In this document: piece by piece, positions 1 to 64,000 of the stretch
Position numbering within the stretch: position 1 is the first letter of the stretch
Layout of the letters: the number at the start of each line of letters is the position of its first letter
Assembly (NCBI GenBank): GCA_963676015.2
Contig: CAXXUQ010000003.1
Coordinates: 58,256 to 122,255, forward strand
DNA length: 64,000 nt
Direction: 5' to 3'
Origin: Prolixibacteraceae bacterium
Lineage (GTDB): Bacteria; Bacteroidota; Bacteroidia; Bacteroidales; Prolixibacteraceae
Program-made: the position numbers and the translations under genes
Notes under the pieces: generated by a model
The model's database searches: none
What the model saw: only the letters and a program-made list of their open reading frames with translations
What the model was told of the DNA's origin: nothing

Positions 1-489
1 TATTTAGTTGATGAAAAATATGAAAAAATCAATCGCATAGTTTTTATAATACCAACACTTTTAACTGATGCAAAAATATCATTTCATTAGTTCTGAGATA
101 AATCTTTATGGTTTGTCTTATGAATGCCCCTATATAATAAGGAAATGTAACTGCCCTTTAAAATGTGTTGATTCTCTTTCATTTCAGAAAAAAGTTGATT
201 GGATTGATGATTTAAGTGAAGAAAGAAAAAGATCAATTTGGGAACAACACATAGCCTGTTCACAAATTAGACATTGAGAAAATTGCTTAGTTATTATGAA
301 TGTGGTCAAATAATAGGTTTTGTTAGGTTAGTTAGTTAAATGAGTCTTCCTCTTCGTGCAAACAGAGGAAGGTTTCCCGGGGGCATATTGATGCTCCCGG
401 GATTAATCTGTAAAATGAAAGTGATTTCATCACCAAATAGAAAAAACAGCGAACCTGTAACAAAGGGAAACTATTAAAAATCTGTTGCC

Positions 490-1650
490 ATGCAAAACAA
501 ATCGGACAATCATATTGATGTATTATTGAATTTGATTTCTTCAGGAGAAATCCTGGAAGCAGAACAATATTGCCAACAATTTCAAAAAGGAAACGAAAAG
601 TTAAAATCCATCCTGTTTCAACAGTTCTATTCATTTGAAATTGAAGGCATGCAGCAATTATTTTTACGAAATATCCATGCACGTTTGATTTTCTTGATTG
701 ATGATCTTTTTATAGCTGTTGAAAAAAGAAAGAATGAAGATAGCGTTCAGAATAAGGAGCTTATTAATGCCCGGAAGTCAGTTCTTTTGACTTTGGAAGA
801 TTTGCTGGTTTTTATCGGAGAAAATTTTGCGGAATCCGTTGATCCTGAACAAAAATTACCGATGAAATTTCATGGTTCTTCTATCCAAAAAATAACTGAA
901 GAATTTTTGAGATTGAGTTTGCCAGCCGATGATCCGGATTGTATTTTATTTGAAAAGGTAAAAGCTTCAGTTCAAAACAGGTTAAGCAAGCCGGGTATTA
1001 CCTATGGATTAATGGCTTACCTTAACGAACTTGCCCTGCAAATTGAAAGGGTGCAGTTAAGCAACAGGGAACATCCTTTTTCGATTACATTAAAAGACAT
1101 CCTTATCGCTTATAATTTCAATTCATTAAGGGTCGTTCATTACCTGAACGCAGCGATCACAAAAGAGATAAAGATGATAGAGTCGGCAAAAGAGAAAATA
1201 GAATGTCTTAACCGTTGGTTGAAAGAAATAAGCCAGGTTCCGGTTAAACCTGCATGTGCTTTTAATGATTGGCATCTATCAGTGAGTCTTTTCCTATGCA
1301 ATTGGATACGGGAAGAAATCATTTTTTATGAAAAGGGGCTTCTCTTGTTTTCGGGTGTTTATCCGGCAGGGACACAGAGCGTTGTCAATACAGGATACAA
1401 AATTGAAACGGAACTCTCGGTTAATCAACTGGCCTGCTTTGTCCGGCTTTTTATGGAATGTGAGATATTAAAAAATACGAATGTCCGCGAGTTGTTAAAT
1501 TTTCTCGCTGAACATACTCGCTCCAAAAAACGTGAGAATATTTCTGCGGAAAGTTTGCGTTTAAAATACTACAACATTGAAGAATCAACACGGGAGGAAG
1601 TTCGAAAAATCTTATTCCGGTTACTGAAAAAAAGCAGTATCCCCATGTAG
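490..1650 (+). CDS. ICE-associated hypothetical protein with a C-terminal RteC-like winged-helix region
   Basis: 386-aa ORF. C-terminus (LSVNQLACFVRLF...FLAEHTRSKKRENISAESLRLKYY) resembles the DNA-binding end of RteC-like proteins. Confidence 0.5.
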   Translation: MQNKSDNHIDVLLNLISSGEILEAEQYCQQFQKGNEKLKSILFQQFYSFEIEGMQQLFLRNIHARLIFLIDDLFIAVEKRKNEDSVQNKELINARKSVLLTLEDLLVFIGENFAESVDPEQKLPMKFHGSSIQKITEEFLRLSLPADDPDCILFEKVKASVQNRLSKPGITYGLMAYLNELALQIERVQLSNREHPFSITLKDILIAYNFNSLRVVHYLNAAITKEIKMIESAKEKIECLNRWLKEISQVPVKPACAFNDWHLSVSLFLCNWIREEIIFYEKGLLLFSGVYPAGTQSVVNTGYKIETELSVNQLACFVRLFMECEILKNTNVRELLNFLAEHTRSKKRENISAESLRLKYYNIEESTREEVRKILFRLLKKSSIPM

Positions 1651-1651
1651 C

Positions 1652-1891
1652 CTAATTTTGATGATTTTCAGGGTTCTCCATTAAATCTTCAAGACCTACA
1701 GATTGTAAATAGCCGAATAGGTTAATCACTGCATGATAGGTAAATCCCAGTTTATGAACCATTTCATAATCAGAAACCTTTAATAACTCATCAAGGTTTT
1801 TGACTTTATTCTTTTGACATAAACTTTGAATTTCTTCTCCAACCGGTATCTCGGAAATGGGGCGGGTAAGTATTTCCTGTTTGTTTCCCAT
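1652..1891 (-). CDS. small protein resembling the RNA polymerase alpha C-terminal domain (HhH-like)
   Basis: 79 aa; RPISEIPVGEEIQSLCQKNKVKNLDELLK parallels alpha-CTD (IEEL.LS.R..N.L....I.T..DLL). Divergent from the XRE gene. Confidence 0.45.
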   Translation of the reverse strand: MGNKQEILTRPISEIPVGEEIQSLCQKNKVKNLDELLKVSDYEMVHKLGFTYHAVINLFGYLQSVGLEDLMENPENHQN

Positions 1892-2076
1892 CTTTTTAGG
1901 ATTTTATGTTACTTTTTTCAATAAAAATGATCTGAAAGTTGACTTTTGTGTGACCAGAGATCATCTTGTATTTTTTCTTATTGCCTGAAACAAAGATATA
2001 TAAAATATAAATACTACAATATAGTAGTAATTAATAAGTAGTAACAAATTGATAGGATTTACCCTTTATTTGCCAT

Positions 2077-2316
2077 ATGGCAATAAAGGATAACTTTTCT
2101 GAAAAACAACTGCATAACTTGGGCGAAAGGTTCAAGAAGTTGAGAAAGGAAAGAGGGTTTTCAAACTATGAACAATTTGCTTTTGATAATGAAATCCCTC
2201 GTGCTCAATATGGCAGATATGAAAACGGGGAAGACCTTCGTTTTAGCAGTTTGTTAAAAGTTTTAAAAGCCATGGATATCTCCTTAAAAGATTTTTTCAG
2301 CGAAGGTTTTGAATAG
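2077..2316 (+). CDS. XRE-family helix-turn-helix regulator
   Basis: LGERFKKLRKERGFSNYEQFAFDNEIPRAQYGRYENGEDLRFSSLLKVL is a typical HTH_3 pattern. Confidence 0.9.
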   Translation: MAIKDNFSEKQLHNLGERFKKLRKERGFSNYEQFAFDNEIPRAQYGRYENGEDLRFSSLLKVLKAMDISLKDFFSEGFE

Positions 2317-2706
2317 TAAGTTGATCTGTTCGTGTTCAATAGTTTTTCCTTTTCTTTTACGCTTTCCACAAGCTCTGTACTTCCTGCTGAAACAGCCTTC
2401 CGTCAATTAGAGAAAAATTCATTTTTATTTTGATCTTCTGGAATGCCTGATACTTTGGATATCAGCAAAATGTGATGTTCATTTTTGTTACCCCCTGTTA
2501 CTTTACTGTTTGGTTCATTTGCATTTATTTAGTCTGTTATTAAGAATTGGCGAAGGTGCATTGATGCTCTTTTGTTGATTCAGAGCCTTGATTGGATGAA
2601 CTGATTTTATGGGATTGGGGAGGGGCAAAATTTACAAGGAAAACGTCCCTTAGCGAAATCAGTTTCAACATACACAATTGTTCAGGAAAACTATATTACA
2701 TAACAG

Positions 2707-3558
2707 ATGAAACAAAATGAATTCAAAGAAATAGCAAGCTCACTGGAAGCAAAAATCCGCAAATTGGATTCCAGTGACGATCATTTCCAGAACGGGATAC
2801 TTGCTGCCATAAACTTATGTGCATCCGCTTACAACGAATTGCGGGATTCATTGGTGAAGAATGGCTTTAATTCAACCGAAGAGGAGATTTATTTTTTTAA
2901 AGTTATAAAACCCAATGTGCTTGGAGAGTATTTGTTTTACTCAAAGCTTTTTGAGATAAAAACCAAAATGCCTGTTGTTTCAATAAAAAAGCAAAAGAAA
3001 TTCTTAAGAAGCATGATTTTTCAGGGGCAACAGTTTTTTAAAGAAAACAACGAATTTTACCAGTATTATCGCAGTGCTTCCGATCATCTTGACGATAAAT
3101 ATTTTGTGCGGACAAAAACCATTTGCAGCATAAATCCATACCACATTGCAGTTGATTTGTTCTTTTCTACAAGCCATGATTACATACTGGCAACGATTAA
3201 GGCCAATGAAAGAATAATTGCATATTGCGCAACCGCGATCAATAAACTAAGGACACAAAAATTGCAGAAGATTTCACAGAATAGTTTGATCCAAATCAAA
3301 ACAAACCTTTTCTGGACAGGAAGTAAAACCGCGCTTATTGAAATGATCTATGCTATTCACAGTACAGGGGTGATCAATAATGGAAAAGCAGACATAAAAG
3401 AATTGGTAAATGCATTTGAGACCATTCTCAACATCAAACTTTCACGATTCTACCATACCTTTTTTGAAATGCGGCTTAGAAAATTTGATCGGACCAGTTA
3501 TTTGGACTTAATGAAGAAGTGTTTGATTAAACGGATGGATGATGCCGATGAAAAATGA
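2707..3558 (+). CDS. rteC: RteC-family ICE transcriptional activator
   Basis: EEIYFFKVIKP, FYQYYRSAS.HLDDKYFVR, LFWTGSKTALIEMIYA and final R..RT.YLD.M...L.KRMDDAD motifs. Confidence 0.9.
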   Translation: MKQNEFKEIASSLEAKIRKLDSSDDHFQNGILAAINLCASAYNELRDSLVKNGFNSTEEEIYFFKVIKPNVLGEYLFYSKLFEIKTKMPVVSIKKQKKFLRSMIFQGQQFFKENNEFYQYYRSASDHLDDKYFVRTKTICSINPYHIAVDLFFSTSHDYILATIKANERIIAYCATAINKLRTQKLQKISQNSLIQIKTNLFWTGSKTALIEMIYAIHSTGVINNGKADIKELVNAFETILNIKLSRFYHTFFEMRLRKFDRTSYLDLMKKCLIKRMDDADEK

Positions 3559-3786
3559 TGGAATCAGAGACAAAAGATGCTTGTTTCAACTTAAAGAAAA
3601 TCAATCGCGCTATCGTATTTAAGAGCCAATGCAACTTAGTTTTCATCGGTAGTGTATAGATCCGCTTTGATGCCAAACCAGATTAAACAATATCATAAGC
3701 AGGGACATACTTCTCACTGAATACCTAGGATTCTCAATTAACTTCCACAAAAAATATCCGGAAATTAGCGAAAAAACGCCCCCAAC

Positions 3787-3832
3787 TCCGGGTCTGGTTT
3801 GGGTCAAAACAAAAATGAAGGATTCAAATTTG
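3787..3832 (+). promoter_or_regulatory. promoter of the xis/rep operon: TCCGGGTC-N3-TTTG-N23-CAAATTTG
   Basis: Same architecture and spacing as the tra operon promoter at 6708-6753. Confidence 0.55.
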
Positions 3833-3869
3833 GAACAAATCAAAATGTACCAATTTAAATCTTTTAGTT

Positions 3870-4166
3870 ATGCCTTCAGAAATTATTACCACCGACGATC
3901 TCCGGGAATTCAAAACCGAATTACTGACCGAGTTCAGAAAGATGCTGAAAGAGCATCATGGTCAACCATCCAAAAAGTGGCTCAAATCCTACGAAGTCCG
4001 CAAGATGCTGGGTATTTCTCCTGGAACCCTCCAGAACATGAGAATCAATGGAACCATTCCATTTACCAAAATGGGTGGAATCCTTTTTTATGATTCAGAA
4101 GATATCCGTAAAATTCTGGAAGACAATAAGAATGTGCCCCGGTTCTGTTTCGACGGGAAGCGATGA
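3870..4166 (+). CDS. HTH_17 (excisionase-like) DNA-binding protein
   Basis: KKWLKSYEVRKMLGISPGTLQNMRINGTIPFTKMGGILFYDSEDI; typical ICE Xis-like protein. Confidence 0.88.
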   Translation: MPSEIITTDDLREFKTELLTEFRKMLKEHHGQPSKKWLKSYEVRKMLGISPGTLQNMRINGTIPFTKMGGILFYDSEDIRKILEDNKNVPRFCFDGKR

Positions 4167-5107
4167 ACTACATCCGGCACCTGAGCGGATTCTTTATCCG
4201 GCTGGCCGAAGATCAGCGGATGACACCCTATCACATCAGCCTGTATTTAGCCCTTTTTCAGCAGTGGAATGTGGACCGGTTCGGGGATTGGTTTATCATT
4301 TCCCGAAGTGAAATGATGCAACTGTCCAGGTTCGGTTCAGCCAATACTTATGCCCGTTGCATGAAAGAGCTGTCTGATTGGGGATATATCAGTTACACAG
4401 CTTCGTCCAACATCCACTCGGGCAGCCGGGTCTCCTGTATCAGATTCGATACCACTACTGATATTGCTAGAAATACAGGAACCGATACCGGTATCAAAAC
4501 TAATACTTCAACCGATACCGGTAATGATACCGGAAGAAATACCGGTATTTCAGGCAGTACCGAAAACGATACAGGAAGGGATACAACAAGTGATACCGGT
4601 ATCACAGCCAATACCGAAACTGATACAGGAAGAAGTACCGCAAGTGAAAAAAAAGATGCTGCCAGTATCAAAACTGATACAGGATGTGATACAGGAAGTG
4701 ATACACTTCTTATAAACAGTCTAAACAAAAACAAACAGGAAGAAAAGTCAGTCAGAAGAAATCAAAAATTAGATGTTGATGAAAACGAAGAAAAACAAAA
4801 ACGATTCCGAACGACAAATCCCGAAAATCTTCCGGATGAGAAATCTCCGGTTCCGGATTTGTCCGAAACCGAACAATTTTTTGAACAGAACCAGTTTCCG
4901 CGCAGCGAAGCGCAGAAGTTTTACGCCCACTACCAGTCGTCAGGCTGGAAAACGGGAGATATGAAAAAAATAATTTCCTGGCAGGCCGTTGCCCGGAAGT
5001 GGATGAACAATACCCAAAGTTTTAAAACAGATGAACGAGAATTCAATCAAGTCGGGACCAGCAAACACAGTGTTACCGTCAACAAAAATTACGCTGAACC
5101 CTTATGA
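4163..5107 (+). CDS. putative replication initiator-like protein (N-terminal wHTH, T/D/G repeat linker, conserved C-terminal domain)
   Basis: HISLYLALFQQWN...TY.RC.KEL..WGYI.Y N-terminus; C-terminal AQKFYAHYQSSGWK.G..KIISWQA.ARKW. ATGA-coupled to the xis-like gene. Confidence 0.65.
   Translation: MNYIRHLSGFFIRLAEDQRMTPYHISLYLALFQQWNVDRFGDWFIISRSEMMQLSRFGSANTYARCMKELSDWGYISYTASSNIHSGSRVSCIRFDTTTDIARNTGTDTGIKTNTSTDTGNDTGRNTGISGSTENDTGRDTTSDTGITANTETDTGRSTASEKKDAASIKTDTGCDTGSDTLLINSLNKNKQEEKSVRRNQKLDVDENEEKQKRFRTTNPENLPDEKSPVPDLSETEQFFEQNQFPRSEAQKFYAHYQSSGWKTGDMKKIISWQAVARKWMNNTQSFKTDEREFNQVGTSKHSVTVNKNYAEPL
4448..4717 (+). repeat. five degenerate 54-bp units, each with about four (G/A)ATAC cores at 12/12/12/18-bp spacing
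   Basis: Cores at 4448, 4460, 4472, 4484 / 4502, 4514, 4526, 4538 / 4556, 4568, 4580, 4592 / 4610, 4622, 4634 / 4664, 4676, 4688, 4700. Some are variants (GATAT, AGTAC, AGTAT). Confidence 0.85.
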
Positions 5108-5759
5108 ACAGATAGCCAATTATAGCGGCGGAGTGTTTAATTTCAGTTTACAGACCAGCCTGCAATGGATGGAGGAACGGGGCAAAATCCTGTTCGGGAA
5201 CCACTTTGCGATAGTTCCAACTGATATAGAGCTGATCTACAAACTGCTGGTTTATGCCATCGGCGACCAGGAAAATGCTGAAAGGCACGGGATCAACCTG
5301 AGAAAGGGTATCCTTTTGTGCGGCCCAATCGGCTGTGGCAAGACCAGTTTATTAAAGCTCATTAGCTATTTTTGTCCTCGGGAGACCCAGTTTTTGGTTA
5401 AGCCCACGCGGGAGATTAGTTTTGAGTTTGAAAAAGATGGTTATTCCGTGATTAACCTGTACAGCAAAGGATCGTTTGTCAGATATGCCAACATGCCTTT
5501 CATCCCCAAAGTGTATTGCTTTGATGATTTGGGATTGGAACAAACCCCGAAATATTACGGCAATGAATGCAACGTAATGGCCGAAATATTGCTGAACCGT
5601 TACGATCTTTTCATTTCAAAACGGATGCTAACACACATCACCACCAACCTTTCTGCATCAGAGTTGGAGGAGATCTACGGCAACCGGATCAGAAGCCGGA
5701 TGCGCGAAATGTTTAACCTGGTTGCATTTGACAGGGATACCAAGGACAAAAGGGCTTAG
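5031..5759 (+). CDS. DnaC/IstB-like AAA+ ATPase (start uncertain)
   Basis: Walker A GPIGCGKT, Walker B YCFDDLG, THITTNLS and RIRSRMREMFN motifs. Confidence 0.85.
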   Translation: MNENSIKSGPANTVLPSTKITLNPYEQIANYSGGVFNFSLQTSLQWMEERGKILFGNHFAIVPTDIELIYKLLVYAIGDQENAERHGINLRKGILLCGPIGCGKTSLLKLISYFCPRETQFLVKPTREISFEFEKDGYSVINLYSKGSFVRYANMPFIPKVYCFDDLGLEQTPKYYGNECNVMAEILLNRYDLFISKRMLTHITTNLSASELEEIYGNRIRSRMREMFNLVAFDRDTKDKRA

Positions 5760-5823
5760 GATAAAGTCAATCAAGGATAAACCAAAATCAGGTTATAATC
5801 AATGTTTGGTTAGTTGGTTCTGC

Positions 5824-5863
5824 GGCCTGTTCGCGCTTTGGCTCCGCCGGGCGCGAACAAGCC
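5824..5863 (+). terminator. GC-rich hairpin after the ATPase gene
   Basis: GGCCTGTTCGCGC...GCGCGAACAAGCC inverted repeat. No U-tract follows, so its function is uncertain. Confidence 0.4.
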
Positions 5864-6707
5864 TCGATTCTGCATAGAAGAGTGGCCATGTCTGGTTCAA
5901 AGATCAATCCCTGTCATTTCGTGTCTGGATTGACTTTTCCCGTCATTGGGCCACACTTCCCCGTTTTTCTAGGTTATAAATGAATTTTGAGGTTTAAAAC
6001 TCCTTTTAGCAGGTATTTCCTCTGTACCCCGGCACATTCGCTTCTCTCGCTTTATCGCTCCCTTTCCCCGTTCGTAACCTCACCGGGACCGGTCGCTCAA
6101 TTTGCTCGTTCAGCTCATAAGCCGGTTTGTACCGCACGGCAAGAGTAGCCCGATTCATTCCATTGCGCTGACCCCTCCCCAACTCCATTTCGCCCGCCCG
6201 GTTTTACCCACAACCACTTCCCTGCACAAAACCGGATGCAGGCTCCATTCCGTCCCCACACGTCAGCTTCATTCCATTTCCTGGCCACACTTGCCTTTTG
6301 CCCGCCCGCTCTCAAAAATTTTGGTCAGTTAATCGTTTCGTCAAAATCAAAAAGCAAGCCTAATTTAGCCAGTCTCCCCACAACCCAACGTCGGAACAAA
6401 TGCAAGACCAAGACAAGTGTCCCGCTTTTTTAATCATTTTGGTTTTCACTTTTATCAAAGTATAACTAAAGAAAACGGGACAATCTTGCATTTCCACCCC
6501 GACCGGCTCTTGATTGGCTTTCTTTTTCTTTTTTTGACCTTTTTTCTTTCTCTTTTCGAAATATTTTTTCCAATCAAATTGAAATAAACCCCGTCAGGAT
6601 TTATTGAAGAATCACTTTCCAGAAGACTTTTCGAATCAAATAAATCCATAATAATCTGAATAATAGCTTGATAGTTGCTAGAGCACTATAAAAAAACACA
6701 CCCGGAG

Positions 6708-6753
6708 TCCGGGTCAACTTTGGCTTTTGCCAATTTTTCCTATCCTATTTTTG
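6708..6753 (+). promoter_or_regulatory. tra operon promoter: TCCGGGTC-N3-TTTG-N23-TATTTTTG
   Basis: Perfect Bacteroidetes -7 box TAnnTTTG at 6746-6753; palindrome ACCCGGA-G-TCCGGGT at 6700-6714. Confidence 0.6.
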
Positions 6754-6813
6754 CACTTGCAATCAGGCAAATCAAACCTGAATCATCCGGATTTTAAATT
6801 AAAACTCAAGACT

Positions 6814-7173
6814 ATGTTTGGAATCAATCAAATCAGCTGGGGACAATTCTCGGGCTTTATCCTTTCGATCCTTTTGGTATGGTACCTGTTAGTTCTGGCA
6901 CTGGCTTTTGTCAGGCAAAGAGGGAAACGAAAAACACTTTTTGAAGATGACCAATTTATTCCGGTAGCATCTGAAGGGTTTAACCCGATATCCGTTTCAT
7001 CCAAAGATCTGCCATCCGAATTAATCCCGGTCCGGCTTTCAGATGATATTGCCTTACCAGCTTCTTTATACGAAGAAACAGGTTTGGATGAAGGTTATTC
7101 CATAGATACCTTCTCACAGCCCGATAATCCGCAATTGCCAAAAATTCTGGAACAAGTCCAGCACCAATCATAA
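6814..7173 (+). CDS. membrane-anchored first gene of the tra operon (TraD-like position)
   Basis: N-terminal TM helix (ISWGQFSGFILSILLVWYLLVLAL) and acidic tail. Likely start is ATG 6814, downstream of the promoter. Confidence 0.6.
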   Translation: MFGINQISWGQFSGFILSILLVWYLLVLALAFVRQRGKRKTLFEDDQFIPVASEGFNPISVSSKDLPSELIPVRLSDDIALPASLYEETGLDEGYSIDTFSQPDNPQLPKILEQVQHQS

Positions 7174-7176
7174 ACA

Positions 7177-7527
7177 ATGTTCAATTATTCATTTTTAAAA
7201 ACTCAAAGTCACATGAAAACACGTGTTCAGAAATTTGTTCAAAAAACAGTCTCTTTTTCAACCTTTCTGGTTTTATGTATCTCTCGTACCATGGCCCAGT
7301 CGGCAGCCGGTATAGACCAGGCAACATCCGAAGTCAGTTCGTATATTGACCCGGTGTGTAACCTGATCATTGCCATTGGAGCCGTTGTCGGTTTGATCGG
7401 CGGTGTCCGCGTTTACATTAAATGGCAGAGTGGCGACCAGGATACCCAGAAAGCCATCATGGGCTGGTTCGGGGCATGTTTGTTTTTGATCCTTGTTGGG
7501 GTGGTTATCAAAGCCTTCTTTGCGTAA
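7177..7527 (+). CDS. traE: TraE / DUF4134 pilin-like (VirB2) protein
   Basis: AGIDQATSEVSSYIDPV...GAVVGLIGGVRVYIKWQSGDQD..KAIMGWFGACLFL. Confidence 0.9.
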   Translation: MFNYSFLKTQSHMKTRVQKFVQKTVSFSTFLVLCISRTMAQSAAGIDQATSEVSSYIDPVCNLIIAIGAVVGLIGGVRVYIKWQSGDQDTQKAIMGWFGACLFLILVGVVIKAFFA

Positions 7528-7838
7528 TGCAATGTTACCCCATCAAAAAGGTAGATACCCGGTTGTACATCAAAGGGCTTTCCGGCCCTTTGGTCTTCCG
7601 GGCACTTTACGGGATCATCGCATCCTTCCTGCTATTCTCTGCACTTTATATCCTTGCCGGGGTTTTCCCGGCAGTGCTGGTCGGGGTTCCTGCCTTTTTC
7701 GGTTATCTCTATCGGCTGAATACCATCCAGAAGAAATATGGTCCGGAAGGATGGGGCAAGAAACAGACCGCAAGGAAACTGCCCCAGTTTGTCAGCTGTA
7801 AACGCCGGATCCAACAAACCTACTGCGGACAACACTAA
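7527..7838 (+). CDS. traF: TraF / DUF4133 (VirB3-like)
   Basis: YPIKK....LYIKGLSG, two TM segments, KKYG.EG.GK..A. TAATG-coupled to traE. Confidence 0.8.
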   Translation: MQCYPIKKVDTRLYIKGLSGPLVFRALYGIIASFLLFSALYILAGVFPAVLVGVPAFFGYLYRLNTIQKKYGPEGWGKKQTARKLPQFVSCKRRIQQTYCGQH

Positions 7839-7856
7839 AAGTAAATCAGAATATAC

Positions 7857-10334
7857 ATGAAGATTAAAAATCTTGAATCGATCCTTCCCATTTTGGGATT
7901 TAACGGGGATGTTCAGGTTTCCAACAACCTGGACCTGAGCATCGGGTTCAGGCTACGGCTGCCTGAAGTCCTGTCATGCAGCACTGAACAACTTTACCAG
8001 TTGCATGATACCTTTCAGCGGATGATCAATTTGTTGCCAGCCGGTAGTTTTATCCATAAGCAGGATTTTTTCCTGATCAACGAATTCCATTCGATGAAAC
8101 CGGAAGAACAGTCAGGTACATCAGAAAAACCGCAGCAAAATCAAATTGACAGTCTAAATAGCTCATATCTGAAACACTTTGACGGGAGACGTTTCCTGAA
8201 ACATGACTGCTGTTTTTACATCAGTATGCTGAATAAAGGACTTCTGAAAAGCTACCTCGAATCAGCACTGATCTTCTCCCGTAAAGATCGTAACCTGGAA
8301 AAACTCCAATACGATAAGATCAATGAACTCAGGGGAAACGTAATTGCCATCTTTCAGCAAAACGGAATCGGGTGTGATCTTATTTTCAGGGAAGAAGCTA
8401 TCGGTGATGACCATTCACTGGGATTGATTGAACGCTTTTTAAGCCTCAATTTTACAGATAACCATCCAACACTTGGAGGAATTGACTTTCGGGATCGGCT
8501 GAAAGTAATGGATCAGTTTGTTGAAATCCTGAGTTTAAGTGACTACTCCCATGTCCCGGCGGAACTTCGTCCGGCATCGGAACATCCGCAAACAGGACTA
8601 CCTGTTTCACTGATTTACCCGGTTTGCTATCACCTGCCGTTTTCGCACGTCACCAACCAGTTCATTTACATTCCCGATCAGCAGGAGATCAAAGGATTTT
8701 TGGAAAGCAGTTACAAAAAGATTTTCAGCCTTTCGAAGTTCTCATCCGAAAATAAAGTCAATGCCGGGCTTATTGAATCTTTCCTGGACCAGGTACAGAC
8801 ATCAGGAGAAAAGATCGTGAAAACCCATTTTAATGTGATGCTTTTCGACCCTTCCCTGAAAGATCTGAAACAGCACAAAAGTGAAACAGCATCCGCCTTT
8901 TCTATGATGAACTGCTTTCCTTACCAGCATACCCATGACCTGCCCATGTTGTTTTTCTCGTGCGTTCCCTTCTCCACGCAGCTTCCGGAAACCGAACTGT
9001 TCATTACCCAGGTGCCACAGGCCTGCTGCCTGACCAACTTCGAAGGGGAACTGAAAAACAGTGACTCCGATTTTACCATCCGGCTTTCAGACCGTCTGGA
9101 AGGTTGCCCGGTAAAGATTGATATTTCGGATGAACCCATGCACAGACATCTGATCCATAACCGCAATAAGATCATTATTGGCGGATCAGGCTCCGGCAAA
9201 TCATTTTTCACCAACCATTTACTTAGGCAATATGCCGAAAGCGAAAACTGTCATATCGTTTTGCTGGACGTGGGACGAAGCTATGAGCTATTGACTATCT
9301 ACCTGAACGAACGGTTGAAAACGCTGGGAGGTGCAATGATGGTAGAGTTCACCACTGAAAACCCGATTTCGTTCAATCCATTTATCCTGGAAGGAGAACT
9401 GGATGTTGAGCGCAAACAAACGATCCTTTCGGTAATCTACACCATTTACAAAGAAAACCTTTCGGAAATGGAAAAGGATGTGATTGCCCATTCGGTAACA
9501 GCTTTTTTCGAATCCAATCAAATTACCGAATCCGATCAAATGCCAGAAAAATCCTTTAACGGGTATTATGAGTTTTGCGAAAATTATATCCCGGCCTTGG
9601 TTAAAGAAAAGTCCATCCAGTTCAACTGCAACGAATACTTTTTCATTCTGGGTAAGTACTATCACGGTGGCGAATATGACTATCTGCTGAACAAGCAGAT
9701 GGATACCGATGAGTTTTTCCGTTGCCCGTTCATTGTTTTCGAACTCGACCTGATCAAGGATCATCCTGTGATTTTTCCGGTTGCCACCCTGATCATCATC
9801 GACATTTTCATGCAGAAAATGAGGCGGTTGAATGGTGTTCGCAAGGTACTGTGTGTGGAGGAAGCGTGGAAGGCCATCGCTACTCCCCAGATGGCTTCCT
9901 ATCTGAAATATTTTTTCAAAACCATCCGCAAATTCTTTGGCGAGGCCATGGTAGTCACCCAGGAAGTGGACGATGTGATTTCCTCACCGGTGATCCGGGA
10001 TGCGATCATCAACAATGCCGATACCCGCATCCTGCTTGACATGAGCAAATTTAGGAATAAGTTCCAAAGCATCAGTGACACCCTTGGACTTTCCGAATTC
10101 CAGAAAGAACAGATCCTTTCGATCAACAAGAACCTTCCGGCAGACCGGAAGCTCAAAGAAGTGTTTATCGGGCTGGGAAGCTATTCCCAGGTGTATGCTT
10201 TGGAAGTCAGCAAATCGGAATATTTCTGCTATACCTCCGAACAAAGTGAAAAGGAAATGATCCTGAAAAAGCTGAAGCAAAATTCGAATGAAGAAAGAGG
10301 CCAGTCATTTATAAAAATTCTCAAATCCATGTAA
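7857..10334 (+). CDS. traG: TraG conjugation ATPase (VirB4)
   Basis: 825 aa; NRNKIIIGGSGSGKSFF Walker A, CVEEAWKAI Walker B, FKTIRKFFGEAMVVTQEVDD. Confidence 0.95.
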   Translation: MKIKNLESILPILGFNGDVQVSNNLDLSIGFRLRLPEVLSCSTEQLYQLHDTFQRMINLLPAGSFIHKQDFFLINEFHSMKPEEQSGTSEKPQQNQIDSLNSSYLKHFDGRRFLKHDCCFYISMLNKGLLKSYLESALIFSRKDRNLEKLQYDKINELRGNVIAIFQQNGIGCDLIFREEAIGDDHSLGLIERFLSLNFTDNHPTLGGIDFRDRLKVMDQFVEILSLSDYSHVPAELRPASEHPQTGLPVSLIYPVCYHLPFSHVTNQFIYIPDQQEIKGFLESSYKKIFSLSKFSSENKVNAGLIESFLDQVQTSGEKIVKTHFNVMLFDPSLKDLKQHKSETASAFSMMNCFPYQHTHDLPMLFFSCVPFSTQLPETELFITQVPQACCLTNFEGELKNSDSDFTIRLSDRLEGCPVKIDISDEPMHRHLIHNRNKIIIGGSGSGKSFFTNHLLRQYAESENCHIVLLDVGRSYELLTIYLNERLKTLGGAMMVEFTTENPISFNPFILEGELDVERKQTILSVIYTIYKENLSEMEKDVIAHSVTAFFESNQITESDQMPEKSFNGYYEFCENYIPALVKEKSIQFNCNEYFFILGKYYHGGEYDYLLNKQMDTDEFFRCPFIVFELDLIKDHPVIFPVATLIIIDIFMQKMRRLNGVRKVLCVEEAWKAIATPQMASYLKYFFKTIRKFFGEAMVVTQEVDDVISSPVIRDAIINNADTRILLDMSKFRNKFQSISDTLGLSEFQKEQILSINKNLPADRKLKEVFIGLGSYSQVYALEVSKSEYFCYTSEQSEKEMILKKLKQNSNEERGQSFIKILKSM

Positions 10335-10361
10335 AATCAACAATTTACAACAATTAAAACA

Positions 10362-11027
10362 ATGATAACCATGAAAACAAAGACAACAATTTTCATTATT
10401 GGGATAGTTGCTTTATTCAGCATTTTCATCCCGAAAAACACAACCGCCCAGACCCCCGTAACCGATGTTGGTGCGGGAATTCAGCGGGAGTCATTATGGG
10501 AACAGGAAAAGGGAATCCTTTCGGACATCAACTGGTACAATGTGCTGATTAAAGTATTGAACGGTGACATCAAAGGGTTGACTGAAGAATTGGTCGGAAT
10601 TGATCAAAAGAAACTGGAAAGCCTCCAGAAAGTTTCCTACCTGATCAAGGATTACAAGCGCATCAAAGAGACCAAAGAGATGCTGCAAAAGATCATCCAG
10701 GTTTATACCGAGAAACTTCCCAAACTGGTGCAGGATCAAAACTTCACCACCCAGCAGGCAGCTGTGATTGTCCAGTCTTTTGACCTGATTCTGGATGACA
10801 GCCGCCAACTGACCACGTCCATTTTAAATACCATTGTGGAAGATGACCTTTTTATGATGGATGACAAGCAGCGGTATGACACGATTAACGGCATTTATAC
10901 CGATGTACGCAAACATTACGGGACGATCTGTTACCTGTACAACAAGCTGATGTATGCTTCCTTCCAGAAAAGTTTCGAATCGGATAAGCTGGAAAGTTTT
11001 GCTTACTACTATACGCTTTACAATTAA
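10362..11027 (+). CDS. TraI-like conjugation protein (DUF4141-like, VirB5-like)
   Basis: Signal peptide, coiled coil, MMDDKQRYDTIN motif; sits between traG and traJ. Confidence 0.65.
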   Translation: MITMKTKTTIFIIGIVALFSIFIPKNTTAQTPVTDVGAGIQRESLWEQEKGILSDINWYNVLIKVLNGDIKGLTEELVGIDQKKLESLQKVSYLIKDYKRIKETKEMLQKIIQVYTEKLPKLVQDQNFTTQQAAVIVQSFDLILDDSRQLTTSILNTIVEDDLFMMDDKQRYDTINGIYTDVRKHYGTICYLYNKLMYASFQKSFESDKLESFAYYYTLYN

Positions 11028-11062
11028 TCAAACATCAATTCTCAGTAAACAGAAACAATCCC

Positions 11063-11776
11063 ATGAGAACAATACTTTTCATACTCCTTCTTTCCCTGGC
11101 GGCTTTGCTGCCGGGGGAAGAGCTCAAAGCCCAGGTAATTGACATTAAATCCTGGAATGGGACCTACCCCGAAATGAACGGGAGCTATCCGCTTTCCTTT
11201 GTGGCTTTCAAAGGGTGGCTGATTCCGGTTCCCCATGTTTTTATACGCACCTGGCCAACGCATTATTACATTGAAGTTGATGCCATGCCGGTTTCAGACG
11301 GAACAACCTATTCTGATCTTCTGAGGATCAATTTAATGAAGATCATTGAACGCCTGATCGAAAAATCACAGATGGAAAAACGCAAAGAAGAAACAGATCA
11401 GATCAAGACAAACACACTTTCCCAACGGGACATTGAAAGGAAAATCTTTGACGCCCAATCTGATCAGTTGCCCGATGTATATAACATCACTTCCGGTTTT
11501 GTCAGGCTGTATTTAAGCATTGAAAAACTGGAAAAACTTGACAACTGCCACTGGCTAAAACAAACGTACGAGAAAGAAGCCGACCAGCTATTATCCCGTT
11601 TTGTTTCAGTGAACTTGTTCCTGACAGATCACGGTAATAAACTGGAAGCCTTTGATGAGATCAAAAAAGAACTTGACCGCCAGATGGGTGAAACGGATTA
11701 TTGCTACCGGAAAGTACATCACTACCAGTTTTACGCCAATAATGTCAGCCAATCCTACAACTTCCTGAAGGAATAA
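11063..11776 (+). CDS. secreted hypothetical protein of the tra operon
   Basis: Signal peptide and helical body; lies between the traI-like gene and traJ. Confidence 0.6.
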   Translation: MRTILFILLLSLAALLPGEELKAQVIDIKSWNGTYPEMNGSYPLSFVAFKGWLIPVPHVFIRTWPTHYYIEVDAMPVSDGTTYSDLLRINLMKIIERLIEKSQMEKRKEETDQIKTNTLSQRDIERKIFDAQSDQLPDVYNITSGFVRLYLSIEKLEKLDNCHWLKQTYEKEADQLLSRFVSVNLFLTDHGNKLEAFDEIKKELDRQMGETDYCYRKVHHYQFYANNVSQSYNFLKE

Positions 11777-11891
11777 ACAAGCCCGGATTTACGATTTAGT
11801 CATTTGCGATTTAATTCCATGATCGCCGGGCATTCTTTGCTTTCAACTACGCATTCATCATTTATAACTCATCACTCATAACTAAGTATTT

Positions 11892-12839
11892 ATGCTTTTA
11901 TTTATTTCAACCAAAGATTTTTTTGCATTTACCGATGTGCTTGTGCAGGGAGGGCTGGACAATGCAGCCGTGCTGGTCAATCTAGCCCGGGCCATTGGTG
12001 GCATTGCCGCTTTTTTGTACATCTCCAAACGGATTTACGAGCAACTGATTGCCGATAACCCGATTTCTCTTTTGCCACTTTTACGGCCTTTTGCCCTGGT
12101 GTTGGTTATCACCTTCTGGGGGCCATTTGTACAATTGTTGATGGTTCCGACCAAGGGACTGACCAAACTTTCCGAAGCGATGTACGCCGATAAAAAGAGT
12201 ATAGTAAGCGCCCGGCTGGAGGAAAAACAGGATGCGATCCTGGCTGTTGACCTGCCTTCCTTCCAGGAGAACGAAGAAAAGGAAGCTACCCTCTGGGACA
12301 AGGGGATCAACATGCTGTTGACCACCTATAACATTGTTTCGGGAAGGGCTTTGCAGCACCAGATCAACTTTTACTTTATGGACGGGGTCCGCCAACTGAT
12401 GGAATCCATGTTTGAAGCCATTGTTTACCTGATTGCCTTCCTTCGAACTGTCTTCTGTGTGCTGCTGATCATTTTCGGGCCGCTGGTTTTTGCCATCTCT
12501 ATTTTTGACGGGTTTCAGGACAACTACCTGAACTGGATAGCCCGGTTTGTCAACGTGAACCTTTATCTGCCCATTGCCCTGATAGTTCTGGCACTGGTTC
12601 AGGAAGTGCTGATCTATGTGCTGGAAGCGGAGATTGTGCAGATCAAAAGCTCGCTGATCTACATGCCTTCGATGTATTATGTTTCCAACCTGGTTGTTCC
12701 GCTTTGTGGTATTGTCGGGCTTGTGATGGTCCCCAAAATCGCTTCGTGGATTGTGAGTGCATCAGGCACCAACTCTGGCGGTGGACGACTGGTGAAAACC
12801 GCAGCCATGATGATGATCACCAAAGGAGCCATGAAATAG
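11892..12839 (+). CDS. traJ: TraJ (VirB6-like) polytopic membrane protein
   Basis: LARAIGGIAAFLYI..., LLPLLRPFAL, IFGPLVFAISIFDGFQ..Y.NWIARFVNV.L.LP. Confidence 0.92.
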   Translation: MLLFISTKDFFAFTDVLVQGGLDNAAVLVNLARAIGGIAAFLYISKRIYEQLIADNPISLLPLLRPFALVLVITFWGPFVQLLMVPTKGLTKLSEAMYADKKSIVSARLEEKQDAILAVDLPSFQENEEKEATLWDKGINMLLTTYNIVSGRALQHQINFYFMDGVRQLMESMFEAIVYLIAFLRTVFCVLLIIFGPLVFAISIFDGFQDNYLNWIARFVNVNLYLPIALIVLALVQEVLIYVLEAEIVQIKSSLIYMPSMYYVSNLVVPLCGIVGLVMVPKIASWIVSASGTNSGGGRLVKTAAMMMITKGAMK

Positions 12840-12870
12840 AAAAACATCCAATAATAAATCATCAATCAAA

Positions 12871-13497
12871 ATGAAAAAGGTTTTTGATATACAGCAAAAA
12901 TTCCGTTTTACGGTCTATGTCCTCTTAACTATCAGCCTGACTTTAATCGGATTCAGCACCTTCGTTTTTATCCGATCATTGAATTTGGTAGAAAAATCAC
13001 GGCAGAAAATTTATGTGCTGGACAACGGTAAATCCCTGCTTTTGGCCCTTCGTGCCGATATAACGGACAACCGTCCGGCAGAAGCAAAAGACCATATCAA
13101 ACGTTTCCATGAGTTATTTTTTACGATGGAACCCGACAAACAATACATCGAGAACAATGCACGGGAAGCCCTCTTCCTGGCTGATGGTTCAGCTATGAAG
13201 CAATACCAGTCTTACAAGGAAAACAACGTCTATAACCAGGTCATTGCTTCAGACATCAGTATGACATTGCTGACCGATTCGGTACATATTGACTTCTCGG
13301 CATACCCTTACCAGTTCCGATTTTTCGGGAAACAACGTATTGTTCGAAAATCCAACATTACGATCCGTAATCTTGAAACTGGTGGAAGGCTTCGGAACAT
13401 CTCCCGGACTGACAATAACCCGCACGGCTTTCTGATCGAAGAATGGTTGATTACCGACAACAAAGACCTGGAAACCCTTAAACGTAAATCATTTTAA
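12871..13497 (+). CDS. traK: TraK (VirB8-like)
   Basis: RQKIYVLDNGKSL, EAKDHIKRFHELFFT..PD, RTDNNPHGFLIE. Confidence 0.95.
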   Translation: MKKVFDIQQKFRFTVYVLLTISLTLIGFSTFVFIRSLNLVEKSRQKIYVLDNGKSLLLALRADITDNRPAEAKDHIKRFHELFFTMEPDKQYIENNAREALFLADGSAMKQYQSYKENNVYNQVIASDISMTLLTDSVHIDFSAYPYQFRFFGKQRIVRKSNITIRNLETGGRLRNISRTDNNPHGFLIEEWLITDNKDLETLKRKSF

Positions 13498-13514
13498 CAG
13501 CAAAACACAATGCC

Positions 13515-13862
13515 ATGAAAAACACGAATGATGAACCTAAAACAGAAAATCCGGGTTGTTTTGTCCAGATGATCAAAAAACTTGACTTGAAAGATCAAGG
13601 CCTTGACCCGGAAAAACGAAAACGCAAGTGGATGTATATCCTTGCCGGAACATTCGTTCTCTACCTGCTCTCGTTTCTGATTCCTTCTCCCAAATTGACG
13701 CACGGGTCTTTAGCAGATAAAAATAAAGCAACTGCGAAAGATTCAGTTTCAAAAGGAAATACTTCAATCGCTCAAAAGTCGATGACTTTTGAGATGCCCG
13801 TCGATTCATTTGAAAACATTTTAAAAAAGAACATCGATGAAAAACTTTCTAAAAAGAGATAA
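13515..13862 (+). CDS. TraL-like small membrane protein
   Basis: Single TM segment; position between traK and traM. Confidence 0.55.
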   Translation: MKNTNDEPKTENPGCFVQMIKKLDLKDQGLDPEKRKRKWMYILAGTFVLYLLSFLIPSPKLTHGSLADKNKATAKDSVSKGNTSIAQKSMTFEMPVDSFENILKKNIDEKLSKKR

Positions 13863-15006
13863 GCCACTACTGTTCCTTCCATTAATCCTGATTCCTTTTA
13901 TTGTATTGATCTTTTACATCCTGGGTGGAGGAAAACTTCCAAATGAGCAGTCTCAAACCCAGGTGAAAAAGGATTCCATAAAAGGTGCCAATTACAACCT
14001 CCCGGAAGCAGACCGTAACATCGGTATCGTGGACAAGATGGAACGTGCCCAGTCTAAAAAGGAACTGGCAGAAACCCATGATTACGACATTATGGGGGAA
14101 AAAGACTCTCTGGATCAGCACAATACTTTTTATGATCAAGGACAGGAACTATCAGAAAATCCAAATACAAATGAACCAGTACAATCACCAGGATTGAATT
14201 CCGACGTTTCCAATAACCTGCTTTCCCATATACGGCAGAGGGAAGAACAAGTCCGGGAAGATTTGCTCAAAAGTCAAAAAGAAGCTCAGCAGGATGAAGA
14301 AAACCAGCAGGAACCTAAAGCAGGATCAACAGTGCCGGATAAAACTTCAGAACACAACTTAAAATCAACCGGCATTGAAGAGCTGGATCAAATCTTCCGG
14401 CAGAACCAGCAACTGGCTAAAAAGAATGATTCGCTGAGCCTGCACCTGAAAGAAGTTACTGCCAAAAATGAAAAGGCTGAAACTGAAAAGGCCAGAAATT
14501 TTACCCTGGAAAAACAAGGCAAATCAGGATTTAACTCCAAACAGTCAGCCGTTCCGGTTATTGAAGCTGAAGTTTACGAAACTGCTACGGTTCTTTCCGG
14601 CAACCGGGTCAAACTCCGGCTTATGGAAGATGCCTGGCTTTTGGGTACCAAAATACCGGCAAACACCTTCCTGTACGGAACGTGTGAAGTAACCAATGAA
14701 CGCCTGCAAATAGAAATCCGTCAAATCCCGCTTGGTGAAAAGTTCGTACCTGTTGAGATTACCGCCTGTGATCTGGACGGATTACCCGGACTATATGTTC
14801 CCGACAATGCTTCCCGAAAAGTAGCCAAAGAAGTAGGCAGCAGTGCCAATACTTCTTCCATGTTCGGGGTGAGCAACAATCCACTGACTTATATGGGGAT
14901 TCAGGCAGCCGACCGGGCCTCCCAATCACTTTTGAAGATGATCCGCCTGAAAAAAGTTACCATCAAGAAAAACACACTAGTCTATTTAGTCAATAAATCC
15001 AAATAA
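13837..15006 (+). CDS. traM: TraM (VirB10-like)
   Basis: LFLPLIL.PF TM segment; RVKLRLMED, GERL-like NERL.I.I, DLDGLPGLYVP. Confidence 0.93.
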   Translation: MKNFLKRDKPLLFLPLILIPFIVLIFYILGGGKLPNEQSQTQVKKDSIKGANYNLPEADRNIGIVDKMERAQSKKELAETHDYDIMGEKDSLDQHNTFYDQGQELSENPNTNEPVQSPGLNSDVSNNLLSHIRQREEQVREDLLKSQKEAQQDEENQQEPKAGSTVPDKTSEHNLKSTGIEELDQIFRQNQQLAKKNDSLSLHLKEVTAKNEKAETEKARNFTLEKQGKSGFNSKQSAVPVIEAEVYETATVLSGNRVKLRLMEDAWLLGTKIPANTFLYGTCEVTNERLQIEIRQIPLGEKFVPVEITACDLDGLPGLYVPDNASRKVAKEVGSSANTSSMFGVSNNPLTYMGIQAADRASQSLLKMIRLKKVTIKKNTLVYLVNKSK

Positions 15007-15023
15007 ACAGAAACACGAAAAAC

Positions 15024-15848
15024 ATGAAATCAATTATTGTTATCATTTTTGGCGCAGCCGCTATTCATTTTTCGGTATGCGCCCAACAGGTTCAACCTGC
15101 AAATACAAACAGTTTAAAAGTATCCGATACGAAAGCCAGTCATTTGGTCTGTCCGGATAAAGTCAGCTATGTCCAAGCCGGTGATTACTCACTGGTACAG
15201 GCCGAAGTAGTTCCCGAGCTATCCAATATAGTCAGGGTTAAAGCTACTCAACCCTTTGAAAAGCAAACGTCCTTAACAGTTGTCTGTGCCAACAAAATTT
15301 ACAGTTTTGAACTTCAGTACGGGAATAATGCCTCCATTACTTACCCCATTGAAACGTTCCAGTCACAATCGGCCATGACCTTTTCCGGCAAATTAATGCC
15401 GGATCATGTTTTGAAAGAACTTTGTGATCAGGTTCTAAACAAACATAAGCGACAGTTTCACAAGCGCAAGGCCGAAAAAGACGGGATCACCATCCGGTTA
15501 AACTCCATATCCCTGAAAAACGATGCTTTGTTTTTTGAACTGGAGATCACCAATAAAACCTCGATGGCTTATGATGTGGAAAGCTTTAACTTTTGGATAA
15601 CGGATAAGAGAAAAGCCAAAGCCACCAATGTGCAGGAATACCAGGTTTTTCCCGAGTACCAGCGCAATCAGGTTCAACGTATCCCGGGAGAAGAAACTGT
15701 CCGTGAAGTTTTTGTGATGGAAAAGATGACCATCCCTGACGGACGAATTCTGAAGATCGAGCTGAACGAAAAAGCATTGGGCAACACGGGGCGAAAACTC
15801 AGCTTTAACTTGAAAAACAAAGATATCCTCAAGGTTCGAAAACTTTGA
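15024..15848 (+). CDS. traN: TraN (VirB9-like, DUF4138)
   Basis: SHLVCPDKVSYVQAG, NIVRVKA, VFVMEKMTIPD.R.L.IEL.EK....GR. Confidence 0.92.
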   Translation: MKSIIVIIFGAAAIHFSVCAQQVQPANTNSLKVSDTKASHLVCPDKVSYVQAGDYSLVQAEVVPELSNIVRVKATQPFEKQTSLTVVCANKIYSFELQYGNNASITYPIETFQSQSAMTFSGKLMPDHVLKELCDQVLNKHKRQFHKRKAEKDGITIRLNSISLKNDALFFELEITNKTSMAYDVESFNFWITDKRKAKATNVQEYQVFPEYQRNQVQRIPGEETVREVFVMEKMTIPDGRILKIELNEKALGNTGRKLSFNLKNKDILKVRKL

Positions 15849-15947
15849 TTAAAATAACCTGACGGTCAATAACCCGCATTTATCATTCCAACATTCTGGA
15901 TTCAAGTACTCAAGATTCAAATACTCTGACATTCTAATCTTCCAACA

Positions 15948-18032
15948 ATGGATCACGAATCTCACGAACTGGCCAAGCTACACGAAGGGTTTCGGTTTTT
16001 CAGCTATCTGCTACTTTTTGCATCGCTGTACCTGACCCAACTGGATTATTTTGTTCTGAAAGGGATACAGATACACGTTTTTCTTCCCTTGATCGAAAAG
16101 ATGCAGAACCTGAAGTTCCTGGCCGGACTGTATCCATCCAAGACTGTTTGCATAGTCTTCCTGGCTATTACATGCATCGGGACCAAAGCCCACAAAGATC
16201 GGGAATTGCTGGTTTCAACCATCATTGGACAAACGATAGCCGGAATGATTCTCTATTGGGGAAGCCTGATTGTTTTCAAAAGCTATCCGGCGGTTTACCT
16301 GGGACTGACATTCTTTGGTTTTGTCCTTTTAAATATTGGGTTTGACAACATCTCCAAACTGATCAACGTCAATTTGATGAAGGATCGGTTTAACGTAGAG
16401 AATGAAAGTTTCCCGCAGGAAGAAACCCTGAAAGCAAATGAGTATTCGGTTAACCTGCCAACAGTTTACCTTCACAAAGGTAACGAGCATCAGGGCTGGA
16501 TCAATATCGTGAATCCCTTTCGTGCAACAATGGTGATCGGAACGCCCGGTTCCGGAAAATCTTTTTCTGTCGTATTGCCTTTTATCCGGCAACACCTGAG
16601 AAAAGGTTTTTCGATGTGCGTTTATGATTTTAAGTACCCGGATTTATCGCTGGTTGCCTACAATCATTTTCTGAGGGCCAGAAAGGACGGGAAACTGCCA
16701 CAATCGGCCCGGTTTTATGTGATCAACTTTGAAAACATCCAAAAGTCTTTTCGTTGCAACCCGTTGGCGCCCGAGTGGATGGAAAGCCCGATTGATGCCT
16801 TCGAATCTTCCCGGACAATTCTCTATAACCTGAACCGGGAATGGATACGCCAGCAGGGAGAGTTTTTCTCCGAATCAGCCGTTTCTTTTTTCGCGGCGGT
16901 AATCTGGTTTTTGAAGAAGTACCAGGGTGGTAAGTTCTGTACTCTGCCTCATGCCATTGAACTGTTACAGATGGATTACGATGATTTGTTTGCAATCATG
17001 GAACAGGAAAAAGATGTGGCGAACATCATCAATCCCTTTGTCAATGCGCACAAACGCGGAGCCAGGGAGCAGCTGGAAGGACAGCTGGGAAGCCTGAAAA
17101 TCGCCATATCTAAGATTATCAGCCCCGAGATTTACTGGATATGCTCCGGCAATGATTTTTCACTGGACATCAACAATCCGGAATCGCCCAAAGTCCTTTG
17201 TCTGGCCAATGATCCGCTTCGGGTAGAAATGTATGGAGCTGTCTTGTCGCTTTACATCACGCGGATGCTGAAAGTAATCAACAGAAAAGGACAACAACCT
17301 TCTTCCCTGATCTTTGACGAGCTGCCGACGATTTACTTCCGTGGACTGGATACGCTGATTGCAACAGCCCGAAGTAACCGGATTTCGACTTTACTGGGAG
17401 TTCAGACCATCGATCAACTGATCCGTGATTACGGGAAAGAACAGGCCAATGCCATTACCAGCAACATCGGGAATGTGTTTTCCGGTCAGGCTGCCGGTGA
17501 AACAGCCAAGTTTATCCAGAACCGGATGGGCAAAATCCTCCAGGAACGGCAATCTGTGAACATTAACCGGAATGTTCAATCCTCCACGTTCTCCACCCAA
17601 CTGGATTTTCTGGTACCGGAGGGGAAGATCGCCACGTTGCCACAAGGGTATATGGTTGGACAGATCGCTGACAACTATGGAGAAGCTATTGCCCAGAAAA
17701 ACTTCAATTGTCTGGTTAAAGTCGATCTGAAAGCTCATGAAAGAGAAGAAAACTGCTATGTGCCGATCCCTGATTTTTACCGGTTCGATAATATCCCGGA
17801 AGTTCTTGAAAGAAACCGCACCCGGATACAGAATGACATCCGAAGAATAGCTAACCAGAGGCCGGATTCCGATCAATGCGAAAAGCCAGGCCAAAGTTCT
17901 CAGCAACCTCAAACTCAAAATGAACCGCCAAACAAACCTCCCGGCAAAAACCCGAAAGTCAATCAACAGACCAATCAAAGATTAATACAGAAGACCAATC
18001 AAAAATCAAATTCAAAAAGAACTATCCGATGA
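15948..18032 (+). CDS. type IV coupling protein (VirD4/TraG-like, MobC in CTnDOT nomenclature)
   Basis: INIVNPFRATMVIGTPGSGKSFS, YDFKYPDL, FDELPTIYF, ATARSNR. Confidence 0.95.
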   Translation: MDHESHELAKLHEGFRFFSYLLLFASLYLTQLDYFVLKGIQIHVFLPLIEKMQNLKFLAGLYPSKTVCIVFLAITCIGTKAHKDRELLVSTIIGQTIAGMILYWGSLIVFKSYPAVYLGLTFFGFVLLNIGFDNISKLINVNLMKDRFNVENESFPQEETLKANEYSVNLPTVYLHKGNEHQGWINIVNPFRATMVIGTPGSGKSFSVVLPFIRQHLRKGFSMCVYDFKYPDLSLVAYNHFLRARKDGKLPQSARFYVINFENIQKSFRCNPLAPEWMESPIDAFESSRTILYNLNREWIRQQGEFFSESAVSFFAAVIWFLKKYQGGKFCTLPHAIELLQMDYDDLFAIMEQEKDVANIINPFVNAHKRGAREQLEGQLGSLKIAISKIISPEIYWICSGNDFSLDINNPESPKVLCLANDPLRVEMYGAVLSLYITRMLKVINRKGQQPSSLIFDELPTIYFRGLDTLIATARSNRISTLLGVQTIDQLIRDYGKEQANAITSNIGNVFSGQAAGETAKFIQNRMGKILQERQSVNINRNVQSSTFSTQLDFLVPEGKIATLPQGYMVGQIADNYGEAIAQKNFNCLVKVDLKAHEREENCYVPIPDFYRFDNIPEVLERNRTRIQNDIRRIANQRPDSDQCEKPGQSSQQPQTQNEPPNKPPGKNPKVNQQTNQRLIQKTNQKSNSKRTIR

Positions 18033-18544
18033 TCGAAAATACAACCTACTTTAAATGCAGGCCATCCCAAATTATGAACCTGCAAACCTTTTTGCTGACG
18101 TTGCTGTCCATTCCAATTGTGATCCTAATGCATATCATGATCAAAGAACAGCAGTTAAGCGCTATTCTTCCAGAGAAGCTGGCCGTTCACGTTGACAGGT
18201 TTCCAATCTACCTTTCAGGATATGTCCTGATAAACCTTATCTGGCAAATTCTGAAGGTTTGGTGTATCCGTTATGAAATTGACCCGGAACAACTAAGGCA
18301 CACATCAGGAATAATACTCCGAAAGCATGAGTTTGTAGAAAATTATCGGATTAAGGACTACGCCATAGAAAAGCCTTTGATCTACGGGATGTTTGGCCTG
18401 GGTAACCTGACCATTTATACCTCCGATAAGACCACACCAATCCTGTATTTATATGCCATCCGAAAGCCGGAAGAAAAGTATCAAATCCTTCGGGGACTGG
18501 TGGAACTCAGCCGGAAAGAAAAGCGTGTTTACGAAATTGATTAG
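18029..18544 (+). CDS. membrane-anchored bacterial PH-domain protein (bPH_2-like)
   Basis: Two TM segments, then RYEI...L....GI..R......YRIKD........GMFGLGNL.IYTSD.TTP.L.L..I. Confidence 0.75.
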   Translation: MIENTTYFKCRPSQIMNLQTFLLTLLSIPIVILMHIMIKEQQLSAILPEKLAVHVDRFPIYLSGYVLINLIWQILKVWCIRYEIDPEQLRHTSGIILRKHEFVENYRIKDYAIEKPLIYGMFGLGNLTIYTSDKTTPILYLYAIRKPEEKYQILRGLVELSRKEKRVYEID

Positions 18545-18621
18545 CAATTCCATTAATAGTTCTGATAATATAAACCGTAGATAACAACCATTAGTACTAA
18601 CAATTCAAAATTTTAAAAATC

Positions 18622-19308
18622 ATGGAACAACAACAAAGTACACGAATGACAATGGATCAGGTACCATTTGACAAACTCGAAAAGGTAGGAATCAACCGCA
18701 GCCTGATTGAAAAAATGGAACAAAAAGAAAAGACCGATTTTCTGAACGGTTTCCGTTCGGATAAACTCTACACCGTAAATGCCCGGATCGGCAATGAAGA
18801 TTACAGAATCCCTGCTAAAATCCGATTGCAAAGTAAGGAGGACGGATCAGTGGATATTAAAATTCATCCAATCCAGCGGTTGAATGTCCCCGATGAATAC
18901 ATGGGGCACAAGTTTACAAAGGAGGAAAAAGGAGCTTTACTGAATGACAAAAACCTGGGCAAAACGGTGGAACTGACTGGCCGGGATGGAAAGAAGGATA
19001 ATTATTACCTGGGTATTGATCCCAAGACGAATGAACTGATTCCGCTCCGGACAAAGATGATCCAGGTGCCGGAAAAGATTAAAGGAGTAACCCTTTCGTC
19101 GGAGCAAAAAGAAAAGCTGGCTTCCGGACAAAAAGTTGAAGTTGACGGGATGATGGGAAAGAATGAGAAGAAATTTTCAGCCACGTTGCAGGTGGATGCG
19201 GCTAACCGGAATATCAGTTTTTCGCAATTCAAGCAAGAAAAATCAGAAGACTTAAAAACCGATGCCAAACAATCAGAAAAACAAGGGGCTAAACAGAAAG
19301 TCCATTGA
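18622..19308 (+). CDS. DUF4099/DUF3945-domain ICE protein
   Basis: VPF.KLEKVGI, FTKEEK..LL...NLG, KIKGVTLS.EQKE.LA.G.KV.V.GM..K..K.FSA.LQVDA. Confidence 0.8.
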   Translation: MEQQQSTRMTMDQVPFDKLEKVGINRSLIEKMEQKEKTDFLNGFRSDKLYTVNARIGNEDYRIPAKIRLQSKEDGSVDIKIHPIQRLNVPDEYMGHKFTKEEKGALLNDKNLGKTVELTGRDGKKDNYYLGIDPKTNELIPLRTKMIQVPEKIKGVTLSSEQKEKLASGQKVEVDGMMGKNEKKFSATLQVDAANRNISFSQFKQEKSEDLKTDAKQSEKQGAKQKVH

Positions 19309-19450
19309 GTAAATAACAGGTCTCGTTTTCAAAACCGGAAGGGGAAATTCTGAAGTGCAGGTTTCCCTTTCTTTTTGGTAAAAAATGAAAAAATGAAGAT
19401 GAAAATGCAAAGAGAAAAAGCAAAGAATCAGGGAGAAAATCTTATTCAAA

Positions 19451-19527
19451 GTGGGGAATGCAAGATGTGTATTTGTATGCACAAATACCTTTTCACCTTG
19501 TCTGGCAGGAGCCAACCCACATTCCCC
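19451..19527. other. oriT candidate
   Basis: GCAAGATGT-GTATTTGT-ATGC-ACAAATAC hairpin nested in CAAG/CTTG and GGGGAATG/CATTCCCC inverted repeats, just upstream of the mobA-relaxase pair. Confidence 0.6.
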
Positions 19528-19584
19528 CCGGCTATGAATGATTCCCCTCTTTGAACTCTTGAAAACAGGAACAGGAAACAAACC

Positions 19585-19953
19585 ATGCGACCCAAATTGT
19601 CAGAGATAGATAAACGAAATGCCAAGCTCATTATCCGGGTTTCTAGAGATGAGAAGCTCAGGTTGCAAATCCTGACCAAGAAGGGAAAATATGGCTGCAT
19701 GAGTGACCTGATCCGGACAAAGGTTTTTAATGAGTCAAACCGAAAAGTTATTTCGCTGGACGAGGAAACCAACTCACAGCTTAAAAATCTGGATTATGAA
19801 TTGAACAAGATCGGAGTCAACCTGAACCAGCTTTCCAAGCGTATGAATTCGTTTGCAGGTTACAATGTTGGGGACAATGATCGTCAATTGCTCCGTCAGG
19901 CTTTTGATATGATGAGAAATTGCCTGATACTACTTCAGAAATTTCTACACTAA
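19585..19953 (+). CDS. relaxosome accessory protein (MobA/MobC-like, RHH)
   Basis: N-terminal RHH-like region; ELNKIGVNLNQL.KR.N motif. Confidence 0.9.
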   Translation: MRPKLSEIDKRNAKLIIRVSRDEKLRLQILTKKGKYGCMSDLIRTKVFNESNRKVISLDEETNSQLKNLDYELNKIGVNLNQLSKRMNSFAGYNVGDNDRQLLRQAFDMMRNCLILLQKFLH

Positions 19954-19992
19954 TTTACCTATCTGTCCCGGCCAATCTCAAAGTACAAATCA

Positions 19993-20910
19993 ATGGTTAT
20001 TAAAATCCACCAGGCATGTAGTACGCAAAACGCTTTGTTTTACAATGAGCGGAAGGTCTTTCAGCACAAAGCTACTTTTTACCACAGTCGGAATACCCCG
20101 GAAATCAATCCTTTTCTGGGAGACAAGAATGCCAGAAATCAGATATTTAAAGAGATTGAGGACAGGAACACCCGTGTTCGAAAGAAAGGGTTGCATATTT
20201 CGGTGAACCCTACTGTTGGGGATTTGGTCAGGCTAGGAGATGCCGGGATCAGGACAGAAATTGATAACCTGATGAAACATCTGGGCTATGGGAACCAGCC
20301 TTATCTGGTATATAAACATGCCGATCTGGAACGGGTGCATTTTCATATTGTTTCGACAAGGATTGATTGTGAAACCGGCAAGAAAATCAAAGACAATTAC
20401 GAAAAGGAAAAAACACAGCGGTTCATCAAAGATTTGGAACAAAAGTATCAGTTAACGAAAGATGATAATCCGGAGAAGCTTAACTTCAGGTTCTCTAATT
20501 CGAGCAAAGACCTGAAACAAAACCTTGAAAACCTTTTTGGACAGTTGAACCGGATGGAGTTTATCACATCCAAAGAAATGTATGATCAGGCACTGGGGTT
20601 ATTTCAGGTAGAAATCCGAAGAGCAGGAAGAGGTCATCTGGTTTTTGTAGTTAATGAAAATGGAAATCCGATCCGTCATCCGGTTAAGATGTCAGACTTT
20701 CAGGATAGGCCTAAGTTTTATTTGTCTGAACAGCAGAATTTGGGTCAACATTCTAAGCAACATCTCAATCCGGATCAAACAGGACAGGGCACAGGAGTTT
20801 TAAAATCATTGATTTTGAAAGAATTGATCAGACAATTAGGAAGCAATCAACAAAAAAAAGAACAGAGATTGAGGTTGCAGAAGAAAAAAGAGAAAAAGTA
20901 CAGACCATAA
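19993..20910 (+). CDS. relaxase (MOB-P-like, short)
   Basis: ALFYNERK Tyr motif, GLHISVNP, YKHAD..RVHFHIVSTRI His-triad motif. Confidence 0.88.
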   Translation: MVIKIHQACSTQNALFYNERKVFQHKATFYHSRNTPEINPFLGDKNARNQIFKEIEDRNTRVRKKGLHISVNPTVGDLVRLGDAGIRTEIDNLMKHLGYGNQPYLVYKHADLERVHFHIVSTRIDCETGKKIKDNYEKEKTQRFIKDLEQKYQLTKDDNPEKLNFRFSNSSKDLKQNLENLFGQLNRMEFITSKEMYDQALGLFQVEIRRAGRGHLVFVVNENGNPIRHPVKMSDFQDRPKFYLSEQQNLGQHSKQHLNPDQTGQGTGVLKSLILKELIRQLGSNQQKKEQRLRLQKKKEKKYRP

Positions 20911-21013
20911 ACGATTGTCTCAAGATTATCATGAGTTATTCAAATGTCACTATTGACTCAGTTTTGTGTAGCTAAATTATGTTATGTTTAAATGCTTTTA
21001 AATATTGTTTTTC

Positions 21014-21021
21014 TATCTTTG
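21014..21021 (+). promoter_or_regulatory. -7 box of the hsdM promoter
   Basis: TATCTTTG matches TAnnTTTG, 48 bp before the ATG. Confidence 0.55.
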
Positions 21022-21068
21022 GGTTCGATATTAAAAGTTCGAAAATTTAGAAATTGTAACACTGGAAA

Positions 21069-23270
21069 ATGAGCAATAAAGCCCACAATAAATTAGTAAG
21101 TTTCATCTGGAGCATTGCCGATGATGTTTTAAGAGATGTATTTGTCAGAGGTAAATACCGGGATATTATTCTACCATTTACCGTTCTCCGTCGACTGGAT
21201 GTATTACTTGAAGAAACCAAAGAAAAGGTACTCGAAACCAATGCTTTTTTAGAGAAGGAAGAAATTGACAACAAATCGGCACTGAAAGATTTCTCAGGTT
21301 ATCCGTTCTATAATGCTTCACGTTTCACGATGGGAAAAAACTGTGAAGAAAACGCGAAATTCAAGTATGTTTCTTTAACATCAGATCCTGACCGAATTGA
21401 TACCAACCTTTTGGAATATCTCGATGGTTTTAGCGAAAACGTTCAGGAAATAATCAGTAAGTTTAAAATCAGGAACCAGCTGGAGACCATGCAGGATGCC
21501 GGTATTACATTTAGCCTGATTGAAAAACTGGTGTCCAATGAGATAAACCTGAGTCCAGACGAGGTTGTAAATTCAAAGGGTGAGATACTTCCGGCATTGA
21601 CCAATTTAGGAATGGGATACGTTTTTGAGGAGTTGATTCGTAAGTTCAATGAAGAGAACAACGAAGAAGCAGGAGAACACTTTACACCACGTGAAATCAT
21701 CAAGTTGATGACACATATTGTTTTTGAGCCATTGAAAGGCAAATTCCCTGACGGGGCACGTTTCACCGTTTACGACCCTGCTTGCGGTAGCGGTGGTATG
21801 CTAACCGAATCGGAAGGATTTGCTTTGCGCATTACCAATAACAAATGCAAATTTCAGTTGCACGGGCAGGAAGTAAATCCGGAAACGTATGCCATTTGTA
21901 CGTCTGACTTGCTGATTAAGGGAGAGGAAACCAGCAACATTGCCTATGGATCAACCCTCTCGAAGGATGGTTTTCGCGGACAGGAGTTCGATTTTATGCT
22001 CTCGAATCCACCTTACGGAAAATCGTGGGTAAACGATATGGACGCTATTGTGGCTGATAAAAAAGAAATTATTGATCCGCGTTTCACCGTTGGAGTTCCC
22101 CGCAGCAGCGATGGACAGTTACTCTTTCTGGCCAATATGGTCTCCAAAATGAAAAAGAGCAGCAAGCTTGGCTCCCGTATCGCTTCAGTTCACAATGGCT
22201 CAGCACTTTTTACCGGCGATGCCGGTGGAGGTGAAAGCAATATCCGAAAATGGATCATCGAAAACGACTGGCTCGAATGCATCATTGGTTTACCGAAGAA
22301 CATGTTCTACAATACAGGCATTTCAACCTATATTTTCTTTCTGAACAACCGGAAAGAAGACGAGCGAAAGGGGAAAGTTCAGTTGATTGATGCCAGCGAA
22401 ATCTATACCAAAATGCGCAAGTCGTTGGGCGCCAAATCGCACGAATTGACAAAGGATCAAATTGATGAGATCACTGCAATTTATCTTGATTTTAAAGAAA
22501 CAGAACAATCTAAAATATTCAACAATTCTGATTTTGGATACCAGAAAATAACCATTGAACGGCCTTTGCGTTTGTCTGCTAAATTTTCAGTTGAAGCCAT
22601 CGAAAGCCTGCGTTTTGCCGATGGACTGCGAGATGAAATGGAATATATCTACCAAACGTATGGCGATGCCATTTATACAAATCTTGATCCACACGAAAAG
22701 GCTATTTTGAAACATTTCGAAAAGGAAGAAATAAAGCTCACAATAGCTCAAAAGAATAAGCTTTTTGATACAAAGACATGGCTGACACAGCGCTCAGTGC
22801 TGGAAACGGCGCAACAGCTCATGAATGAGATCGGCCCGGGGCAAAGCAGCAATTTCAACACATTTACTGTGACACTTGATAAGGTTATTAAAAAGCTGAA
22901 CCTTAAGCTCGATAATTCGGCAAAAAAACAAATCATCGCGGCGATAACCTGGAAAAACGAAGAGGCTGAAAAGGTGATCAAAAAGAAAGAAAAGAACGGA
23001 ACGATCAGCTATGAATCAGATTCAGAATTACGCGACAACGAAAATGTGCCATTACTCGAAAACATTGATTCCTACTTCAAACGGGAAGTTTTGCCGCATC
23101 TTCCGGATTCCTGGATTGATTGCGATAAAACCACTATTGGCTATGAAATATCTTTTACCAAATACTTTTACAAATACCAGCCTTTGCGCGGATTAGAAGT
23201 TATTACAAAAGAGTTAATGCAGGCGGAGAAAGAGAGTGATGGTTTATTACTTGCAATTATTAACGGATAG
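21069..23270 (+). CDS. hsdM: type I R-M methyltransferase subunit
   Basis: GEHFTPREII, YDPACGSGGML (motif I), LSNPPY (motif IV), N-terminal IWSIADDVLRD. Confidence 0.96.
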   Translation: MSNKAHNKLVSFIWSIADDVLRDVFVRGKYRDIILPFTVLRRLDVLLEETKEKVLETNAFLEKEEIDNKSALKDFSGYPFYNASRFTMGKNCEENAKFKYVSLTSDPDRIDTNLLEYLDGFSENVQEIISKFKIRNQLETMQDAGITFSLIEKLVSNEINLSPDEVVNSKGEILPALTNLGMGYVFEELIRKFNEENNEEAGEHFTPREIIKLMTHIVFEPLKGKFPDGARFTVYDPACGSGGMLTESEGFALRITNNKCKFQLHGQEVNPETYAICTSDLLIKGEETSNIAYGSTLSKDGFRGQEFDFMLSNPPYGKSWVNDMDAIVADKKEIIDPRFTVGVPRSSDGQLLFLANMVSKMKKSSKLGSRIASVHNGSALFTGDAGGGESNIRKWIIENDWLECIIGLPKNMFYNTGISTYIFFLNNRKEDERKGKVQLIDASEIYTKMRKSLGAKSHELTKDQIDEITAIYLDFKETEQSKIFNNSDFGYQKITIERPLRLSAKFSVEAIESLRFADGLRDEMEYIYQTYGDAIYTNLDPHEKAILKHFEKEEIKLTIAQKNKLFDTKTWLTQRSVLETAQQLMNEIGPGQSSNFNTFTVTLDKVIKKLNLKLDNSAKKQIIAAITWKNEEAEKVIKKKEKNGTISYESDSELRDNENVPLLENIDSYFKREVLPHLPDSWIDCDKTTIGYEISFTKYFYKYQPLRGLEVITKELMQAEKESDGLLLAIING

Positions 23271-23273
23271 AAA

Positions 23274-24410
23274 ATGGATTTTGAATCAATACAAGCCTTT
23301 TTGCATAAGGCAGATATCCCCAAAATAAAACGTCAGCCTAAAACCTTCATGGGTATTGCGGGGCAACCTCATTACGAAAACGTATTATCCAATATGTATT
23401 CCTTTTATTTTGATGCCAAAGAAGAACACGGATTAGGTGATCTCTTTATTTTGACACTTATACAAATGGTGCAAGAGACAGAGGTTGGGAAGCAGAAGAA
23501 TTTTGCCTTTGCTAACGACCTCTCTAATGAAACTGAATTTCCTACAAAAAAAGGAGGTAGAATTGATTTGTTGTTAACCGACGATTTGCATAGCATAATT
23601 ATCGAAAACAAGGTCTACCATACTCTGAATAACGATCTGGAAGATTATTGGAATTCTGCAAAAGGCGCTGTTGAAAATAAAATTGGCATTGTACTCTCGT
23701 TGTTTCCCATAAACAGCACCGGACATCACCATTTTATTAACATTACACATCCTGTATTTTTGAAAAGGGTAATTGCAAACAGTGGAAATTATTTATTGGA
23801 GGCAAACGATAAATACATGGTCTTTTTAAAAGATTTAGTTCAAAATATTATCAATATGAGCACAAGCATAATGAATAAGGCTGACTTGGAATTTTATTTC
23901 GGAAATCAAAAACAAATTAATGAAATAGCCAGTTTCAAACATCGGGTGAAGACCCATATTTTAAGTGAAGTGGAAAAGGTGCCTGCTCAACTTGATGAGA
24001 AATTTGGATTGGTGCTATCTGGTAAAAGAAGTGACCGTTTGCGATATTACATTTCTTCGGTTAACAGCAATCTGATGATTACCGTGATTGTTGAAGGCTT
24101 GTTATTGTCTGAGAACAAAAAGATGCATATTGTAGTCGAGTTGGCTAAAAGCGCTTTAAAAAATAAAGAGATTTATAAAACAATCAATTTCTCGCAGGAA
24201 GAGGTAAGTGCCAATGTATTTGTTCCGGATTTTTATACCAACAACAGCAATGCTTGGGCTCACTTTGCCACAAAGGCCTACCATCCTAACGAACAGGAAA
24301 TTGCGCATTTAAGCCAATTTATTATAGACAAACTACAAAAGGATCATTTTCTTTCCATCTACCAAAAACTGAATCAACTATTTGCTAATCGAAACAGCAA
24401 CAATGTCTAA
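23274..24410 (+). CDS. PD-(D/E)XK nuclease (PDDEXK_4-like)
   Basis: HYENVLSN, GRIDLLL...IIIENKV.H.LNNDL.DY. Confidence 0.85.
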   Translation: MDFESIQAFLHKADIPKIKRQPKTFMGIAGQPHYENVLSNMYSFYFDAKEEHGLGDLFILTLIQMVQETEVGKQKNFAFANDLSNETEFPTKKGGRIDLLLTDDLHSIIIENKVYHTLNNDLEDYWNSAKGAVENKIGIVLSLFPINSTGHHHFINITHPVFLKRVIANSGNYLLEANDKYMVFLKDLVQNIINMSTSIMNKADLEFYFGNQKQINEIASFKHRVKTHILSEVEKVPAQLDEKFGLVLSGKRSDRLRYYISSVNSNLMITVIVEGLLLSENKKMHIVVELAKSALKNKEIYKTINFSQEEVSANVFVPDFYTNNSNAWAHFATKAYHPNEQEIAHLSQFIIDKLQKDHFLSIYQKLNQLFANRNSNNV

Positions 24411-25776
24411 ATACAAAACATATCCAACATATAAAGATGCCGAAATTCAATGGCTGGGAGAAATTCCGTTGCATTGGAAGGAAATTAAAACAAAGTTTCT
24501 ATTTGCAGAACGTGTTGAGAAGGGGCATCCAAATGAAACATTATTAGCTGCAACCCAGACTCAAGGGGTTATATCAAAAGATAAATATGAGACGAGAACA
24601 GTTACGGCTCAAAAAGATTTTCATTTACTAAAACTTGTAAAAAAAGGTGATTTTGTCATCAGTTTACGCTCTTTTCAAGGTGGTATTGAGATTGCTCATG
24701 AACAGGGCATTATTAGCCCTGCTTATACAATTATGGAAGGTGAAGCGACCGTTTTTAATGGGTATTTCAAACATGTTTTCAAGTCAAATAATTTCATTAG
24801 TGGTCTTACAACCTTCGTAACCGGTATTCGTGAAGGTCAGAATATTGACTATTCTAAATTTAGAATGTCATATTTACCACTTCCTCCACTCTCTGAGCAA
24901 ACTGCCATTGCCAATTTTTTGGACCGAAAAACAAGAGAAATAGATGGTTTTATTACGTTTAAAGAAAAAACCATAGCCTTGCTCAAAGAGCGCAAAACTG
25001 CTATTATTAACAAAGCTGTAACCAAAGGATTAGAAGATACCGCACCGATGAAAGATTCGGGTTACGAATGGTTAGGCAAAATTCCAGCACATTGGCTGGT
25101 GAAACGATTGCGTTATTTGGGGAAATGCCAAAATGGAGTAAGTAATGGTGCTGATTATTTTGGCTCGGGATACCCATTTGTTAATTATGGTGATGCCTAT
25201 AAGAATAGAGTTTTGCCTAATGATGTTTCGGGTTTGGCAAAAGCTACAAAAAGAGATCGGGAATTATATTCGGTAAAGCGTGGAGATGTATTTTTTACCC
25301 GTACTTCAGAAACTATTGAAGAAATAGGTTTTGCATCAACTTGTGTAAAAACAATTGATGATGCTTCCTTTTCAGGTTTTCTAATACGATTTAGACCGAT
25401 GAAGAATTGCTTAGACACTTCATTTTCAAAGTACTATTTCAGGAGTAATTTGCATCGTCCTTATTTTACCAAAGAGATGAATTTGGTTATCCGGGCATCA
25501 TTAAGTCAGGATTTATTGAAAGGTTTGCCCGTAATTCTCCCTTCTCTTTCTGAGCAAAAGTTAATTGGTGATTATTTAGATCAACAAATTGCCAAACTTG
25601 ACCTATCCATTGCACAGGCTGAAAAGGAAATTTCATTGATCAAGGAATACCAACAGAATTTAATTAGTGAAGCAGTTACCGGAAAGATTGATGTAAGAGA
25701 TGAGATTAAAGTTGATATGCCTTTGAATCTTGCAGCTGAAGGTGAAGTTGCTTATAAGGCTATAACTCAAAGGTAG
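24403..25776 (+). CDS. hsdS: type I R-M specificity subunit
   Basis: Two TRDs with repeated YKDS..WLG.IP.HW and LP.LSEQ..I..(F/Y)LD linkers. ATG 24403 overlaps the upstream stop. Confidence 0.95.
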   Translation: MSKYKTYPTYKDAEIQWLGEIPLHWKEIKTKFLFAERVEKGHPNETLLAATQTQGVISKDKYETRTVTAQKDFHLLKLVKKGDFVISLRSFQGGIEIAHEQGIISPAYTIMEGEATVFNGYFKHVFKSNNFISGLTTFVTGIREGQNIDYSKFRMSYLPLPPLSEQTAIANFLDRKTREIDGFITFKEKTIALLKERKTAIINKAVTKGLEDTAPMKDSGYEWLGKIPAHWLVKRLRYLGKCQNGVSNGADYFGSGYPFVNYGDAYKNRVLPNDVSGLAKATKRDRELYSVKRGDVFFTRTSETIEEIGFASTCVKTIDDASFSGFLIRFRPMKNCLDTSFSKYYFRSNLHRPYFTKEMNLVIRASLSQDLLKGLPVILPSLSEQKLIGDYLDQQIAKLDLSIAQAEKEISLIKEYQQNLISEAVTGKIDVRDEIKVDMPLNLAAEGEVAYKAITQR

Positions 25777-25788
25777 TGTAATGATGAT

Positions 25789-25994
25789 ATAACCTCTAAA
25801 GGTTATATTGGTACTTTATAACCTAATAAGGTTATAATTACCGATCGTTTTAGAGTTGATAATGAAAGTGCAATTTAACCTGAAAGGGGACATGAAACAA
25901 ACTTGCACAATTCAGTTCATGATAAATGTGATAAAAGAGTTGCGAATATAACTCATATAGGTTATATTGGTGCATTATAACTCATATAGGTTAT
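25789..25994. promoter_or_regulatory. four palindromic operators ATAAC(C/T)-N6-GGTTAT in two 29-bp-period pairs
   Basis: 25789-25806, 25818-25835, 25948-25965, 25977-25994. The spacers ATTGGTACTTT and ATTGGTGCATT are also alike. Confidence 0.75.
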
Positions 25995-26030
25995 ACTTTG
26001 TCCTCACATGCTACAATTAAGTTTAGAGAT

Positions 26031-26687
26031 ATGGATACAATTAAGGCTGTTCTAACAGGTGATCTGATACAATCACGAAAACTTACTAACGATGATATGG
26101 AGAAAGTGCTAAATGCACTTCACGATACATTCAGTGAGATTCAGGAGAAGATCTTGCAAAAAGAAGCTTACTTTGAAATCTATAGAGGTGATAGTTTTCA
26201 GGTACTGATTAATGAACCTCAATTGGCGCTGAAAGTCACACTCATATTAAAATCCCGTTTACTTAGTCTCTTCGGTCCGTCTAAAGTGAAACCTAATGCA
26301 CGGATAGCCATTGGTATTGGAACAATACGCATGCAAAACAGCAAAATCATTGAATCTCATGGAGAAGCATTTGAACTTTCAGGTTTTGAACTCGATAAAA
26401 TGATTAAAGAATCAACATCAATAAGTATTAAAACTCCCTGGGATGCCGTTAATGAAGAACTCAAAATAAATTGTCTGTTTGCCGACAATACAATCAACAA
26501 TTGGAGTCCAATAACCGCAGAAAGTATATTTAGATACCTGTTGTATGGTGAGACACAGGAAAAACAAGCCCAATATTTTAAAGTTTCTCAGCCTGCCATT
26601 AGTAAGAGACTATTTAATCAGGGAAATATGAAAGCCGTAGATGCTTTTCTGAAACGATTTGAATATATCATCGAAAATCACAAATAA
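26031..26687 (+). CDS. satD: SatD-family protein (class III nucleotide cyclase-like domain plus C-terminal HTH)
   Basis: VLTGDLIQSR, IYRGDSFQ, ARIAIGIG, GEAFELSG; C-terminal TQEKQAQYFKVSQPAISKRL HTH. Likely start ATG 26031. Confidence 0.85.
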   Translation: MDTIKAVLTGDLIQSRKLTNDDMEKVLNALHDTFSEIQEKILQKEAYFEIYRGDSFQVLINEPQLALKVTLILKSRLLSLFGPSKVKPNARIAIGIGTIRMQNSKIIESHGEAFELSGFELDKMIKESTSISIKTPWDAVNEELKINCLFADNTINNWSPITAESIFRYLLYGETQEKQAQYFKVSQPAISKRLFNQGNMKAVDAFLKRFEYIIENHK

Positions 26688-26695
26688 ATAAACAC

Positions 26696-27550
26696 ATGGA
26701 TTACATTCTACTTATACGTCTAATCCTGGCACATCTGATTTCCGATTTTGTCCTTCAACCTACCAAATGGGCAAAAGACAAAGACTCCAACGGATTTAGT
26801 TCTGGCTATCTCTACTTGCATATATTGGTCACAGGTATTACTGCAATGCTTTTGGTTTGGGACACGAACTATCTCTTGCCAATTGTTATTCTGACTTTCA
26901 TCCATGGACTCACCGATGGCATAAAAGGTGAATTAAATAAACGATTCCTCGAAAAATCGCCACTACTAAAACCTTCCTTCAAGAAATCATTGCTATTCAA
27001 ACATTTTCTTAAAAGAATATCACCATTATCCCTTTTTATATTCGATCAAATAATTCATGTTCTCATCTTGGGCACGATGTGGATGTTAATCACCAACGAG
27101 TCTGCAAAATTCTGGACTCAATATGGAATATTACTTCAAAGTCAGAAATTCTGGCTCTACCTATTAGGCTACATCTGGATTTCCATTCCAATTGCTGTTA
27201 TCATTGGCAAAGTAACCGACAAATGGAATAATGAACTAAATTTCCCTCAAACGTTAGAAGAAGGTACAGAAGCAACTAACATTCAAACTACAGACAAGAA
27301 AGTAAAGTCCGGACTTACGAATGCAGGCAAATGGATAGGCATCATCGAACGCATACTAATTCTAACGTTTGTACTAAATCTGCAATTTGCAGCCATTGGC
27401 TTCATGCTTACCGCTAAATCGGTATTTCGGTTTGGCGATTTAAAAGATGGTAAAGACCATAAAAAAACCGAATACATCATCATTGGAACATTCTTAAGTT
27501 TTATGCTATCCATACTAACCGGAATAGCCATCAATTACCTTACCACGTAA
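26696..27550 (+). CDS. DUF3307-family polytopic membrane protein
   Basis: LAHLISDFVLQP, YLH, HGLTD, FIFDQIIH, GKWIGIIER, AKSVFRFGDL, TEYIIIGT. Confidence 0.88.
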   Translation: MDYILLIRLILAHLISDFVLQPTKWAKDKDSNGFSSGYLYLHILVTGITAMLLVWDTNYLLPIVILTFIHGLTDGIKGELNKRFLEKSPLLKPSFKKSLLFKHFLKRISPLSLFIFDQIIHVLILGTMWMLITNESAKFWTQYGILLQSQKFWLYLLGYIWISIPIAVIIGKVTDKWNNELNFPQTLEEGTEATNIQTTDKKVKSGLTNAGKWIGIIERILILTFVLNLQFAAIGFMLTAKSVFRFGDLKDGKDHKKTEYIIIGTFLSFMLSILTGIAINYLTT

Positions 27551-27560
27551 AGCTCTACTT

Positions 27561-30500
27561 ATGCCCCAAGCCACCGACACTTCTGAAAAAGGATTTCAAA
27601 AACTCATAGTCAGTCAATTGATTGAAAAGCAAGGCTATGTTGAAAGTTTCTCTGCCGATTTTGATAAGGAATTTGCGGTAAATAAAGATCAGTTGTTTCG
27701 GTTTATTGAGCAAACACAACCCGAATATTGGGCATATATCAAACTTCGGGGCGAACGTAAATTCCTTTCTTTGTTGGATGCCAAAATTAAGAAAAAGGGC
27801 ACAGTTGAAGTGTTTCGAAAAGGGGTGGCATTCAACGATAAAACAGTTAAACTATTTTATCCGCAGCCCAATTCAAGCTATAATTTAAAAGACAGGGAAA
27901 ATTTTAGGTCCAATATTTTTTCGGTTACTCAGGAGTTAGTTTATACAACCGATCAGGCCAATCGTCTCGATTTGACCATTTTTGTAAATGGCTTGCCCAT
28001 TTGTACGATGGAATTAAAAAACGCATTTACTTATCAGGCGGTAAAAAATGCCATTCATCAATACATGTTCGACCGTAAATCGAAAGATAAACTGTTAAAC
28101 CAAGGCAGGTGTATGGTACATTTTGCAATGGACACCACTCTAGTTTACATGACTGGCGCACTCAATAACAATGAGACTACTTTTTTCCCTTTTAATAAAG
28201 GCTTAAACGATGGCAGCGCCCACCCACCATTTGGTGCCGGGAATCCGGTGAATCCCGATGGCATTAAAACAGCCTACATGTGGGAAAAAATCCTGACGAA
28301 AGGAAGTTTGGCAAACATTATTGAAAAATTTGCAACATTCTTTCCTAAAAAGAACATGCAGATTTTTCCAAGATACCACCAGTTAAAAGTGGTTCGCAAC
28401 CTGTTAGCTGATGCCAAAGAAAAAGGAGTTGGTCAACGTTACCTGATTCAACATTCCGCCGGTTCAGGTAAATCAAACTCCATCACTTGGTTAGCGCATC
28501 AACTGATTGGCCTTTACAATGCCGACACAGTAACTCCTCTATTCGACAGCGTATTAGTAGTAACCGACCGCACCAATCTCGACGAACAAATACGTGAAAA
28601 CATCAAAGACTTTGCTCAGGTAAAAAGGGTAGTCGAAGCCATTACCGGAAAGGCAAAAGACATTAAAGCCATCGACCCTGCAGAACAGGTATTCAGCAAA
28701 ACGGTTCACATGCGTTTGGCATTGGCCAATAACAAGAAGATTATTACCTGCACAGTACAAACCTTTCCTTTTGTGCTGAAAGTAATTCAGGATATGGCTG
28801 CGAAAAAGGTTGCCATTATCATTGACGAAGCACACTCCAGCCAAAGTGGCCTTGCGGCAGCCAGTATGAATGCTGTATTTGCTAATGAAAAATTTCAGGA
28901 CCTTCCCACCGATGAAGAGGGAAATATAAATACGGAAGATCTGGTCAATTATCTGGTAGAGAGCCGTAAAATGTTAAAAAATGCCAGCTATTTTGCCTTT
29001 ACAGCAACGCCAAAAAATAAAACATTGGAAACGTTTGGTATAAAAGTACCCTACATCAATGAACATGGAGAAGAGCATTTTCAATCTTACCCATTTCATA
29101 CCTATTCCATGAAGCAGGCCATTGAAGAGGAGTTTATTTTGGATGTATTGAAGAACTACACCACTTACAAGTCTTTCTTCAAGATCAAAGAAAGCGAGAA
29201 AGCTTCCGGGGAAGAGGAATACGATACCAAAAAGGCAAATAAAAAGATTCGTTCATTTGTGGAAGGGCATGAACTGGCAATAAGCGATAAAGCCCGAACC
29301 ATGATTGATCATTTCAACAAACATGTTTATTTTCTGATCGATCACAAAGCCAAAGCAATGGTCGTTTGTAAGTCGATTGAAGCTGCCATGAAATATAAAG
29401 ATGCGTTTGACCACTACCTGAAAGAATTGAATAGCCCGTATAAATCGATTGTTGCTTTTTCGGGCAAAAAGAAACATTATAAAACTGGAGAAGAGCTAAC
29501 TGAAGAAAAAATGAACGCTTTTTCCGATGGCATCAACGACATACCAAAACAATTTAAAAAACTCGAATACCGTTTCTTAATTGTAGCTGATAAATACCAG
29601 ACAGGTTTCGATCAACCATTGTTACATACCATGTATGTCGACAAAGAGTTGTCTGATGTACAGGCAGTTCAAACACTTTCGCGCTTAAACAGGGCATACA
29701 AGCCTGCGAAGAAAGACACTTTTGTACTCGATTTCTTTAACATTACTGAAGACATCAAAGAAGCATTTAAACCATATTACACCACAACAATTCTAAGTCA
29801 GGAAACAGATGCAAATAAATTAAACGCACTTCAGGAAGATCTTGATGAATTTCAGATTTATGATGAAGACCAACTGCTGCAATTCTTCAAACTATACCAC
29901 AATAGCAATGAAAAGAACGACAACAGGCCGAAACTTGACCGCATTATTGATGTGATACAGGCCTGTTTCGCCGAGGATTTAATTAAGGATCAGCAAATTG
30001 ACTTTAAAAGCAAAGCGAAATCTTTTGTAAGGACTTATAGCTATTTGGCAAAACTGCTCGATTTCAATAAAACCTATTGGGAAATGCTGTGGTTAGTGCT
30101 TAAACATCTCATTCCGCACCTTAAAATTGCTGAAGATGCGCCAGATGAGAACATTCTGGAAGTAATTGATATGGCAAGTTACAGTAACCGGAGTCAGGAG
30201 AAAAATATAGAAATTGAATTGGTAAACGAGCCAGGAATAGTTGAACCTATTCCTGTAGGTGGTGGTGGTGGAAGTTCGGCACCTGAGTATGATAAATTGA
30301 AAAACATTGTAAAACAGTTTAATGAACGATTTGCCAAAGATTTGGAAGAGTTTGGTGAGAATCAAGCTGAAGCAACAGAAATTCTATCAGTGGGTATTCC
30401 ACAAAAACTAAAAGAAAATGAGGCCACTTTAAAAACAATTGCCAATTCAGATAAGGCCAATGCCAAAGATGAAGCAGATTTCCAGTTAAAGGCACTCATG

Positions 30501-30641
30501 CAAAAGCTGATGTTTACCAATACCGGTCTGTACAAAAAATTTCTTGGTGATGAAGATTTTCGCAACCGATACGAGGAATTTATTTTCGATATGCTTTGGC
30601 AGGAGGTGAAGGGGGTGCCCAATCAAATAAAAGCGCGTTAA
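27561..30641 (+). CDS. hsdR: type I R-M restriction subunit
   Basis: RLDLTIFVNGLPICTMELKN nuclease motif, QHSAGSGKS, IIDEAHSSQ, FTATPK, KYQTGFDQP, VQTLSRLNR. Confidence 0.96.
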   Translation: MPQATDTSEKGFQKLIVSQLIEKQGYVESFSADFDKEFAVNKDQLFRFIEQTQPEYWAYIKLRGERKFLSLLDAKIKKKGTVEVFRKGVAFNDKTVKLFYPQPNSSYNLKDRENFRSNIFSVTQELVYTTDQANRLDLTIFVNGLPICTMELKNAFTYQAVKNAIHQYMFDRKSKDKLLNQGRCMVHFAMDTTLVYMTGALNNNETTFFPFNKGLNDGSAHPPFGAGNPVNPDGIKTAYMWEKILTKGSLANIIEKFATFFPKKNMQIFPRYHQLKVVRNLLADAKEKGVGQRYLIQHSAGSGKSNSITWLAHQLIGLYNADTVTPLFDSVLVVTDRTNLDEQIRENIKDFAQVKRVVEAITGKAKDIKAIDPAEQVFSKTVHMRLALANNKKIITCTVQTFPFVLKVIQDMAAKKVAIIIDEAHSSQSGLAAASMNAVFANEKFQDLPTDEEGNINTEDLVNYLVESRKMLKNASYFAFTATPKNKTLETFGIKVPYINEHGEEHFQSYPFHTYSMKQAIEEEFILDVLKNYTTYKSFFKIKESEKASGEEEYDTKKANKKIRSFVEGHELAISDKARTMIDHFNKHVYFLIDHKAKAMVVCKSIEAAMKYKDAFDHYLKELNSPYKSIVAFSGKKKHYKTGEELTEEKMNAFSDGINDIPKQFKKLEYRFLIVADKYQTGFDQPLLHTMYVDKELSDVQAVQTLSRLNRAYKPAKKDTFVLDFFNITEDIKEAFKPYYTTTILSQETDANKLNALQEDLDEFQIYDEDQLLQFFKLYHNSNEKNDNRPKLDRIIDVIQACFAEDLIKDQQIDFKSKAKSFVRTYSYLAKLLDFNKTYWEMLWLVLKHLIPHLKIAEDAPDENILEVIDMASYSNRSQEKNIEIELVNEPGIVEPIPVGGGGGSSAPEYDKLKNIVKQFNERFAKDLEEFGENQAEATEILSVGIPQKLKENEATLKTIANSDKANAKDEADFQLKALMQKLMFTNTGLYKKFLGDEDFRNRYEEFIFDMLWQEVKGVPNQIKAR

Positions 30642-30658
30642 AAACCAAACTATAATCC

Positions 30659-31657
30659 ATGCAAACAGCCCTCTATCTCAATAACAAGCGGTTCACCGAA
30701 AAAGAATTTTCCAAGGAAAAAGAGTTGGAAGATCTGATGTTTCAGAATAGCAAAAATCTATTCGGTCAACATAGCATCATTATCGAAGCAAAAAAGAAGA
30801 TCGACCATAAAACATTAGGTGGTACTATTCCTGATGCTTTTCTGTTCGATCTCAACGACCCGGAGAATCCGGAGTTTTACCTCATTGAGGTAGAGTTGGC
30901 TAGCCATAGTTTTTTCAACCACATTTTTCCACAGATCACCAAATTCTTTGCTTTTTTCAAAAATTCGGTCAGCCAGAGCGAATTAATTGAGAAACTTTAT
31001 TCCCTGATCAATGCTGATGCAGGATTAAAGAAACAGTTTAAAGATCGTATCGGAAATAAGGAAATATTCAAATTCATTAAGGACACTATTGAGAACAGTC
31101 AAAACATTTTGTTGATGCTCGACAATGAGAAACCCGAGCTGCCTGAGATCATTAATACCTATACCGACACATGGGGTAAAATTGTTAAGCTTACTTTGCT
31201 AAAAGAATACACTCATAACGGCGAAAGCATCATCAGCCTGACTCCCGAATTTGCCAATATTGTTACAGTGGGACTCGCAACAGAGAAGGAAGCTCCCGGT
31301 TCATATACTGAAGAATATCATTTGGAAGGTACTTCCCCGGAAATAAAAGAAGCATACCGCACAATGCATGATGCACTAACCTTTCAGACAAAAGACATTA
31401 TTTTTAACCCGTTGCGCTACTATATTTCGTTGCGTAAAAAGAAGAACTTCGCCTTCATTCATGTCAAAAAATCAAAAATGACCATTGTTGCCATGATGGA
31501 TCAGCCTTCAATTGAAGAACGGATCAAACACCATAAAATCAATACCCTTGCCGCAAGTGTCCAGAAATTCTATAACGGTCCATGTGCTCAAATAGTAATC
31601 ACTGACAATTCAAATATGAACGAAATAATCAATCTACTAGTGGAAATACAAAAATAA
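30659..31657 (+). CDS. PD-(D/E)XK (NucS/EndoMS-like) nuclease fused to a DUF5655-like C-terminal domain
   Basis: EKELEDL, IPDAFL, LIEVEL in the N-terminal part; YTEEYHL...YISLRKKKNFAFIH.KK in the C-terminal part. Confidence 0.7.
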   Translation: MQTALYLNNKRFTEKEFSKEKELEDLMFQNSKNLFGQHSIIIEAKKKIDHKTLGGTIPDAFLFDLNDPENPEFYLIEVELASHSFFNHIFPQITKFFAFFKNSVSQSELIEKLYSLINADAGLKKQFKDRIGNKEIFKFIKDTIENSQNILLMLDNEKPELPEIINTYTDTWGKIVKLTLLKEYTHNGESIISLTPEFANIVTVGLATEKEAPGSYTEEYHLEGTSPEIKEAYRTMHDALTFQTKDIIFNPLRYYISLRKKKNFAFIHVKKSKMTIVAMMDQPSIEERIKHHKINTLAASVQKFYNGPCAQIVITDNSNMNEIINLLVEIQK

Positions 31658-31794
31658 TCTGATTTAATGGATTTTTTGAGGTGTAGCAACGTTCGTTCAA
31701 TTGAGGCAAAAGCAAAATTGTGGAGAAAGAGTGTGAATGAAAATGTTTTTAGTGAGGATAGGTTAAAGTCAAAATATTGTCTAAACATATTTGA

Positions 31795-33186
31795 ATGAGA
31801 GATACATTGTTTATTAGCCATGCAACTCCTGAAGATAATGAGTTTGCTATCTGGATTGGGTCAAGGCTGGAGATGTTGGGATATAAAGTTTGGATAGATA
31901 AAGATCGATTGCTTGGTGGTGAACCTTTTTGGAGAACAATTGACGGTGTGATTAGAAACGATGCAGTAAAAGTATTGTTAATCTATTCAAATAACATCTG
32001 TCTTTCACCAGGCATTCTTAAGGATGGCATAGATAAAGAATTTTCTCTTGCTGAAGCTATTGCGAAAAGTGAAGGTCTATCTGATTTTATAATACCTCTG
32101 AATATTGATAAAGATGTACCTTATAATTCCTTTATTGGTTCAAATAGACTTAATCAAATACCATTCTTTGGCAATTGGGCAGAAGGACTAAAACAGCTAT
32201 TGAAGAAATTGATTAATGACAACGTTCCCAAGCTAAAAGAGATACAAGAATCAACTTTTTCTGAATGGTATGAGAACGAATATATTTCAAACTGCTCAAT
32301 TATTTCGAAAAAAGAATTGTATTACTCTTCCTGGTGGCAAATTGCAGAAATGCCACCAAGGTTTTACATGTTTAAATTTACGAATGCTGAGCAAGCAAAA
32401 GCAGTTCGAAACGCTAATACATTGCCTGTTAGTCTTTTGTCTAACACTATATCAGCGTTTGATGAAAATATCAATTTTACTGTAACAAGAGAAGATGAAG
32501 AAATTGAGGTACTACCCGAAGCTACATATTCATTTTCTTTAACTGATATTCTTGACGGGTTTCTGTCAGAATCTTTTCCACAGCATAAGGATGCTGAAAA
32601 TCATTTCAAATGGTTATTGAGAGGTGTAATAACTAATTTGTTCAGGAATAAAGGACTGTGGAAACAAGAGATGTCAAATAAAAAATTTGTTTATTTTTTG
32701 CCAAGTTATAATGATTTAAAACCAGTTAGTTTTAAATATCCATTCTCTAGCCCAAATAAAAAGGATAAAAGAAAATCAATCGTTGGAAAATTCGAGGATA
32801 TCGGAAAGTGGCATTACGCTGTTTCGTGTCAAACTAGTTTGTCCCCAATTGTCGGGTTTTCATTAAAATCTCATTTGGTTTTTACCAGTGACGGTTTCAA
32901 ATTACTGCAAGATGAGAAAAAGGTTCATGGATATAGAAGGAAAAAGGGAAGACGATTCTTTAATGATGAATGGAGAGATCTGCAACTGGCATTTATTCAA
33001 AGATTAAAGGATAATGATAATGAAATAAAAATAAAGGTTTCAAATGAAGGATGGTATTTGAAAATGGAAAACTGGACTGAGATGTTTTGGAGCGATGTAG
33101 GTTATCGAGATCCTAGCACACCTATGGCTGTTGAAAAAATTGAAGATTTCTTTGAAGAACCTCATAACGAAGAAAATGATGATTGA
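31795..33186 (+). CDS. TIR-APAZ effector of a SPARTA system
   Basis: LFISHATPEDNEF.IW....L...GYKVW.D TIR start, catalytic Glu in DKEFSLA, FIIPL.ID; APAZ half with ELYYSSWW, WHYAVS, KSH.VFTSDG, RRKKGR.FFNDEWRD. Confidence 0.93.
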   Translation: MRDTLFISHATPEDNEFAIWIGSRLEMLGYKVWIDKDRLLGGEPFWRTIDGVIRNDAVKVLLIYSNNICLSPGILKDGIDKEFSLAEAIAKSEGLSDFIIPLNIDKDVPYNSFIGSNRLNQIPFFGNWAEGLKQLLKKLINDNVPKLKEIQESTFSEWYENEYISNCSIISKKELYYSSWWQIAEMPPRFYMFKFTNAEQAKAVRNANTLPVSLLSNTISAFDENINFTVTREDEEIEVLPEATYSFSLTDILDGFLSESFPQHKDAENHFKWLLRGVITNLFRNKGLWKQEMSNKKFVYFLPSYNDLKPVSFKYPFSSPNKKDKRKSIVGKFEDIGKWHYAVSCQTSLSPIVGFSLKSHLVFTSDGFKLLQDEKKVHGYRRKKGRRFFNDEWRDLQLAFIQRLKDNDNEIKIKVSNEGWYLKMENWTEMFWSDVGYRDPSTPMAVEKIEDFFEEPHNEENDD

Positions 33187-34693
33187 CCCTGAATTAAAAT
33201 ACCTTAGCGAACCTTTTCTAACTTTCAATAATGGGCAAAAGGCAATAGATCCGCGAGATGGATTAATGTTATTTGGTCCATTTTCACAAAAAAAAGTTAA
33301 AGGACAAAAGACTATTGGTCTTATTGGACCTGCGATTTTGCGAAATAGAATGTTAGAGTATTTAAAAAAGCTGCATGCACCGATTTTAAATTCCGATAGA
33401 TCTATTGCCCGACCTAGCTTCCCTGGACTTGAAACAATCTTTGATATTTATGTAAATTTCGAAAATGTTTCACAAATCGAAATTTCTCAAAATGAGATTG
33501 ATAAATATTTGAAATTTAGGGATTCACATCAGCGAGTTCACAATTGGACCAATTTATATGTTGACAAATTGAAAGAATATGCAGATAATGAGGAAATACC
33601 TGTTGACGTTTGGATAATTGTTATCCCAGAATGCATTTTCCAGTATGGAAGGCCAAATTCGAAGATACCAAAATCAGCCGATGTTATAAATGAAGGATTA
33701 AGTATTGCTAAAAGGAATTCACCTCAATTAGATATGTTTTTTCAGGACGAAATTGATCAATTGAAAAAAGCGTATGAATTTGAGATCAACTTTCACAATC
33801 AATTAAAAGCAAAGGTTTTATCAGATAAAATTATTACCCAAATTATTAGGGAAAGCAAAATCTCATATGAAGAGTTGTGGGATAATCCTGAAAAGATTGA
33901 TGCTGAACGTAAATTCGACAGTGCTAAAGCATGGAATATATCTACGGCCTTGTATTATAAGCTTGGTGGTTTACCATGGAAACTTGGAGATGTAAGAGAG
34001 AATGTATGTTATTTAGGTCTTGTTTATAAAAAGACTGATGCGAATGAGAAAAATAAAAATGCTTGTTGTGCTGCTCAAATGTTTTTAGATTCTGGGGATG
34101 GTATGGTATTTCGCGGGAATGTTGGTCCTTGGTGGAATCCAAAAACTGGTGAATTTCATTTATCAAAAAAGGATGCCACTGATATAATATCTCAATCTTT
34201 AGAGTCTTTTTACAATAACTCCGGACATTATCCAAAGGAGGTATTTATTCATGCAAAAACTTATTTTGATGACACAGAATGGGAAGGATTTGAGGAGGCT
34301 GCAAAGGGGAAATGTAAAATAATAGGTGTAAGGATTAGGGAAAATAATACATTCAAATTATACCGACAACAGCAATACTGTATTCCAAGAGGTATGATGT
34401 TGCATTTTGATGATAATAAGGCATATTTATGGACAAAAGGATTTATTCCGCGTTTTCAGACTCAAATTGGATTGGAAACCCCAAATCCGCTAGAAGTAGC
34501 CATAACACGCGGTAAATCAGAAGTTGAGATTGTTTGTAAGGATATTCTGGGATTAACGAAGTTGAATTATAATACTTGTATTTATGGTGATGGTGTTCCC
34601 GTAACATTAAAGTTTGCTGAAGCCGTAGGGGAAATTCTAACGTCAGGTAAAGATGTAAAAGGTGGAGTTTTGCCATTTAAACATTATATATAA
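33176..34693 (+). CDS. short prokaryotic Argonaute (MID-PIWI, catalytically inactive) of SPARTA
   Basis: EP.L.F..GQK..DPRDGL.LFGP, FHNQLKAK, AWNISTALYYKLGG.PWKL, CYLGLVYKK, ACCAAQMFLD.GDG, LTKLNYN.CIY.DG.PVTLKFA. Start overlaps the TIR-APAZ stop. Confidence 0.95.
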   Translation: MMIDPELKYLSEPFLTFNNGQKAIDPRDGLMLFGPFSQKKVKGQKTIGLIGPAILRNRMLEYLKKLHAPILNSDRSIARPSFPGLETIFDIYVNFENVSQIEISQNEIDKYLKFRDSHQRVHNWTNLYVDKLKEYADNEEIPVDVWIIVIPECIFQYGRPNSKIPKSADVINEGLSIAKRNSPQLDMFFQDEIDQLKKAYEFEINFHNQLKAKVLSDKIITQIIRESKISYEELWDNPEKIDAERKFDSAKAWNISTALYYKLGGLPWKLGDVRENVCYLGLVYKKTDANEKNKNACCAAQMFLDSGDGMVFRGNVGPWWNPKTGEFHLSKKDATDIISQSLESFYNNSGHYPKEVFIHAKTYFDDTEWEGFEEAAKGKCKIIGVRIRENNTFKLYRQQQYCIPRGMMLHFDDNKAYLWTKGFIPRFQTQIGLETPNPLEVAITRGKSEVEIVCKDILGLTKLNYNTCIYGDGVPVTLKFAEAVGEILTSGKDVKGGVLPFKHYI

Positions 34694-34786
34694 CACATAA
34701 TACTACTCACAGAGATGAATTAAGTTTGATCTCTATTTACAATACGTCATTTGTTTTGTATTTAACTCTGTATTAAAAAACACCTT

Positions 34787-35035
34787 CTATTCATGTTTTC
34801 GGCAAGAAATTATGTATAGATATGATTCATCAATCGAATAAACTAATCGGTTTTGAATATCAATACTAATAGAAAATATACCGGTAGTCTTTCGTACTGA
34901 ACCGTTCGAAAAGAAATAATTCAATATAATCTCAATAATAGAATTAATTTTTCTCTTCCTTCTCTTGTCCATTTTTCCCCAAAGCATATAGTCATCCCAA
35001 GCTTCTGCTGAAAAGATAATATTCTTCTTTCTCAT
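34787..35035 (-). pseudogene. yoeB: degenerate YoeB/Txe toxin
   Basis: IFSAEAWDDYM.W...DKR...KIN..I and RLVY retained. The central GKPEPLK segment is missing; SRRI has become SISI and the C-terminal RYHY has become RKHE. Confidence 0.65.
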
Positions 35036-35043
35036 TTTTTTAC

Positions 35044-35304
35044 TTAATCCTTTAAGTCATTTAGAGATACTTTTTTGATTAAACTTTCCTTGATTTGCTC
35101 TAAGCTTCTTGCCAGATGTAAAGCATTATTTGTATTACTTATTAGGTGAAAAGTTTCCATAATCGTTTCATAATCATCTCTAGACATTATTATTACATCT
35201 TCGCCACGGGTTCTTTTTACAAGTATTTGGGAGTGGTCATCTGTAACCTGATCCAAATAAGACTTTAACTGACTTCGAAAATCAGAAAATGTTACTGATT
35301 TCAT
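35044..35304 (-). CDS. yefM: YefM/Phd antitoxin
   Basis: VTFSDFRSQLKSYLDQVTDDH..ILVKR..GEDVIIMS.DDYE...ET.HL. TGTAC operator-like cores upstream at about 35320-35380. Confidence 0.9.
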   Translation of the reverse strand: MKSVTFSDFRSQLKSYLDQVTDDHSQILVKRTRGEDVIIMSRDDYETIMETFHLISNTNNALHLARSLEQIKESLIKKVSLNDLKD

Positions 35305-35443
35305 ATTTACATATATAATTGTACGTAAAAGTATAAAATTAAGATAATTTAGTATATAAGTTGTACTTATAGATGTACATTTTATTTTGTGGTCAAATTT
35401 GTCCTTTTGAATTTCACATCAATATTTCACTTTTAAAAGAAAA

Positions 35444-35647
35444 ATGGCTAATTCTTTTAATAATGTGAAACGATCAATTCTTCTATTCTTAGGAGGTATT
35501 GAATTTTTTAGAGTTTTTCAAAGAGACGTTTTAGAATTTATAATTATCCTTTGTGCGATGATGCTCCTTATTTTGTTTGTTTTCTATTTGCTGACCTCAA
35601 AGCGATTCCTCAAAGCATACAGAAAAATCATGAAGGGGAGAAAATAG
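35444..35647 (+). CDS. small membrane protein
   Basis: 67 aa with a hydrophobic core and basic tail. Confidence 0.4.
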   Translation: MANSFNNVKRSILLFLGGIEFFRVFQRDVLEFIIILCAMMLLILFVFYLLTSKRFLKAYRKIMKGRK

Positions 35648-35747
35648 TCAAGAATTCTATTTGATTTTTTTCATGTAAAATTCAAATGTAGATTCTATAG
35701 TTATTCTCTGGTATTGTTACACTCAAATTTCCGACAAAGTTATTGAT

Positions 35748-35979
35748 CGCTTCACGGAACGGTAAAGGGGAACTCGCTTTTCGTGGCTCGTTTCCTTCGG
35801 ATGCGTTCAGTTTCATGGATTGCCCATTTCGGGCATGAAACTGACATGCACCCCGTTGACCTGATCCGTGACAGCTCAATGTTGGTACGCCAAAAATTTA
35901 AGTTTAGCGGCGTGCCAGATATTTCCCTAGTTAAATCGAAGGGAGCCATAATAAGTCCGCAGGGCAGCGGCACTTTCAC
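35748..35979 (+). repeat. structured leader, copy 1 (upstream of ardC)
   Basis: 135-bp core (35748-35882) differs from 37738-37872 at 5 positions. Two further hairpins are conserved in structure. Confidence 0.85.
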
Positions 35980-36894
35980 ATGAATACTTCATTCGACATT
36001 TATGAAATGGTTACAAACCTGATTATTGAACGCCTTGAAGCGGGTGTTGTCCCTTGGCAGATGCCCTGGAAAGCTGAAACCGGGTTCCCACAAAACATGG
36101 TTCACAAAAAAGCTTACCGTGGTTTTAATTTCTGGTTGCTGCTGACTGTTACAGATAAGTTTGGCTCTCCGTTCTTTCTAACCTTCAACCAGATCAAAGA
36201 ATTGGGTGGGCATGTTTTGAAAGGCGAAAAAGGTTTCCCGGTTGTGTTCTGGAAGCTGTTGGATAAGGAAGAAAAAGATGGAAGCCTTGACCATATCCCT
36301 TTCCTCCGTTATTACACCGTTTTTAACTTGAAACAAACCGAAGGTATCGATGAAAGCAAGATCCCAGCAACTGAAGCACACGACCATGTATTTGACCCGA
36401 TTGGTCAGGCAGAACAGTTAATCGAATTCTGGTATGATAGCCCTGAAATCAGGCTTGACCAGTCACACGCCTTTTATTCGCCTTCCGGTGATTACGTCGG
36501 GATGCCAAACCCACGGACTTTTTTCAGGGACGAACAATATTATTCGACACTTTACCACGAACTGGTTCATTCTACCGGGCATATCAATCGAACTGGAAGG
36601 CATGAAAAGCTTTCGGATCACAAATTCGGTTCTCAGGATTACAGCCAAGAAGAACTCGTAGCTGAATTAGGAGCCGCGTACTTGTGTTACATGACTGGTA
36701 TTCAAAATGCCACAATTGACAACAGCACTGCGTACATCAAAAGCTGGATTGGTAAATTCAAGGAAGATAAAAAGATGTTGTTGATTGCTTCTTCTCAGGC
36801 ACAAAAGGCAGTTGATTATATATTGGAACATCAGGTTCATCCCAACCAGGCGGCAAGTGCCGCTTTGGTTGACCAAATGGCGGAGGCAGTTTAG
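35980..36894 (+). CDS. ardC: ArdC-family ssDNA-binding anti-restriction protein (DUF1738 plus zincin-like domain)
   Basis: G.VPWQMPW, YRGFN, FLTFNQIKELGG.V.KGEKG, FLRYYTVFN..QTEG, YYSTLYHELVHSTGH..R, YS.EELVAELGAA.LC. Confidence 0.93.
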   Translation: MNTSFDIYEMVTNLIIERLEAGVVPWQMPWKAETGFPQNMVHKKAYRGFNFWLLLTVTDKFGSPFFLTFNQIKELGGHVLKGEKGFPVVFWKLLDKEEKDGSLDHIPFLRYYTVFNLKQTEGIDESKIPATEAHDHVFDPIGQAEQLIEFWYDSPEIRLDQSHAFYSPSGDYVGMPNPRTFFRDEQYYSTLYHELVHSTGHINRTGRHEKLSDHKFGSQDYSQEELVAELGAAYLCYMTGIQNATIDNSTAYIKSWIGKFKEDKKMLLIASSQAQKAVDYILEHQVHPNQAASAALVDQMAEAV

Positions 36895-36908
36895 CCTTCG
36901 CCTTTTTT
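36879..36908 (+). terminator. intrinsic terminator after ardC
   Basis: GGCGGAGGC-loop-GCCTTCGCC followed by T6. Confidence 0.75.
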
Positions 36909-36950
36909 AGCTCAAAATTTCACAGTTAGAAACAATTAAAGATTAAAGAT

Positions 36951-37658
36951 ATGGAACAGTCAAAAAGTTTTACCCAGTATATACTGCAAATCGGTTACAA
37001 GTATGGTTTGCATTCGGTATTTGATGATTTTCTTGAAATGGTTGTTTGCGCTTTATCTTTAGGGGCAAAGGAAGACCGTTACTTGGAGATTGTCCGTAAT
37101 TACGAAAAACCGGATGCCTACCTGATGGCTGAAGCTTTTGGCGCATTAGTTGTTGAAATGGACAACAATGGCGAAGGTTTGAAAGATGGGTTCGGTGACT
37201 TTTATATGGAATACCTTAGTCATGGACATAATGGACAGTTCTTTACCCCGGAACCGATTTGTGAAATGATGGCCAGGATTCTAAATCCGGCAGGTTTTGG
37301 AGAACGGGTTGCAGATTGTTGCTGTGGCTCTGGCCGGATGTTGCTGGCAGCAGCAAAAACAAGTCGAAACTCGTTATTCTTTGGGGCTGATATTGACCGA
37401 ACCTGTGCCATGATGTGTTTGATCAACCTATGCCTGAATGGACTTTTGGGCGAAGTCTGTTGGATGGATACGTTGATGAACCGTTTTTATGCAGGGTGGC
37501 GGGTTGAACTTCACCCCGAGAAGGGAGTTCCGTATATCAGGGAAATTACCGAACCTGAAAGTTACATGGTTCTAAGGCTACCTGAAAAGAAACAGGAACT
37601 CATTGTCCAACAAGCACCAGTAACTAAAGTAACTCAGCAGCTGATGTTTGAATTCTAG
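36951..37658 (+). CDS. N6-methylase-like (HsdM-like) protein lacking the NPPY catalytic motif
   Basis: GQFFTPEPIC, DCCCGSGRML (SAM-binding motif I), GADID..CA.MC..NL. No (N/D/S)PP(Y/F) anywhere in the ORF. Confidence 0.8.
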   Translation: MEQSKSFTQYILQIGYKYGLHSVFDDFLEMVVCALSLGAKEDRYLEIVRNYEKPDAYLMAEAFGALVVEMDNNGEGLKDGFGDFYMEYLSHGHNGQFFTPEPICEMMARILNPAGFGERVADCCCGSGRMLLAAAKTSRNSLFFGADIDRTCAMMCLINLCLNGLLGEVCWMDTLMNRFYAGWRVELHPEKGVPYIREITEPESYMVLRLPEKKQELIVQQAPVTKVTQQLMFEF

Positions 37659-37676
37659 GGGCAATGCCCCTTTTTT
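37657..37676 (+). terminator. intrinsic terminator
   Basis: AGGGGCA-A-TGCCCCT followed by a T-tract. Confidence 0.65.
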
Positions 37677-37737
37677 GTTCGTTCAATTTTTTGTTAGGTA
37701 AAATCACTCCATTTAAAATTGCAGGCAAAATTATTTA

Positions 37738-37942
37738 CGCTTCACGGAACGGTAAAGGGGAACTCGCCTTTCGTGGCTCGTTTCCTTCGGATGCGTTCAG
37801 TTTCATGGATTGCCCATTCCGGGCATAAAACTGACATGCACCCCGTTGACCTAATCCGTGATAGCTCAATGTCCGGTTACGCCGAAATTTTAACCGGCGT
37901 GCCAGATGCCAATATAAATCTGTAAGGCAGCAGTAAATAACT
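37738..37942 (+). repeat. structured leader, copy 2
   Basis: Near-identical to 35748-35882, with covarying downstream hairpins. Confidence 0.85.
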
Positions 37943-38302
37943 ATGAATAATGCAGCTAAGAAACTCGATGCTGAAAGTGTAGAACAACCTAAAACTTCTT
38001 TGGAAGTTGTAAAGAAAGATGAAAAAGAAGTTGCTGAAGTTCCTTCATTGGAGAAACGCATCCAGAAAGTGGAAGACCTAAGCATGCTCATCGAGAAGTG
38101 GCGCAAGCTCACCGAAACCAGAAGAAATCTCCAAACCTTCTCCCTGGGTGCTGACGGGTTGGGAGCAACAGTGTTCCTTCGGGACGCATCAGGAAAAGAG
38201 TTTAAAACTTCCAACACCCCTGTGGTATCCGCAGTGATGGAAGAAATCAAAACGACTTTGGATGAGAGGATCAAAGAAGTTGAAACCCAGATCAAATTTT
38301 GA
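37943..38302 (+). CDS. small acidic/helical hypothetical ICE protein
   Basis: 119 aa with coding-like composition; has its own structured leader and terminator. Confidence 0.7.
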   Translation: MNNAAKKLDAESVEQPKTSLEVVKKDEKEVAEVPSLEKRIQKVEDLSMLIEKWRKLTETRRNLQTFSLGADGLGATVFLRDASGKEFKTSNTPVVSAVMEEIKTTLDERIKEVETQIKF

Positions 38303-38307
38303 AAATA

Positions 38308-38332
38308 GGGAGGCAAAAGCCTCCCATTTTTT
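38308..38332 (+). terminator. intrinsic terminator
   Basis: GGGAGGC-AAAA-GCCTCCC-ATTTTTT. Confidence 0.8.
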
Positions 38333-38441
38333 GTCGCTTATAATTATATTCTATAGATACCTATGACTGTGATTGTATTTTATAATTTTTCATTTATTTT
38401 TCTTGAAAAGATTGCATGATTGAAATAATAAGCTTTACTTT

Positions 38442-38459
38442 GTTCGTCATTTCACGAAC
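38442..38459. promoter_or_regulatory. putative ArsR operator GTTCGT-N6-ACGAAC
   Basis: Palindrome just upstream of arsR, repeated at 40173-40190. Confidence 0.7.
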
Positions 38460-38467
38460 TACGAACA

Positions 38468-38791
38468 ATGCAAAAAGAAATAATTACAGAAGAACAGCAA
38501 AAGGCAGCCCGTTATGCCAAGGCGATGGGACATCCCATCCGTATGTATGTGCTTGACTTACTTTCAAAACAGTCATGTTGTTACAGTGGGGATTTAACCG
38601 AGGATCTTCCAATCGTCAAATCAACCCTTTCCCAACATCTGAAAGAACTGAAAGATGCTGGCTTAATTCAGGGTGAAATTGAAGCCCCACGAGTTAAATA
38701 TTGTCTGAATAAAGAAAACTGGAAGGAAGCACAAGATTTATTCCGCAAATTTCTGAAAATGGATATTGAAGAACAAATTCAAAAATATTAA
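38468..38791 (+). CDS. arsR: ArsR/SmtB repressor 1
   Basis: AKAMGHPIR..., SCCYSGDL, KSTLSQHLKELKDAGLI.G. Confidence 0.92.
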   Translation: MQKEIITEEQQKAARYAKAMGHPIRMYVLDLLSKQSCCYSGDLTEDLPIVKSTLSQHLKELKDAGLIQGEIEAPRVKYCLNKENWKEAQDLFRKFLKMDIEEQIQKY

Positions 38792-38804
38792 GAACAAAAT
38801 AATT

Positions 38805-39038
38805 ATGGAAATTAAAATTTTAGGCCCTGGTTGCCCAAAGTGTAAAACACTTGAAAAGTTGACCCGCGATGTGGTAGAACAAAATAGTATTGATGCCACT
38901 GTCACCAAAGTAGAGGACATCATGGAAATCATGAAATACGGAGTAATGACTACTCCAGCTCTCGTGGTAAACGGAAAAGTAGAAATCAAAGGACGTGTTC
39001 CTTCTTCAGACGAAATCAAGCAAGTATTAACACGATAA
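38805..39038 (+). CDS. small thioredoxin-like protein (MTH895/ArsE family)
   Basis: IKILGPGCPKCKTL...KVEDIMEIMKYGVMTTPALVVNG. Confidence 0.9.
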   Translation: MEIKILGPGCPKCKTLEKLTRDVVEQNSIDATVTKVEDIMEIMKYGVMTTPALVVNGKVEIKGRVPSSDEIKQVLTR

Positions 39039-39048
39039 AACATTCAGC

Positions 39049-39453
39049 ATGAAAAAAGTTATTTTCTTAAGTTTTGCCCTGATACTGATGAGCAGCTTGA
39101 TCTGCAATTCTCAAACCGTAAAAAAGGAAACGGCAGTTTCGGGAAATCAGATAGAAGCCTATTATTTTCATAACACAGTACGTTGTGAAACATGCAGAAC
39201 AGTGGAAGCTCAGGCAAAAGCTGATTTATTAAACCTTTATGGCGATCAGGTTACATTTAAGGCTTTAAATCTTGAGGACGATGCAACCAAACCGATTGCC
39301 GAAAAATTAAAGGTTTCAGGTCAAACACTGTTAATTGTAAAAAATGATCAGAAAATTAACCTTACCAACGAAGGATTTCTGTATGCTGTAACCAACCCTG
39401 CGAAATTTAAATCAATTATAAAAGCAAAGGTTGACCCACTACTAGATTTATAA
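39049..39453 (+). CDS. ArsF-family periplasmic thioredoxin-like protein
   Basis: Signal peptide; YYFHNTVRCETCRTVE. Confidence 0.8.
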   Translation: MKKVIFLSFALILMSSLICNSQTVKKETAVSGNQIEAYYFHNTVRCETCRTVEAQAKADLLNLYGDQVTFKALNLEDDATKPIAEKLKVSGQTLLIVKNDQKINLTNEGFLYAVTNPAKFKSIIKAKVDPLLDL

Positions 39454-39456
39454 ATC

Positions 39457-40155
39457 ATGGAGTTCCTGACCAATCTTCTTGAAAACAGCACCATGCCATG
39501 GCTTTCGGCATTGGTGCTGGGATTAATGACTGCAATCAGTCCTTGCCCGCTGGCCACCAATATCACGGCGGTTGGTTTTATCAGCAAGGACATTGAAAAC
39601 CGCAACCGTGTTTTCGTTAACGGGTTGCTTTATACGCTTGGACGTGCAATTTCTTACACTGCAATTGCCCTGATCATTTATTTTGGAGCCGATCAGTTTA
39701 AGTTTTCGGGCTTCTTCCAGCTTTACGGCGAAAAAATTGTAGGCCCATTGCTGATTATCATTGGATTGTTTATGCTCGATGTGATAAAAATTAAGTTTCC
39801 TGGCATGAGCGGATTGACTTCAAAAATGGAAGCCAAGACCAAATGGGGATTTTTTGATGCCATTTTGCTCGGAATGATTTTCGCTTTGGCTTTCTGTCCA
39901 TACAGCGGAGTACTTTATTTTGGCATGCTCGTTCCAATGACTGTTGCAAGTGCATCAGGCTTATATCTTCCTATCGTTTTTGCTTTGGCTACAGGTATTC
40001 CGGTGATCATTTTTGCATGGATTCTGGCCTTTTCGGTTAGCTCAATTGGTGGAGTTTATAACAAGATGAAGAACTTCGAAATTTGGTTCCGCCGAGTGAT
40101 TGCCGTACTCTTTATTGCAGTGGGTATCTATTACATTATCAGGGTATTCTTTTAA
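39457..40155 (+). CDS. ArsG-family (DsbD/CcdA-like) permease
   Basis: LGLMTAISPCPLATNI, FALAFCPYSGVLYFG. Confidence 0.85.
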   Translation: MEFLTNLLENSTMPWLSALVLGLMTAISPCPLATNITAVGFISKDIENRNRVFVNGLLYTLGRAISYTAIALIIYFGADQFKFSGFFQLYGEKIVGPLLIIIGLFMLDVIKIKFPGMSGLTSKMEAKTKWGFFDAILLGMIFALAFCPYSGVLYFGMLVPMTVASASGLYLPIVFALATGIPVIIFAWILAFSVSSIGGVYNKMKNFEIWFRRVIAVLFIAVGIYYIIRVFF

Positions 40156-40172
40156 AAAAATTTGATTTCTAT

Positions 40173-40190
40173 GTTCGTTATTTTACGAAC
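40173..40190. promoter_or_regulatory. second GTTCGT-N6-ACGAAC operator
   Basis: Identical half-sites to 38442-38459; lies upstream of the arsP-like permease. Confidence 0.7.
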
Positions 40191-40209
40191 AATTTTATAC
40201 AGTACGAAT

Positions 40210-41232
40210 ATGAAAAACATAAAAAATGTGATCTGGCTACCTCTCGCCCTTTTACCTGTTTGGTATATAATTTATCACAACCTTCAACCGATAACCGATT
40301 GGCTCATTGACACGGTTTTGGGAATGACCAAAGGGGCACATCTTACTGAAGCTCTCCGGTTCTTCGTTTTCGAGTTTCCCAAAGTGATGCTTTTACTTAC
40401 GCTCATAATATTCTTTGTCGGAATTATCCGCACCTACTTTACTCCTGAACGAACCCGAAAAGCCCTTGAAGGGAAAAAAACATTTACCGGCAATGTGATG
40501 GCTGCGACGCTGGGTATTGTCACCCCGTTTTGTTCGTGTTCAGCTATCCCACTGTTTTTAGGGTTTGTTGAATCAGGTGTTCCGCTTGGTGTAACGTTTT
40601 CTTTCCTGATTGCAGCTCCCATGATTAACGAAGTAGCCATTATTCTTTTGTATGGCATGTTTGGCTGGCAGGTCGCCGCTATTTATGTGGGAACCGGATT
40701 AGCCATTGCGATTCTTGCAGGCTGGATTATTGGACTACTGAAACTCGAAAAATGGGTAGAACCCTGGGTATATCAGACCCATATGGGAGATAGCGGATCG
40801 GAAGAAGAAAAATTAACTTTTGTCAGGCGGATAAATCTTGGCTATGATGCCATAAAAGAAATTGTAGGCAAAGTTTGGATTTATGTAGCACTTGGAATCC
40901 TGGTTGGCGCTGGCGCTCATGGATATGTTCCTGAAGATTTTATGGCTGCCTTAATGGGCAAATCGGCCTGGTATTCCATCCCATTATCTATCCTGATTGG
41001 TATCCCGTTGTATTCCAACGCAGCCGGGATCGTTCCGATTGTGTCGGTGCTGATTGAAAAAGGGGCATCACTTGGAACCGCTTTGGCCTTTATGATGGCA
41101 GTGATTGGGCTTTCATTACCCGAAATGGTAATACTCCGGAAAGTTCTAAAACTCCCGCTCATATTCACTTTCATTGGAGTCGTCGGGGTCGGAATCATGA
41201 TCGTTGGATATTTATTCAATTATATCTTCTAA
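40210..41232 (+). CDS. arsP: ArsP / DUF318-family permease
   Basis: TPFCSCSAIPLF.GF...GVPLGVTFSFL.AAPMINEV, IGIPLYSNAAG, LSLPEMVIL. Confidence 0.85.
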   Translation: MKNIKNVIWLPLALLPVWYIIYHNLQPITDWLIDTVLGMTKGAHLTEALRFFVFEFPKVMLLLTLIIFFVGIIRTYFTPERTRKALEGKKTFTGNVMAATLGIVTPFCSCSAIPLFLGFVESGVPLGVTFSFLIAAPMINEVAIILLYGMFGWQVAAIYVGTGLAIAILAGWIIGLLKLEKWVEPWVYQTHMGDSGSEEEKLTFVRRINLGYDAIKEIVGKVWIYVALGILVGAGAHGYVPEDFMAALMGKSAWYSIPLSILIGIPLYSNAAGIVPIVSVLIEKGASLGTALAFMMAVIGLSLPEMVILRKVLKLPLIFTFIGVVGVGIMIVGYLFNYIF

Positions 41233-41235
41233 GAA

Positions 41236-41724
41236 ATGAAAACAACAGAAAAACCCACATTACAAGACTTTCATATTGAAGGTGTAAAACACATCAACCC
41301 GGCTGATGCGCTGGAAACTATAAATAAAGGCGAAGCAGTAATGCTTGATGTACGCGAATTGAACGAAGTCAAGTTGGAAAGTGTGCCATTGGACCGGGTT
41401 ATCAATCATCCAATGTCTGTGATCATGGACCGGTTGCCATACATTGCAAAAGACCAGAATATTATTGTGGCTTGTCCCGGCGGTGTTCGTAGCGTAAAGG
41501 TTGCCAATTTACTTGTCATGCATGGCTACCCCCATGTGGCTAATCTCGACGGCGGATTAATGCTTTGGAAAGCAAAAGGATTGCCCTATGACAGCAGCAT
41601 TACTTCAGTAGGTTGTGGATGTAATTCAGGTACTCCATCAAAATCGAAATTTACATCACTTAAAATCGACTTAGGTGAAAATCTTAGTCGAAATATGGAC
41701 TTCAAAAATTTGAAGCGGATTTGA
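41236..41724 (+). CDS. rhodanese-domain protein
   Basis: MLDVRE..E, IIVACPGGVRS, VANLDGGL..W. Confidence 0.85.
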   Translation: MKTTEKPTLQDFHIEGVKHINPADALETINKGEAVMLDVRELNEVKLESVPLDRVINHPMSVIMDRLPYIAKDQNIIVACPGGVRSVKVANLLVMHGYPHVANLDGGLMLWKAKGLPYDSSITSVGCGCNSGTPSKSKFTSLKIDLGENLSRNMDFKNLKRI

Positions 41725-41753
41725 AATAAATCGGTCAGTAAAAACCAAAAATC

Positions 41754-42125
41754 ATGGAAACATCCGATTACAATAAAACTGCGCTGAAACTTTCTCCCAT
41801 GCTAAATGCTCTTTCGCATCCGGCAAGGTTGCAAATCATGTTACATCTGGCAAAGTATAATGGTTGTCAGGCTGGAAGTATTTCAGGAAAACTGCCACTT
41901 GCAAAATCAACAGTTTCGGAACATTTGAGCAAACTAAAGGAGGCAGGTTTAATTACTTGTGTTGTTGATGGAATTTGTTCAAACTATCAGATTAGCGATG
42001 AAGGTTACGAAATGGTAAAAGCAAGTTTTAATGAGTTTTTGGATCTGATGGAAGAAAGTCGGGCAAAACGCAGCGATTGTTGCCCGGTTCATCAGGGTAA
42101 CACACAAGTATTCTCGCACAGTTGA
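41754..42125 (+). CDS. ArsR/SmtB repressor 2
   Basis: LNALSHPARLQI, KSTVSEHLSKLKEAGLI; C-terminal CC. Confidence 0.88.
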   Translation: METSDYNKTALKLSPMLNALSHPARLQIMLHLAKYNGCQAGSISGKLPLAKSTVSEHLSKLKEAGLITCVVDGICSNYQISDEGYEMVKASFNEFLDLMEESRAKRSDCCPVHQGNTQVFSHS

Positions 42126-42166
42126 ATTGCTCTAAAAGAGTTGTAATTCAAAACATTATAAAAATC

Positions 42167-43069
42167 ATGGACGAACATCGCCATCACGCACCCAAAATTT
42201 CGAACCTAAACAGAGCATTTATCATTGGCATTGCCATTAATGCACTGTATGTGATTATTGAGTTTGGTGCGGGATTGTACTACGATTCGCTGGCTTTGAT
42301 TTCCGATGCCGGTCACAACCTGACCGATGTGGCATCGTTGGCCCTTGCCTTGCTTGCTTTCCGTCTGGCCAAAGTTAAGTCGAATGATAAATTCACGTAT
42401 GGGTATCGTAAATCAACCATTTTGGTTTCGTTGATTAATTCGGTGGTGCTTTTTGTCGCTATTGGCGGAATTCTATGGGAAAGTTTCAGCCGGTTGCATA
42501 ATCCGGTAGTAGTTGAAGGACTTCCCATCTCGGTGGTTGCCGGAATCGGAATTGTGATCAATGCTGTTTCTGCCTTCCTGTTTTTCAAAGACAAAGACAG
42601 CGACCTGAACGTGAAAGGAGCTTACCTGCACCTGATGGCCGATGCCGCAGTTTCGCTGGGAGTAGTGATTTCAGGAGTACTGATTTTCTTTTTCCAACTC
42701 TACTGGCTCGATTGGGTGATGAGTCTGGTGATTGTTCTGGTAATCTTCTATTCAACCTGGAACCTGTTCAAAGACAGCCTTTCCCTTACCCTTGATGGTG
42801 TACCAAAAGGCATCAACTTTAATGAGGTTGTTTCAGAAATAAAGGAAGTGGAAGGTGTTATCGACGTTCACCACCTGCATGTTTGGGCCATCAGTACCTC
42901 ACAAAATGCCATGACAGCACATATTCTCATTCCTTCGAATACAGGAATGGAACAACAAAACCTAATCAAGAATAAAATCAAACACGAGCTGGAGCATGTG
43001 AACATTCATCATGCCACGCTTGAGTTTGAAACTGAAGATGAAAATTGTATTGATACAAATGCAATTTAA
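42167..43069 (+). CDS. czcD: cation diffusion facilitator (CzcD-like) Zn/Co/Cd exporter
   Basis: SLALISDAGHNL.D, FTYGY.K..IL, GAYLHLMADA, HHLHVW.I. Confidence 0.92.
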   Translation: MDEHRHHAPKISNLNRAFIIGIAINALYVIIEFGAGLYYDSLALISDAGHNLTDVASLALALLAFRLAKVKSNDKFTYGYRKSTILVSLINSVVLFVAIGGILWESFSRLHNPVVVEGLPISVVAGIGIVINAVSAFLFFKDKDSDLNVKGAYLHLMADAAVSLGVVISGVLIFFFQLYWLDWVMSLVIVLVIFYSTWNLFKDSLSLTLDGVPKGINFNEVVSEIKEVEGVIDVHHLHVWAISTSQNAMTAHILIPSNTGMEQQNLIKNKIKHELEHVNIHHATLEFETEDENCIDTNAI

Positions 43070-43070
43070 A

Positions 43071-43847
43071 ATGAAAACTATGGAAACGACACAATCAAAT
43101 TCAGTAAAAATTAAGCAGATACTCGGTTTAAATACTTCTATGGTGGGCGTAAAATTCATCTTTTCAGAAAACGAAATTCCTTCTGGGGTTGAAAAGTTAA
43201 ACGGACACCGCTATTGCCAGGCATTGATGAAAGCACGCCATGGTTCGCCCGTCCTGCTTGATGCAGAAGGAATTGCCTGTCCGGCAGCGGCAGCCGCCTT
43301 TGGGTTTAAACCTTTGCCGGATGGTTTGAAAACTGGAAAAGGTCTGGTAGGCTTCGGCATTGTGAATAAAGATTCAACCGGAAAAGCGATGTTTGAAGGT
43401 ATGACCACTTTACCACAAGGAAAACTCAACGCATTGTATCTGTTTCCGCTCGAAGAAGCTACAATTGAGCCAGATATTGTGGTAGTGGAAGACGAAACCG
43501 AAAAGCTGATGTGGTTTGCCTTGGCTAACCTGAATGTGAAAGGCGGGCATCGGGTGGAAAGCAGTACGGCCATTTTGCAGGCAACCTGCGTGGATGCAAC
43601 AATCATTCCGTATTTACAACAAAAATTCAACATGAGCATGGGCTGTTATGGTTGCCGCGATGCAACCGACATTTGCCCCAACGAAACGGTTTTGGGTTTT
43701 CCATTCAAAGACTTTGATGCCATTGCCCAAAGCATTGAATTTCTAAGTCGGAAAGCCATTCCCAATTCAAGGGGCAAGAATGCTTTGGCTATGCTCAAAC
43801 GTAAAGAAGCAGAATCAATAAGTAAAAATGATCCTTTTACAAATTAG
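43071..43847 (+). CDS. DUF169-family protein
   Basis: RYCQALM.AR.G, CPAAA.AFG, QA.CVDA...PY, GCYGCR.AT. Confidence 0.85.
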   Translation: MKTMETTQSNSVKIKQILGLNTSMVGVKFIFSENEIPSGVEKLNGHRYCQALMKARHGSPVLLDAEGIACPAAAAAFGFKPLPDGLKTGKGLVGFGIVNKDSTGKAMFEGMTTLPQGKLNALYLFPLEEATIEPDIVVVEDETEKLMWFALANLNVKGGHRVESSTAILQATCVDATIIPYLQQKFNMSMGCYGCRDATDICPNETVLGFPFKDFDAIAQSIEFLSRKAIPNSRGKNALAMLKRKEAESISKNDPFTN

Positions 43848-43851
43848 TCTT

Positions 43852-44103
43852 ATGGAAAAATTCAAACATCTTGATGCAAAAACAATTGAATTAGCGGGTA
43901 TTGCAGCTTCAGTTGCAGGAGGTTGCCGACCTTGTCTTGATTTTCACTTTAAAAAGGCTCTTGAATTAGGTTGTTCATTGGAACAGGCTAAAGAAGCAAT
44001 CCAGCTTGGGAAAATGATTAAGCAGCGACCTATTAATGATATTTATGAACATGCTGATAAGTTAATTGCCAATAATAAATCATTTAAAATTAATGAATTA
44101 TGA
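43852..44103 (+). CDS. carboxymuconolactone decarboxylase/AhpD-family protein
   Basis: ELAGIAASVAGGCRPCLDFH.KKA..LG.S.EQ. Confidence 0.88.
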   Translation: MEKFKHLDAKTIELAGIAASVAGGCRPCLDFHFKKALELGCSLEQAKEAIQLGKMIKQRPINDIYEHADKLIANNKSFKINEL

Positions 44104-44504
44104 AAAAATCTATTTTGTTTTTTCTGGTTGCTTTTCTGACCATCTCAGGAGCAACATTCGGCAAATCGAAAGAAAACGTTGAAGTCCTTTATTTTAAAGC
44201 AAAACAATGTGCCTGTAAAACCATGACGTGCAACGCACTTGAGGATCAGGTAAAATCTGTAATCAATAAGGAATTCCCAGACAAGAACATCATATTTAAA
44301 CGAGTTTGGCTGAATGAAAAGGAAAACGATGCACTTATTCAAAAATATAGTGCCAAACCACAAACAGTTGTCTTGGTAAAAATGAAAAAAGACAAAGAAA
44401 CAGTAACCGAATTGACAGAAATTGTGAAAGATTTTGCAACGAAACAAAACAAAGAAAAGTTTGAAACGGAGCTGAAAGAAAAAATCAGTGCAAACTTAAA
44501 GTAA
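44100..44504 (+). CDS. periplasmic thioredoxin-like protein (ArsF-like paralogue)
   Basis: Signal peptide; VLYFKAKQCACKTMTCNALE. Confidence 0.65.
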   Translation: MKKSILFFLVAFLTISGATFGKSKENVEVLYFKAKQCACKTMTCNALEDQVKSVINKEFPDKNIIFKRVWLNEKENDALIQKYSAKPQTVVLVKMKKDKETVTELTEIVKDFATKQNKEKFETELKEKISANLK

Positions 44505-44528
44505 TCTATCACTCTGAAATAAAGTAAA

Positions 44529-45284
44529 ATGCTGTATATCATAGTCGCAGTTATTATCGCTGTCGCCTCTTTCGTATTTGCCATGCTGGGTTTGGGTGGT
44601 GGAATGGTTTATGTCCCCGTTCTCAACTGGGCCGGATTCGATATGAAGGAGGTCGCCATTCCGTTGGGGTTGTTGCTCAATGGATTAAATACTGCCCTGG
44701 TTCTTATTCCGTTTGCCCGCAAAAAACTGGTGGATTGGAAAGGGGGTTCGGTTATGGCTACTACCGCCCTGATTGCTTCTCCATTGGGAGCAATGATGAG
44801 CGGTCATGTTCCGGTGCAAACCCTGAAAATATTGTTTGCCGCGATGGTGGTTGCAGCCGCACTGCGTACACTTTGGGCTTCGAAACAAGCCGAACCTGAA
44901 GCGATGATGCCCTTGAAAAAGCGGAGTATAATTGGATTTTTTACTGGAAGTTTTGCCGGTTTTATTGGCGGGATGTTGGGACTGGGAGGTGGTTTTATTA
45001 TCGCTCCAATCCTGATGATGATGGGCTACAAAACTAAGGAAGCTGCGGCTACAACAGCATTGGTAGTCACTTTTTCATCGTTCTCCGGATATTTTGGGCA
45101 CGTTGCCCAAGGAGAAATGAACTGGCCTTTAACTATCGCGGTGGTCATTGCTGTGATTATTGGTTCGCAGCTTGGCGGAAGGTACATGACACAAAAAGCG
45201 AAGTCTAAGCAAGTAAAAATGATCTATGCCATCGTGCTCTTGTTGATTGCTATAAAAATGGTATTTGATGTCTTTTATAAATAA
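44529..45284 (+). CDS. TauE/SafE-family exporter
   Basis: Duplicated GLGGG..(Y/I).P motifs; polytopic. Confidence 0.9.
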   Translation: MLYIIVAVIIAVASFVFAMLGLGGGMVYVPVLNWAGFDMKEVAIPLGLLLNGLNTALVLIPFARKKLVDWKGGSVMATTALIASPLGAMMSGHVPVQTLKILFAAMVVAAALRTLWASKQAEPEAMMPLKKRSIIGFFTGSFAGFIGGMLGLGGGFIIAPILMMMGYKTKEAAATTALVVTFSSFSGYFGHVAQGEMNWPLTIAVVIAVIIGSQLGGRYMTQKAKSKQVKMIYAIVLLLIAIKMVFDVFYK

Positions 45285-45302
45285 ATATAAAAAATTAAGA
45301 AA

Positions 45303-45905
45303 ATGATTGATCCAAAAGATTGGCTCGAATTCGGGCAAAAATTTCACGGGCATAAATGTCCTGCCATGCCAATGGGCTTAAGAGTTGGCGCAGCCGCAAT
45401 GAACGCACTAGGTGTAGAACGTGCCAAAGACGGCCAGTTGGTTGCCTTTGTTGATTTGGGCGAAGACCATTGTGCCACTTGTTATGGCGATGGATTGCAG
45501 GTAATCATGGGAACAACCTTTGGTAAAGGCAATCTCAAAAAAACGCACAAAGGTAAATGGGCCGTTACTGTGGTTGATCGGGCTACCGGACGTGCTGTAA
45601 GAGTCACCCCAAAAGCCGAAGCCATGCTGAACAACAAAAAGACAGCATTTTTTACCGATTATCGGATGTTAGGCAAACCTGCCAGTACTGTGCCTGCCGA
45701 AATAGTTGATCCATTGGTAACCAATGTAATGAATTCACCAGTCGAAATGCTTCTTAACGTTTCTCCAATTTTCGAATACAAACTTGAACCAAAAAAAGAC
45801 AGTTTCGATGGTTTTGTTTGTGAAGAGTGTGGCGAAATGACCGTGATGGAATATGGTCGAATAAAAGGCGATAAAAAAGTTTGCATTGATTGTGCAGCGA
45901 AGTAA
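45303..45905 (+). CDS. FmdE-family protein with C-terminal Zn finger
   Basis: FHGHKCPAMPMGLR, C..C..DG.Q...GTT.GKGN, CEECGE...CIDC. Confidence 0.9.
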   Translation: MIDPKDWLEFGQKFHGHKCPAMPMGLRVGAAAMNALGVERAKDGQLVAFVDLGEDHCATCYGDGLQVIMGTTFGKGNLKKTHKGKWAVTVVDRATGRAVRVTPKAEAMLNNKKTAFFTDYRMLGKPASTVPAEIVDPLVTNVMNSPVEMLLNVSPIFEYKLEPKKDSFDGFVCEECGEMTVMEYGRIKGDKKVCIDCAAK

Positions 45906-45918
45906 CAAAATAATAAAA

Positions 45919-46275
45919 ATGGAAAATTCACCAAATTATCAAATTGTAAGTTGCAGCGGAGCTTCAAATACCGGGAAATTTACCGATGAAGTTGCCCGGA
46001 TGTTATCTGCCAGCGGCGATGCCAGTATGATATGTCTTGCTAAAGTGGCCATAAGCGACCAACCGCTTATCCAGAAAGTAAAGGAGCAAAAGACCAGAAT
46101 TGTAGTATTAGACGGCTGCCCTATTAACTGCGCAGAAAAACTCCTCGAAAGAGAAGGGATTACCGATATTATCCATATCAATACAACCGATTTCGACATT
46201 GTTAAAGGCAAAACACCTTTTAGCATTGAGAAAGCAAATGAAATTGTTGAGCACATAAAAAAAATAGCACACTAA
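45919..46275 (+). CDS. DGC-domain putative zinc-binding protein
   Basis: SCSGASNTG, MICLA, VLDGCPINCA. Confidence 0.9.
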   Translation: MENSPNYQIVSCSGASNTGKFTDEVARMLSASGDASMICLAKVAISDQPLIQKVKEQKTRIVVLDGCPINCAEKLLEREGITDIIHINTTDFDIVKGKTPFSIEKANEIVEHIKKIAH

Positions 46276-46308
46276 CTTGTTGAAAAACAAAATAATCATT
46301 GTATAAAA

Positions 46309-46728
46309 ATGAGAACAAAAGTTATTCAAAAACTATCATTGGTATTGATTTTACTTGCATTTATCCAAATAACCAGCTATGCCCAAAACACAGCACAGGA
46401 TAAAACGCAGAAACAAGCAACAGAACAGCAAAAGAATGCTGTGAAATACAAAGTAACTTTTATTGAACTTGGTTCAGTGCGCTGTATTCCTTGCCAGAAA
46501 ATGCAATCCGTAATGAAATCAATCGAAGAAAAATACGGCAATCAGGTAAAAGTGGTTTTTCATGACGTATGGACTCCCGACGGGAAACCCTTTGGAGTTC
46601 AATATGGCATTGAGTCAATCCCCACCCAGATATTTTTAGATGAAAATGGCAAGGAGTTTTCACGGCATGTGGGTTATTTCCCAGAAGAAGAACTGGTAAA
46701 AGTCCTGAAACAAAAAGGTGTAAAATAA
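46309..46728 (+). CDS. exported thioredoxin-family protein
   Basis: FIELGSVRCIPCQKM, IPTQIFLD..GKE..RHVG. Confidence 0.9.
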   Translation: MRTKVIQKLSLVLILLAFIQITSYAQNTAQDKTQKQATEQQKNAVKYKVTFIELGSVRCIPCQKMQSVMKSIEEKYGNQVKVVFHDVWTPDGKPFGVQYGIESIPTQIFLDENGKEFSRHVGYFPEEELVKVLKQKGVK

Positions 46729-46820
46729 ATATACTTTGCCCTCTAAAAGAAACATTTAGTTACAATCCGGTTTGCGAAAAAAGTAAAATTCAGTTATTAA
46801 CCTTTAAACATCAATTTATT

Positions 46821-47594
46821 ATGAAATCAAAATCATTAGGATTTATTGGTGGTGGCCGAATCACCAAAATCTTCCTTCAGGCTTTGGCCAATAAGAAACT
46901 TGAACTTAATTCGGTAGTGGTATTCGATACAAACGCTGATGTACTTGCAGCCCTGAAACAACAGTTTCCAAACATTGTTGTTGCCGAAACTCCGGAACAA
47001 GCAGCGCAACAGCCGACTGTTTTTATTGCCCTGCACCCGCCGATGATCATGGAATCACTTGGAAAAATTGCCGAAATAATTTCTTCTGATGCCTTGGTAA
47101 TTTCGCTTGCCCCAAAGATCAATATTGAAAAGATCGCATCAAAACTAAAGACATCGAACATTGTTCGCATGATCCCAAATGCCACTTCATTTATTAACGA
47201 AGGGTACAATCCGGTAACTTTTGCAGCAGACTTCAATGAAACGGAAAAAACTGAAGTGTTGGATTTACTTCAATTATTGGGAACAACTTTCGAAGTAGCC
47301 GAATCAAAACTGGAAGCCTACGCCCTGCTTTCGGCCATGCTGCCCACTTATTTCTGGTTCCAGTGGAATGAATTGACAAAATTAGGTGATCCAATGGGTC
47401 TGACAGAAGAAGAAAGCAATGTTGCCATACAACAAACCTTACAGGCCGCGATGAATTTGTACTTCGAATCAGGACTTTCGCCAGAAAAGGTAATGGATTT
47501 AATACCGGTGAAACCAATCGGTGAGCACCAGACACAGATTACCGAAATTTATCAAACCAAACTAATGGGATTGTTTGAGAAGATTAAACCATAA
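46821..47594 (+). CDS. NAD(P)-binding oxidoreductase, pyrroline-5-carboxylate reductase-like
   Basis: GFIGGGRIT Rossmann motif, IVRMIPNA.S. Confidence 0.8.
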   Translation: MKSKSLGFIGGGRITKIFLQALANKKLELNSVVVFDTNADVLAALKQQFPNIVVAETPEQAAQQPTVFIALHPPMIMESLGKIAEIISSDALVISLAPKINIEKIASKLKTSNIVRMIPNATSFINEGYNPVTFAADFNETEKTEVLDLLQLLGTTFEVAESKLEAYALLSAMLPTYFWFQWNELTKLGDPMGLTEEESNVAIQQTLQAAMNLYFESGLSPEKVMDLIPVKPIGEHQTQITEIYQTKLMGLFEKIKP

Positions 47595-47596
47595 AA

Positions 47597-48073
47597 ATGG
47601 TAAAGAAGATTTTCCTCTGGGTAGTATATGTTTTGCTGTTCGGGTTTATAATCATCGGATTTGCCTTAAAAGAGAACATGAACAACTACCTTTCGAAAAT
47701 GATGAAAGCACAAGCCGGTTCCGAAATTATTAATTCGGGATCGGCCTATGTCGATTCTACCTTCAACTACAAAAAAAATAGGCTGAATTATCAGCTTACT
47801 TTTCTCGAATTTGGGTCAACAGGTTGTTCTGCCTGTAAACGCATGGAGAAAGTGATGGATGAAATCAGTAAAAAATACCCACAAACCGTAAACGTAGTTT
47901 TCCTGAATATTTTGAAACCCGGAAATCAGGTTTTAATGAAATACTTTGGTGTTGCATCAATCCCAACACAGGTTTTACTTGACAAGGAAGGAAATGAGTA
48001 TTTCAGGCATACCGGTTATTATTCCACAGAAGAAGTTGATACGGAAATTATCAAAAAACGGAATATATATTAA
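47597..48073 (+). CDS. membrane-anchored thioredoxin-family protein
   Basis: FLEFGSTGCSACKRM, IPTQVLLDK.G.E.FRHTG. Confidence 0.88.
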   Translation: MVKKIFLWVVYVLLFGFIIIGFALKENMNNYLSKMMKAQAGSEIINSGSAYVDSTFNYKKNRLNYQLTFLEFGSTGCSACKRMEKVMDEISKKYPQTVNVVFLNILKPGNQVLMKYFGVASIPTQVLLDKEGNEYFRHTGYYSTEEVDTEIIKKRNIY

Positions 48074-48228
48074 AGACGAACACTTCAATCCGGATTTGAT
48101 TTTCTGCGGCCATTCATTCATACTAATTTTTCAATTAAGGATCAAAAATTTTATTAAAATATATGTCGCAGATATACGTCGCATTAATATTAAACGTATA
48201 TTTACGTCGTAATTTAAAATTCAAGGTC

Positions 48229-48564
48229 ATGGTAATAGCAAAAACAGAACTTTTCGACGAAGTGCTTCAAATAAGAGCCAGTTTATTCAAAGCACTTGCA
48301 CACCCAGCACGTCTGCAAATTCTTCAATTCCTGGCCGAAACAAAAAACTGTATTTCAGGTGATATTTCGGAAGAACTTCCTTTAAGCCGTACAACTGTTA
48401 ATCAGCATTTGAAGGAATTAAAAGATGCTGGATTGATTCGTGGACATGTTGAAGGAGTAAAAACAAACTATTGTCTCGATTATGAAAAGGTAGTAGAGAT
48501 GAAGGAAATTCTTTCCGGATTCCTGGATGATATTCAATTACCGGAAAATTTCTCCTGTAAATAG
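48229..48564 (+). CDS. arsR: ArsR/SmtB repressor 3
   Basis: FKALAHPARLQIL..LA....CISGDI...LPL...TV.QHL.ELK.AGLI.G. Palindrome ACGTA-TATT-TACGT at 48194-48207. Confidence 0.9.
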   Translation: MVIAKTELFDEVLQIRASLFKALAHPARLQILQFLAETKNCISGDISEELPLSRTTVNQHLKELKDAGLIRGHVEGVKTNYCLDYEKVVEMKEILSGFLDDIQLPENFSCK

Positions 48565-48621
48565 CCACATTTATTGGCAATTTTCAAAAAATTCCTGATA
48601 ACTATTTGAATACATTAAGCT

Positions 48622-48834
48622 ATGAAAATATTAATCAGTTATGTAATCCAAGGGGAAAAGAGTCATCATTATAACTCTGAAATCGTGGATCTAAAATTAA
48701 ATGCTCCTTTATATTCTCCTGAACCTCGACAATCGGAAATTGAGATTGAAATAGTCAAATGGGCTGAAATGAGGCAAAGTAAATTGAAAGGTAGTGAAAA
48801 AATCATAGTGCTGAAAACATTAAAAACCAATTAG
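48622..48834 (+). CDS. small hypothetical protein
   Basis: 70-aa ORF lying in operon orientation. Confidence 0.45.
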   Translation: MKILISYVIQGEKSHHYNSEIVDLKLNAPLYSPEPRQSEIEIEIVKWAEMRQSKLKGSEKIIVLKTLKTN

Positions 48835-48879
48835 GCAGTTTAAAAAAATATCCCAAAAACAACTTAAAATCAAAAAATC

Positions 48880-49722
48880 ATGAACTCAATGAAAGGATCA
48901 CTTTTATCATTAACTGTAATTAGCTTATTGGCATTAACTGCCTGCGGCAATACCAATGCTGGCACCAAACAGGCAAGTAAGGGAACCGAAGCGACCCAAA
49001 GCGCTCAACCTGAACAGCAAGCAACATTACCTGCAAGCAACTCAAAAATTCAGGCCGATCTGGAAAAGGCTAAAAAAGATGGAAAGGCTGTTTTTGTAGT
49101 AGTAACCGGAACTGGGGTAACTGAAACCGATAAGGCAACAACAATAGCCAAAGGCGCCAATGCCATCTATAAAAATGCAGCCGTAGTCCAAATGGACAGA
49201 GACGATGCCGCCAATGCACAATTGGTAGCCGAATGGAGGTTAGCCGGTGCGCCGCTTCCCCTGGTATTAGTTGTTTCACCCAAAGGTCAGTTAACAGGTG
49301 GAATGGTACTGGCTCAGGCTACTGCTGAAACTATTGCTGCCCTTGTGCCATCACCCAAACTGGAAGAAGTGCAGGAAGTTATAAGCAATAAAAAACCTGC
49401 TTTTGTGGTCTTCACAAAAAAAACATACAGCGATCGTGCAGAAGTACTTCAGGCATGTAAAGAAGCCGTAACTATTTTAAAGAATAATGCTGCGATTGTT
49501 GAAGTGGATTTGGATGACATGAAGGAAGCTAGTCTTATTGACAGGCTTGAAGTGGACAAATCATCAAAGGAAACTACCACACAAGTTGTCAATGTACAGG
49601 GACAAATTGCCGGAACTTCATCAGGGTTGCCCGATGCAGCCAAATTAGCCGCTGCTGCTATTGCACCTCCCAAAAGCGGATGCTGCCCAGGAGGAGCCGG
49701 ATCTTCAGGTTGCGCTAAGTAA
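48880..49722 (+). CDS. lipoprotein with tandem thioredoxin-like regions and a Cys-rich tail
   Basis: Lipobox LTAC; C-terminal SGCCPGGAGSSGCAK. Confidence 0.7.
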   Translation: MNSMKGSLLSLTVISLLALTACGNTNAGTKQASKGTEATQSAQPEQQATLPASNSKIQADLEKAKKDGKAVFVVVTGTGVTETDKATTIAKGANAIYKNAAVVQMDRDDAANAQLVAEWRLAGAPLPLVLVVSPKGQLTGGMVLAQATAETIAALVPSPKLEEVQEVISNKKPAFVVFTKKTYSDRAEVLQACKEAVTILKNNAAIVEVDLDDMKEASLIDRLEVDKSSKETTTQVVNVQGQIAGTSSGLPDAAKLAAAAIAPPKSGCCPGGAGSSGCAK

Positions 49723-49736
49723 AAAAGTTCGAAATT

Positions 49737-50954
49737 ATGAGATTAACAGATTTAACATTAAAGGAGCTTTGGCACAGAAAATCGCAACTTGTATCTGGTT
49801 TGTTAGCCATTACGTTGGGCATTGGTGTGATTGTAGGTATCCGTTCTTTCTCTGTTGTGTCAGAGAAAGCAGTAGCGGTGAACCTCGACAATCTGGGGGC
49901 AAATGTATTAGTACTCCCACAAGCAGCCAGTGTTGACAATTATTATTCTGCCGACATTGATGCCCCAACCTTTCCTGAAAGCTATGTGGAAAGAATAGTT
50001 ACGTCCACTTTGCCCGGTGTCGATAATTTATCACCCAAGTTAACAAGAAGGGTTAAAATCGGCAATGAAAACATTGTGTTGACAGGTATTCTGCCTAAAA
50101 GCGAAATAGCATCAAAACCTATCTGGCAACAGGGAGGTTTAATGACTAAAAAGGTGGCAGCAAGTTGCGCCCCAAAACCCGGTGCCGAACCTGCCAAATA
50201 TCTGGATGCAAAACTTCAACGAAAGGGAATTGACTCTTTGGCAGAAGCAGATTGTTTTATCGGTTCAGCAGTTGCCCAAAGACTCAATCTAAAGGAAGCT
50301 GGTACACTGACCATCGAGGGCAAGATCTTTACAGTTGTGAAGGTTTTACCTGAAACCGGAACAGTTGATGATGACCGCGTATTTGCAAATCTGCACACGG
50401 TTCAGACACTTTTGGGTACAGGAGAACAAATCAGCGCCATTGAAATTATGGGTTGTTGTCAGGAAATTTCAGAAGGCCTTTTGGGAAAACTCCGGAATGT
50501 ATTGCCTGATACGCGCATTACCACCATTGGACAAATTGTTTCTACTCAAATAGAAACCAATAAAATGATGAATAAAATATCGATGGTATTTCTCATCATC
50601 ATCCTTTTTGTAGGTAGCATATCTATTGGTAATTACATCTGGGCAAACGTGAACGAACGCCGGAAAGAAATTGGAATCCTTCGCATGATTGGTTACCACA
50701 AAAGACATATTTATTATATCCTGGTGCTTAAAGGTATCATCATTGGTCTTTTGGGTGGAATTGCCGGTTATATTCTTGGAACTTTAGGCGCAATCTGGCT
50801 TGGGCCACAATTTGCCGGAATCGAAGTCAGTCCAATTTATACACTGTTACTCGTTTCTATCGCCCTTTCTATTTCTATTTCAATCTTGGGATCGGTTATT
50901 CCTGCTTATCTGGCCGGAAAAATTGAACCATTTTCAAACATGCAGGAGGATTAA
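49737..50954 (+). CDS. MacB/FtsX-family ABC permease
   Basis: L.EL..RK...L....ITLG, periplasmic domain containing EIMGCC, NVNERRKEIGILR.IG. Confidence 0.9.
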   Translation: MRLTDLTLKELWHRKSQLVSGLLAITLGIGVIVGIRSFSVVSEKAVAVNLDNLGANVLVLPQAASVDNYYSADIDAPTFPESYVERIVTSTLPGVDNLSPKLTRRVKIGNENIVLTGILPKSEIASKPIWQQGGLMTKKVAASCAPKPGAEPAKYLDAKLQRKGIDSLAEADCFIGSAVAQRLNLKEAGTLTIEGKIFTVVKVLPETGTVDDDRVFANLHTVQTLLGTGEQISAIEIMGCCQEISEGLLGKLRNVLPDTRITTIGQIVSTQIETNKMMNKISMVFLIIILFVGSISIGNYIWANVNERRKEIGILRMIGYHKRHIYYILVLKGIIIGLLGGIAGYILGTLGAIWLGPQFAGIEVSPIYTLLLVSIALSISISILGSVIPAYLAGKIEPFSNMQED

Positions 50955-50956
50955 TT

Positions 50957-51670
50957 ATGCTTATACAACTGAAAAATCTCACGAAGACCTATCAACATCA
51001 CGATGGGGCAATCAATGCAGTTGATGACCTCTCACTCGATATTCCTAAAGGTTCTTTTGTAACCATAACAGGAGCTTCAGGTTCAGGCAAAACAACTTTA
51101 TTGCTGATTCTTGGTGGTTTATTACGTCCAACTTCAGGAAAGATGAGCTATAACTGTAAGGAAATAAACCTGCACAATGACGAAGAATTAGCCAATTTCC
51201 GCAGCAATCATGTCGGGTTTGTGATGCAGAGCTTTGCCCTTGTACCATATCTTACTGCTATTGAAAATATCATGATTGCCTTGAACGTGAAAAACAGAAA
51301 CACGACTGAAAATAGAAAAAGGGCTCTGGAATTGTTAGAATGGGTCGGTTTGGAAGACCGAACCACTCATTACCCAAAGGAACTTTCGGCGGGGCAACAA
51401 CAGCGCGTGGCCATTGCCCGTTCCTTGGCAAACAACCCCGATTTGCTTCTTGCTGATGAACCCACCGGAAATCTTGACCCCGGATTGTCGGAAGAAATAC
51501 TTGGTATTTTGAAAGAGATCAACCTGAAACAAAAAACGACTGTCGTGATGGTTACCCATAGCCCAATGGCTGCTGAATATGGTGATACGAAAATTCAGCT
51601 TAAAGATGGAAAATTAAATAGCCTTCATTTGAAGGAAGTTAAGCTAGACATTGAAGTTTCTGTAAATTAA
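50957..51670 (+). CDS. LolD/MacB-type ABC ATPase
   Basis: GASGSGKTT, LSAGQQQRVAIAR, LLADEPTGNLD, VTH. Confidence 0.95.
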   Translation: MLIQLKNLTKTYQHHDGAINAVDDLSLDIPKGSFVTITGASGSGKTTLLLILGGLLRPTSGKMSYNCKEINLHNDEELANFRSNHVGFVMQSFALVPYLTAIENIMIALNVKNRNTTENRKRALELLEWVGLEDRTTHYPKELSAGQQQRVAIARSLANNPDLLLADEPTGNLDPGLSEEILGILKEINLKQKTTVVMVTHSPMAAEYGDTKIQLKDGKLNSLHLKEVKLDIEVSVN

Positions 51671-51678
51671 ACTCGAAC

Positions 51679-52026
51679 ATGATGAAACTCGAAATATTTG
51701 AACCATCGCTTTGTTGCGATAGCGGTGTTTGCGGGCCAGAACCTGATAAAGTACTTATTGACCTGCAAAACACTATTCAGTTGTTAAAAAAGGCTGGCGT
51801 GGAAACCAAACGGTACGCCATTAACCAGGCCCCGATTGTGTTTTTACAAAATACGGTTGTCAGGGATTTTATAAAGGCAAACGGACCGGGCAAGTTACCG
51901 CTGGTATTGCTCGATAATCAAATCATCAAAACTGAAGGTTATCCGACAATTGATGAACTCAAAACGCTTATCCCGGAATTGAACGGAATAAAACCAGACA
52001 CGAAAATTCTTGGAATTTTTAGCTGA
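51679..52026 (+). CDS. arsD: arsenite metallochaperone
   Basis: IFEPSLCCDSGVCGP, LP..L.D..I...GYPT..EL. Confidence 0.92.
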   Translation: MMKLEIFEPSLCCDSGVCGPEPDKVLIDLQNTIQLLKKAGVETKRYAINQAPIVFLQNTVVRDFIKANGPGKLPLVLLDNQIIKTEGYPTIDELKTLIPELNGIKPDTKILGIFS

Positions 52027-52036
52027 CCCTAACAAG

Positions 52037-52351
52037 ATGGAAACAAAAATCTTTTTGGTTGAACTTTTCACTATTCCACAAGCGGCTTGTGATTCCGGTA
52101 AAGCAAACTGGATACAGGTTGGTGAAATGGTAAAAAATCAACTCGAAACCAGGTTTGGGAAGTTGATTGAATTCAAACATGTTGAATTCATGTCCGAACA
52201 ATGGTTTGAGAATCAAAAAGCACAGGAAATGCTTGAAAATGGCGAGGTAAATTTTCCTTTCGTTTTGGTGGATGGAGAAATTGCCAGTGCCGACAAAAAA
52301 ATTAATGTATCCAAGGTAAACCGGGCGATACAATTGAAAATACAACAATGA
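52037..52351 (+). CDS. small thioredoxin-like hypothetical protein between arsD and arsA
   Basis: Single Cys (AACDS); FPFVLVDGE resembles the cis-Pro strand of the Trx fold. Confidence 0.6.
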   Translation: METKIFLVELFTIPQAACDSGKANWIQVGEMVKNQLETRFGKLIEFKHVEFMSEQWFENQKAQEMLENGEVNFPFVLVDGEIASADKKINVSKVNRAIQLKIQQ

Positions 52352-54162
52352 CACAATACATATTTTTTTCAGGAAAAGGCGGCGTGGGAAAAACCACAAT
52401 GGCAGCCACAACAGCAGTTTATCAGTCGGGCAAAGGAAAAAGAACTTTGCTTGTATCAACCGACCCGGCAGGAAACCTGGGCGATATTTTTGAACGCAAG
52501 GTAGGTGTTGAACCTACACTGGTTGCTCCAAATCTGTCGGTAGCCCAAATGGATTCGGATGCCATAACAGATGCCTACAAAAACCGGATGCTCGAACCAC
52601 TATCTGCCATTCTTGATGAACTGGCGCTGGCGCAGGTCAAAGAAGAGTTTAACGGAGGTTGCACGGTAGAGATTGCCACATTCGATAAGTTTACCGATTT
52701 TCTGGGTGATGAAACTTACGACCTGATCGTATTTGATACCGCTCCAACGGGCCATACACTCCGATTAATGACTTTGCCCAATGAGTGGGATAAATACATC
52801 AAGAAAAGTTCGGAAGGAAGTGGGCAAACCTGTATCGGCCCGGTTTCACAAATTGAGGGTGCAAGGGCAAAATATGCACATGCAGTTCAGATGATGCAGG
52901 ATGCCAATCGTACCATTGTGTATCTGGTTAGCCGTCCCGAAAAAACTTCGGTTTACGAAACCTTCAGGGCGCGGACGGAGCTTGAAAAAACAGGCATCCA
53001 TAATTTTCACCTTATTATCAATGGCGTTTATCCCAACCATGGAGCAACATCAGGAATTTTTGGGAAGTTGGCCGAAAATCAGAAGATTTACATCAAAGAA
53101 CTTCGAAGCAAATTTCCTGACGATACCTCAGAAGTGCCAATGCAACAATCGGAAGTAAAAGGTGCCGGTAATATTGCTTTGTTGGGACAAATAGCTTTTG
53201 AGAAGAAAGTCGCGACTTTACACAGTGGCTTTGCCCAAAGTAAACCATTTAACGAGTTTGCGTCTGCTGAAACGCTGACCCAATTACTGGAAAAGAAAAA
53301 TCACAGTCGTATCGCAATTCTCACAGGAAAAGGAGGAGTGGGGAAAACGGTAACAGCCTGCACTGTGGCCATGAAGTTGGCGGAGAAAGGCAAAACTCTG
53401 CTTTTCACTACCGATCCTGCTGCACATATTGGGCAAGTACTCGAAACCAATGTTACCCATATTCCGGTGAATGTAACAGGTAACCTCTGGGCCGTAAACA
53501 TCGACCAAAAAGAAGCGGTTGAAGAATATCGCCATAAAATATTAGAGGATGCAAAGTCAAACGGATACACTCCGGAGTTGATTGCCGCACTCGCAGAAGA
53601 ACTGGAATCACCATGTACCGAAGAAATTGCCATTTTCGAGCAATTTGCCAATTTATTGAACGAACCCGAATGGGAATATTTTGTGCTCGACACAGCGCCA
53701 ACTGGCCACACGCTGCGCCTTTTGGAACTGCCTTTTGAATACAAGAAGCAGCTCGACATGAAACTGAAAGGAAGCATTGATTCTGCAATTACCGAAAATG
53801 CAGGAGATGCAAGTACTAAAATTGAAAACTTAATTAGCAGACTGAAAGATCCGGAGGAAGCGACGTTCCTGTTGGTTGCTTATCCCGAATTCACTCCGCT
53901 TCACGAAAGTTTCCGAGCCATGAAAGATTTGGAAAGAGTTGGCATTCAGGCACAGGGCGTATTTTTGAACCATATCCTGAATGAACAGGATTGTACCGAT
54001 GATTTTTCAATCGAACGGTGGAAGCTTCAGCAACATTATTTACATCAGGCCAGTGAAATTTATCATCCAAAGCCATTGTTCTCCATACCGCTTCAATCTT
54101 CCGAAATTATAGGTATTGGCCAGGTAAAAGCCCTTTCAGAATTGATTTTCAACAAAAAATAA
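52348..54162 (+). CDS. arsA: arsenical pump-driving ATPase
   Basis: Two GKGGVGKT P-loops, two DTAPTGHT motifs, metal-site Cys in GGCTVE, TCIGP and PCTEE. Confidence 0.96.
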   Translation: MTQYIFFSGKGGVGKTTMAATTAVYQSGKGKRTLLVSTDPAGNLGDIFERKVGVEPTLVAPNLSVAQMDSDAITDAYKNRMLEPLSAILDELALAQVKEEFNGGCTVEIATFDKFTDFLGDETYDLIVFDTAPTGHTLRLMTLPNEWDKYIKKSSEGSGQTCIGPVSQIEGARAKYAHAVQMMQDANRTIVYLVSRPEKTSVYETFRARTELEKTGIHNFHLIINGVYPNHGATSGIFGKLAENQKIYIKELRSKFPDDTSEVPMQQSEVKGAGNIALLGQIAFEKKVATLHSGFAQSKPFNEFASAETLTQLLEKKNHSRIAILTGKGGVGKTVTACTVAMKLAEKGKTLLFTTDPAAHIGQVLETNVTHIPVNVTGNLWAVNIDQKEAVEEYRHKILEDAKSNGYTPELIAALAEELESPCTEEIAIFEQFANLLNEPEWEYFVLDTAPTGHTLRLLELPFEYKKQLDMKLKGSIDSAITENAGDASTKIENLISRLKDPEEATFLLVAYPEFTPLHESFRAMKDLERVGIQAQGVFLNHILNEQDCTDDFSIERWKLQQHYLHQASEIYHPKPLFSIPLQSSEIIGIGQVKALSELIFNKK

Positions 54163-54178
54163 TTCAAAAAATATCATC

Positions 54179-54466
54179 ATGAAAATTACAGAACAAGCGC
54201 AGGTCGAGTTGAAAAAAGCCCTTGATAGTTTTGACAAACCGGGTTCCGGAATTCATGTTTACAGCACACAAGGTTGCTGTGGCCCATCCATACAAATGGA
54301 CATTGCCACGCAGATAGGAAATGGGGAAACCGCAATTTCACTTGAAGGCATCGACTTCTATGTAGCAAGCGATTTAATTCCTAAACTGGCTGAAGTTACC
54401 ATTGAATTTGGCTCAAATGGATTCCGTTTAACTGGATTGAAAAAAGCGAGCAGTGGTTGTTGCTGA
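54179..54466 (+). CDS. HesB/IscA-like small Cys-rich protein
   Basis: QGCCGPSI.M, GI.FYV; C-terminal SGCC. Confidence 0.7.
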   Translation: MKITEQAQVELKKALDSFDKPGSGIHVYSTQGCCGPSIQMDIATQIGNGETAISLEGIDFYVASDLIPKLAEVTIEFGSNGFRLTGLKKASSGCC

Positions 54467-54500
54467 TAAAAACATATTCAAATTTTTAAATTATAACCCT

Positions 54501-54926
54501 ATGAAAGTATTAATTCTTTGCACAGGCAACAGTTGCCGTAGCCAAATGGCACATGGTTTTTTACAGTCGTTCGATCCAAACATTACCGTTTGTTCAGCAG
54601 GAACCGAAGCATCCGGAAAGCTGAACCAAAAAGCGGTTGCCGCCATGAAAGAGATCGGCATTGATATTAGTAACCACACTTCAGATTCAGTCGATTTGTA
54701 CCTCGATCAGGAATGGGATTATGTGATCACCGTTTGCGGTGGTGCCAACGAAAACTGCCCGGCTTTTTTCGGAAAAGTGAAACACCGCTTGCACATTGGC
54801 TTTGATGATCCGTCACATGCAGTTGGAACCGATGAATTCATCTGGAGTGAATTTATCCGGGTGAGGGACGAGATTAAAGAAGGCTTCTGGAAGTTTTACA
54901 GTGAAGAAATCAAGCCACAATTATGA
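54501..54926 (+). CDS. arsC: arsenate reductase (LMW-PTP family)
   Basis: LILCTGNSCRSQMA, ITVCGGA.ENCP, FDDP. Confidence 0.95.
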   Translation: MKVLILCTGNSCRSQMAHGFLQSFDPNITVCSAGTEASGKLNQKAVAAMKEIGIDISNHTSDSVDLYLDQEWDYVITVCGGANENCPAFFGKVKHRLHIGFDDPSHAVGTDEFIWSEFIRVRDEIKEGFWKFYSEEIKPQL

Positions 54927-55735
54927 AAGCCGAAGATTTAAAATTGGTAGTACAGGAGAAATATGGGGCAATAGCTAATCAGAGTTTATTGATGAACCAG
55001 CCGCAATCGTCTTGTTGTGGAACTTCCGGCTGTTGTGGAGAACTTGAATTTAGCATGATTGGCGACGAATACAAGAATATCGAAGGCTATAATCCTGATG
55101 CAGATTTAGGCTTAGGATGTGGACTTCCAACTCAGTTTGCCGACCTGAAAATTGGTGATCATGTCCTTGATTTAGGAAGTGGTGCCGGAAATGATTGTTT
55201 TGTAGCCCGCGCCATTGTTGGAGAAACAGGTAAAGTAACAGGTCTGGATTTTACAGATGCGATGGTTACCAAAGCCATCGGAAATAATCTGAAACTTGGG
55301 TTCACGAATGTTGAATTTGTGCAGGGCGATATTGAAGAAATGCCATTGCCGGACAACAACTTTGATGTGATTGTATCAAACTGTGTTTTAAATTTAGTTC
55401 CCGATAAAAACAAAGCTTTTGCCCAAATAATGCGGGTATTGAAGCCAGGTGGGCACTTTTGTGTTTCCGACGTGGTCATCAAAGGTGAACTGCCCCAAGC
55501 ACTGCGAAAAGATGCTGAAATGTATGTTGGGTGTGTTGCCGGAGCTGTTTCAATGAATGAGTATATCGACATCATTAACAGTAAAGGATTTAAAACCGTC
55601 ACGATCCACAAGCTAAAAGCAATATTAATTCCTGACGAAGTTCTAAATGACTATCTATCCAATTCCGAAATTGAAGATTTCAAAAATGGAGATACGGGAA
55701 TATTCAGTATTACAATTTCAGGTTACAAACAATAA
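54923..55735 (+). CDS. arsM: arsenite S-adenosylmethionine methyltransferase
   Basis: [37 protein letters not shown]. Confidence 0.95.
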
Positions 55736-55758
55736 TTATAACAATCTCAAAAATTAGT

Positions 55759-56808
55759 ATGAGCACAGCAAAACAACTTTCATTTTTTGACCGCTACCTT
55801 ACTTTATGGATATTTCTGGTCATGTTTGCCGGGGTTGTCGTTGGCTTTGGGTTCCCTGAAATTTCTGGTTTCTGGAATTCATTAAGCTCTGGAACTACCA
55901 ATATTCCCATTGCCATTGGACTGGTGCTGATGATGTATCCGCCGCTGGCCAAAGTGAAATACGAAAAATTACCACTGGTTTTCAAAAACCTGAAACTTCT
56001 TAGTTTATCACTGACACAAAACTGGATTGTCGGACCGTTGGTCATGTTCTTTTTGGCAATCGTTTTTCTGCACAATCAGCCGGGATTAATGGTTGGTGTT
56101 ATCCTGGTCGGATTAGCCCGATGTATTGCAATGGTGTTGGTTTGGAATGACCTCGCGAAAGGCGATACTGAACTTGCTGCCGGATTGGTTGCATTCAATG
56201 CCATTTTTCAGGTGTTTTTGTATTCAGTTTATGCCTATGTGTTTATTACCCTTTTACCTCCACTGTTTGGGTTAAAAGGAGCTGTTGTTGAAGTTTCGAT
56301 TTCAGAAATTGCAATTACGGTTTTGATTTATCTGGGAATACCTTTTGCCGCCGGGTTGATCTCAAACCTCATACTCCGCAATTGGATGGGTAGTGAATGG
56401 TACTTCTCCAAATTTATTCCTAAAGTTTCCTTGTTAACACCAATAGCATTGCTATTTACCATTTTTGTAATGTTCTCTCTGAAAGGTGAAAAAATCATTG
56501 AATTGCCTTTAGATGTGCTTCGGGTTGCAATACCTTATACCATCTATTTTGCCTTCATGTTTTTTAGTACCTTCTTTGCTGCCAAATGGATGGGCGAAGG
56601 TTACGAGAAATCAACAACGATGGCTTTTACCGCAGGAAGTAACGATTTTGAATTGGCAATTGCCGTGGCTATCGCAGTTTTCGGGATCAACTCTCAAGCT
56701 GCTTTTGCAACTGTAATTGGGCCATTGGTTGAAGTGCCGGTAATGATTGCATTGGTCAATGTGGCTTTTTATTTTAAAAGGAAATATTATTCAAGCAATA
56801 TGGTTTAA
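55759..56808 (+). CDS. acr3: Acr3 arsenite efflux permease
   Basis: [50 protein letters not shown]. Confidence 0.96.
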
Positions 56809-56893
56809 TAAATCTTAATGCTTATTTACTTTATTCTTTTTTAAAATAGTATAAAATTTGTGTATATTTGTATTGTAATGGATTGAATATCAG

Positions 56894-56911
56894 TCGAGAC
56901 TATATCGAGAC
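56894..56911 (+). repeat. TCGAGAC direct repeat at 11-bp period (integrase arm-site-like)
   Basis: 56894-56900 and 56905-56911, about 55 bp inside the att-like core. Confidence 0.45.
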
Positions 56912-56965
56912 CTATTGAAATAAGCACTTAGTAAAATATTGATAATCAGCTCGGAATAAGGATAC

Positions 56966-56987
56966 GTTCAAACTCCAGCTGGGTCAC
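56966..56987 (+). other. tRNA 3'-end remnant, candidate attR (resembles the Bacteroidetes tRNA-Lys 3' end as I recall it)
   Basis: GTTCAAACTCCAGCTGGGTCAC matches a T-loop/T-stem/acceptor pattern. No 5' half of a tRNA precedes it. Confidence 0.6.
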
Positions 56988-57021
56988 TTAACAAGAAGCC
57001 ATTAGGCGACAAAAAACTGTC

Positions 57022-57056
57022 AAAGCCTCACAATATCAATATTGTGAGGCTTTTTT
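57022..57056 (+). terminator. terminator-like hairpin after the tRNA remnant
   Basis: AAAGCCTCACAATAT-CA-ATATTGTGAGGCTTT followed by a T-tract. Confidence 0.7.
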
Positions 57057-57258
57057 ATTTAATTTCTGTCTGCTGTAAAAAGTCAAAAAATGGACTTAAA
57101 ATGACACCGTTCAGTGTCCAGGTCGTACCCCCTTTTTGAAATTTAAAAAAGGGGTACGAATTGTCCAAAGTTGACACCTTCCTGTCGCATATTGTCCTGT
57201 CTGTATTGATCTCACTATCAGTTACTAAAATTAGTTTTAAAACGTAAAAAGTGAGATT

Positions 57259-58485
57259 ATGAAACAAGAAAAAAGTACTTTGAATGTGTTGTTTTTCCTC
57301 AAGTTGGATAAGGCTAAAAGAAATGGTTTAGTACCTATTCACGCACGAATTACCATCGATGGTAAACTTACCCAGTTTTATACCAAGCTGGATATTGAGG
57401 AAAAGAAATGGAAATCAGGGCGACCAATCGGGAAATCTGTAGAAGCTAATGGCATCAATTCTACATTGAATGAGATTCGGGCAAGAATACATACGCTTTA
57501 CCATGAAATGCAGCAACGCGATGGTTATGTAACTGCCGAAAAGGTGAAAAATGCGTTTTTAGGTAAGGGAGAAAAAACAATTATCGCCTTCTTTGAGGAG
57601 CATAATCAGCAGTTTAGTTTAAAAGTTGGGAATAGCATATCGACTCATAAAACCTATACCCGTTATGAACTAACTAAAAGCAGGTTGGTCGAATTTATGA
57701 AGGAGAAATATAAGGTTTCGGATATGCCCATTCGGGAAATGAATGCGGTGTTCATTGAAAACTTCTATCTGCATATCCGGGATAATTTTGATTGTTCACA
57801 TAATACCGCGATGAAATTTATTCAACGCTTTCGCACTATTGTCATTTATGCCAAAAATTCCGGGTTGATAACCATTGACCCATTTTCGAATTACAAATTA
57901 AAGTATGATCGTGTAGAAAGGGGGTATCTGAATCAGGAAGAAATTGACCGGATTTATGCAAAACGATTTGCCTCCCAACGACTGGAACAGGTGCGTGATA
58001 TGTTTGTATTTAGTTGTTACACGGGCTTGTCGTATATTGATATTTGCGGGTTGTTGCCCGAAAATATCCGCACTATGTTTGACGGGAATCTTTGGATCGT
58101 GATGAAACGCCATAAAACCAATGTGCCATCAAACATACGCTTGCTGGATATTCCCAAAGCAATTCTGAAAAAATATGAAGGGAAGCTGCCCGATGGTAAG
58201 TTACTTCCGGTAATCAGCAATCAAAAGATGAATGAATATCTGAAAGAGATTACTGCCGTATGCGGTGTTAATAAGACTATTACCTTTCATGTTGCACGGC
58301 ACACATTTGCCACGCTTTCGTTAGGCTATGGCGTTCCTATTGAGACTGTATCCAAGATGCTTGGACATACCGATATTAAAACAACTCAGATCTATGCAAA
58401 GATTACAGATCGAAAATTGAGTGATGATATGGAAATCATGGCTCAAAAAGTTAACGGCAGAAAAATTGCAAATACTTGTATGTGA
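57259..58485 (+). CDS. site-specific tyrosine integrase (Arm-binding + SAM-like + catalytic domains)
   Basis: PIHARITIDG, FVFSCYTGLSYID, KR.KT, TFHVARHTFAT, VSKMLGHTDIKTTQIYA. Confidence 0.96.
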   Translation: MKQEKSTLNVLFFLKLDKAKRNGLVPIHARITIDGKLTQFYTKLDIEEKKWKSGRPIGKSVEANGINSTLNEIRARIHTLYHEMQQRDGYVTAEKVKNAFLGKGEKTIIAFFEEHNQQFSLKVGNSISTHKTYTRYELTKSRLVEFMKEKYKVSDMPIREMNAVFIENFYLHIRDNFDCSHNTAMKFIQRFRTIVIYAKNSGLITIDPFSNYKLKYDRVERGYLNQEEIDRIYAKRFASQRLEQVRDMFVFSCYTGLSYIDICGLLPENIRTMFDGNLWIVMKRHKTNVPSNIRLLDIPKAILKKYEGKLPDGKLLPVISNQKMNEYLKEITAVCGVNKTITFHVARHTFATLSLGYGVPIETVSKMLGHTDIKTTQIYAKITDRKLSDDMEIMAQKVNGRKIANTCM

Positions 58486-58750
58486 AAATTATGGATTTGC
58501 AAATCATTCAGAACAAGATTTTGAAGTCAGAGGTTACAGAGTAATACTGGACTTTTATTAGGTGTAGAAACTCTACAACATAAAAAAGTATTGAAGCCAG
58601 CTATTAAATGTAATATTCAAAGTTTTTTATTCGATGATTTATCAGTATTGAGAAGCCAAACAGCAATAGACATAAACATATCTAACATGTGAGTACTAAA
58701 TTAAACAATTAGGAGTAAATTTCGCAGTCTGAGAAATTAACAAACTATAG

Positions 58751-58920
58751 AGTTATTATATGACCCAGCATGGTTTTGTCAATTATCTGAAGCCAAGAGT
58801 GTTGCAGTTGCTGATGTTGTTAGAGAATCTATGGAATACCAAAATCTGGCTGTTACTCAGGCATACCTAAATGAATTGGACGGTTTTGTTTTGGATAATG
58901 CTTGTGAAATGTTGCTTTGA
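58751..58920 (+). pseudogene. frameshifted C-terminal relic of a tyrosine integrase
   Basis: Two frames read ..QHGFVNYLK.. and ..ADVVRESMEYQNLAVTQAYLNELDGFVLDNACEMLL*, matching RHSFA..LK and S.GH.NLAVTQAYL catalytic ends. Confidence 0.65.
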
Positions 58921-58966
58921 ATGTTGGGGAAAAGGTAGAACTGAGTATGTACCCAATTTTTAATTC

Positions 58967-58974
58967 TACCTTTG
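58967..58974 (+). promoter_or_regulatory. -7 box upstream of the ECF sigma gene
   Basis: TACCTTTG. Confidence 0.5.
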
Positions 58975-59035
58975 CAGATATTTTCTTGATATTTCATTTT
59001 TTTATAATAATAATTGTGAGAAATCATTTTATCTA

Positions 59036-59632
59036 ATGGATAGTCTTACCTGGAATAAGATAAAAGCAGGAGACAAACAAGCCTTTAAACTGTTTTTTGA
59101 TGAATATTATTCGTCATTCTGTCTTTATGCAAATTCTATACTTGACGATTTAGAGCTTTCACAGGATATTGTCAGTGAGTGTTTCGTGAGAATATGGGAA
59201 CGTAAAGATAAAATCCAGATTAAAACGTCTATTGAGAAATATGTATTGCTTTCTGTCCGTAACAGTATTTATAGCTATTTACGCTCGCCTAGAAGTAGAA
59301 ATGTTGATATTGACCTCATTATAGGACGACTTGAAAATACCCCAATTGAAGAATACGATATTGAAAAGGAGGAGACCATTCAACGAGTATATAAGTTGAT
59401 AGAAGAACTTCCAGAGCAACGAAGAAGAATATTGGAGATGGCCACGTTCAAAGGAATGTCCTATAAGGATATTGCCGAAAAACTAAATATCTCTGTTAAT
59501 ACCGTTAAAACGCAATTATCAAGGTCTTACCATTTCCTGCGTGAAAAGTTAGTGGATGACAGTATTATCCTTTGGTTGATTTTTCGAAAAAAAAATAATA
59601 AAATTTTGCTGTCACCCAAATATTCTCTTTAA
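59036..59632 (+). CDS. ECF sigma-70 factor (Bacteroidetes FecI-like)
   Basis: AFKLFFDEYY, DIVSECF.RIWE, LPEQRR.I......G.SYKDIAEKL.ISVNTVKTQL.R. Confidence 0.95.
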   Translation: MDSLTWNKIKAGDKQAFKLFFDEYYSSFCLYANSILDDLELSQDIVSECFVRIWERKDKIQIKTSIEKYVLLSVRNSIYSYLRSPRSRNVDIDLIIGRLENTPIEEYDIEKEETIQRVYKLIEELPEQRRRILEMATFKGMSYKDIAEKLNISVNTVKTQLSRSYHFLREKLVDDSIILWLIFRKKNNKILLSPKYSL

Positions 59633-59643
59633 GCGTCCTTTAT

Positions 59644-60666
59644 GTGCAAAATCTGAAGCACATGGATGAAATGAATAATAAAACATGGGAACTAGTTGTT
59701 GGAAAGGCACATAACAATTTAGACGAAGAGGAAGAGAAGCTATTCAGGGAAATTGAGAATTCAGAGGATACAAAAAGTGCCTTGAAACAAGCAAGACACT
59801 TATATGCCAAATTTCTAAATAGTTATTTAATCCATCGCATTAATAAAGAAAAGAATTGGAAATATATTAGTAATGAAATCAACCATTCTTCCCAATTAAT
59901 AAAACAAATTACTTCGTTTTCTAAATATGCTGCCATATTCCTTTTGGCTATCTTAATTGGGATTATGCTCCCGAAATCTATTACGAAAAAATCACAAACA
60001 TTAGCATATAATAGCATTGAAATGGAGTGGGGGCAAATGAGTAAGATGACTTTGTCCGATGGAACTAAGGTTTGGCTCAATGCTGGTACCACACTTGAAT
60101 ACCCAACTACTTTTGATACTCAAAAACGAAGGGTAAGACTTAATGGTGAGGCTCAGTTTAAGGTTGCCCATAACAACAAAATACCATTTGAAGTAGTAAC
60201 AAAAACAGGTATTATAAAGGTTTATGGAACCACCTTCAATGTCGCATCCTATGACAACGATCCAGAAATGGTTGTAACTCTCATTGAAGGAAAAGTAGCG
60301 ATAGAAAACGATAAAGGTGATCAGTTAGCTATATTAAGACCATCAGAACAAATTAGCATAAGCAAACAAACAGGCGAAGCAAAACTGAAATTAGTAGATA
60401 CCCAATTTTATAGTAGCTGGATCGATGGGAAAATATTACTTCAAGAAACAAAACTCGTTGATTTGGCAACCCTACTTAGGAGATGGTATAATGTGGAAAT
60501 TAATCTTGTTGGGGAAAATATTGGCGATCTTAGAATTTCAGGTACCATAATTAAAGATAAACCGCTTGACCCTTTCTTGAAAATTTTAGAGCGGATGTAT
60601 GGAATAAAATATGAAACAAAGTCAAACAATGATAAAAAAGATGAAATAACAATTTATAAAAACTAG
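59644..60666 (+). CDS. FecR-family anti-sigma factor
   Basis: TM segment, LSDGTKVWLNAGT.L.YP..F...R.V.L.GEA.F.V, V.GT.FNV.SY. Confidence 0.95.
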   Translation: MQNLKHMDEMNNKTWELVVGKAHNNLDEEEEKLFREIENSEDTKSALKQARHLYAKFLNSYLIHRINKEKNWKYISNEINHSSQLIKQITSFSKYAAIFLLAILIGIMLPKSITKKSQTLAYNSIEMEWGQMSKMTLSDGTKVWLNAGTTLEYPTTFDTQKRRVRLNGEAQFKVAHNNKIPFEVVTKTGIIKVYGTTFNVASYDNDPEMVVTLIEGKVAIENDKGDQLAILRPSEQISISKQTGEAKLKLVDTQFYSSWIDGKILLQETKLVDLATLLRRWYNVEINLVGENIGDLRISGTIIKDKPLDPFLKILERMYGIKYETKSNNDKKDEITIYKN

Positions 60667-60697
60667 TTGCCTATGAAGGATTGATCAAGACAAAAAA

Positions 60698-60726
60698 ACG
60701 GTGAAAGTGACCCACACTCCCACCGT
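60698..60726 (+). promoter_or_regulatory. hairpin in the susC leader
   Basis: ACGGTG-AAAGTG...CACT-CC-CACCGT, preceded by an A-tract. Confidence 0.4.
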
Positions 60727-60772
60727 CAAGCGTTTTAACGAATTTAAGTACTAATTAAAACATTTCAAATTT

Positions 60773-63700
60773 ATGAAAAAAATTAATGTAAGTTATTGCC
60801 TTCATTGGCAATGGCGAAAATTATTGTTGATTATGAAGCTCGTTTGGATTTTTATTTTAGCGGGAATGTTTGTCGCAAATGCGAAAACCTTTTCTCAAAA
60901 TGTTCGGCTTGACTTGAAAACAGAAAATGCTTCTCTAAAATCTGTTTTGAGCCAAATAGAAGAAAAGACAGATTACTATTTCTTCTATAAAAATGAAGAG
61001 TTAGAGAATTTTACAAGCATTACTGTTGATGCCAAACAAGAATTGCTTTCAGAACTATTGGATAATATTTTGAAAAATAAGGGATTTGAGTACGAAGTCC
61101 ATGATCATTATATATTAATTCAGAAAGCAAGCGAAAATGGTTCCTTTATGGATTTAATGCAGCAGCAAAAATCTGTCGCGGGTAAAGTTACAGACTCCAC
61201 TGGTGCTCCACTTCCTGGAGTTTCTGTTGTGATAAAAAGTACGACGAAAGGGGTCATAACTGATACTAATGGCAGTTATTCAATAGCTAATGTACCGGCA
61301 AATGCAATCTTGGTTTTTTCATTCGTAGGAATGAAAACACAGGAAGTTTCCGTGACCGGTAAAATAAATATTAATATTTCGATGCAGGAAGAAGCCGTTG
61401 GAATTGAGGAAGTGGTGGCTGTAGGTTATGGAACACAATCAAAAGGCAAATTGACCAGTGCTGTATCGACATTGAAAACAAAAGAATTTCTGAAGGTTCC
61501 ATATGAAAATGTAGGTACTGCATTAGCAGGAAGAATTGCTGGGGTTATAATTCAGAGTAGTGGAGGCGAACCAGGATCATTCCCATCCGTTTCTATCCGA
61601 GGAGGTGATGATCCTCTATATGTTATTGATGGAATTGTAAGGGATAAAACTGCGTTTATGCTTCTATCCAAAGAAGATGTTAGTTCTGTTAGTGTATTAA
61701 AAGATGCATCTGCGACTGCAGTATATGGGGCTAGAGCAGCAAATGGAATTATTCAGGTAACTACGAAACAGGGTACTAAGGGAGAAAAGTTTCAAATTAG
61801 TTATAATTCAAACTTTGCATGGAATACCCCAACTCGGAAGTTGGATCTTATTAGCTCATATAATAAGGCCAAAACTGCAAATGCTATGGCCGAGGCGGAA
61901 GGATTAGGATTGTATTCAAGATATTCAGAAGCAATCCTTGATACGATACAAAGAGGTCTTAATTCATCAAAGTATCCTAATACAAATTGGTACAAAACGG
62001 TTATGCGTAATTATGCTCCACAGCGCGAACAATCATTATCCGTTTCCGGAGGGAACCAATCGACTAAATATTATCTGGGATTAGGAATGCTAAATCAAGG
62101 AAGTTCCTATGTAAATAATGCTGCAGAGTACAAACGGTATACTTATCGGTCAAATATAACAACCTCATTTGATAAAATTGGACTTGATGTTTCTTTAAAT
62201 TTAAATGGCTACATTAAAAAAGCAAAATACCCACCTTTCTCAGCACGGATGATTTTTAGTCACATTGTTGCAAAAAGCCCTCTAGAGAAACCTTACAATA
62301 CTGATGGTACTCTTTCTGCTTTAGTTGATCATCCTCTTGCAGAAATAGAGTCGCCTGGCTATGAAAAGAATAACAATTATTACAATAACGGGAGTCTTGT
62401 CTTTTCATGGGCAGTCCCATGGATTAAGGGATTGACAGTAAAAGCTCTAGGCGACTATGCTGTAAATTCTGGCTATCAGAATACTTTCACAGCATATAAG
62501 GAACAATATGATGAACTAGGAATACTGAGATCTGTATCTGCTCCTTCCTTGAGTTTGTATAATGAATTAGGAACTTCATATAATTATGAAGGACATATTG
62601 ACTATCAGCTATCATTTGGCCAACATAACATAGGCGCAACTTTTGTTACTGAAACCTCTGGCGGCAATACAAATTGGACTATAGCTTCAAGAAAAGATTT
62701 TTTTTCAACTGCTGTAGACCAGCTTTTCGCGGGAAGTTCCAAAAGCATGACTAACAATGGAAATTCAGCCGAATATGGAAGATTAGGTTATATTGGCCGT
62801 GTTAAATATGATTTTAAAAATAAATATTTTGTGGAACTTAGTGGTAGATATGATGGTTCAGATAATTTTCCAAAGATTGATAACAAACGATGGGGATTCT
62901 TCCCCGCTATATCTATGGGATGGAATATCTCAGAGGAAAGTTTTTTTATTCCATTAAAAGAAAAGAATATTTTTAACCTCTTTAAATTAAGAGGATCTGC
63001 TGGTGTTATTGGAAACGATAATTTAGCAAGGTTTGCTTACTTATCCACTTACAATCTTAACTCACAGATTTTTGTTACAGACGGAAATCTTGTGAATGGC
63101 TTCTCTGAAGGTGATTTGGTTAGTAATAACTTGAGTTGGTATACTACAAAATCATATGACTTAGGATTTGATTTTACCTCTTTTAGAAATCACTTATCTG
63201 GTTCATTCGATTATTTTTACAATAGAACTACTGGCTATTTAACAAGTCCACGAGCAAGATATGTCGATCCGTTAGGGAAAAGTTTACCACAGATTAAATC
63301 TGATGCAGCTTATAGAAAAGCAGGGATTGATGCCAGTTTATCTTATAGCAATTCAATAAGGGACTTCTCTTATCAGATTGGGGCGAATATAACGAGTTAT
63401 AATTCGTTATGGGAAAAGGCTAACGAGGATAGTATCACGAATGTAAATCCTTATGTGAGATCACAGGGGGTGCTCGAAAGTTATTACGGTAGTATGTATA
63501 CAAGTGCAGGATTCTATCAGTCATTCGACGATGTATTGAATTATCCGCGACGAATTAGTTCCTCATCACTAGCTCCTGGCGATATTCGATATCAAGACAC
63601 AAACAAAGATGGTAAAATCGATGGTCAGGATTTTCGAAGAATAGGAAATAATTCTTCTCCGCGTTTAGTGTTTGGATTTACTTTGAGTGGTGAATATAAG

Positions 63701-64000
63701 GGATTTAGCATTAATGCACTTATCCAAGGAACTGGGAGAAGAGATATTTATATAGGAGATTATTTGCAAGCGCGTGAAGAAAACCGAGTGAACTTTGGTT
63801 TCCAAGCTGATTATTGGACTTCAGTAAATACAAATGCTAAATATCCCAGGGCTGCGAATTCAAACATAAATAGTAGCAATAATTACTCTTCTTCAAATTT
63901 TTGGTTGTTAGATGCAAGCTATATTCGATTAAAAAGTTTGAGCTTGGCTTATGACCTTAAGAAAGTAGTATTAAAAAATTATAAATGGATAAATTCATTT
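60773..64000 (+). CDS. susC: SusC/RagA TonB-dependent transporter with N-terminal STN domain (truncated by the window end)
   Basis: Absent from the ORF track because no stop falls in the window. Translated by hand at several points, all in the frame of ATG 60773: GKVTDSTGAPLPGVSV, EEVVAVGYGTQ, KDASATAVYGARAANG, FWLLDASYIRLK. Confidence 0.93.
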   Translation, partial: MKKINVSYCLHWQWRKLLLIMKLVWIFILAGMFVANAKTFSQNVRLDLKTENASLKSVLSQIEEKTDYYFFYKNEELENFTSITVDAKQELLSELLDNILKNKGFEYEVHDHYILIQKASENGSFMDLMQQQKSVAGKVTDSTGAPLPGVSVVIKSTTKGVITDTNGSYSIANVPANAILVFSFVGMKTQEVSVTGKININISMQEEAVGIEEVVAVGYGTQSKGKLTSAVSTLKTKEFLKVPYENVGTALAGRIAGVIIQSSGGEPGSFPSVSIRGGDDPLYVIDGIVRDKTAFMLLSKEDVSSVSVLKDASATAVYGARAANGIIQVTTKQGTKGEKFQISYNSNFAWNTPTRKLDLISSYNKAKTANAMAEAEGLGLYSRYSEAILDTIQRGLNSSKYPNTNWYKTVMRNYAPQREQSLSVSGGNQSTKYYLGLGMLNQGSSYVNNAAEYKRYTYRSNITTSFDKIGLDVSLNLNGYIKKAKYPPFSARMIFSHIVAKSPLEKPYNTDGTLSALVDHPLAEIESPGYEKNNNYYNNGSLVFSWAVPWIKGLTVKALGDYAVNSGYQNTFTAYKEQYDELGILRSVSAPSLSLYNELGTSYNYEGHIDYQLSFGQHNIGATFVTETSGGNTNWTIASRKDFFSTAVDQLFAGSSKSMTNNGNSAEYGRLGYIGRVKYDFKNKYFVELSGRYDGSDNFPKIDNKRWGFFPAISMGWNISEESFFIPLKEKNIFNLFKLRGSAGVIGNDNLARFAYLSTYNLNSQIFVTDGNLVNGFSEGDLVSNNLSWYTTKSYDLGFDFTSFRNHLSGSFDYFYNRTTGYLTSPRARYVDPLGKSLPQIKSDAAYRKAGIDASLSYSNSIRDFSYQIGANITSYNSLWEKANEDSITNVNPYVRSQGVLESYYGSMYTSAGFYQSFDDVLNYPRRISSSSLAPGDIRYQDTNKDGKIDGQDFRRIGNNSSPRLVFGFTLSGEYKGFSINALIQGTGRRDIYIGDYLQAREENRVNFGFQADYWTSVNTNAKYPRAANSNINSSNNYSSSNFWLLDASYIRLKSLSLAYDLKKVVLKNYKWINSF

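Follow-up and report, generated by a model that had tools for sequence, protein, structure and literature searches.

A satD–DUF3307 gene pair between hsdS and hsdR: a candidate autoregulated cargo cassette of type I restriction–modification operons

Why do two genes of obscure function, satD and a gene for a DUF3307 membrane protein, lie between hsdS and hsdR in a type I restriction–modification (R-M) operon? In the window, i.e. the whole 64-kb stretch of DNA analysed here (64,000 nucleotides), hsdM, hsdS and hsdR belong to one operon, as recognised by their Pfam domains (N6_Mtase and HsdM_N; Methylase_S; HSDR_N, ResIII, SWI2_SNF2 and T1R_D3), and the order of the features is hsdS, operators, satD, DUF3307 gene, hsdR (Table 1). 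An earlier note on this DNA had placed the pair correctly between hsdS and hsdR. By coordinates, hsdS stops at 25776, the pair fills 26031–27550 and hsdR opens at 27561. It had also proposed that the two genes form a nucleotide-signalling defence system, which pairs a cyclase with a membrane effector (or a signal-degrading enzyme) in the manner of Pycsar and CBASS. The element bearing the cassette is conjugative and encodes ArdC; a YoeB/YefM pair is found on the same mobile element as the cassette and the R-M genes.

Table 1. Coordinates of the R-M operon and of the embedded cassette in the window.
Feature	Position	Strand	Basis or remark
hsdM	21069–23270	+	upstream half of type I R-M operon
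PD-(D/E)XK gene embedded between hsdM and hsdS (PDC-S26)	23274–24410	+	PADLOC/Pfam matches
hsdS	24382–25776	+	closes upstream half of type I R-M operon
Distal operator pair, TATAACCTCTAAAGGTTATA and TATAACCTAATAAGGTTATA, 20-bp palindromes, 29 bp start-to-start	25788–25836	.	window-wide pattern count
Proximal operator pair, TATAACTCATATAGGTTATA twice, 29 bp start-to-start	25947–25995	.	ends 36 bp before satD ATG
satD, 218 aa, divergent SatD family (PF16264)	26031–26687 (ATG to TAA)	+	homologues, start alignment
SatD residues 1–135, minimal class III cyclase/GGDEF-type palm domain	26031–26435	+	profile, Foldseek, conservation
SatD residues ~160–217, HTH of sigma-70 region 4/DeoR N-terminal type	26508–26681	+	Pfam of relatives, PDB profile
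Long-form DUF3307 membrane protein, 284 aa, ~8 predicted TM helices	26696–27550	+	PF11750, conservation
DUF3307 N-terminal 4-TM domain (PF11750, PHROG 2470)	26696–27106	+	profile matches, conservation
DUF3307 C-terminal module, residues 206–284	27311–27547	+	conservation
hsdR	27561–30641	+	start 10 bp past DUF3307 stop

The identity of SatD had to be established through its relatives. Direct searches of Pfam, NCBIfam and PHROG with its open reading frame gave no meaningful match, and the Pfam model PF16264 found nothing in the window protein even at E ≤ 10. Full-length relatives (35–45% identity, E 1e-27 to 1e-49) carry PF16264 together with sigma-70 region 4 HTH models. Since the window protein misses PF16264 while relatives at ~40% identity carry it, its membership of the SatD family, which presumably takes its name from the SatD of S. 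mutans, is secure at the level of sequence and indirect, by transitive homology. A profile search with the relatives delineated at least 4387 clusters at 50% identity with a uniform architecture. A longer open reading frame starting at TTG 25998 was rejected as the gene because ATG 26031 lines up with the start codons of the relatives.

The earlier note had singled out two acidic motifs, GDLIQS (residues 10–15) and RGDSFQ (residues 52–57), on a cyclase-type fold fused to an HTH, and both are borne out by profile and Foldseek comparisons. The AF2 model of SatD (pLDDT 95.6) displays the class III palm (beta-alpha-beta-beta-alpha-beta), and the top Foldseek matches are class III adenylyl/guanylyl cyclases and GGDEF domains (E ~2e-4, target-normalised TM up to 0.6), among them 4wp9, 5o5k and soluble guanylate cyclase. 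In the same line, the SatD profile matches the class III cyclases 3mr7 and Ma1120 of Mycobacterium avium (PDB 4wp9) at E 9e-4 to 9e-3, with the strand-1 Asp, the Asp of the xGDxF motif and the RIxIG strand all in register. The two metal-binding Asp of class III cyclases, in strand 1 and in the beta2–beta3 hairpin, are thereby kept as D11 and D54. Across 328 non-identical family members, D11 occupies its column in all 327 sequences that have a residue there and D54 in all 328; R52 is present in 326, and position 91 is an arginine in 318 and a lysine in 9. The invariant features of the palm are T9-G10-D11, R52-G53-D54-S55-F56-Q57 (Q57 being invariant as well), R91-x-x-x-G95-x-G97, G111 and S117-G118. 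R91 aligns with the arginine of YRIGINIG and VRIGIHMG in the RxGxxxG strand of cyclases, a residue that we take to bind phosphate in the mammalian and mycobacterial enzymes.

The catalytic side of the likeness is less complete. Positions 115 and 119, the inferred counterparts of the transition-state Asn/Arg, are variable in the 328 sequences (R/Q/E/V and R/P/E/L, respectively), an equivalence to the helix 4 residues that is drawn from the model and the order of the motifs because the cyclase profile alignment stops before helix 4. Moreover, no substrate-specifying residue pair of cyclases is recognisable in SatD. The structural comparison suggested in the earlier note upholds the fold. The SatD domain is also shorter (~135 aa) than the class III cyclase and GGDEF domains and is fused directly to the HTH. 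A palm combined with an HTH recalls the Rv0386-type mycobacterial cyclases, which join a class III domain to a C-terminal LuxR-type HTH. These are proven cyclases of ~1000 aa, in which an ATPase and TPR region separates the two domains, whereas SatD proteins count 210–245 aa, have a palm adjoining the HTH and come with an obligate membrane partner. Rare SatD variants do bear TPR repeats: among the longer proteins of the top 150 representative matches, five were checked, of which three (P0285, P0318 and P0320) contain such repeats and none is a SatD–DUF3307 fusion.

The HTH is assigned from PF08281/PF04545 on SatD relatives, from PDB profile matches to HTH domains and from the co-variation of helix and operator; its recognition helix (residues ~186–197) reads SQPAISKRLFNQ. 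Upstream of satD, the pattern TATAAC-N8-GTTATA occurs at 25788–25807, 25817–25836, 25947–25966 and 25976–25995, and these four palindromes, the first of which starts 12 bp beyond the hsdS stop, are its only matches in the 64-kb window, where shuffles predict 0.1. The right arm of the proximal pair overlaps a possible Bacteroidota -7-like element, TAcTTTG (25994–26000), which would place a promoter there. Matching arrays precede satD in the sampled loci L001 (seven copies), L004, L008, L009 and L010, irrespective of context. Since close cassettes in unrelated contexts carry arrays of the identical type, the array is a property of the cassette and not of the R-M system; the earlier claim that the pair owns its operators thus gains the corollary that they travel with it. 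More broadly, a phased repeat (at least 15/20 identities at exactly 28 or 29 bp) was detected in 65 of 79 satD upstream regions (82%) versus 12 of 249 controls (5%). The half-site varies with the recognition helix, SQPAxxKR going with TATAAC, SQSAVNQR with TATAAG and SQSSVSER with TATCGG or TATCTG, a co-variation that is confounded by common ancestry. Because of the C-terminal HTH and the phased operator arrays, SatD is, as far as its sequence tells, primarily a transcription factor. We considered, and rejected, the idea that the ~110 bp separating the two operator pairs hold a small ORF or an RNA: this spacer is poorly conserved with non-triplet indels, and Rfam gave no match over 25000–28000 at E ≤ 1.

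Eight base pairs downstream of satD, the polytopic His/Asp protein announced in the earlier note is equally well supported. It matches PF11750 over residues 5–137 (E 2.1e-21, 76.7 bits for a cutoff of 23) and PHROG 2470 (E 1.5e-10). Its motifs are H13xxxD17xxxQ21, H42, H70xxxD74xxK77 and D117-Q118-x-x-H121, in which conservation reaches 99% or more over 197 sequences at each of H13, D17, Q21, H42, H70, D74, D117, Q118 and H121. As the 78–106 loop is rich in K/R, the topology prediction puts these His/Asp motifs near the cytoplasmic face. The motifs of the C-terminal module (NAGKWIGxxER, AAKSVFRFGDLK and KTEYIIIG) are more conserved still, with G211, G215, E218, R219, S242, R245 and E259 at 100% and K241 in 196 of 197 sequences. 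Short phage DUF3307 proteins, the only matches of a BFVD search, align to the N-terminal 4-TM domain alone. No structural relative was found in the PDB by sequence or by fold (best fold E 1.3), and no cNMP-binding, SAVED, CARF or STING-like domain was seen, Pfam showing PF11750 only. The invariant His/Asp/Gln cluster at the predicted cytoplasmic membrane face suggests that DUF3307 is a metal-dependent membrane enzyme or a gated effector, which would be harmful if derepressed.

How constant is this association, and where is it found? The DUF3307 gene comes directly after satD, on the same strand, in 75 of 80 genome loci, most commonly with a 4-nt overlap; the other five comprise two contig ends, two loci that lack an ORF call for satD and one that lacks a call for either gene. 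The pair has no further common neighbour, since its 438 flanking proteins are spread over 310 clusters. About 90% of the sampled loci lie outside defence contexts. Synteny is kept across Salegentibacter, Gillisia, Christiangramia and Salinimicrobium, and also in Polaribacter and Tenacibaculum, with neighbours encoding a thiolase, a 7TM-HD protein, an aldehyde dehydrogenase, a MurA-type transferase, DUF4290 and UvrD/PcrA. SatD is rare on plasmids (3 of 72,556 records), and a phage collection searched with the DUF3307 protein yielded no match. The earlier note had named stable housekeeping contexts as the finding that would speak against its defence proposal, and ordinary chromosomal, cross-genus syntenic settings indeed largely prevail among the homologues. 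The SatD clade of the window is mobile, since close cassettes (76–78% identity) occupy unrelated chromosomal sites. Besides the R-M operons, a few loci are defence-adjacent: L056 adjoins a type IIG enzyme, L088 a PD-T4-1/PDC-S02-like nuclease, and L090, on a Sphingomonas plasmid island, has an annotated AAA ATPase and helicase, a TIR protein and a Pycsar system nearby. As the earlier note had stated, no description of a mechanism for SatD or DUF3307 was found in the literature searched. A lead comes from S. pyogenes, where a satD-annotated gene is accessory (178 of 249 genomes) yet scored as essential in every strain examined by Tn-seq (PMC11323703); such a pattern is expected of the repressor or antitoxin of a harmful neighbour. 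This gene is a presumptive PF16264 member, with a DUF3307-type satE as its putative neighbour, because it shares its name with the Pfam family.

At the hsdS|hsdR junction, the cassette recurs five times, in at least two SatD clades that are distant from each other, and is each time tightly or translationally coupled to hsdR. The spacing between DUF3307 and hsdR is +10 (L009), +7 (L008), +9 (L093) and -4 nt (L012), i.e. as tight as the 10 bp of the window, and the rank order of HsdM and HsdR identities across the R-M-embedded loci equals that of SatD. The 10-bp gap and the absence of a terminator in the scan between the two genes indicate that hsdR is probably co-transcribed with DUF3307 from the SatD-controlled promoter. 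An internal hsdR promoter within DUF3307 may also operate, as the promoter and terminator scan uses the sigma-70 consensus, which Bacteroidota do not follow, and tells little about an element from that phylum. The same junctions in related type I operons hold PDC-M11A/B, PDC-S02, DarG, PDC-S05, PD-Lambda-3_B or HEC-05, and of ten cargo genes tested, seven have a PADLOC family match. The defence placement read by the earlier note stands as regards the slot, where related operons keep defence candidates, but not as regards the cassette, which has no PADLOC match and whose homologues mostly reside elsewhere. No cassette-free close hsdR relative (empty site) was found, a metagenome scan giving relatives at 37–46% identity only.

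The explanation that we propose, and that we consider evenly balanced between right and wrong, is that satD–DUF3307 is a self-contained R-M cargo cassette, autoregulated by SatD, which also gates hsdR and is possibly toxin–antitoxin-like. SatD would be a one-component regulator whose HTH is predicted to bind the 20-bp palindromes that stand in tandem before satD. Its dimers would probably array cooperatively at the 29-bp phasing on the distal and proximal sets, and this binding would most likely repress the promoter that overlaps the proximal operator. Since the D11/D54/R91 half-site for metal and triphosphate is kept while the transition-state Asn/Arg are not evident, the palm may set DNA-binding activity as a sensor that binds nucleotide triphosphate and metal or, at most, as a nucleotidyltransferase of a weak or atypical kind. 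The output would be the translationally coupled DUF3307 protein, a putatively harmful membrane enzyme or effector on derepression; at the window locus, the same promoter would also drive hsdR, and the cassette may have a role in defence or in maintenance of the element. This scheme has several traits of type II toxin–antitoxin or abortive-infection modules in which an HTH antitoxin autoregulates the operon: two translationally coupled genes, of which the first encodes the DNA-binding protein and has palindromic operators at its promoter, an essential accessory upstream gene in S. pyogenes, and mobile carriage beside R-M and YoeB/YefM. If the cassette is autoregulated in that style, the operator arrays and the helix co-variation would be the traces of it. 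It differs by a downstream product of 250–285 aa that is polytopic and enzyme-like instead of a small toxin, by the palm of the upstream protein and by stable synteny in Flavobacteriaceae. As such long-term synteny is unusual for toxin–antitoxin-like modules, it suggests that the ancestral role of the cassette was a physiological membrane function.

Such a function might even be the whole story, the cassette being a membrane or envelope homeostasis unit, made of a regulator and a membrane metalloenzyme, that answers a metabolic, metal or pH cue and merely hitch-hikes in R-M operons. The predominance of loci outside defence contexts, the conserved synteny, the large uniform family and a historical name that ties SatD to the ffh/acid-tolerance operon of S. 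mutans all agree with this reading, which we regard as unlikely but well worth keeping in view. Its weak point is the junction itself, since random landing exactly between hsdS and hsdR in five loci of distant clades should hardly ever happen; the mobility of the window's clade and the essential, accessory satD of S. pyogenes also fit it poorly. In the R-M setting, the cassette could chiefly be a controller of restriction that times or limits HsdR synthesis when the element enters a new host, with SatD in the place of a C-protein and DUF3307 as a co-regulated accessory. Like C-proteins, SatD is an HTH protein encoded upstream of a restriction gene with which it is probably co-transcribed, and its tandem palindromic operators resemble C-boxes in logic; the tight hsdR junctions, the conjugative element with its ArdC and the parallel identity orders of HsdM/HsdR and SatD point the same way. 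However, C-proteins are Xre-type proteins of ~80–100 aa confined to type II systems, to which SatD is unrelated, and cassettes with the same operators are overwhelmingly devoid of R-M genes. Besides, a simple repressor would produce an HsdR burst on entry instead of a delay, and the invariant catalytic-looking residues of both proteins would be left unaccounted for. We deem this role improbable.

The nucleotide-signalling proposal has SatD sense infection and respond with a nucleotide signal, cyclic or linear; DUF3307 would be the membrane effector or a signal-degrading hydrolase, and the module would work alongside R-M. In its favour, both metal Asp and the phosphate-binding Arg are near-invariant in a palm fold, the DUF3307 His/Asp cluster is predicted to face the cytoplasm, the R-M slot is rich in defence cargo and a few further loci are defence-adjacent; Pycsar and Panoptes set precedents for a cyclase with a TM effector (PMC12657218, PMC12657230). 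The SatD cassette resembles these systems and CBASS as a small nucleotide-synthase-like protein beside a membrane protein, a pair sometimes located in a defence island, but it mostly lies outside such islands and couples an HTH to operator arrays, which imply a transcriptional output. As to Pycsar, SatD has no PADLOC family match at E ≤ 0.01 and its partner lacks a cyclic-nucleotide-binding domain; as to CBASS, the SatD fold is a class III/GGDEF-type palm and not a Pol-beta-type CD-NTase, again with no PADLOC match for either protein. PADLOC v2.0.0 (2023) predates Panoptes, in which mCpol, a minimal Cas10-type palm synthase, works with a 2TM-beta or CARF-TM effector, whereas SatD has an HTH and a ~8-TM DUF3307 partner. 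With the variable transition-state positions, the missing substrate-specifying pair and the housekeeping settings of most homologues added, the Pycsar/CBASS-like claim of the earlier note gives way to a different architecture, and a cyclic-nucleotide defence system remains a weakly supported minority possibility, quite improbable in our estimation. Catalysis itself is nonetheless possible, for the near-absolute invariance of D11/D54/R91 would be surprising in a purely ligand-binding domain. SatD could then be an active atypical nucleotidyltransferase or cyclase whose substrate occupancy or product controls both its own release from the operators and the DUF3307 metalloenzyme or effector, and licenses HsdR in R-M operons. 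Although we see little chance that this is the case, such a signalling-controlled module with a membrane effector would form a class of its own, a device combining abortive infection, addiction and restriction control.

To conclude, two families of obscure function turn out to be an obligate pair with invariant residues of enzyme grade, and the SatD family alone numbers thousands of clusters. What is new is this 75/80 pairing, the 28/29-bp phased operators, the co-variation of helix and half-site, and operators that travel with the cassette. The pair also offers three handles: a predicted DNA target in a phased array, a cyclase-fold domain inside a one-component transcription factor, and a DUF3307 fold that has no solved relative and whose His/Asp centre is predicted to face the cytoplasm. 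Should the R-M copies have no part in defence, addiction or restriction control, the cassette would be a caution against guilt by embedding, as most of the family is ordinary chromosomal. If they do act in these processes, they would extend the embedded-gene repertoire of type I R-M systems by a further kind of cargo and would account for the essential accessory satD in S. pyogenes.

Four TATAAC-N8-GTTATA palindromes stand upstream of satD as two pairs, one distal and one proximal, with 29 bp from start to start within each pair and a spacing of 159 bp between the pairs. With 0.1 expected, these four are all the matches that the 64 kb contain, in agreement with the earlier note, which had given the gene pair its own operator array and whose coordinates, 8-bp gap and placement between hsdS and hsdR were all correct. 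The same arrays stand 5' of satD in close relatives regardless of neighbouring genes (loci L001, L004, L008, L009 and L010), and the operators belong to the satD-DUF3307 cassette and define its family. Of 79 genome loci, 65 carry upstream of satD a repeat of at least 15/20, phased at exactly 28 bp in 34 and at 29 bp in 30, compared with only 12 of 249 control upstream regions from the same loci. Across the family, the repeated units are palindromes of about 20 bp whose half-sites vary by lineage and follow the predicted recognition helix: TATAAC with (S/T)QPAxxKR, TATAAG with SQSAVNQR, TATCGG or TATCTG with SQSSVSER, and TATCA(C/T) with Q(N/H)AVSxR. Such co-variation is the pattern that would be expected of an autoregulator, though it is confounded by common descent. 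Since the proximal operator, which ends 36 bp before the satD ATG, overlaps a -7-like TAcTTTG, we infer repression. In the non-R-M relative L001, seven copies (9660-10000), five at unbroken 29-bp phase plus the proximal pair, suggest that operator arrays expand and contract.

The satD ORF of the window gives no Pfam SatD match, even at E≤10; full-length relatives at 35-45% identity contain PF16264, often with sigma-70 region 4 HTH models. The family is large (at least 4387 clusters at 50% identity) and nearly uniform in architecture (210-245 aa); rare proteins of 420-577 aa (P0285, P0318 and P0320) bear TPR repeats C-terminal to the HTH. Invariant positions in a 50-sequence alignment are T9-G10-D11, R52-G53-D54-S55-F56-Q57, R91, G95, G97, G111, A113, S117-G118 and W158. 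Among 328 non-identical sequences, D11, D54, Q57, G95, G97 and G111 are 100% conserved, R52 is kept in 326, and position 91 is Arg in 318 and Lys in 9. Residue 89 of the window protein (26295-26297) is Asn, in a strand reading NARIAIGIG, whereas 319 of the 328 have Asp (consensus DARIAIGIG). The family profile matched class III cyclases in the PDB, 3mr7 (E 9e-4) and Ma1120, with LTGD aligned on the strand-1 Asp, YRGDSFQ on the hairpin GD motif and DARIAIGIG on the RIGI(H/N)xG strand. A very confident AlphaFold model (pLDDT 95.6, pTM 0.93) has class III adenylyl/guanylyl cyclases and GGDEF domains as its best PDB matches (E about 2e-4), with a short palm domain of about 135 aa. Positions 115 and 119, where the transition-state Asn and Arg are expected on the following helix, are variable; their equivalence comes from the model and motif order, as the sequence alignment ends before that helix. 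The fold claimed by the earlier note and a metal/triphosphate half-site (D11/D54/R91) are therefore confirmed, but this does not extend to a full cyclase active site. Over its last 80 residues the protein is an HTH, with profile matches in the PDB to DeoR, LysR, Mos1 and sigma-factor HTH domains.

The DUF3307 protein of the window matches PF11750 over residues 5-137 (E 2e-21); relatives are 245-290 aa long. Its His/Asp constellation is real and family-defining, as among 197 sequences none of H13, D17, Q21, H42, H70, D74, D117, Q118 and H121 falls below 99% conservation, while the metal-dependent hydrolase that the earlier note saw in it is still a guess. In the same sequences, the C-terminal module is conserved more strongly still (G211, G215, E218, R219, S242, R245 and E259 at 100%, K241 in 196); short phage DUF3307 proteins (about 130 aa) match the N-terminal domain only. 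The AF2 model is all-helical (pLDDT 84), with no PDB relative by sequence or by fold. Hydropathy and a positive-inside sketch predict about eight TM helices and a cytoplasmic position for the K/R-rich loop 78-106; the four His/Asp motifs would then all lie close to the membrane on its cytoplasmic side. SatD is 99% and HsdR 97% identical to their counterparts in the sister element L009, but DUF3307 only 74%. A 190-nt segment (26950-27139), comprising the cytoplasmic loop with a K/R-rich insertion of roughly 25 aa and TM4, cannot be aligned with L009 10920-11049 between flanks of 93-96% identity; it is a local replacement or a fast-evolving patch within DUF3307.

This region of the window is cargo carried by a conjugative or mobilisable element, an island in which a TIR-APAZ gene and a short pAgo gene together resemble a SPARTA-type short-Argonaute defence system immediately 3' of the R-M operon. 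No DNA is shared with L009 over 30642-35714, sharing resuming only at 35715-35984, so that the DUF5655, SPARTA-like and YoeB/YefM genes form a block of cargo that varies between the two elements.

Backbone and cargo genes of the element in the window
Feature	Position	Remark
T4SS coupling protein	15948-18032	backbone
DUF3945/DUF4099 protein	within 15948-20910	conjugative-element backbone
MobC-like protein (MobC)	19585-19953	backbone
Relaxase	19993-20910	backbone
hsdM	21069-23270	first cargo gene
PD-(D/E)XK gene between hsdM and hsdS	23274-24410	PDDEXK_4; PADLOC candidate PDC-S26, E 1e-56
hsdS	24382-25776	cargo
hsdS-satD intergenic region		254 bp
satD	26031-26687	cargo
DUF3307 gene	26696-27550	cargo
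hsdR	27561-30641	cargo
DUF5655 gene directly after hsdR	30659-31657	PDC-S18, E 1e-13
TIR-APAZ gene	31795-33186	PADLOC Aga_TIR-PNTD1-PNTD2, E 1e-146
Short pAgo gene, overlapped by TIR-APAZ gene	33131-34693	pAgo_I, E 5e-200
YoeB/Phd-YefM toxin-antitoxin pair	34787-35304	minus strand
ArdC anti-restriction protein, beyond the island	35980-36894	backbone

At 75 of 80 genome loci, satD is directly followed by DUF3307 on the same strand, most commonly with a 4-nt overlap; two of the other five are contig ends, two are without a called satD ORF and one is without either gene called. No other neighbour is common to these loci (438 flanking proteins fall into 310 clusters). Housekeeping contexts, which the earlier note had held against its own reading, largely prevail: most loci are ordinary chromosomal neighbourhoods, syntenic across genera in Flavobacteriaceae, with thiolase, 7TM-HD and aldehyde dehydrogenase around the cassette in Salegentibacter, Gillisia, Christiangramia and Salinimicrobium, and a MurA-type transferase, DUF4290 and UvrD/PcrA nearby in Polaribacter and Tenacibaculum. 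The closest SatD relatives (76-78% identity) all lie outside R-M operons, every one at another site (SOD/cytochrome c; FTCD/alpha-2-macroglobulin; GTP cyclohydrolase I). On plasmids SatD is very rare, with matches in 3 of 72,556 records, and the window DUF3307 had no match in the phage collection.

The association with R-M is nevertheless not random. Five loci share the order hsdS, cassette, hsdR: the window, L009, the Marinifilum locus L008 (64% SatD identity to the window), L093 (63%) and the Lentimicrobiaceae locus L012 (39%), where hsdR, counted from the stop of DUF3307, starts at +10, +10, +7, +9 and -4 nt, respectively. On a neighbour-joining tree, embedded cassettes are basal and paraphyletic within the window clade, and L012 lies in a distant clade with many non-embedded lineages between; HsdM and HsdR identities drop in the same order as SatD identity. 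This implies either that cassettes entered this slot two or more times, or that the association is very old and some cassettes later left it. In view of the recurrent embedding, we hold a pure hitch-hiker to be rather unlikely. Related operons of type I (hsdR at 37-46% identity) have cargo hot spots at the hsdS|hsdR and hsdM|hsdS junctions, and seven of ten cargo genes tested there match PADLOC families (PDC-M11A/B, PDC-S02, DarG, PDC-S05, PD-Lambda-3_B and HEC-05). Cargo differs repeatedly among the metagenomic operons L095-L135: a recurrent three-gene block with PDC-M11A/B in gut metagenomes, PDC-S02, PDC-S05, PD-Lambda-3_B, DarG without an obvious DarT call, and genes of 326 aa (L109) and 297 aa (L125) without PADLOC match. 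Both Marinifilum-type loci have a conserved 94-95-aa ORF after hsdS (L008 9402-9689, L093 5783-6067), without Pfam match and absent from the window.

Cyclic-nucleotide defence, as proposed by the earlier note, draws on the cyclase fold and on a few further satD loci next to defence genes: a type IIG enzyme (L056), a PD-T4-1/PDC-S02-like nuclease (L088) and, for a distant pair (29% identity, L090) on Sphingomonas insulae plasmid NZ_CP048421.1 (67061-79633), a clear defence island annotated with an AAA ATPase and helicase, a TIR protein and an HTH/ImmA pair upstream and a Pycsar effector and cyclase downstream. Neither SatD nor DUF3307 is matched by any PADLOC model, and we judge this reading very improbable; a dedicated restriction controller appears scarcely less so. 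In the reading that we prefer, SatD dimers would bind the phased palindromes and autoregulate the promoter overlapped by the proximal operator, which is very probable. NTP and metal binding by the palm domain, or an atypical reaction, would set DNA binding, and the output would be the translationally coupled DUF3307 membrane protein, perhaps deleterious once derepressed, a toxicity that is conceivable but somewhat doubtful. The hsdR gene would be carried on the same transcript in this element, which is likely because the 10 bp between DUF3307 and hsdR hold no terminator-like site; 25500-27800 has just one, weak and inside DUF3307. A defence or addiction role in this context, also part of this reading, is somewhat less likely than not. 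For all these steps combined, the chances appear evenly balanced.

Our literature search returned essentially no mechanistic account of SatD/DUF3307. [quoted passage not shown] This is how a gene that represses or neutralises a harmful neighbour would behave; that the streptococcal neighbour may be a DUF3307-type satE is suggested by the shared family name.

As both Pfam families and their adjacency are already in databases, the gene pair is not new. To our knowledge, what is new is the phasing of the operators throughout the family, the repeated embedding in type I R-M operons with coupling to hsdR, and the pairing of a one-component regulator of cyclase fold with a membrane protein whose fold is unsolved. 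We class satD-DUF3307 as an autoregulated regulator-effector, toxin-antitoxin-like cassette, with a minority chance that it is categorically new.

Follow-up and report, generated by a model that had tools for sequence, protein, structure and literature searches.

A probably functional clade S2A SPARTA system carried as a two-gene cassette by a CTnDOT-type ICE of a Prolixibacteraceae bacterium

The closest described relatives of the system reported here are MapSPARTA, CrtSPARTA and BabSPARTA (clade S2A; PDB 8fex, 8ifk, 8qlo), in which a TIR-APAZ gene comes first and is followed by an overlapping short pAgo gene. SPARTA is active in vitro with a guide RNA plus ssDNA, and the Map and Crt systems function alone in E. 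coli (Koopal et al. 2022, PMC9097488). According to the same study SPARTA loads genome-targeting guides, single-copy targets provide no trigger, even when they sit on a BAC and are highly transcribed, and triggering needs multicopy, transcribed DNA; the DEDX motif is absent from all short pAgos. [quoted passage not shown] As for genomic setting, ICEs of Elizabethkingia anophelis carry short pAgo and partner genes, and the position of the short pAgo varies between related ICEs (BMC Microbiol 2026, PMC13019914).

The 64,000-nucleotide stretch of Prolixibacteraceae DNA that we analyzed (hereafter the window) very probably carries a functional, canonical SPARTA of clade S2A as two-gene cargo in the relaxase-to-ardC interval of a CTnDOT-type ICE. 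The ORF list gives its TIR-APAZ and short pAgo as two ORFs in the same orientation, and the locus comprises the following features:

31771..31794, + strand: conserved 24-nt leader of the SPARTA cassette, its left border, where homology to the related loci L001 and L003/L004 starts
31795..33186, + strand: TIR-APAZ gene, 463 aa, with the TIR domain at about residues 1-140
31996-32028: clade-specific loop insertion ICLSPGILKDG, residues 68-78 of TIR-APAZ
32038-32040: catalytic E82 of TIR-APAZ, aligned with E77 of Map and Crt
about residues 440-463 of TIR-APAZ: acidic C-terminal tail, from the clade alignment
33179..34693, + strand: short pAgo gene (MID-PIWI only), 504 aa, whose stop codon is the right cassette border

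The first protein is recovered by the Pfam TIR_2 (E 3e-16) and PADLOC Aga_TIR-PNTD1-PNTD2 (E 1e-146) models, and the MapSPARTA chain 8fex_A matches it over its full length (E 6e-49), residues 1-445 aligning with residues 1-424 of 8fex_A and the APAZ domain following the TIR domain. Its W46, E82, Y110, R118 and N120 align with Map W46, E77, Y105, R114 and N116, and both E82 and W46 are invariant in the 27 sequences of the clade alignment, in agreement with an initial annotation of this DNA that had read the TIR-APAZ as intact with its catalytic Glu retained. Asp or Glu occupies 9 of the 15 final residues, and this acidic tail is conserved across the clade. The insertion ICLSPGILKDG, which had likewise been pointed out ahead of the Glu, is borne out as a stretch holding five extra residues relative to Map in the loop that precedes the Glu-bearing helix; an AlphaFold model (mean pLDDT 82.5) predicts that it forms a small beta-hairpin, which connects strand C with helix C. 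An insertion of variable length is present here in 26 of 26 aligned relatives; it is a trait of the clade and no peculiarity of the window copy.

The second protein is best matched by the PADLOC pAgo_I model (E 4e-200), and the SIR2-APAZ model hits only the shared PIWI part (E 3e-36). The initial annotation had described this pAgo as lacking the slicer tetrad, which is probable from its membership of the short pAgo family; at the two Asp positions the motif reading finds GLVY and IHAKT, where catalytic Agos presumably have GxDV and RDG, respectively. The SPARTA pAgo chain 8ifk_B (507 aa) matches the protein end to end (E 4e-140), so that, with full-length matches to solved chains for both partners, the earlier designation as a complete SPARTA holds. 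The alignment to 8ifk_B shows conservation of the equivalents of the 5'-phosphate pocket residues His207 and Lys211, of Asn439, Asn466 and Asn468, and of the C-terminal Ile; substitutions relative to the solved homologue are Tyr148 to Phe, at a base-contacting position, and Arg481 to Lys. The overlap of the two genes that had been noted earlier is real and amounts to 8 nt, but the pAgo start assigned with it, a TTG at 33131, lies too far upstream and was rejected in favor of the conserved ATG at 33179. This ATG sits in the overlap ATGATTGA, which recurs as such or in one-base variants in seven of eight related loci.

The system thus resembles MapSPARTA, CrtSPARTA and BabSPARTA in gene order and overlap, in domain layout, in the full-length alignability of both chains, and in the catalytic Glu, W46, Y105, the MID His/Lys pocket, the C-terminal Ile and the acidic C-tail; all residues known from these systems as needed for activity are present. 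Unlike them, it has a TIR-APAZ about 10 residues longer, with the five-residue insertion (longer in some clade members) modeled as a hairpin just before the catalytic helix, and has Phe in place of Tyr148. The TIR-APAZ match to these systems (170 bits) is far weaker than that of pAgo (471 bits), and the window TIR-APAZ is only 31-33% identical to three Map/Crt-length copies from other Bacteroidota genomes. It belongs to an uncharacterised subclade with a TIR-APAZ of about 460 aa and the loop insertion beside the catalytic helix; 439 metagenomic relatives of this subclade were found at E <= 1e-20. The locus further resembles SPARSA (SIR2-APAZ) and SPARDA (DREN-APAZ) in joining a short pAgo sensor to an APAZ-fused effector for what would be abortive infection, although its effector is a predicted TIR NADase, neither SIR2 nor a nuclease.

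The initial annotation had placed these genes on a conjugative element, and the surrounding genes and borders confirm this: the carrier is a CTnDOT-type Bacteroidota ICE of about 59 kb (window 41-59009). The expected gene set is present, namely Bacteroidota tra genes, a coupling protein, a MobA/MobB relaxase module, RteC and a tyrosine integrase, and the main features are:

41..51, no strand: candidate left att core TTTTTATAATA, exactly where homology to a sister ICE starts
7177..18032, + strand: conjugation genes traE/F, traG (VirB4), traJ, traK, traM, traN and the coupling protein (YWFCY/TraG-D)
19585..20910, + strand: mobA-like accessory gene and MobB-type relaxase, bounding the variable cargo interval on the left
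21069..30641, + strand: Type I R-M operon with hsdM, PD-(D/E)XK, hsdS, an ORF with no Pfam match, DUF3307 and hsdR
30659..31657, + strand: DUF5655-domain gene (Pfam), upstream neighbor of SPARTA
34787..35304, - strand: YoeB/YefM-type toxin-antitoxin pair, convergent with pAgo
35980..36894, + strand: ardC (ArdcN and zincin metallopeptidase domains), an ICE backbone gene
57259..58485, + strand: tyrosine integrase, at the right ICE end
58999..59009, no strand: candidate right att core, the identical 11-mer, 514 nt past the integrase

SPARTA lies inside these 11-nt direct repeats, the candidate ICE ends, and the right one directly precedes chromosomal ECF-sigma/FecR/SusC genes. A short-word search for att repeats was ambiguous by itself, and the choice was settled by the border of homology to the sister ICE; a scan for a tRNA gene that could mark the integration site was negative. 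Counting non-nested ORFs of 100 aa or more, the ICE has 61, of which 58 are on the + strand. The sister ICE resides in the same genome and shares the backbone at 88-92% nucleotide identity, with homology stopping at 20829. It keeps ardC (87% aa identity), lacks SPARTA, and has 64 kb of different cargo between relaxase and ardC; the genome encodes a single pAgo. SPARTA occupies a variable cargo interval, in which the Type I R-M operon forms the rest of the defence island. The DUF5655 gene accompanies SPARTA in the window and on contigs from the metagenomic runs X3 and X5; an X3 contig follows the window from 30658 to 35743 at about 98% and diverges beyond that point. In L001, in L003 and in all other contexts examined this gene is missing upstream of SPARTA, and a role as an obligate third component was rejected. 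Carriage by an ICE is not unusual: ICE-borne short pAgo systems in Bacteroidota are already published, and the related locus L011 is also on an ICE. The window element is like those of Elizabethkingia anophelis, as they are described (PMC13019914), in having a short pAgo system as modular cargo alongside Type I R-M, and differs from them in host lineage and ICE subtype.

The borders of the cassette emerge from comparison with its relatives. A related-locus search of the genome contigs gave a single locus, and the wider context was drawn from contigs encoding relatives. L001, from a Prolixibacteraceae MAG, carries the cassette at 95.5% nucleotide identity, with the match confined to 31771-34693; it begins 24 nt ahead of the ATG, ends exactly at the pAgo stop codon and has unrelated flanks. 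Groundwater, soil and sludge metagenomes also yielded near-identical copies. The two genes and the 24-nt leader make up a discrete mobile unit. The closest relatives (86-96% aa identity in TIR-APAZ) come from three further contexts, namely L001, an ENA contig and L003/L004; on these other mob-bearing elements they are embedded in Type I R-M operons, flanked by hsdS and hsdR. In Bacteroidota the cassette moves from the Type I R-M island of one mobile element to that of another. Remoter clade members (59-62% aa) have no Type I R-M close by; their neighbors are MmeI-type enzymes, Gabija-like or Abi genes, integrases or ordinary ICE genes. Among 400 other Bacteroidota genomes sampled, 3 carry SPARTA, a rare and patchy distribution.

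Both genes are intact and, judging from substitution rates, under purifying selection: dN/dS is 0.10 for TIR-APAZ and 0.07 for pAgo, against L001 and against L003 alike. No Bacteroidota-type promoter was recognized in the 137-nt gap upstream of SPARTA; the consensus TTTG-N17-23-TANNTTTG occurs 4 times where 4.8 occurrences were expected, in no case near SPARTA, and sigma-70 and terminator scans stayed at chance level. As the gap offers no recognized promoter and the conserved cassette brings only its 24-nt leader, expression must come from the host context. None of the listed holders of the window SPARTA among sequencing runs is on record as RNA. In one wastewater run, whose RNA-Seq label is a guess and which may be DNA, contig pieces match parts of the operon at 97-99% identity, including one that spans 31642-32188; these were not counted as evidence of expression.

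It could be asked whether the cassette is a partner of the R-M genes and not an independent passenger, being co-transcribed with them or forming a layered unit. The location of the closest relatives between hsdS and hsdR, that of the window copy directly behind hsdR and the DUF5655 gene, and the want of a promoter of its own all speak for such coupling, but clade members at 59-62% aa do without Type I R-M nearby, and the sufficiency of Map and Crt SPARTA in E. coli (PMC9097488) also argues against it. Moreover, the flanking R-M genes of the window and L001 are only 23-39% identical; therefore the mover was the cassette, not the R-M operon, and we consider functional coupling unlikely. A reading of the cassette as silent or decaying cargo that serves no function today is very improbable. 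The failure to recognize an upstream promoter and the lack of an RNA run on record with the window SPARTA would fit it, but such cargo is hardly expected to keep intact frames, conserved functional residues, dN/dS of 0.07-0.10 and a translationally coupled overlap.

The remaining alternatives concern the ssDNA that the ICE itself makes in transfer. According to the initial annotation the carrier needs self-avoidance, possibly through ArdC: the T-strand would be recognized with ICE-derived guides, and ArdC coating or timing would serve as the countermeasure that spares the donor and the new host. In its favor, guide RNA plus ssDNA suffices for activation in vitro (PMC9097488), the gene orientation means that, were the T-strand the minus strand, all ICE mRNA fragments would be complementary to it, and ardC follows pAgo after about 1.3 kb. 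However, the sister ICE conserves ardC without SPARTA, the 21 kb of the element bearing the 95.5% identical cassette copy hold no ArdC homologue, and a probe with the window ArdC found none within about 10 kb of any of nine other SPARTA loci; on this co-occurrence (sister ICE and nine other loci) ArdC was rejected as a partner of SPARTA. Recognition of the T-strand is itself opposed by the finding that single-copy, highly transcribed targets leave SPARTA untriggered (PMC9097488), and a naive recipient would have no SPARTA protein when the ssDNA enters. We regard this account as highly improbable, and the sequence lends no support to a special self-protection mechanism. Very unlikely, too, is a use of SPARTA for exclusion between elements, in which guides from the abundant transcripts of the resident ICE, uniformly of the plus strand, would recognize the T-strand of an incoming kin ICE or plasmid and cause NAD depletion. 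If this were true, the ICE would itself have to transfer only rarely or under tight timing; against it stands the sister ICE, which co-resides in the same genome despite its 88-92% identical backbone.

The reading we favor, a canonical SPARTA borne as cargo, can be spelled out by analogy to the characterised homologues, from which its NADase activity, RNA guides, activation threshold and benefit to the ICE are extrapolated. TIR-APAZ and pAgo would form a heterodimer, whose pAgo would load 5'-phosphorylated small RNAs from the transcriptome. Where many such complexes meet complementary ssDNA of a multicopy, transcribed invader, they would tetramerise and the TIR domains would hydrolyse NAD(P)+, leading to growth arrest or death of the invaded cell. 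A SPARTA on an ICE may in this way guard the unit of host plus ICE against competing plasmids. The single-copy ICE would itself stay below the activation threshold, and because of this no dedicated self-avoidance factor would be needed.

The copy-number threshold published for SPARTA thereby answers, in principle, the puzzle of self-targeting. The locus adds a well-delimited, probably active SPARTA from an uncharacterised subclade, and the behavior of its cassette is useful for catalogues of defence islands and ICE cargo slots.

The interval initially annotated as a complete SPARTA immune pair encodes two co-oriented ORFs, a TIR-APAZ protein followed by a short pAgo, both of which match chains of solved SPARTA complexes as well as PADLOC models. 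Their setting within a CTnDOT-type ICE was established from Pfam and NCBIfam annotation.

The SPARTA pair, and the gene order of the ICE that carries it
31795-33186: TIR-APAZ, 463 aa (Pfam TIR_2, E 3e-16; PADLOC Aga_TIR-PNTD1-PNTD2, E 1e-146)
33179-34693: short pAgo, 504 aa (PADLOC pAgo_I, E 4e-200; 8-nt overlap with TIR-APAZ)
ICE start: RteC, traE/F, traG (VirB4), traJ, traK, traM, traN
After the tra genes: YWFCY-type coupling protein, DUF3945/DUF4099 protein
Next: mobA-like gene, MobB relaxase
Next: Type I R-M operon with embedded genes, DUF5655 gene, then SPARTA
Downstream of SPARTA: YoeB/YefM pair, ardC, truncated methylase-like gene
Next: arsenic and metal resistance block, 18 kb
Right end: tyrosine integrase, then chromosomal ECF-sigma/FecR/SusC genes

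Residues 1-445 of the TIR-APAZ protein match the equivalent chains of the complexes 8fex, 8qlo, 8sp0 and 8ifk (E 6e-49 to 2e-46). With residue roles taken from Koopal 2022 (PMC9097488) and Kottur 2024 (PMC11156904), W46, E82, Y110, R118 and N120 of its TIR domain align respectively with W46, E77, Y105, R114 and N116 of the characterised Map protein. The catalytic glutamate is hence retained, as was first noted, and E82 is invariant in 27 clade members. The insertion described ahead of it is likewise real: the loop before the catalytic helix is five residues longer than in Map, a clade-wide feature of variable length that an AlphaFold model (mean pLDDT 82.5) predicts to form a small hairpin between strand C and helix C. 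The acidic C-terminal tail, by which SPARTA is autoinhibited (PMC10899771), is present and conserved. Against two relatives, TIR-APAZ and pAgo alike show a dN/dS of 0.07-0.10.

The pAgo aligns end to end with the 507-aa SPARTA pAgo chains 8ifk_B (E 4e-140) and 8fex_B (E 4e-137). It retains the equivalents of His207 and Lys211 of the 5'-phosphate pocket, Asn439, Asn466 and Asn468, and the C-terminal Ile, with substitutions of Tyr148 by Phe and Arg481 by Lys; its predicted lack of the slicer tetrad rests on family membership and motif reading. Its overlap with TIR-APAZ, as initially annotated, stands, but the start proposed at TTG 33131 is an artefact of ORF finding. The ATG contained in ATGATTGA, or in a version differing by one base, opens pAgo in seven of eight related loci and overlaps the TIR-APAZ stop; in one close relative an ATG of this type is the sole available start. 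As relatives keep this ATG, the gene spans 33179-34693 and the overlap is 8 nt.

A related TIR-APAZ allele (P0062; L008:10001-11375 and L009, Culturomica sp. per NCBI, gut-associated) is interrupted in frame by a TGA in place of the conserved Trp codon of EMFWSEVGY, which removes the last ~30 residues, namely the acidic autoinhibitory tail, while the frame beyond it is intact, as is the ATGATTGA overlap. With the allele appearing in 55 blocks of the collection, from which 24 contigs were read, SPARTA without the tail appears to be a widespread natural variant.

Carriage on a conjugative element was also correctly recognized. The 11-mer TTTTTATAATA is directly repeated, at 41-51 and 58999-59009, and its left copy is the exact onset of homology to a sister ICE in the same genome (C5:2420577 to about 2511565), where the 11-mer recurs at C5:2511565; the repeat and this border therefore define an ICE of ~59 kb with SPARTA well inside. 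The two ICEs share the RteC-to-relaxase backbone (88-92% nt; most tra proteins 87-99% identical) and the ardC region (83-88% nt). Between relaxase and ardC, however, the sister ICE has 64 kb of unrelated genes in place of the 15-kb defence island of the window; it carries ardC and lacks SPARTA, and the genome encodes a single pAgo. Thus this interval is variable cargo space and ardC belongs to the backbone. SPARTA also stands apart in base composition: its GC content is 33%, whereas the tra backbone has ~43% and the genome 41%. Elsewhere on C5, the integrase region (56975-58470) has a 93% nt copy at 729725-731219 and an FtsX/ABC transporter pair (49737-51583) an 88% nt copy at 1627798-1629644, which probably reflect further related elements or exchanged modules.

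Comparison with related loci indicates that the two SPARTA genes move together as one cassette. On L001, a contig from a Prolixibacteraceae MAG, nucleotide identity to the window is 95.5% over 31771-34693, from 24 nt 5' of the TIR-APAZ ATG to the pAgo stop codon, and no other part of the window has a nucleotide match there. The pair lies within another Type I R-M operon, flanked by hsdS and hsdR; the proteins of that operon are only 23-39% identical to those of the window. An ENA contig and L003/L004 (TIR-APAZ 86-88% aa) share this layout (hsdS-SPARTA-X-hsdR), and L003 has a homologue of the mobA-like gene just upstream. These contexts in L001 and L003 are mobile elements too, in which the island occupies a corresponding position. 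Clade members at a greater distance (59-62% aa) adjoin MmeI-type enzymes, Gabija-like genes or integrases, and one (L011) directly follows the coupling protein of another CTn. SPARTA of any kind occurs in three of 400 other Bacteroidota species genomes, always of a distant Map/Crt-like type, and near-identical copies are found in groundwater, soil and sludge metagenomes. A groundwater contig (run X3), ~98% identical to 30658-35743, extends through the DUF5655 gene, SPARTA and YoeB/YefM into the first part of the ardC leader, diverging exactly at the DUF5655 gene start and at 35743, which suggests a larger module also moving between contexts. Within 27000-35117 (hsdR, SPARTA, toxin-antitoxin pair), identical pieces also occur in sequencing runs labelled with a different organism (run X2, organism B), at a very low depth of ~2; either this ICE is present in a second host or the runs are cross-contaminated. 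In all four runs compared, the summed contig depth of the ardC region (35448-38500; many variants) is 5- to 100-fold above that of SPARTA, and ardC-type backbones are therefore far commoner than the cassette in those communities.

The initial annotation further proposed that the ICE needs a dedicated means, possibly ArdC, of not triggering SPARTA by its own transfer ssDNA. This finds no support in the sequence, which points instead to independent inheritance of ardC and SPARTA. L001:17225-18687, downstream of the R-M operon, encodes homologues of the methylase-like gene 36951-37658 (59% aa) and the 119-aa gene 37943-38302 (52% aa), both of which follow ardC in the window, and the contig lacks ArdC; so the movement of both genes with Bacteroidota elements does not depend on ardC. 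SPARTA also takes up genome-derived guides yet stays inactive against the single-copy genome, and a gene on a BAC present in one copy fails to activate it even when highly transcribed, activation requiring DNA both multicopy and transcribed (Koopal et al., PMC9097488); single-copy targets thus fall below this requirement. Moreover, at T-strand entry a naive recipient still lacks SPARTA protein. In favor of some self-cost, 58 of 61 non-nested ICE ORFs (at least 100 aa) lie on the + strand; should the minus strand be the one that is passed on, every ICE mRNA would be able to pair with it. This leaves an exclusion or self-cost scenario open at low probability, against which stands the co-residence of a closely related ICE in the same genome.

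Short pAgo systems, termed modular, have likewise been published on Bacteroidota ICEs, in Elizabethkingia (PMC13019914). Overall, the initial observation holds, with the pAgo start corrected, and its interpretation is supported in part. The SPARTA described here is an ordinary cassette in an ICE cargo slot and, judging from its sequence, probably active; it adds a member to a system type already known rather than a new type.

Follow-up and report, generated by a model that had tools for sequence, protein, structure and literature searches.

A duplicated, covarying cassette ahead of anti-restriction genes in a Bacteroidota conjugative element is a candidate fold-back single-stranded DNA promoter

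Introduction

Single-stranded DNA (ssDNA) promoters explain how incoming plasmids switch on their anti-defence genes before restriction, and to our knowledge they have been documented so far only for the enterobacterial IncF and IncI plasmids. In these plasmids, multiple ssDNA promoters precede the ssb, psiB, ardA, and klcA operons (PMC12672017; PMC9849209), and a suggested feature of them is adaptation to the host's own sigma factor (PMC12672017). Whether conjugative elements of Bacteroidota have a counterpart is the question raised by a locus in an integrative and conjugative element (ICE) of a Prolixibacteraceae bacterium, where a structured segment is repeated ahead of ardC and of a small gene, orf119. 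The window analysed here is a 64,000-nt stretch of contig CAXXUQ010000003.1. The original prediction took the repeat either for a promoter or priming signal that acts on ssDNA or for a cis-regulatory RNA of a new kind. Our analysis supports this pair of readings and leans to the ssDNA-promoter half, because the complementary strand carries a TAnnTTTG box at the stem's foot and, 18–21 nt upstream of it, a -33-like TT(T/G) element inside the stem. We put the probability that the cassette is a fold-back ssDNA promoter, analogous but not homologous to Frpo, at roughly 60%.

Results

Extent and relatives of the cassette

A direct repeat of 135 nt had been proposed at 35748–35882 and 37738–37872, and it was borne out, with 96% identity between the two cores. 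A 27-nt probe from the core had two exact matches in the window and none in 100 shuffles. The full unit exceeds this core (approximately 35716–35979 for copy 1 and 37712–37942 for copy 2). The cassettes are about 260 nt long, one upstream of ardC and the other upstream of orf119 (Table 1). Upstream conservation ends exactly at the start of the 5' flank. Terminators follow ardC, the methylase gene, and orf119, in line with the earlier statement that each unit ends in one; those of the upstream genes end these genes directly before the cassettes.

Approximately 130 distinct relatives were gathered from Prolixibacteraceae-like genomes and metagenomes, upstream of genes for ArdC, DUF6573, orf119, and RadC, with a constant spacing to the ATG. 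In 50 ArdC loci and the window, all 97 plus-strand copies were on the gene strand; the next gene encoded ArdC in 45, orf119 in 26, DUF6573 in 20, and RadC in one, and the gap between the element and the ATG was 54–55 or 30–31 nt. There are two copies in the window, at most three per ArdC locus, and at most five per contig (L073). The ArdC upstream regions of L052 and L053 gave no model match; a degenerate relative is present in L053 (TTGT, 21 nt, TAACTCTG).

Membership of a known family was also considered. No part of the window matched Rfam 15, including STAXI (RF01728) and radC (RF01754), at the gathering score, and at E-values up to 10 in 35300–38500 the core stayed uncovered, with only weak matches of other families elsewhere. 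A blastn search with the leader (word size 11) against 72,556 PLSDB plasmid records returned no match. The constant orientation and distance to the start codon argue against the end of an insertion sequence (IS) or MITE. More generally, a non-functional dispersed repeat, or the end of a miniature transposable element, is a barely credible identity for the cassette. Its multiple copies would fit such an origin, but its orientation and distance are constant relative to a few gene families, compensatory changes are extensive, terminal inverted repeats and target duplications are absent, and IS or plasmid matches are lacking.

Table 1 Features of the two cassettes and of the neighbouring genes, with predicted helices and candidate promoter boxes (positions in the window)
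Feature	Position	Strand	Remarks
Relaxase region	19585–20910	+	MobC/NikA-like accessory gene and MobA/VirD2-type relaxase gene (relaxase, 19993–20910)
Copy 1 5' flank GTTACACTCAAATTT	35716–35730		5' strand of Pd, pairs with 35894–35908
Copy 1 -7 box TAACTTTG	35735–35742	-	exact TAnnTTTG, just 5' of the core
Copy 1 core	35742–35880		folds; covariation in P1, P2, P2a, and P3
Copy 1 P0	35742–35746 / 35876–35880		
Copy 1 P1	35749–35758 / 35865–35875		
Copy 1 P1b	35761–35770 / 35851–35861		
Copy 1 -33-like TTTA	35763–35766	-	within P1b, 20 nt upstream of the -7 box
Copy 1 P2	35771–35792		
Copy 1 P2a TCC-GAA-GGA	35793–35801	-	d(C-GAA-G) mini-hairpin motif
Copy 1 P3	35803–35849		
Copy 1 P4 hairpin GGTACGCC...GGCGTGCC	35884–35916	+	folds; loop 35894–35908 is the 3' strand of Pd
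Copy 1 P5 CCGC-AGGGCA-GCGG	35957–35970	+	ends 9 nt before the ardC ATG
ardC	35980–36894	+	ArdC N-terminal domain and zincin-like metallopeptidase domain; terminator 36879–36902
Short N6-adenine DNA methylase-like gene	36951–37658	+	235 aa; terminator 37657–37671
Copy 2 5' flank TTTAAAATT	37712–37720		pairs with P4 loop AATTTTAA, 37886–37893
Copy 2 -7 box TAATTTTG	37726–37733	-	exact, just 5' of the core
Copy 2 core, P0 to P3	37733–37870		P2a at 37783–37791
Copy 2 -33-like TTTA	37753–37756	-	19 nt upstream of the -7 box
Copy 2 P4 hairpin and 3' strand of Pd	37875–37903	+	
Copy 2 P5 CTGT-AAGGCA-GCAG	37920–37933	+	
orf119	37943–38302	+	no Pfam family; terminator 38308–38325

Structure and covariation

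The nested stems first read from the sequence (TCACGGA/TCCGTGA, GGGG/CCCC, TCAGTTT/AAACTGA, and TGCCC/GGGCA) were all present in the minimum-free-energy folds. The plus-strand folds of the two copies had z-scores of -4.3 and -4.5, and the minus strand folded as DNA with -36.4 kcal/mol in each copy (z = -3.8 and -2.4). Covariation, the absence of which would have spoken against a structure, was strong. Among 77 distinct relatives 95% of cells were paired, and 87% were in a second set of 33, compared with 22–45% in controls with slid partners; 17 and 34 pairs, respectively, had changed on both sides. Covariation supports an outer stem of P0, P1, and P1b and a four-way junction with P2, P2a, and P3, as well as a hairpin, P5, just before the ATG and a long-range helix (Pd) that joins the 5' flank to the 3' tail. 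P1 was wholly replaced with compensation in L053, and short variants that lack the junction retain the stem and the box described below.

A hairpin TACGCC/GGCGTG (P4), with different loops in the two copies, does exist as described. No covariation was seen for it within the close family, and some subfamilies (L034 and L060) lack it. The hairpin before each ATG, for which a compensatory change between CCGC-AGGGCA-GCGG and CTGT-AAGGCA-GCAG had been pointed out, proved real: its stem is compensated in relatives, with 12 of 14 stem variants fully complementary, and its loop, A(A/G)GGCA, is invariant in 93 of 97 distinct leaders. As for Pd, the flank and the P4 loop of the consensus type-1 copy are complementary at 13 of 15 positions, and a C x A mismatch is mended by a C to T change in the flank of L024 and by an A to G change in the loop of L034 and L003. 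An ungapped-window count, which took the place of the energy-based test, put the flank-to-tail complementarity at a z-score of about 3 against shuffles; by energy with DNA parameters the difference was modest (-7.1 versus -5.7 kcal/mol).

P2a consists of a 3-bp stem and a triloop whose sequence, in almost every copy, is TTC on the plus strand and GAA on the minus. The closing C-G pair is near-invariant, and the outer pairs covary (TCC/GGA, CAC/GTG, CGC/GCG, and TGC/GCA). We had considered P2a as an RNA signature of the UUCG-tetraloop kind; this was rejected, as the covarying pairs suit the triloop register only. Mini-hairpins of the form d(C-GAA-G) are hyperstable as DNA and weak as RNA, and they have been reported at ssDNA origins and at the hairpin promoters of phage N4 (PMC13037366).

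Strand bias and the leader RNA alternative

Overall, G.T pairs exceeded A.C pairs by 191 to 34, at first sight a strong bias towards the plus strand; 153 of these cells, however, stem from two invariant pairs. The core helices were balanced (about 48 G.T versus 40 A.C, setting aside one conserved plus-strand G.T at the base of P3), and the bias was confined to P4 (129 versus 10, strongly plus-strand) and P5 (8 versus 1). For the core, the G.T/A.C ratio thus favours neither strand. P5 is certainly an RNA-level feature, and P4 looks like an RNA or plus-strand hairpin. The predicted start site falls within P4, which is awkward for an ssDNA promoter.

These observations bear on the alternative that the cassette is a structured plus-strand 5'-UTR RNA, that is, a new cis-regulatory leader acting by protein binding, antitermination, or stability. 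It would be transcribed via an unrecognised upstream promoter or by read-through, and the junction, the pseudoknot between flank and loop, P4, and P5 would act in the mRNA. The well-folding plus strand, the covarying helices, the conserved G.U at the base of P3, the excess of G.U over A.C in P4 and P5, the constant distance to the ATG, and the RNA-level nature of P5 all agree with it. On the other hand, no Rfam family matches, the P2a triloop is unremarkable as RNA while being a hyperstable motif as minus-strand DNA, and the short variants still hold the stem and the box without the junction. Were this reading right, the cassette would define a new leader RNA family of some complexity, with about 130 known members. 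We consider it unlikely, also in view of the promoter boxes that follow.

Promoter boxes on the minus strand

The Bacteroidota -7 consensus is TAnnTTTG (PMC7366714). That the core has no such box holds for its plus strand, but an exact TAnnTTTG is found on the minus strand directly 5' of each core (Table 1). Among 129 distinct copies, 123 have CTT(T/G)N, a spacer of 18–21 nt, and TAnnTTTG (with at most one mismatch in the box) on the minus strand, and the -7 box is exact in 107. In the close copies, an exact box occurs at a constant place in 75 of 82, in the versions TAAC, TAAA, TAAT, and TATC followed by TTTG; variation is thus almost wholly at the two n positions. The spacing between the -33-like element and the -7 box is 20 nt in 75 copies, 19 nt in 35, 21 nt in nine, and 18 nt in four. 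Of the -33-like elements, 95 are TTTA and 27 are TTGA, TTGC, or TTGT; the full consensus TTTG was present at -33 in none of the copies scanned.

It is the template strand that carries the boxes; they stand in its gene-distal arm and are directed towards the base of the stem. The first T of the box forms the last base pair of P0, and the remainder is unpaired in an internal loop between two helices. The arrangement is kept in L053 despite the total replacement of P1, and in the L060/L072 subfamily despite a spacer of unrelated sequence. Such an arrangement is what a fold-back promoter would need in order to transcribe the downstream genes.

Of 75 upstream regions, two had an exact TAnnTTTG on the plus strand, at variable positions, and matches with one mismatch were scattered at about the level of chance; a sigma-70 scan is uninformative for this phylum. 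Counting against the leader RNA, therefore, are the lack of a conserved plus-strand promoter and the terminators directly upstream, and that reading leaves unexplained an opposite-strand sigma-A -7 box that varies only at its free positions and has a -33 partner.

The same boxes could instead belong to an ordinary duplex-DNA promoter that fires leftwards, yields an antisense or insulating transcript against the upstream gene, and happens to stand next to an unrelated hairpin. The duplex minus-strand -33/-7 pair does make a complete promoter with canonical spacing. However, just 15–20 nt or so are conserved downstream of the box, a conserved minus-strand ORF or terminator is absent there, and the upstream contexts are unrelated. 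Nor would a leftward promoter explain why the box sits at the exact base of the stem, why its spacer covaries with a partner at least about 110 nt away, or why the flank pairs with the tail. We regard it as very improbable.

A proposed fold-back promoter on the minus strand

For the fold-back ssDNA promoter that we favour, the following course of events can be proposed. For ardC, the methylase gene, and orf119, the template is the minus strand, and this is probably also the strand that conjugation transfers. When single, it would fold its core back on itself. The stem P1b-P1-P0 would make the -33 to -12 region duplex, so that the gene-distal arm presents CTT(T/G)N, 18–21 nt, and TAnnTTTG, while A(-11) to G(-5) would stay unpaired in a loop closed on its far side by the AT-rich flank-tail helix. 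With the box unpaired between two helices, the fold is akin to an open complex that is already melted. Through its C-GAA-G mini-hairpin on the minus strand, the four-way junction may nucleate the fold and lock it against single-stranded DNA-binding protein (SSB).

The primary sigma factor and RNA polymerase of the host would then bind and read the minus strand towards its 5' end into a plus-sense mRNA, with a predicted RNA 5' end near 35892–35896 in copy 1 and 37884–37888 in copy 2. This mRNA would begin with the conserved leader and its P5 hairpin and run on into either ardC and the methylase gene or orf119. After synthesis of the complementary strand, the boxes would face away from the genes and expression would cease. 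That the cassette is active on ssDNA, where its RNA starts, which strand is transferred, and what the junction does are inferred here from sequence.

Several points speak against this reading. Besides the plus-strand bias of P4 and the conserved G.T of P3, they include the incomplete consensus of the -33 element, the unpaired -7 box, and the late entry expected for the module. The duplex form is an intact promoter directed away from the genes, with unexplained consequences, and a constraint on RNA helix length could also hold the spacing at 18–21 nt.

The same RNA might also prime synthesis of the complementary strand. In a narrower version, the cassette would be an ssi/sso-type signal only, in which the folded minus strand recruits RNA polymerase or primase for priming and has no role in gene expression. 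The fold, the boxes, and the mini-hairpin would serve such a signal equally, mini-hairpins do occur at the G4 and ssiA priming sites, and Frpo has been described as both promoter and primer site (PMC12672017). Yet priming needs neither the constant gap of 54–55 or 30–31 nt, nor the conserved P5 leader, nor one copy per operon, which makes a priming-only role quite improbable.

Discussion

Beyond this locus, the fold-back promoter would imply that Bacteroidota conjugative elements own a class of ssDNA promoters with a branched fold, a duplex -33 and a pre-melted -7 region, which confine expression of anti-restriction genes to the single-stranded phase after entry and have no detectable sequence similarity to Frpo. 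We hold this wider proposal at even odds. If it is true, a version based on TAnnTTTG would mean that the strategy arose more than once, and the cassette would supply a sequence signature by which to find the establishment genes of Bacteroidota ICEs. In gut and environmental communities, these ICEs are major carriers of resistance.

The closest known systems are the Frpo and ssi promoters of IncF and IncI1 plasmids (Frpo1 and Frpo2 of F, ssi1–3 of ColIb-P9, and classes 1–3 of pESBL), which are likewise non-coding, 150–330 nt long, and repeated before establishment or anti-defence operons, with ssb, psiB, ardA, klcA, and a methylase (PMC11541004; PMC9849209; PMC12672017). In both, the template strand folds, or is predicted to fold, into a stem that presents boxes for the host sigma factor, the genes are expected to be expressed only until the complementary strand has been synthesised, and the element may also act in priming. 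The cassette shares no sequence similarity with them and would be an analogue, not a homologue. Its boxes are of the Bacteroidota -33/-7 type instead of -35/-10, and its fold is branched around a four-way junction, whereas Frpo/ssi form one long hairpin. Frpo is described as rebuilding both boxes as duplex; in the cassette, pairing takes in the -33-like element but goes no further than the first T of the -7 box. The cassette also resides in an ICE, in a module that is not beside oriT. As a control, the hairpin of Frpo2 from the F plasmid folded with z = -7.4, and its -35/-10 boxes could not be placed by eye, so the argument from geometry draws on strand polarity and on PMC9849209.

Small hyperstable GAA-type hairpins with a C-G closing pair are also found on the template strand at the early promoters of phage N4 and at the G4 and ssiA origins, where their proposed roles are resistance to SSB and the marking of initiation sites (PMC13037366). 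Unlike those, the mini-hairpin of the cassette forms one arm of a larger junction, lies about 30 nt upstream from the -33 element, and is not itself a recognition site, and the implied enzyme is the host sigma-A holoenzyme in place of a phage RNA polymerase or primase. The STAXI motif (RF01728) is similar in being structured, often tandem, and near ssb, antirestriction, topoisomerase, and integrase genes, and its authors weighed action as ssDNA against action as RNA (PMC2864571). It differs in being enterobacterial and in consisting of repeated pseudoknots with UUCG tetraloops for which no promoter boxes have been described; the cassette had no match to it even at E = 10.

In fork-junction and pre-melted bubble templates, the DNA is duplex to -12 and the non-template -10-type element is single-stranded from -11, where sigma region 2 binds it tightly. 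These are laboratory constructs of two strands, whereas the cassette would be a natural fold-back version made of one. If so, it would offer a natural fork-junction or bubble template for the unusual sigma-A of Bacteroidota.

Position in the element

The earlier caveat that the genes are not adjacent to oriT stands: downstream of the relaxase gene, about 15 kb intervene before the module. The relaxase is reported to lie in the lagging region and to enter last (PMC11541004). Under this rule, a relaxase gene on the plus strand implies transfer of the minus strand, and so, judged from the orientation of that gene alone, the transferred strand is probably the minus strand. By the same rule, the module lies outside the leading region and is expected to enter late, after roughly 40 kb. 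The plus strand carries almost every other gene as well as the relaxase gene, and the interval between the latter and the module holds a type I restriction-modification system, a TIR gene, and a toxin-antitoxin pair.

Structure and conservation of the cassettes

The original prediction of a duplicated structured leader ahead of anti-defence genes was confirmed and extended. The 135-nt cores (35748-35882 and 37738-37872) of the two ~260-nt cassettes are 96% identical, and a 27-nt core probe gave two hits across the window and none in shuffled sequence. The proposed nested stems (TCACGGA/TCCGTGA, GGGG/CCCC, TCAGTTT/AAACTGA and TGCCC/GGGCA), the TACGCC/GGCGTG hairpin after them, and an extra hairpin directly 5' of each ATG were all recovered in the folds of both copies (z = -4.3 and -4.5). 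Terminator-like sites 3' of ardC, the methylase gene and orf119 agree with the proposal that the units end in terminators. Rfam returned zero matches at gathering score, leaving the element uncovered even at E up to 10, and PLSDB plasmids had no match to it.

ArdC-based retrieval yielded 50 loci, most of which, with few exceptions, came from genomes of Prolixibacteraceae and further Bacteroidia, with up to three element copies per ArdC locus. A covariance model built from a manually annotated seed found 97 plus-strand copies, including ~120-nt short variants without the inner junction. More divergent copies were obtained via ArdC homologues at ~60% identity, and scanning IMG/VR contigs with a pattern yielded 36 further copies, up to five on one contig. 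The gene 3' of the element encoded ArdC (45 copies), orf119 (26), a 144-aa DUF6573 protein (20) or RadC (1), and the element-to-ATG gap was fixed at 54-55 or 30-31 nt. This restricted gene set and fixed distance argue against an IS or MITE end. At one related locus, a cassette has been separated from its target gene by the insertion of an IS110-family transposase gene (L009:1129-2330). A contig labelled Pelotomaculum (Firmicutes; L028, MVQL01000080.1) also has a full cassette, together with an ArdC gene at 84% identity to that of the window, probably as a result of mis-binning and not of transfer between phyla.

The comparative structure comprises an outer stem (P0, P1 and P1b) and a four-way junction formed with a variable P2, the 3-bp hairpin P2a and P3 of variable length; past the junction come a conserved AGCTCAAT segment, P4, and P5 directly 5' of the ATG. 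Standard pairs occupied 95% of cells in 77 distinct close copies, against 22-43% in a slid-partner control, with both-sided changes at 17 pairs. For 33 distinct divergent copies, 87% of cells were paired (31-45% when slid) and both-sided changes occurred at 34 of 50 pairs, 7 of 10 within P1. P1 is wholly replaced with compensation in the related locus L053 (ATCCCGAC/GTCGGGAT), and P5 combines an invariant A(A/G)GGCA loop with 14 stem variants, of which 12 show full complementarity. Complementarity also exists between the conserved 5' flank and the 3' tail (the P4 loop with adjoining sequence): the best-matching 14-nt window had 10.9 paired positions versus 8.0 for shuffled flanks (z ~3). Subfamilies maintain this pairing with differing sequences. 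In the main type the helix (Pd) contains a C x A mismatch; a flank substitution corrects it in one locus (L024), a loop substitution in two others (L034 and L003).

P5, a hexaloop on a freely covarying 4-bp stem (35957-35970 and 37920-37933 in the window), sits 9-15 nt 5' of the ATG in every gene class and all related loci, and looks like a shared post-transcriptional signal. Bacteroidota rarely use Shine-Dalgarno sequences. One P2 hairpin exists in two loop versions, CAAA versus TTTG (CCCGGCAAACCGGG versus CCCGGTTTGCCGGG; L003:3769, L007:3768 and L010:3769 versus L009:924 and L008:6758). The entire hairpin has been inverted, suggesting that it flipped at the DNA level or arose by a template switch.

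Promoter boxes on the minus strand

Bacteroidota promoters have the consensus TAnnTTTG at -7 and TTTG near -33 (PMC7366714). An exact -7 box lies on the minus strand directly 5' of each core, and an exact box at the same position was present in 75 of 82 distinct close copies, with differences confined to two free positions. Among 129 distinct copies the box was exact in 107, and CTT(T/G)N followed by 18-21 nt and the box (≤1 mismatch) was found in 123. Of these, 75 have a 20-nt spacing between -33 and the box and 35 a 19-nt spacing; a full TTTG was never found as the -33 element. The arrangement persists in one subfamily (L060/L072) despite unrelated spacer sequence. On the plus strand, exact TAnnTTTG occurred in 2 of 75 upstream regions, without a fixed position. 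A second minus-strand TAnnTTTG, TACATTTG at 35683-35690, lies between YefM/YoeB and cassette 1.

In duplex DNA, the boxes form an intact promoter directed away from the genes. The minus strand is the template strand of the downstream genes; when it is folded, the boxes lie on the gene-distal 3' arm, in the order -33, spacer, -7 from junction to stem base, and the second arm leads in the 5' direction into ardC antisense sequence. Given this polarity, a bound polymerase would make plus-sense RNA from the minus strand. Frpo-type promoters require the transferred strand to be the template (PMC9849209), a polarity that the box arrangement matches. The relaxase lies in the lagging region as a rule, some MOB types being without leading-region enrichment (PMC11541004); by this rule the minus strand would be the transferred strand, with late rather than initial entry of the ArdC module.

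P0 ends with the pair formed by the first T of the box. The box's seven other bases fall within an internal loop that the flank-to-tail helix closes; this loop is 7 x 8 nt for divergent subfamilies and ~11 x 13 nt for the two cassettes of the window. By comparison with sigma-70 open complexes, the fold may resemble a pre-melted promoter with its duplex-to-single-strand junction at -12/-11.

Single-stranded DNA or RNA

In almost every copy P2a has the loop TTC on the plus strand (GAA on the minus strand), with a near-invariant closing C-G pair and covarying outer pairs. A UUCG tetraloop was rejected since the covariation fits the triloop register only. Read on the minus strand, P2a is by its sequence the extraordinarily stable DNA mini-hairpin motif C-GAA-G, with exact GCGAAGC in four copies. 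This mini-hairpin accepts CC/GG stems, is weak as RNA, and is found at G4 and ssiA priming sites and in N4 hairpin promoters (PMC13037366).

The two non-standard pair types were balanced in the core helices (~48 G.T versus 40 A.C, one conserved G.T excluded). G.T on the plus strand greatly exceeded A.C in P4 (129 versus 10) and P5 (8 versus 1), as expected for RNA. The main rival of the single-stranded-DNA reading, a new structured 5'-UTR RNA, is considered unlikely. Because every plausible start site is upstream of P5, this hairpin is compatible with both readings. P4 fits the single-stranded-DNA model imperfectly because the predicted start site is inside it; some subfamilies lack P4, whose formation competes with that of the flank-to-tail helix.

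A Bacteroidota-type fold-back single-stranded-DNA promoter is judged the most likely explanation of the cassette (probability about 0.6). Such a promoter would be a functional analogue of Frpo/ssi, with no sequence relationship to it and another architecture. The literature searched contained no report of single-stranded-DNA promoters in Bacteroidota.

Genomic setting

The window is a CTnDOT-like integrative conjugative element (ICE), and its listed genes are on the plus strand except for a toxin-antitoxin pair.

Features of the ICE and the cassette promoter boxes (window positions; single values where one coordinate is reported)
Feature	Position	Strand
RteC	2707	+
TraG/VirB4 ATPase	7857	+
Coupling protein	15948	+
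MobC/NikA-like gene	19585	+
MobA/VirD2-type relaxase	19993-20910	+
Type I R-M system	21069-30641	+
HsdM	21069	+
PD-(D/E)XK nuclease gene	23274	+
HsdS	24382	+
HsdR	27561	+
TIR-domain gene	31795-33186	+
YefM/YoeB toxin-antitoxin pair	34787-35304	-
-7 box copy 1, TAACTTTG	35735-35742	-
ardC, behind cassette 1	35980-36894	+
Short N6-methylase-like gene, 235 aa	36951-37658	+
-7 box copy 2, TAATTTTG	37726-37733	-
orf119, behind cassette 2	37943-38302	+
Arsenic and metal cargo region	38468-57000	+
Tyrosine integrase	57259	+

A defence island (21069-34693), flanked by the relaxase gene and the ArdC module, also has DUF5655 and a 520-aa protein without a Pfam family, besides type I R-M and TIR. YefM/YoeB, the sole clear minus-strand gene pair among the genes examined, is directly upstream of cassette 1. 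The methylase-like gene lies 3' of the ardC terminator without its own cassette, and its product aligns to the N6_Mtase profile over the initial third. The protein may act as a protective orphan methylase or as a decoy; ArdC followed by a short methylase recurs in two distant loci (L051 and L053). The cargo 3' of the module, a block of arsenic and metal resistance genes, comprises ArsR, a DsbD_2 protein, an ArsP-type permease, a cation efflux protein, DUF169, TauE, ArsA and an SBF/ACR3-like carrier. It appears to have been inserted between the ArdC module and the integrase, since the module directly adjoins the integrase gene in a relative (L054). A weak sub-threshold Gut-1 RNA match on the minus strand at 35406-35458 (22.9 bits, gathering score 50; E = 0.25), driven by repeated GTGAAAT, is probably due to chance.
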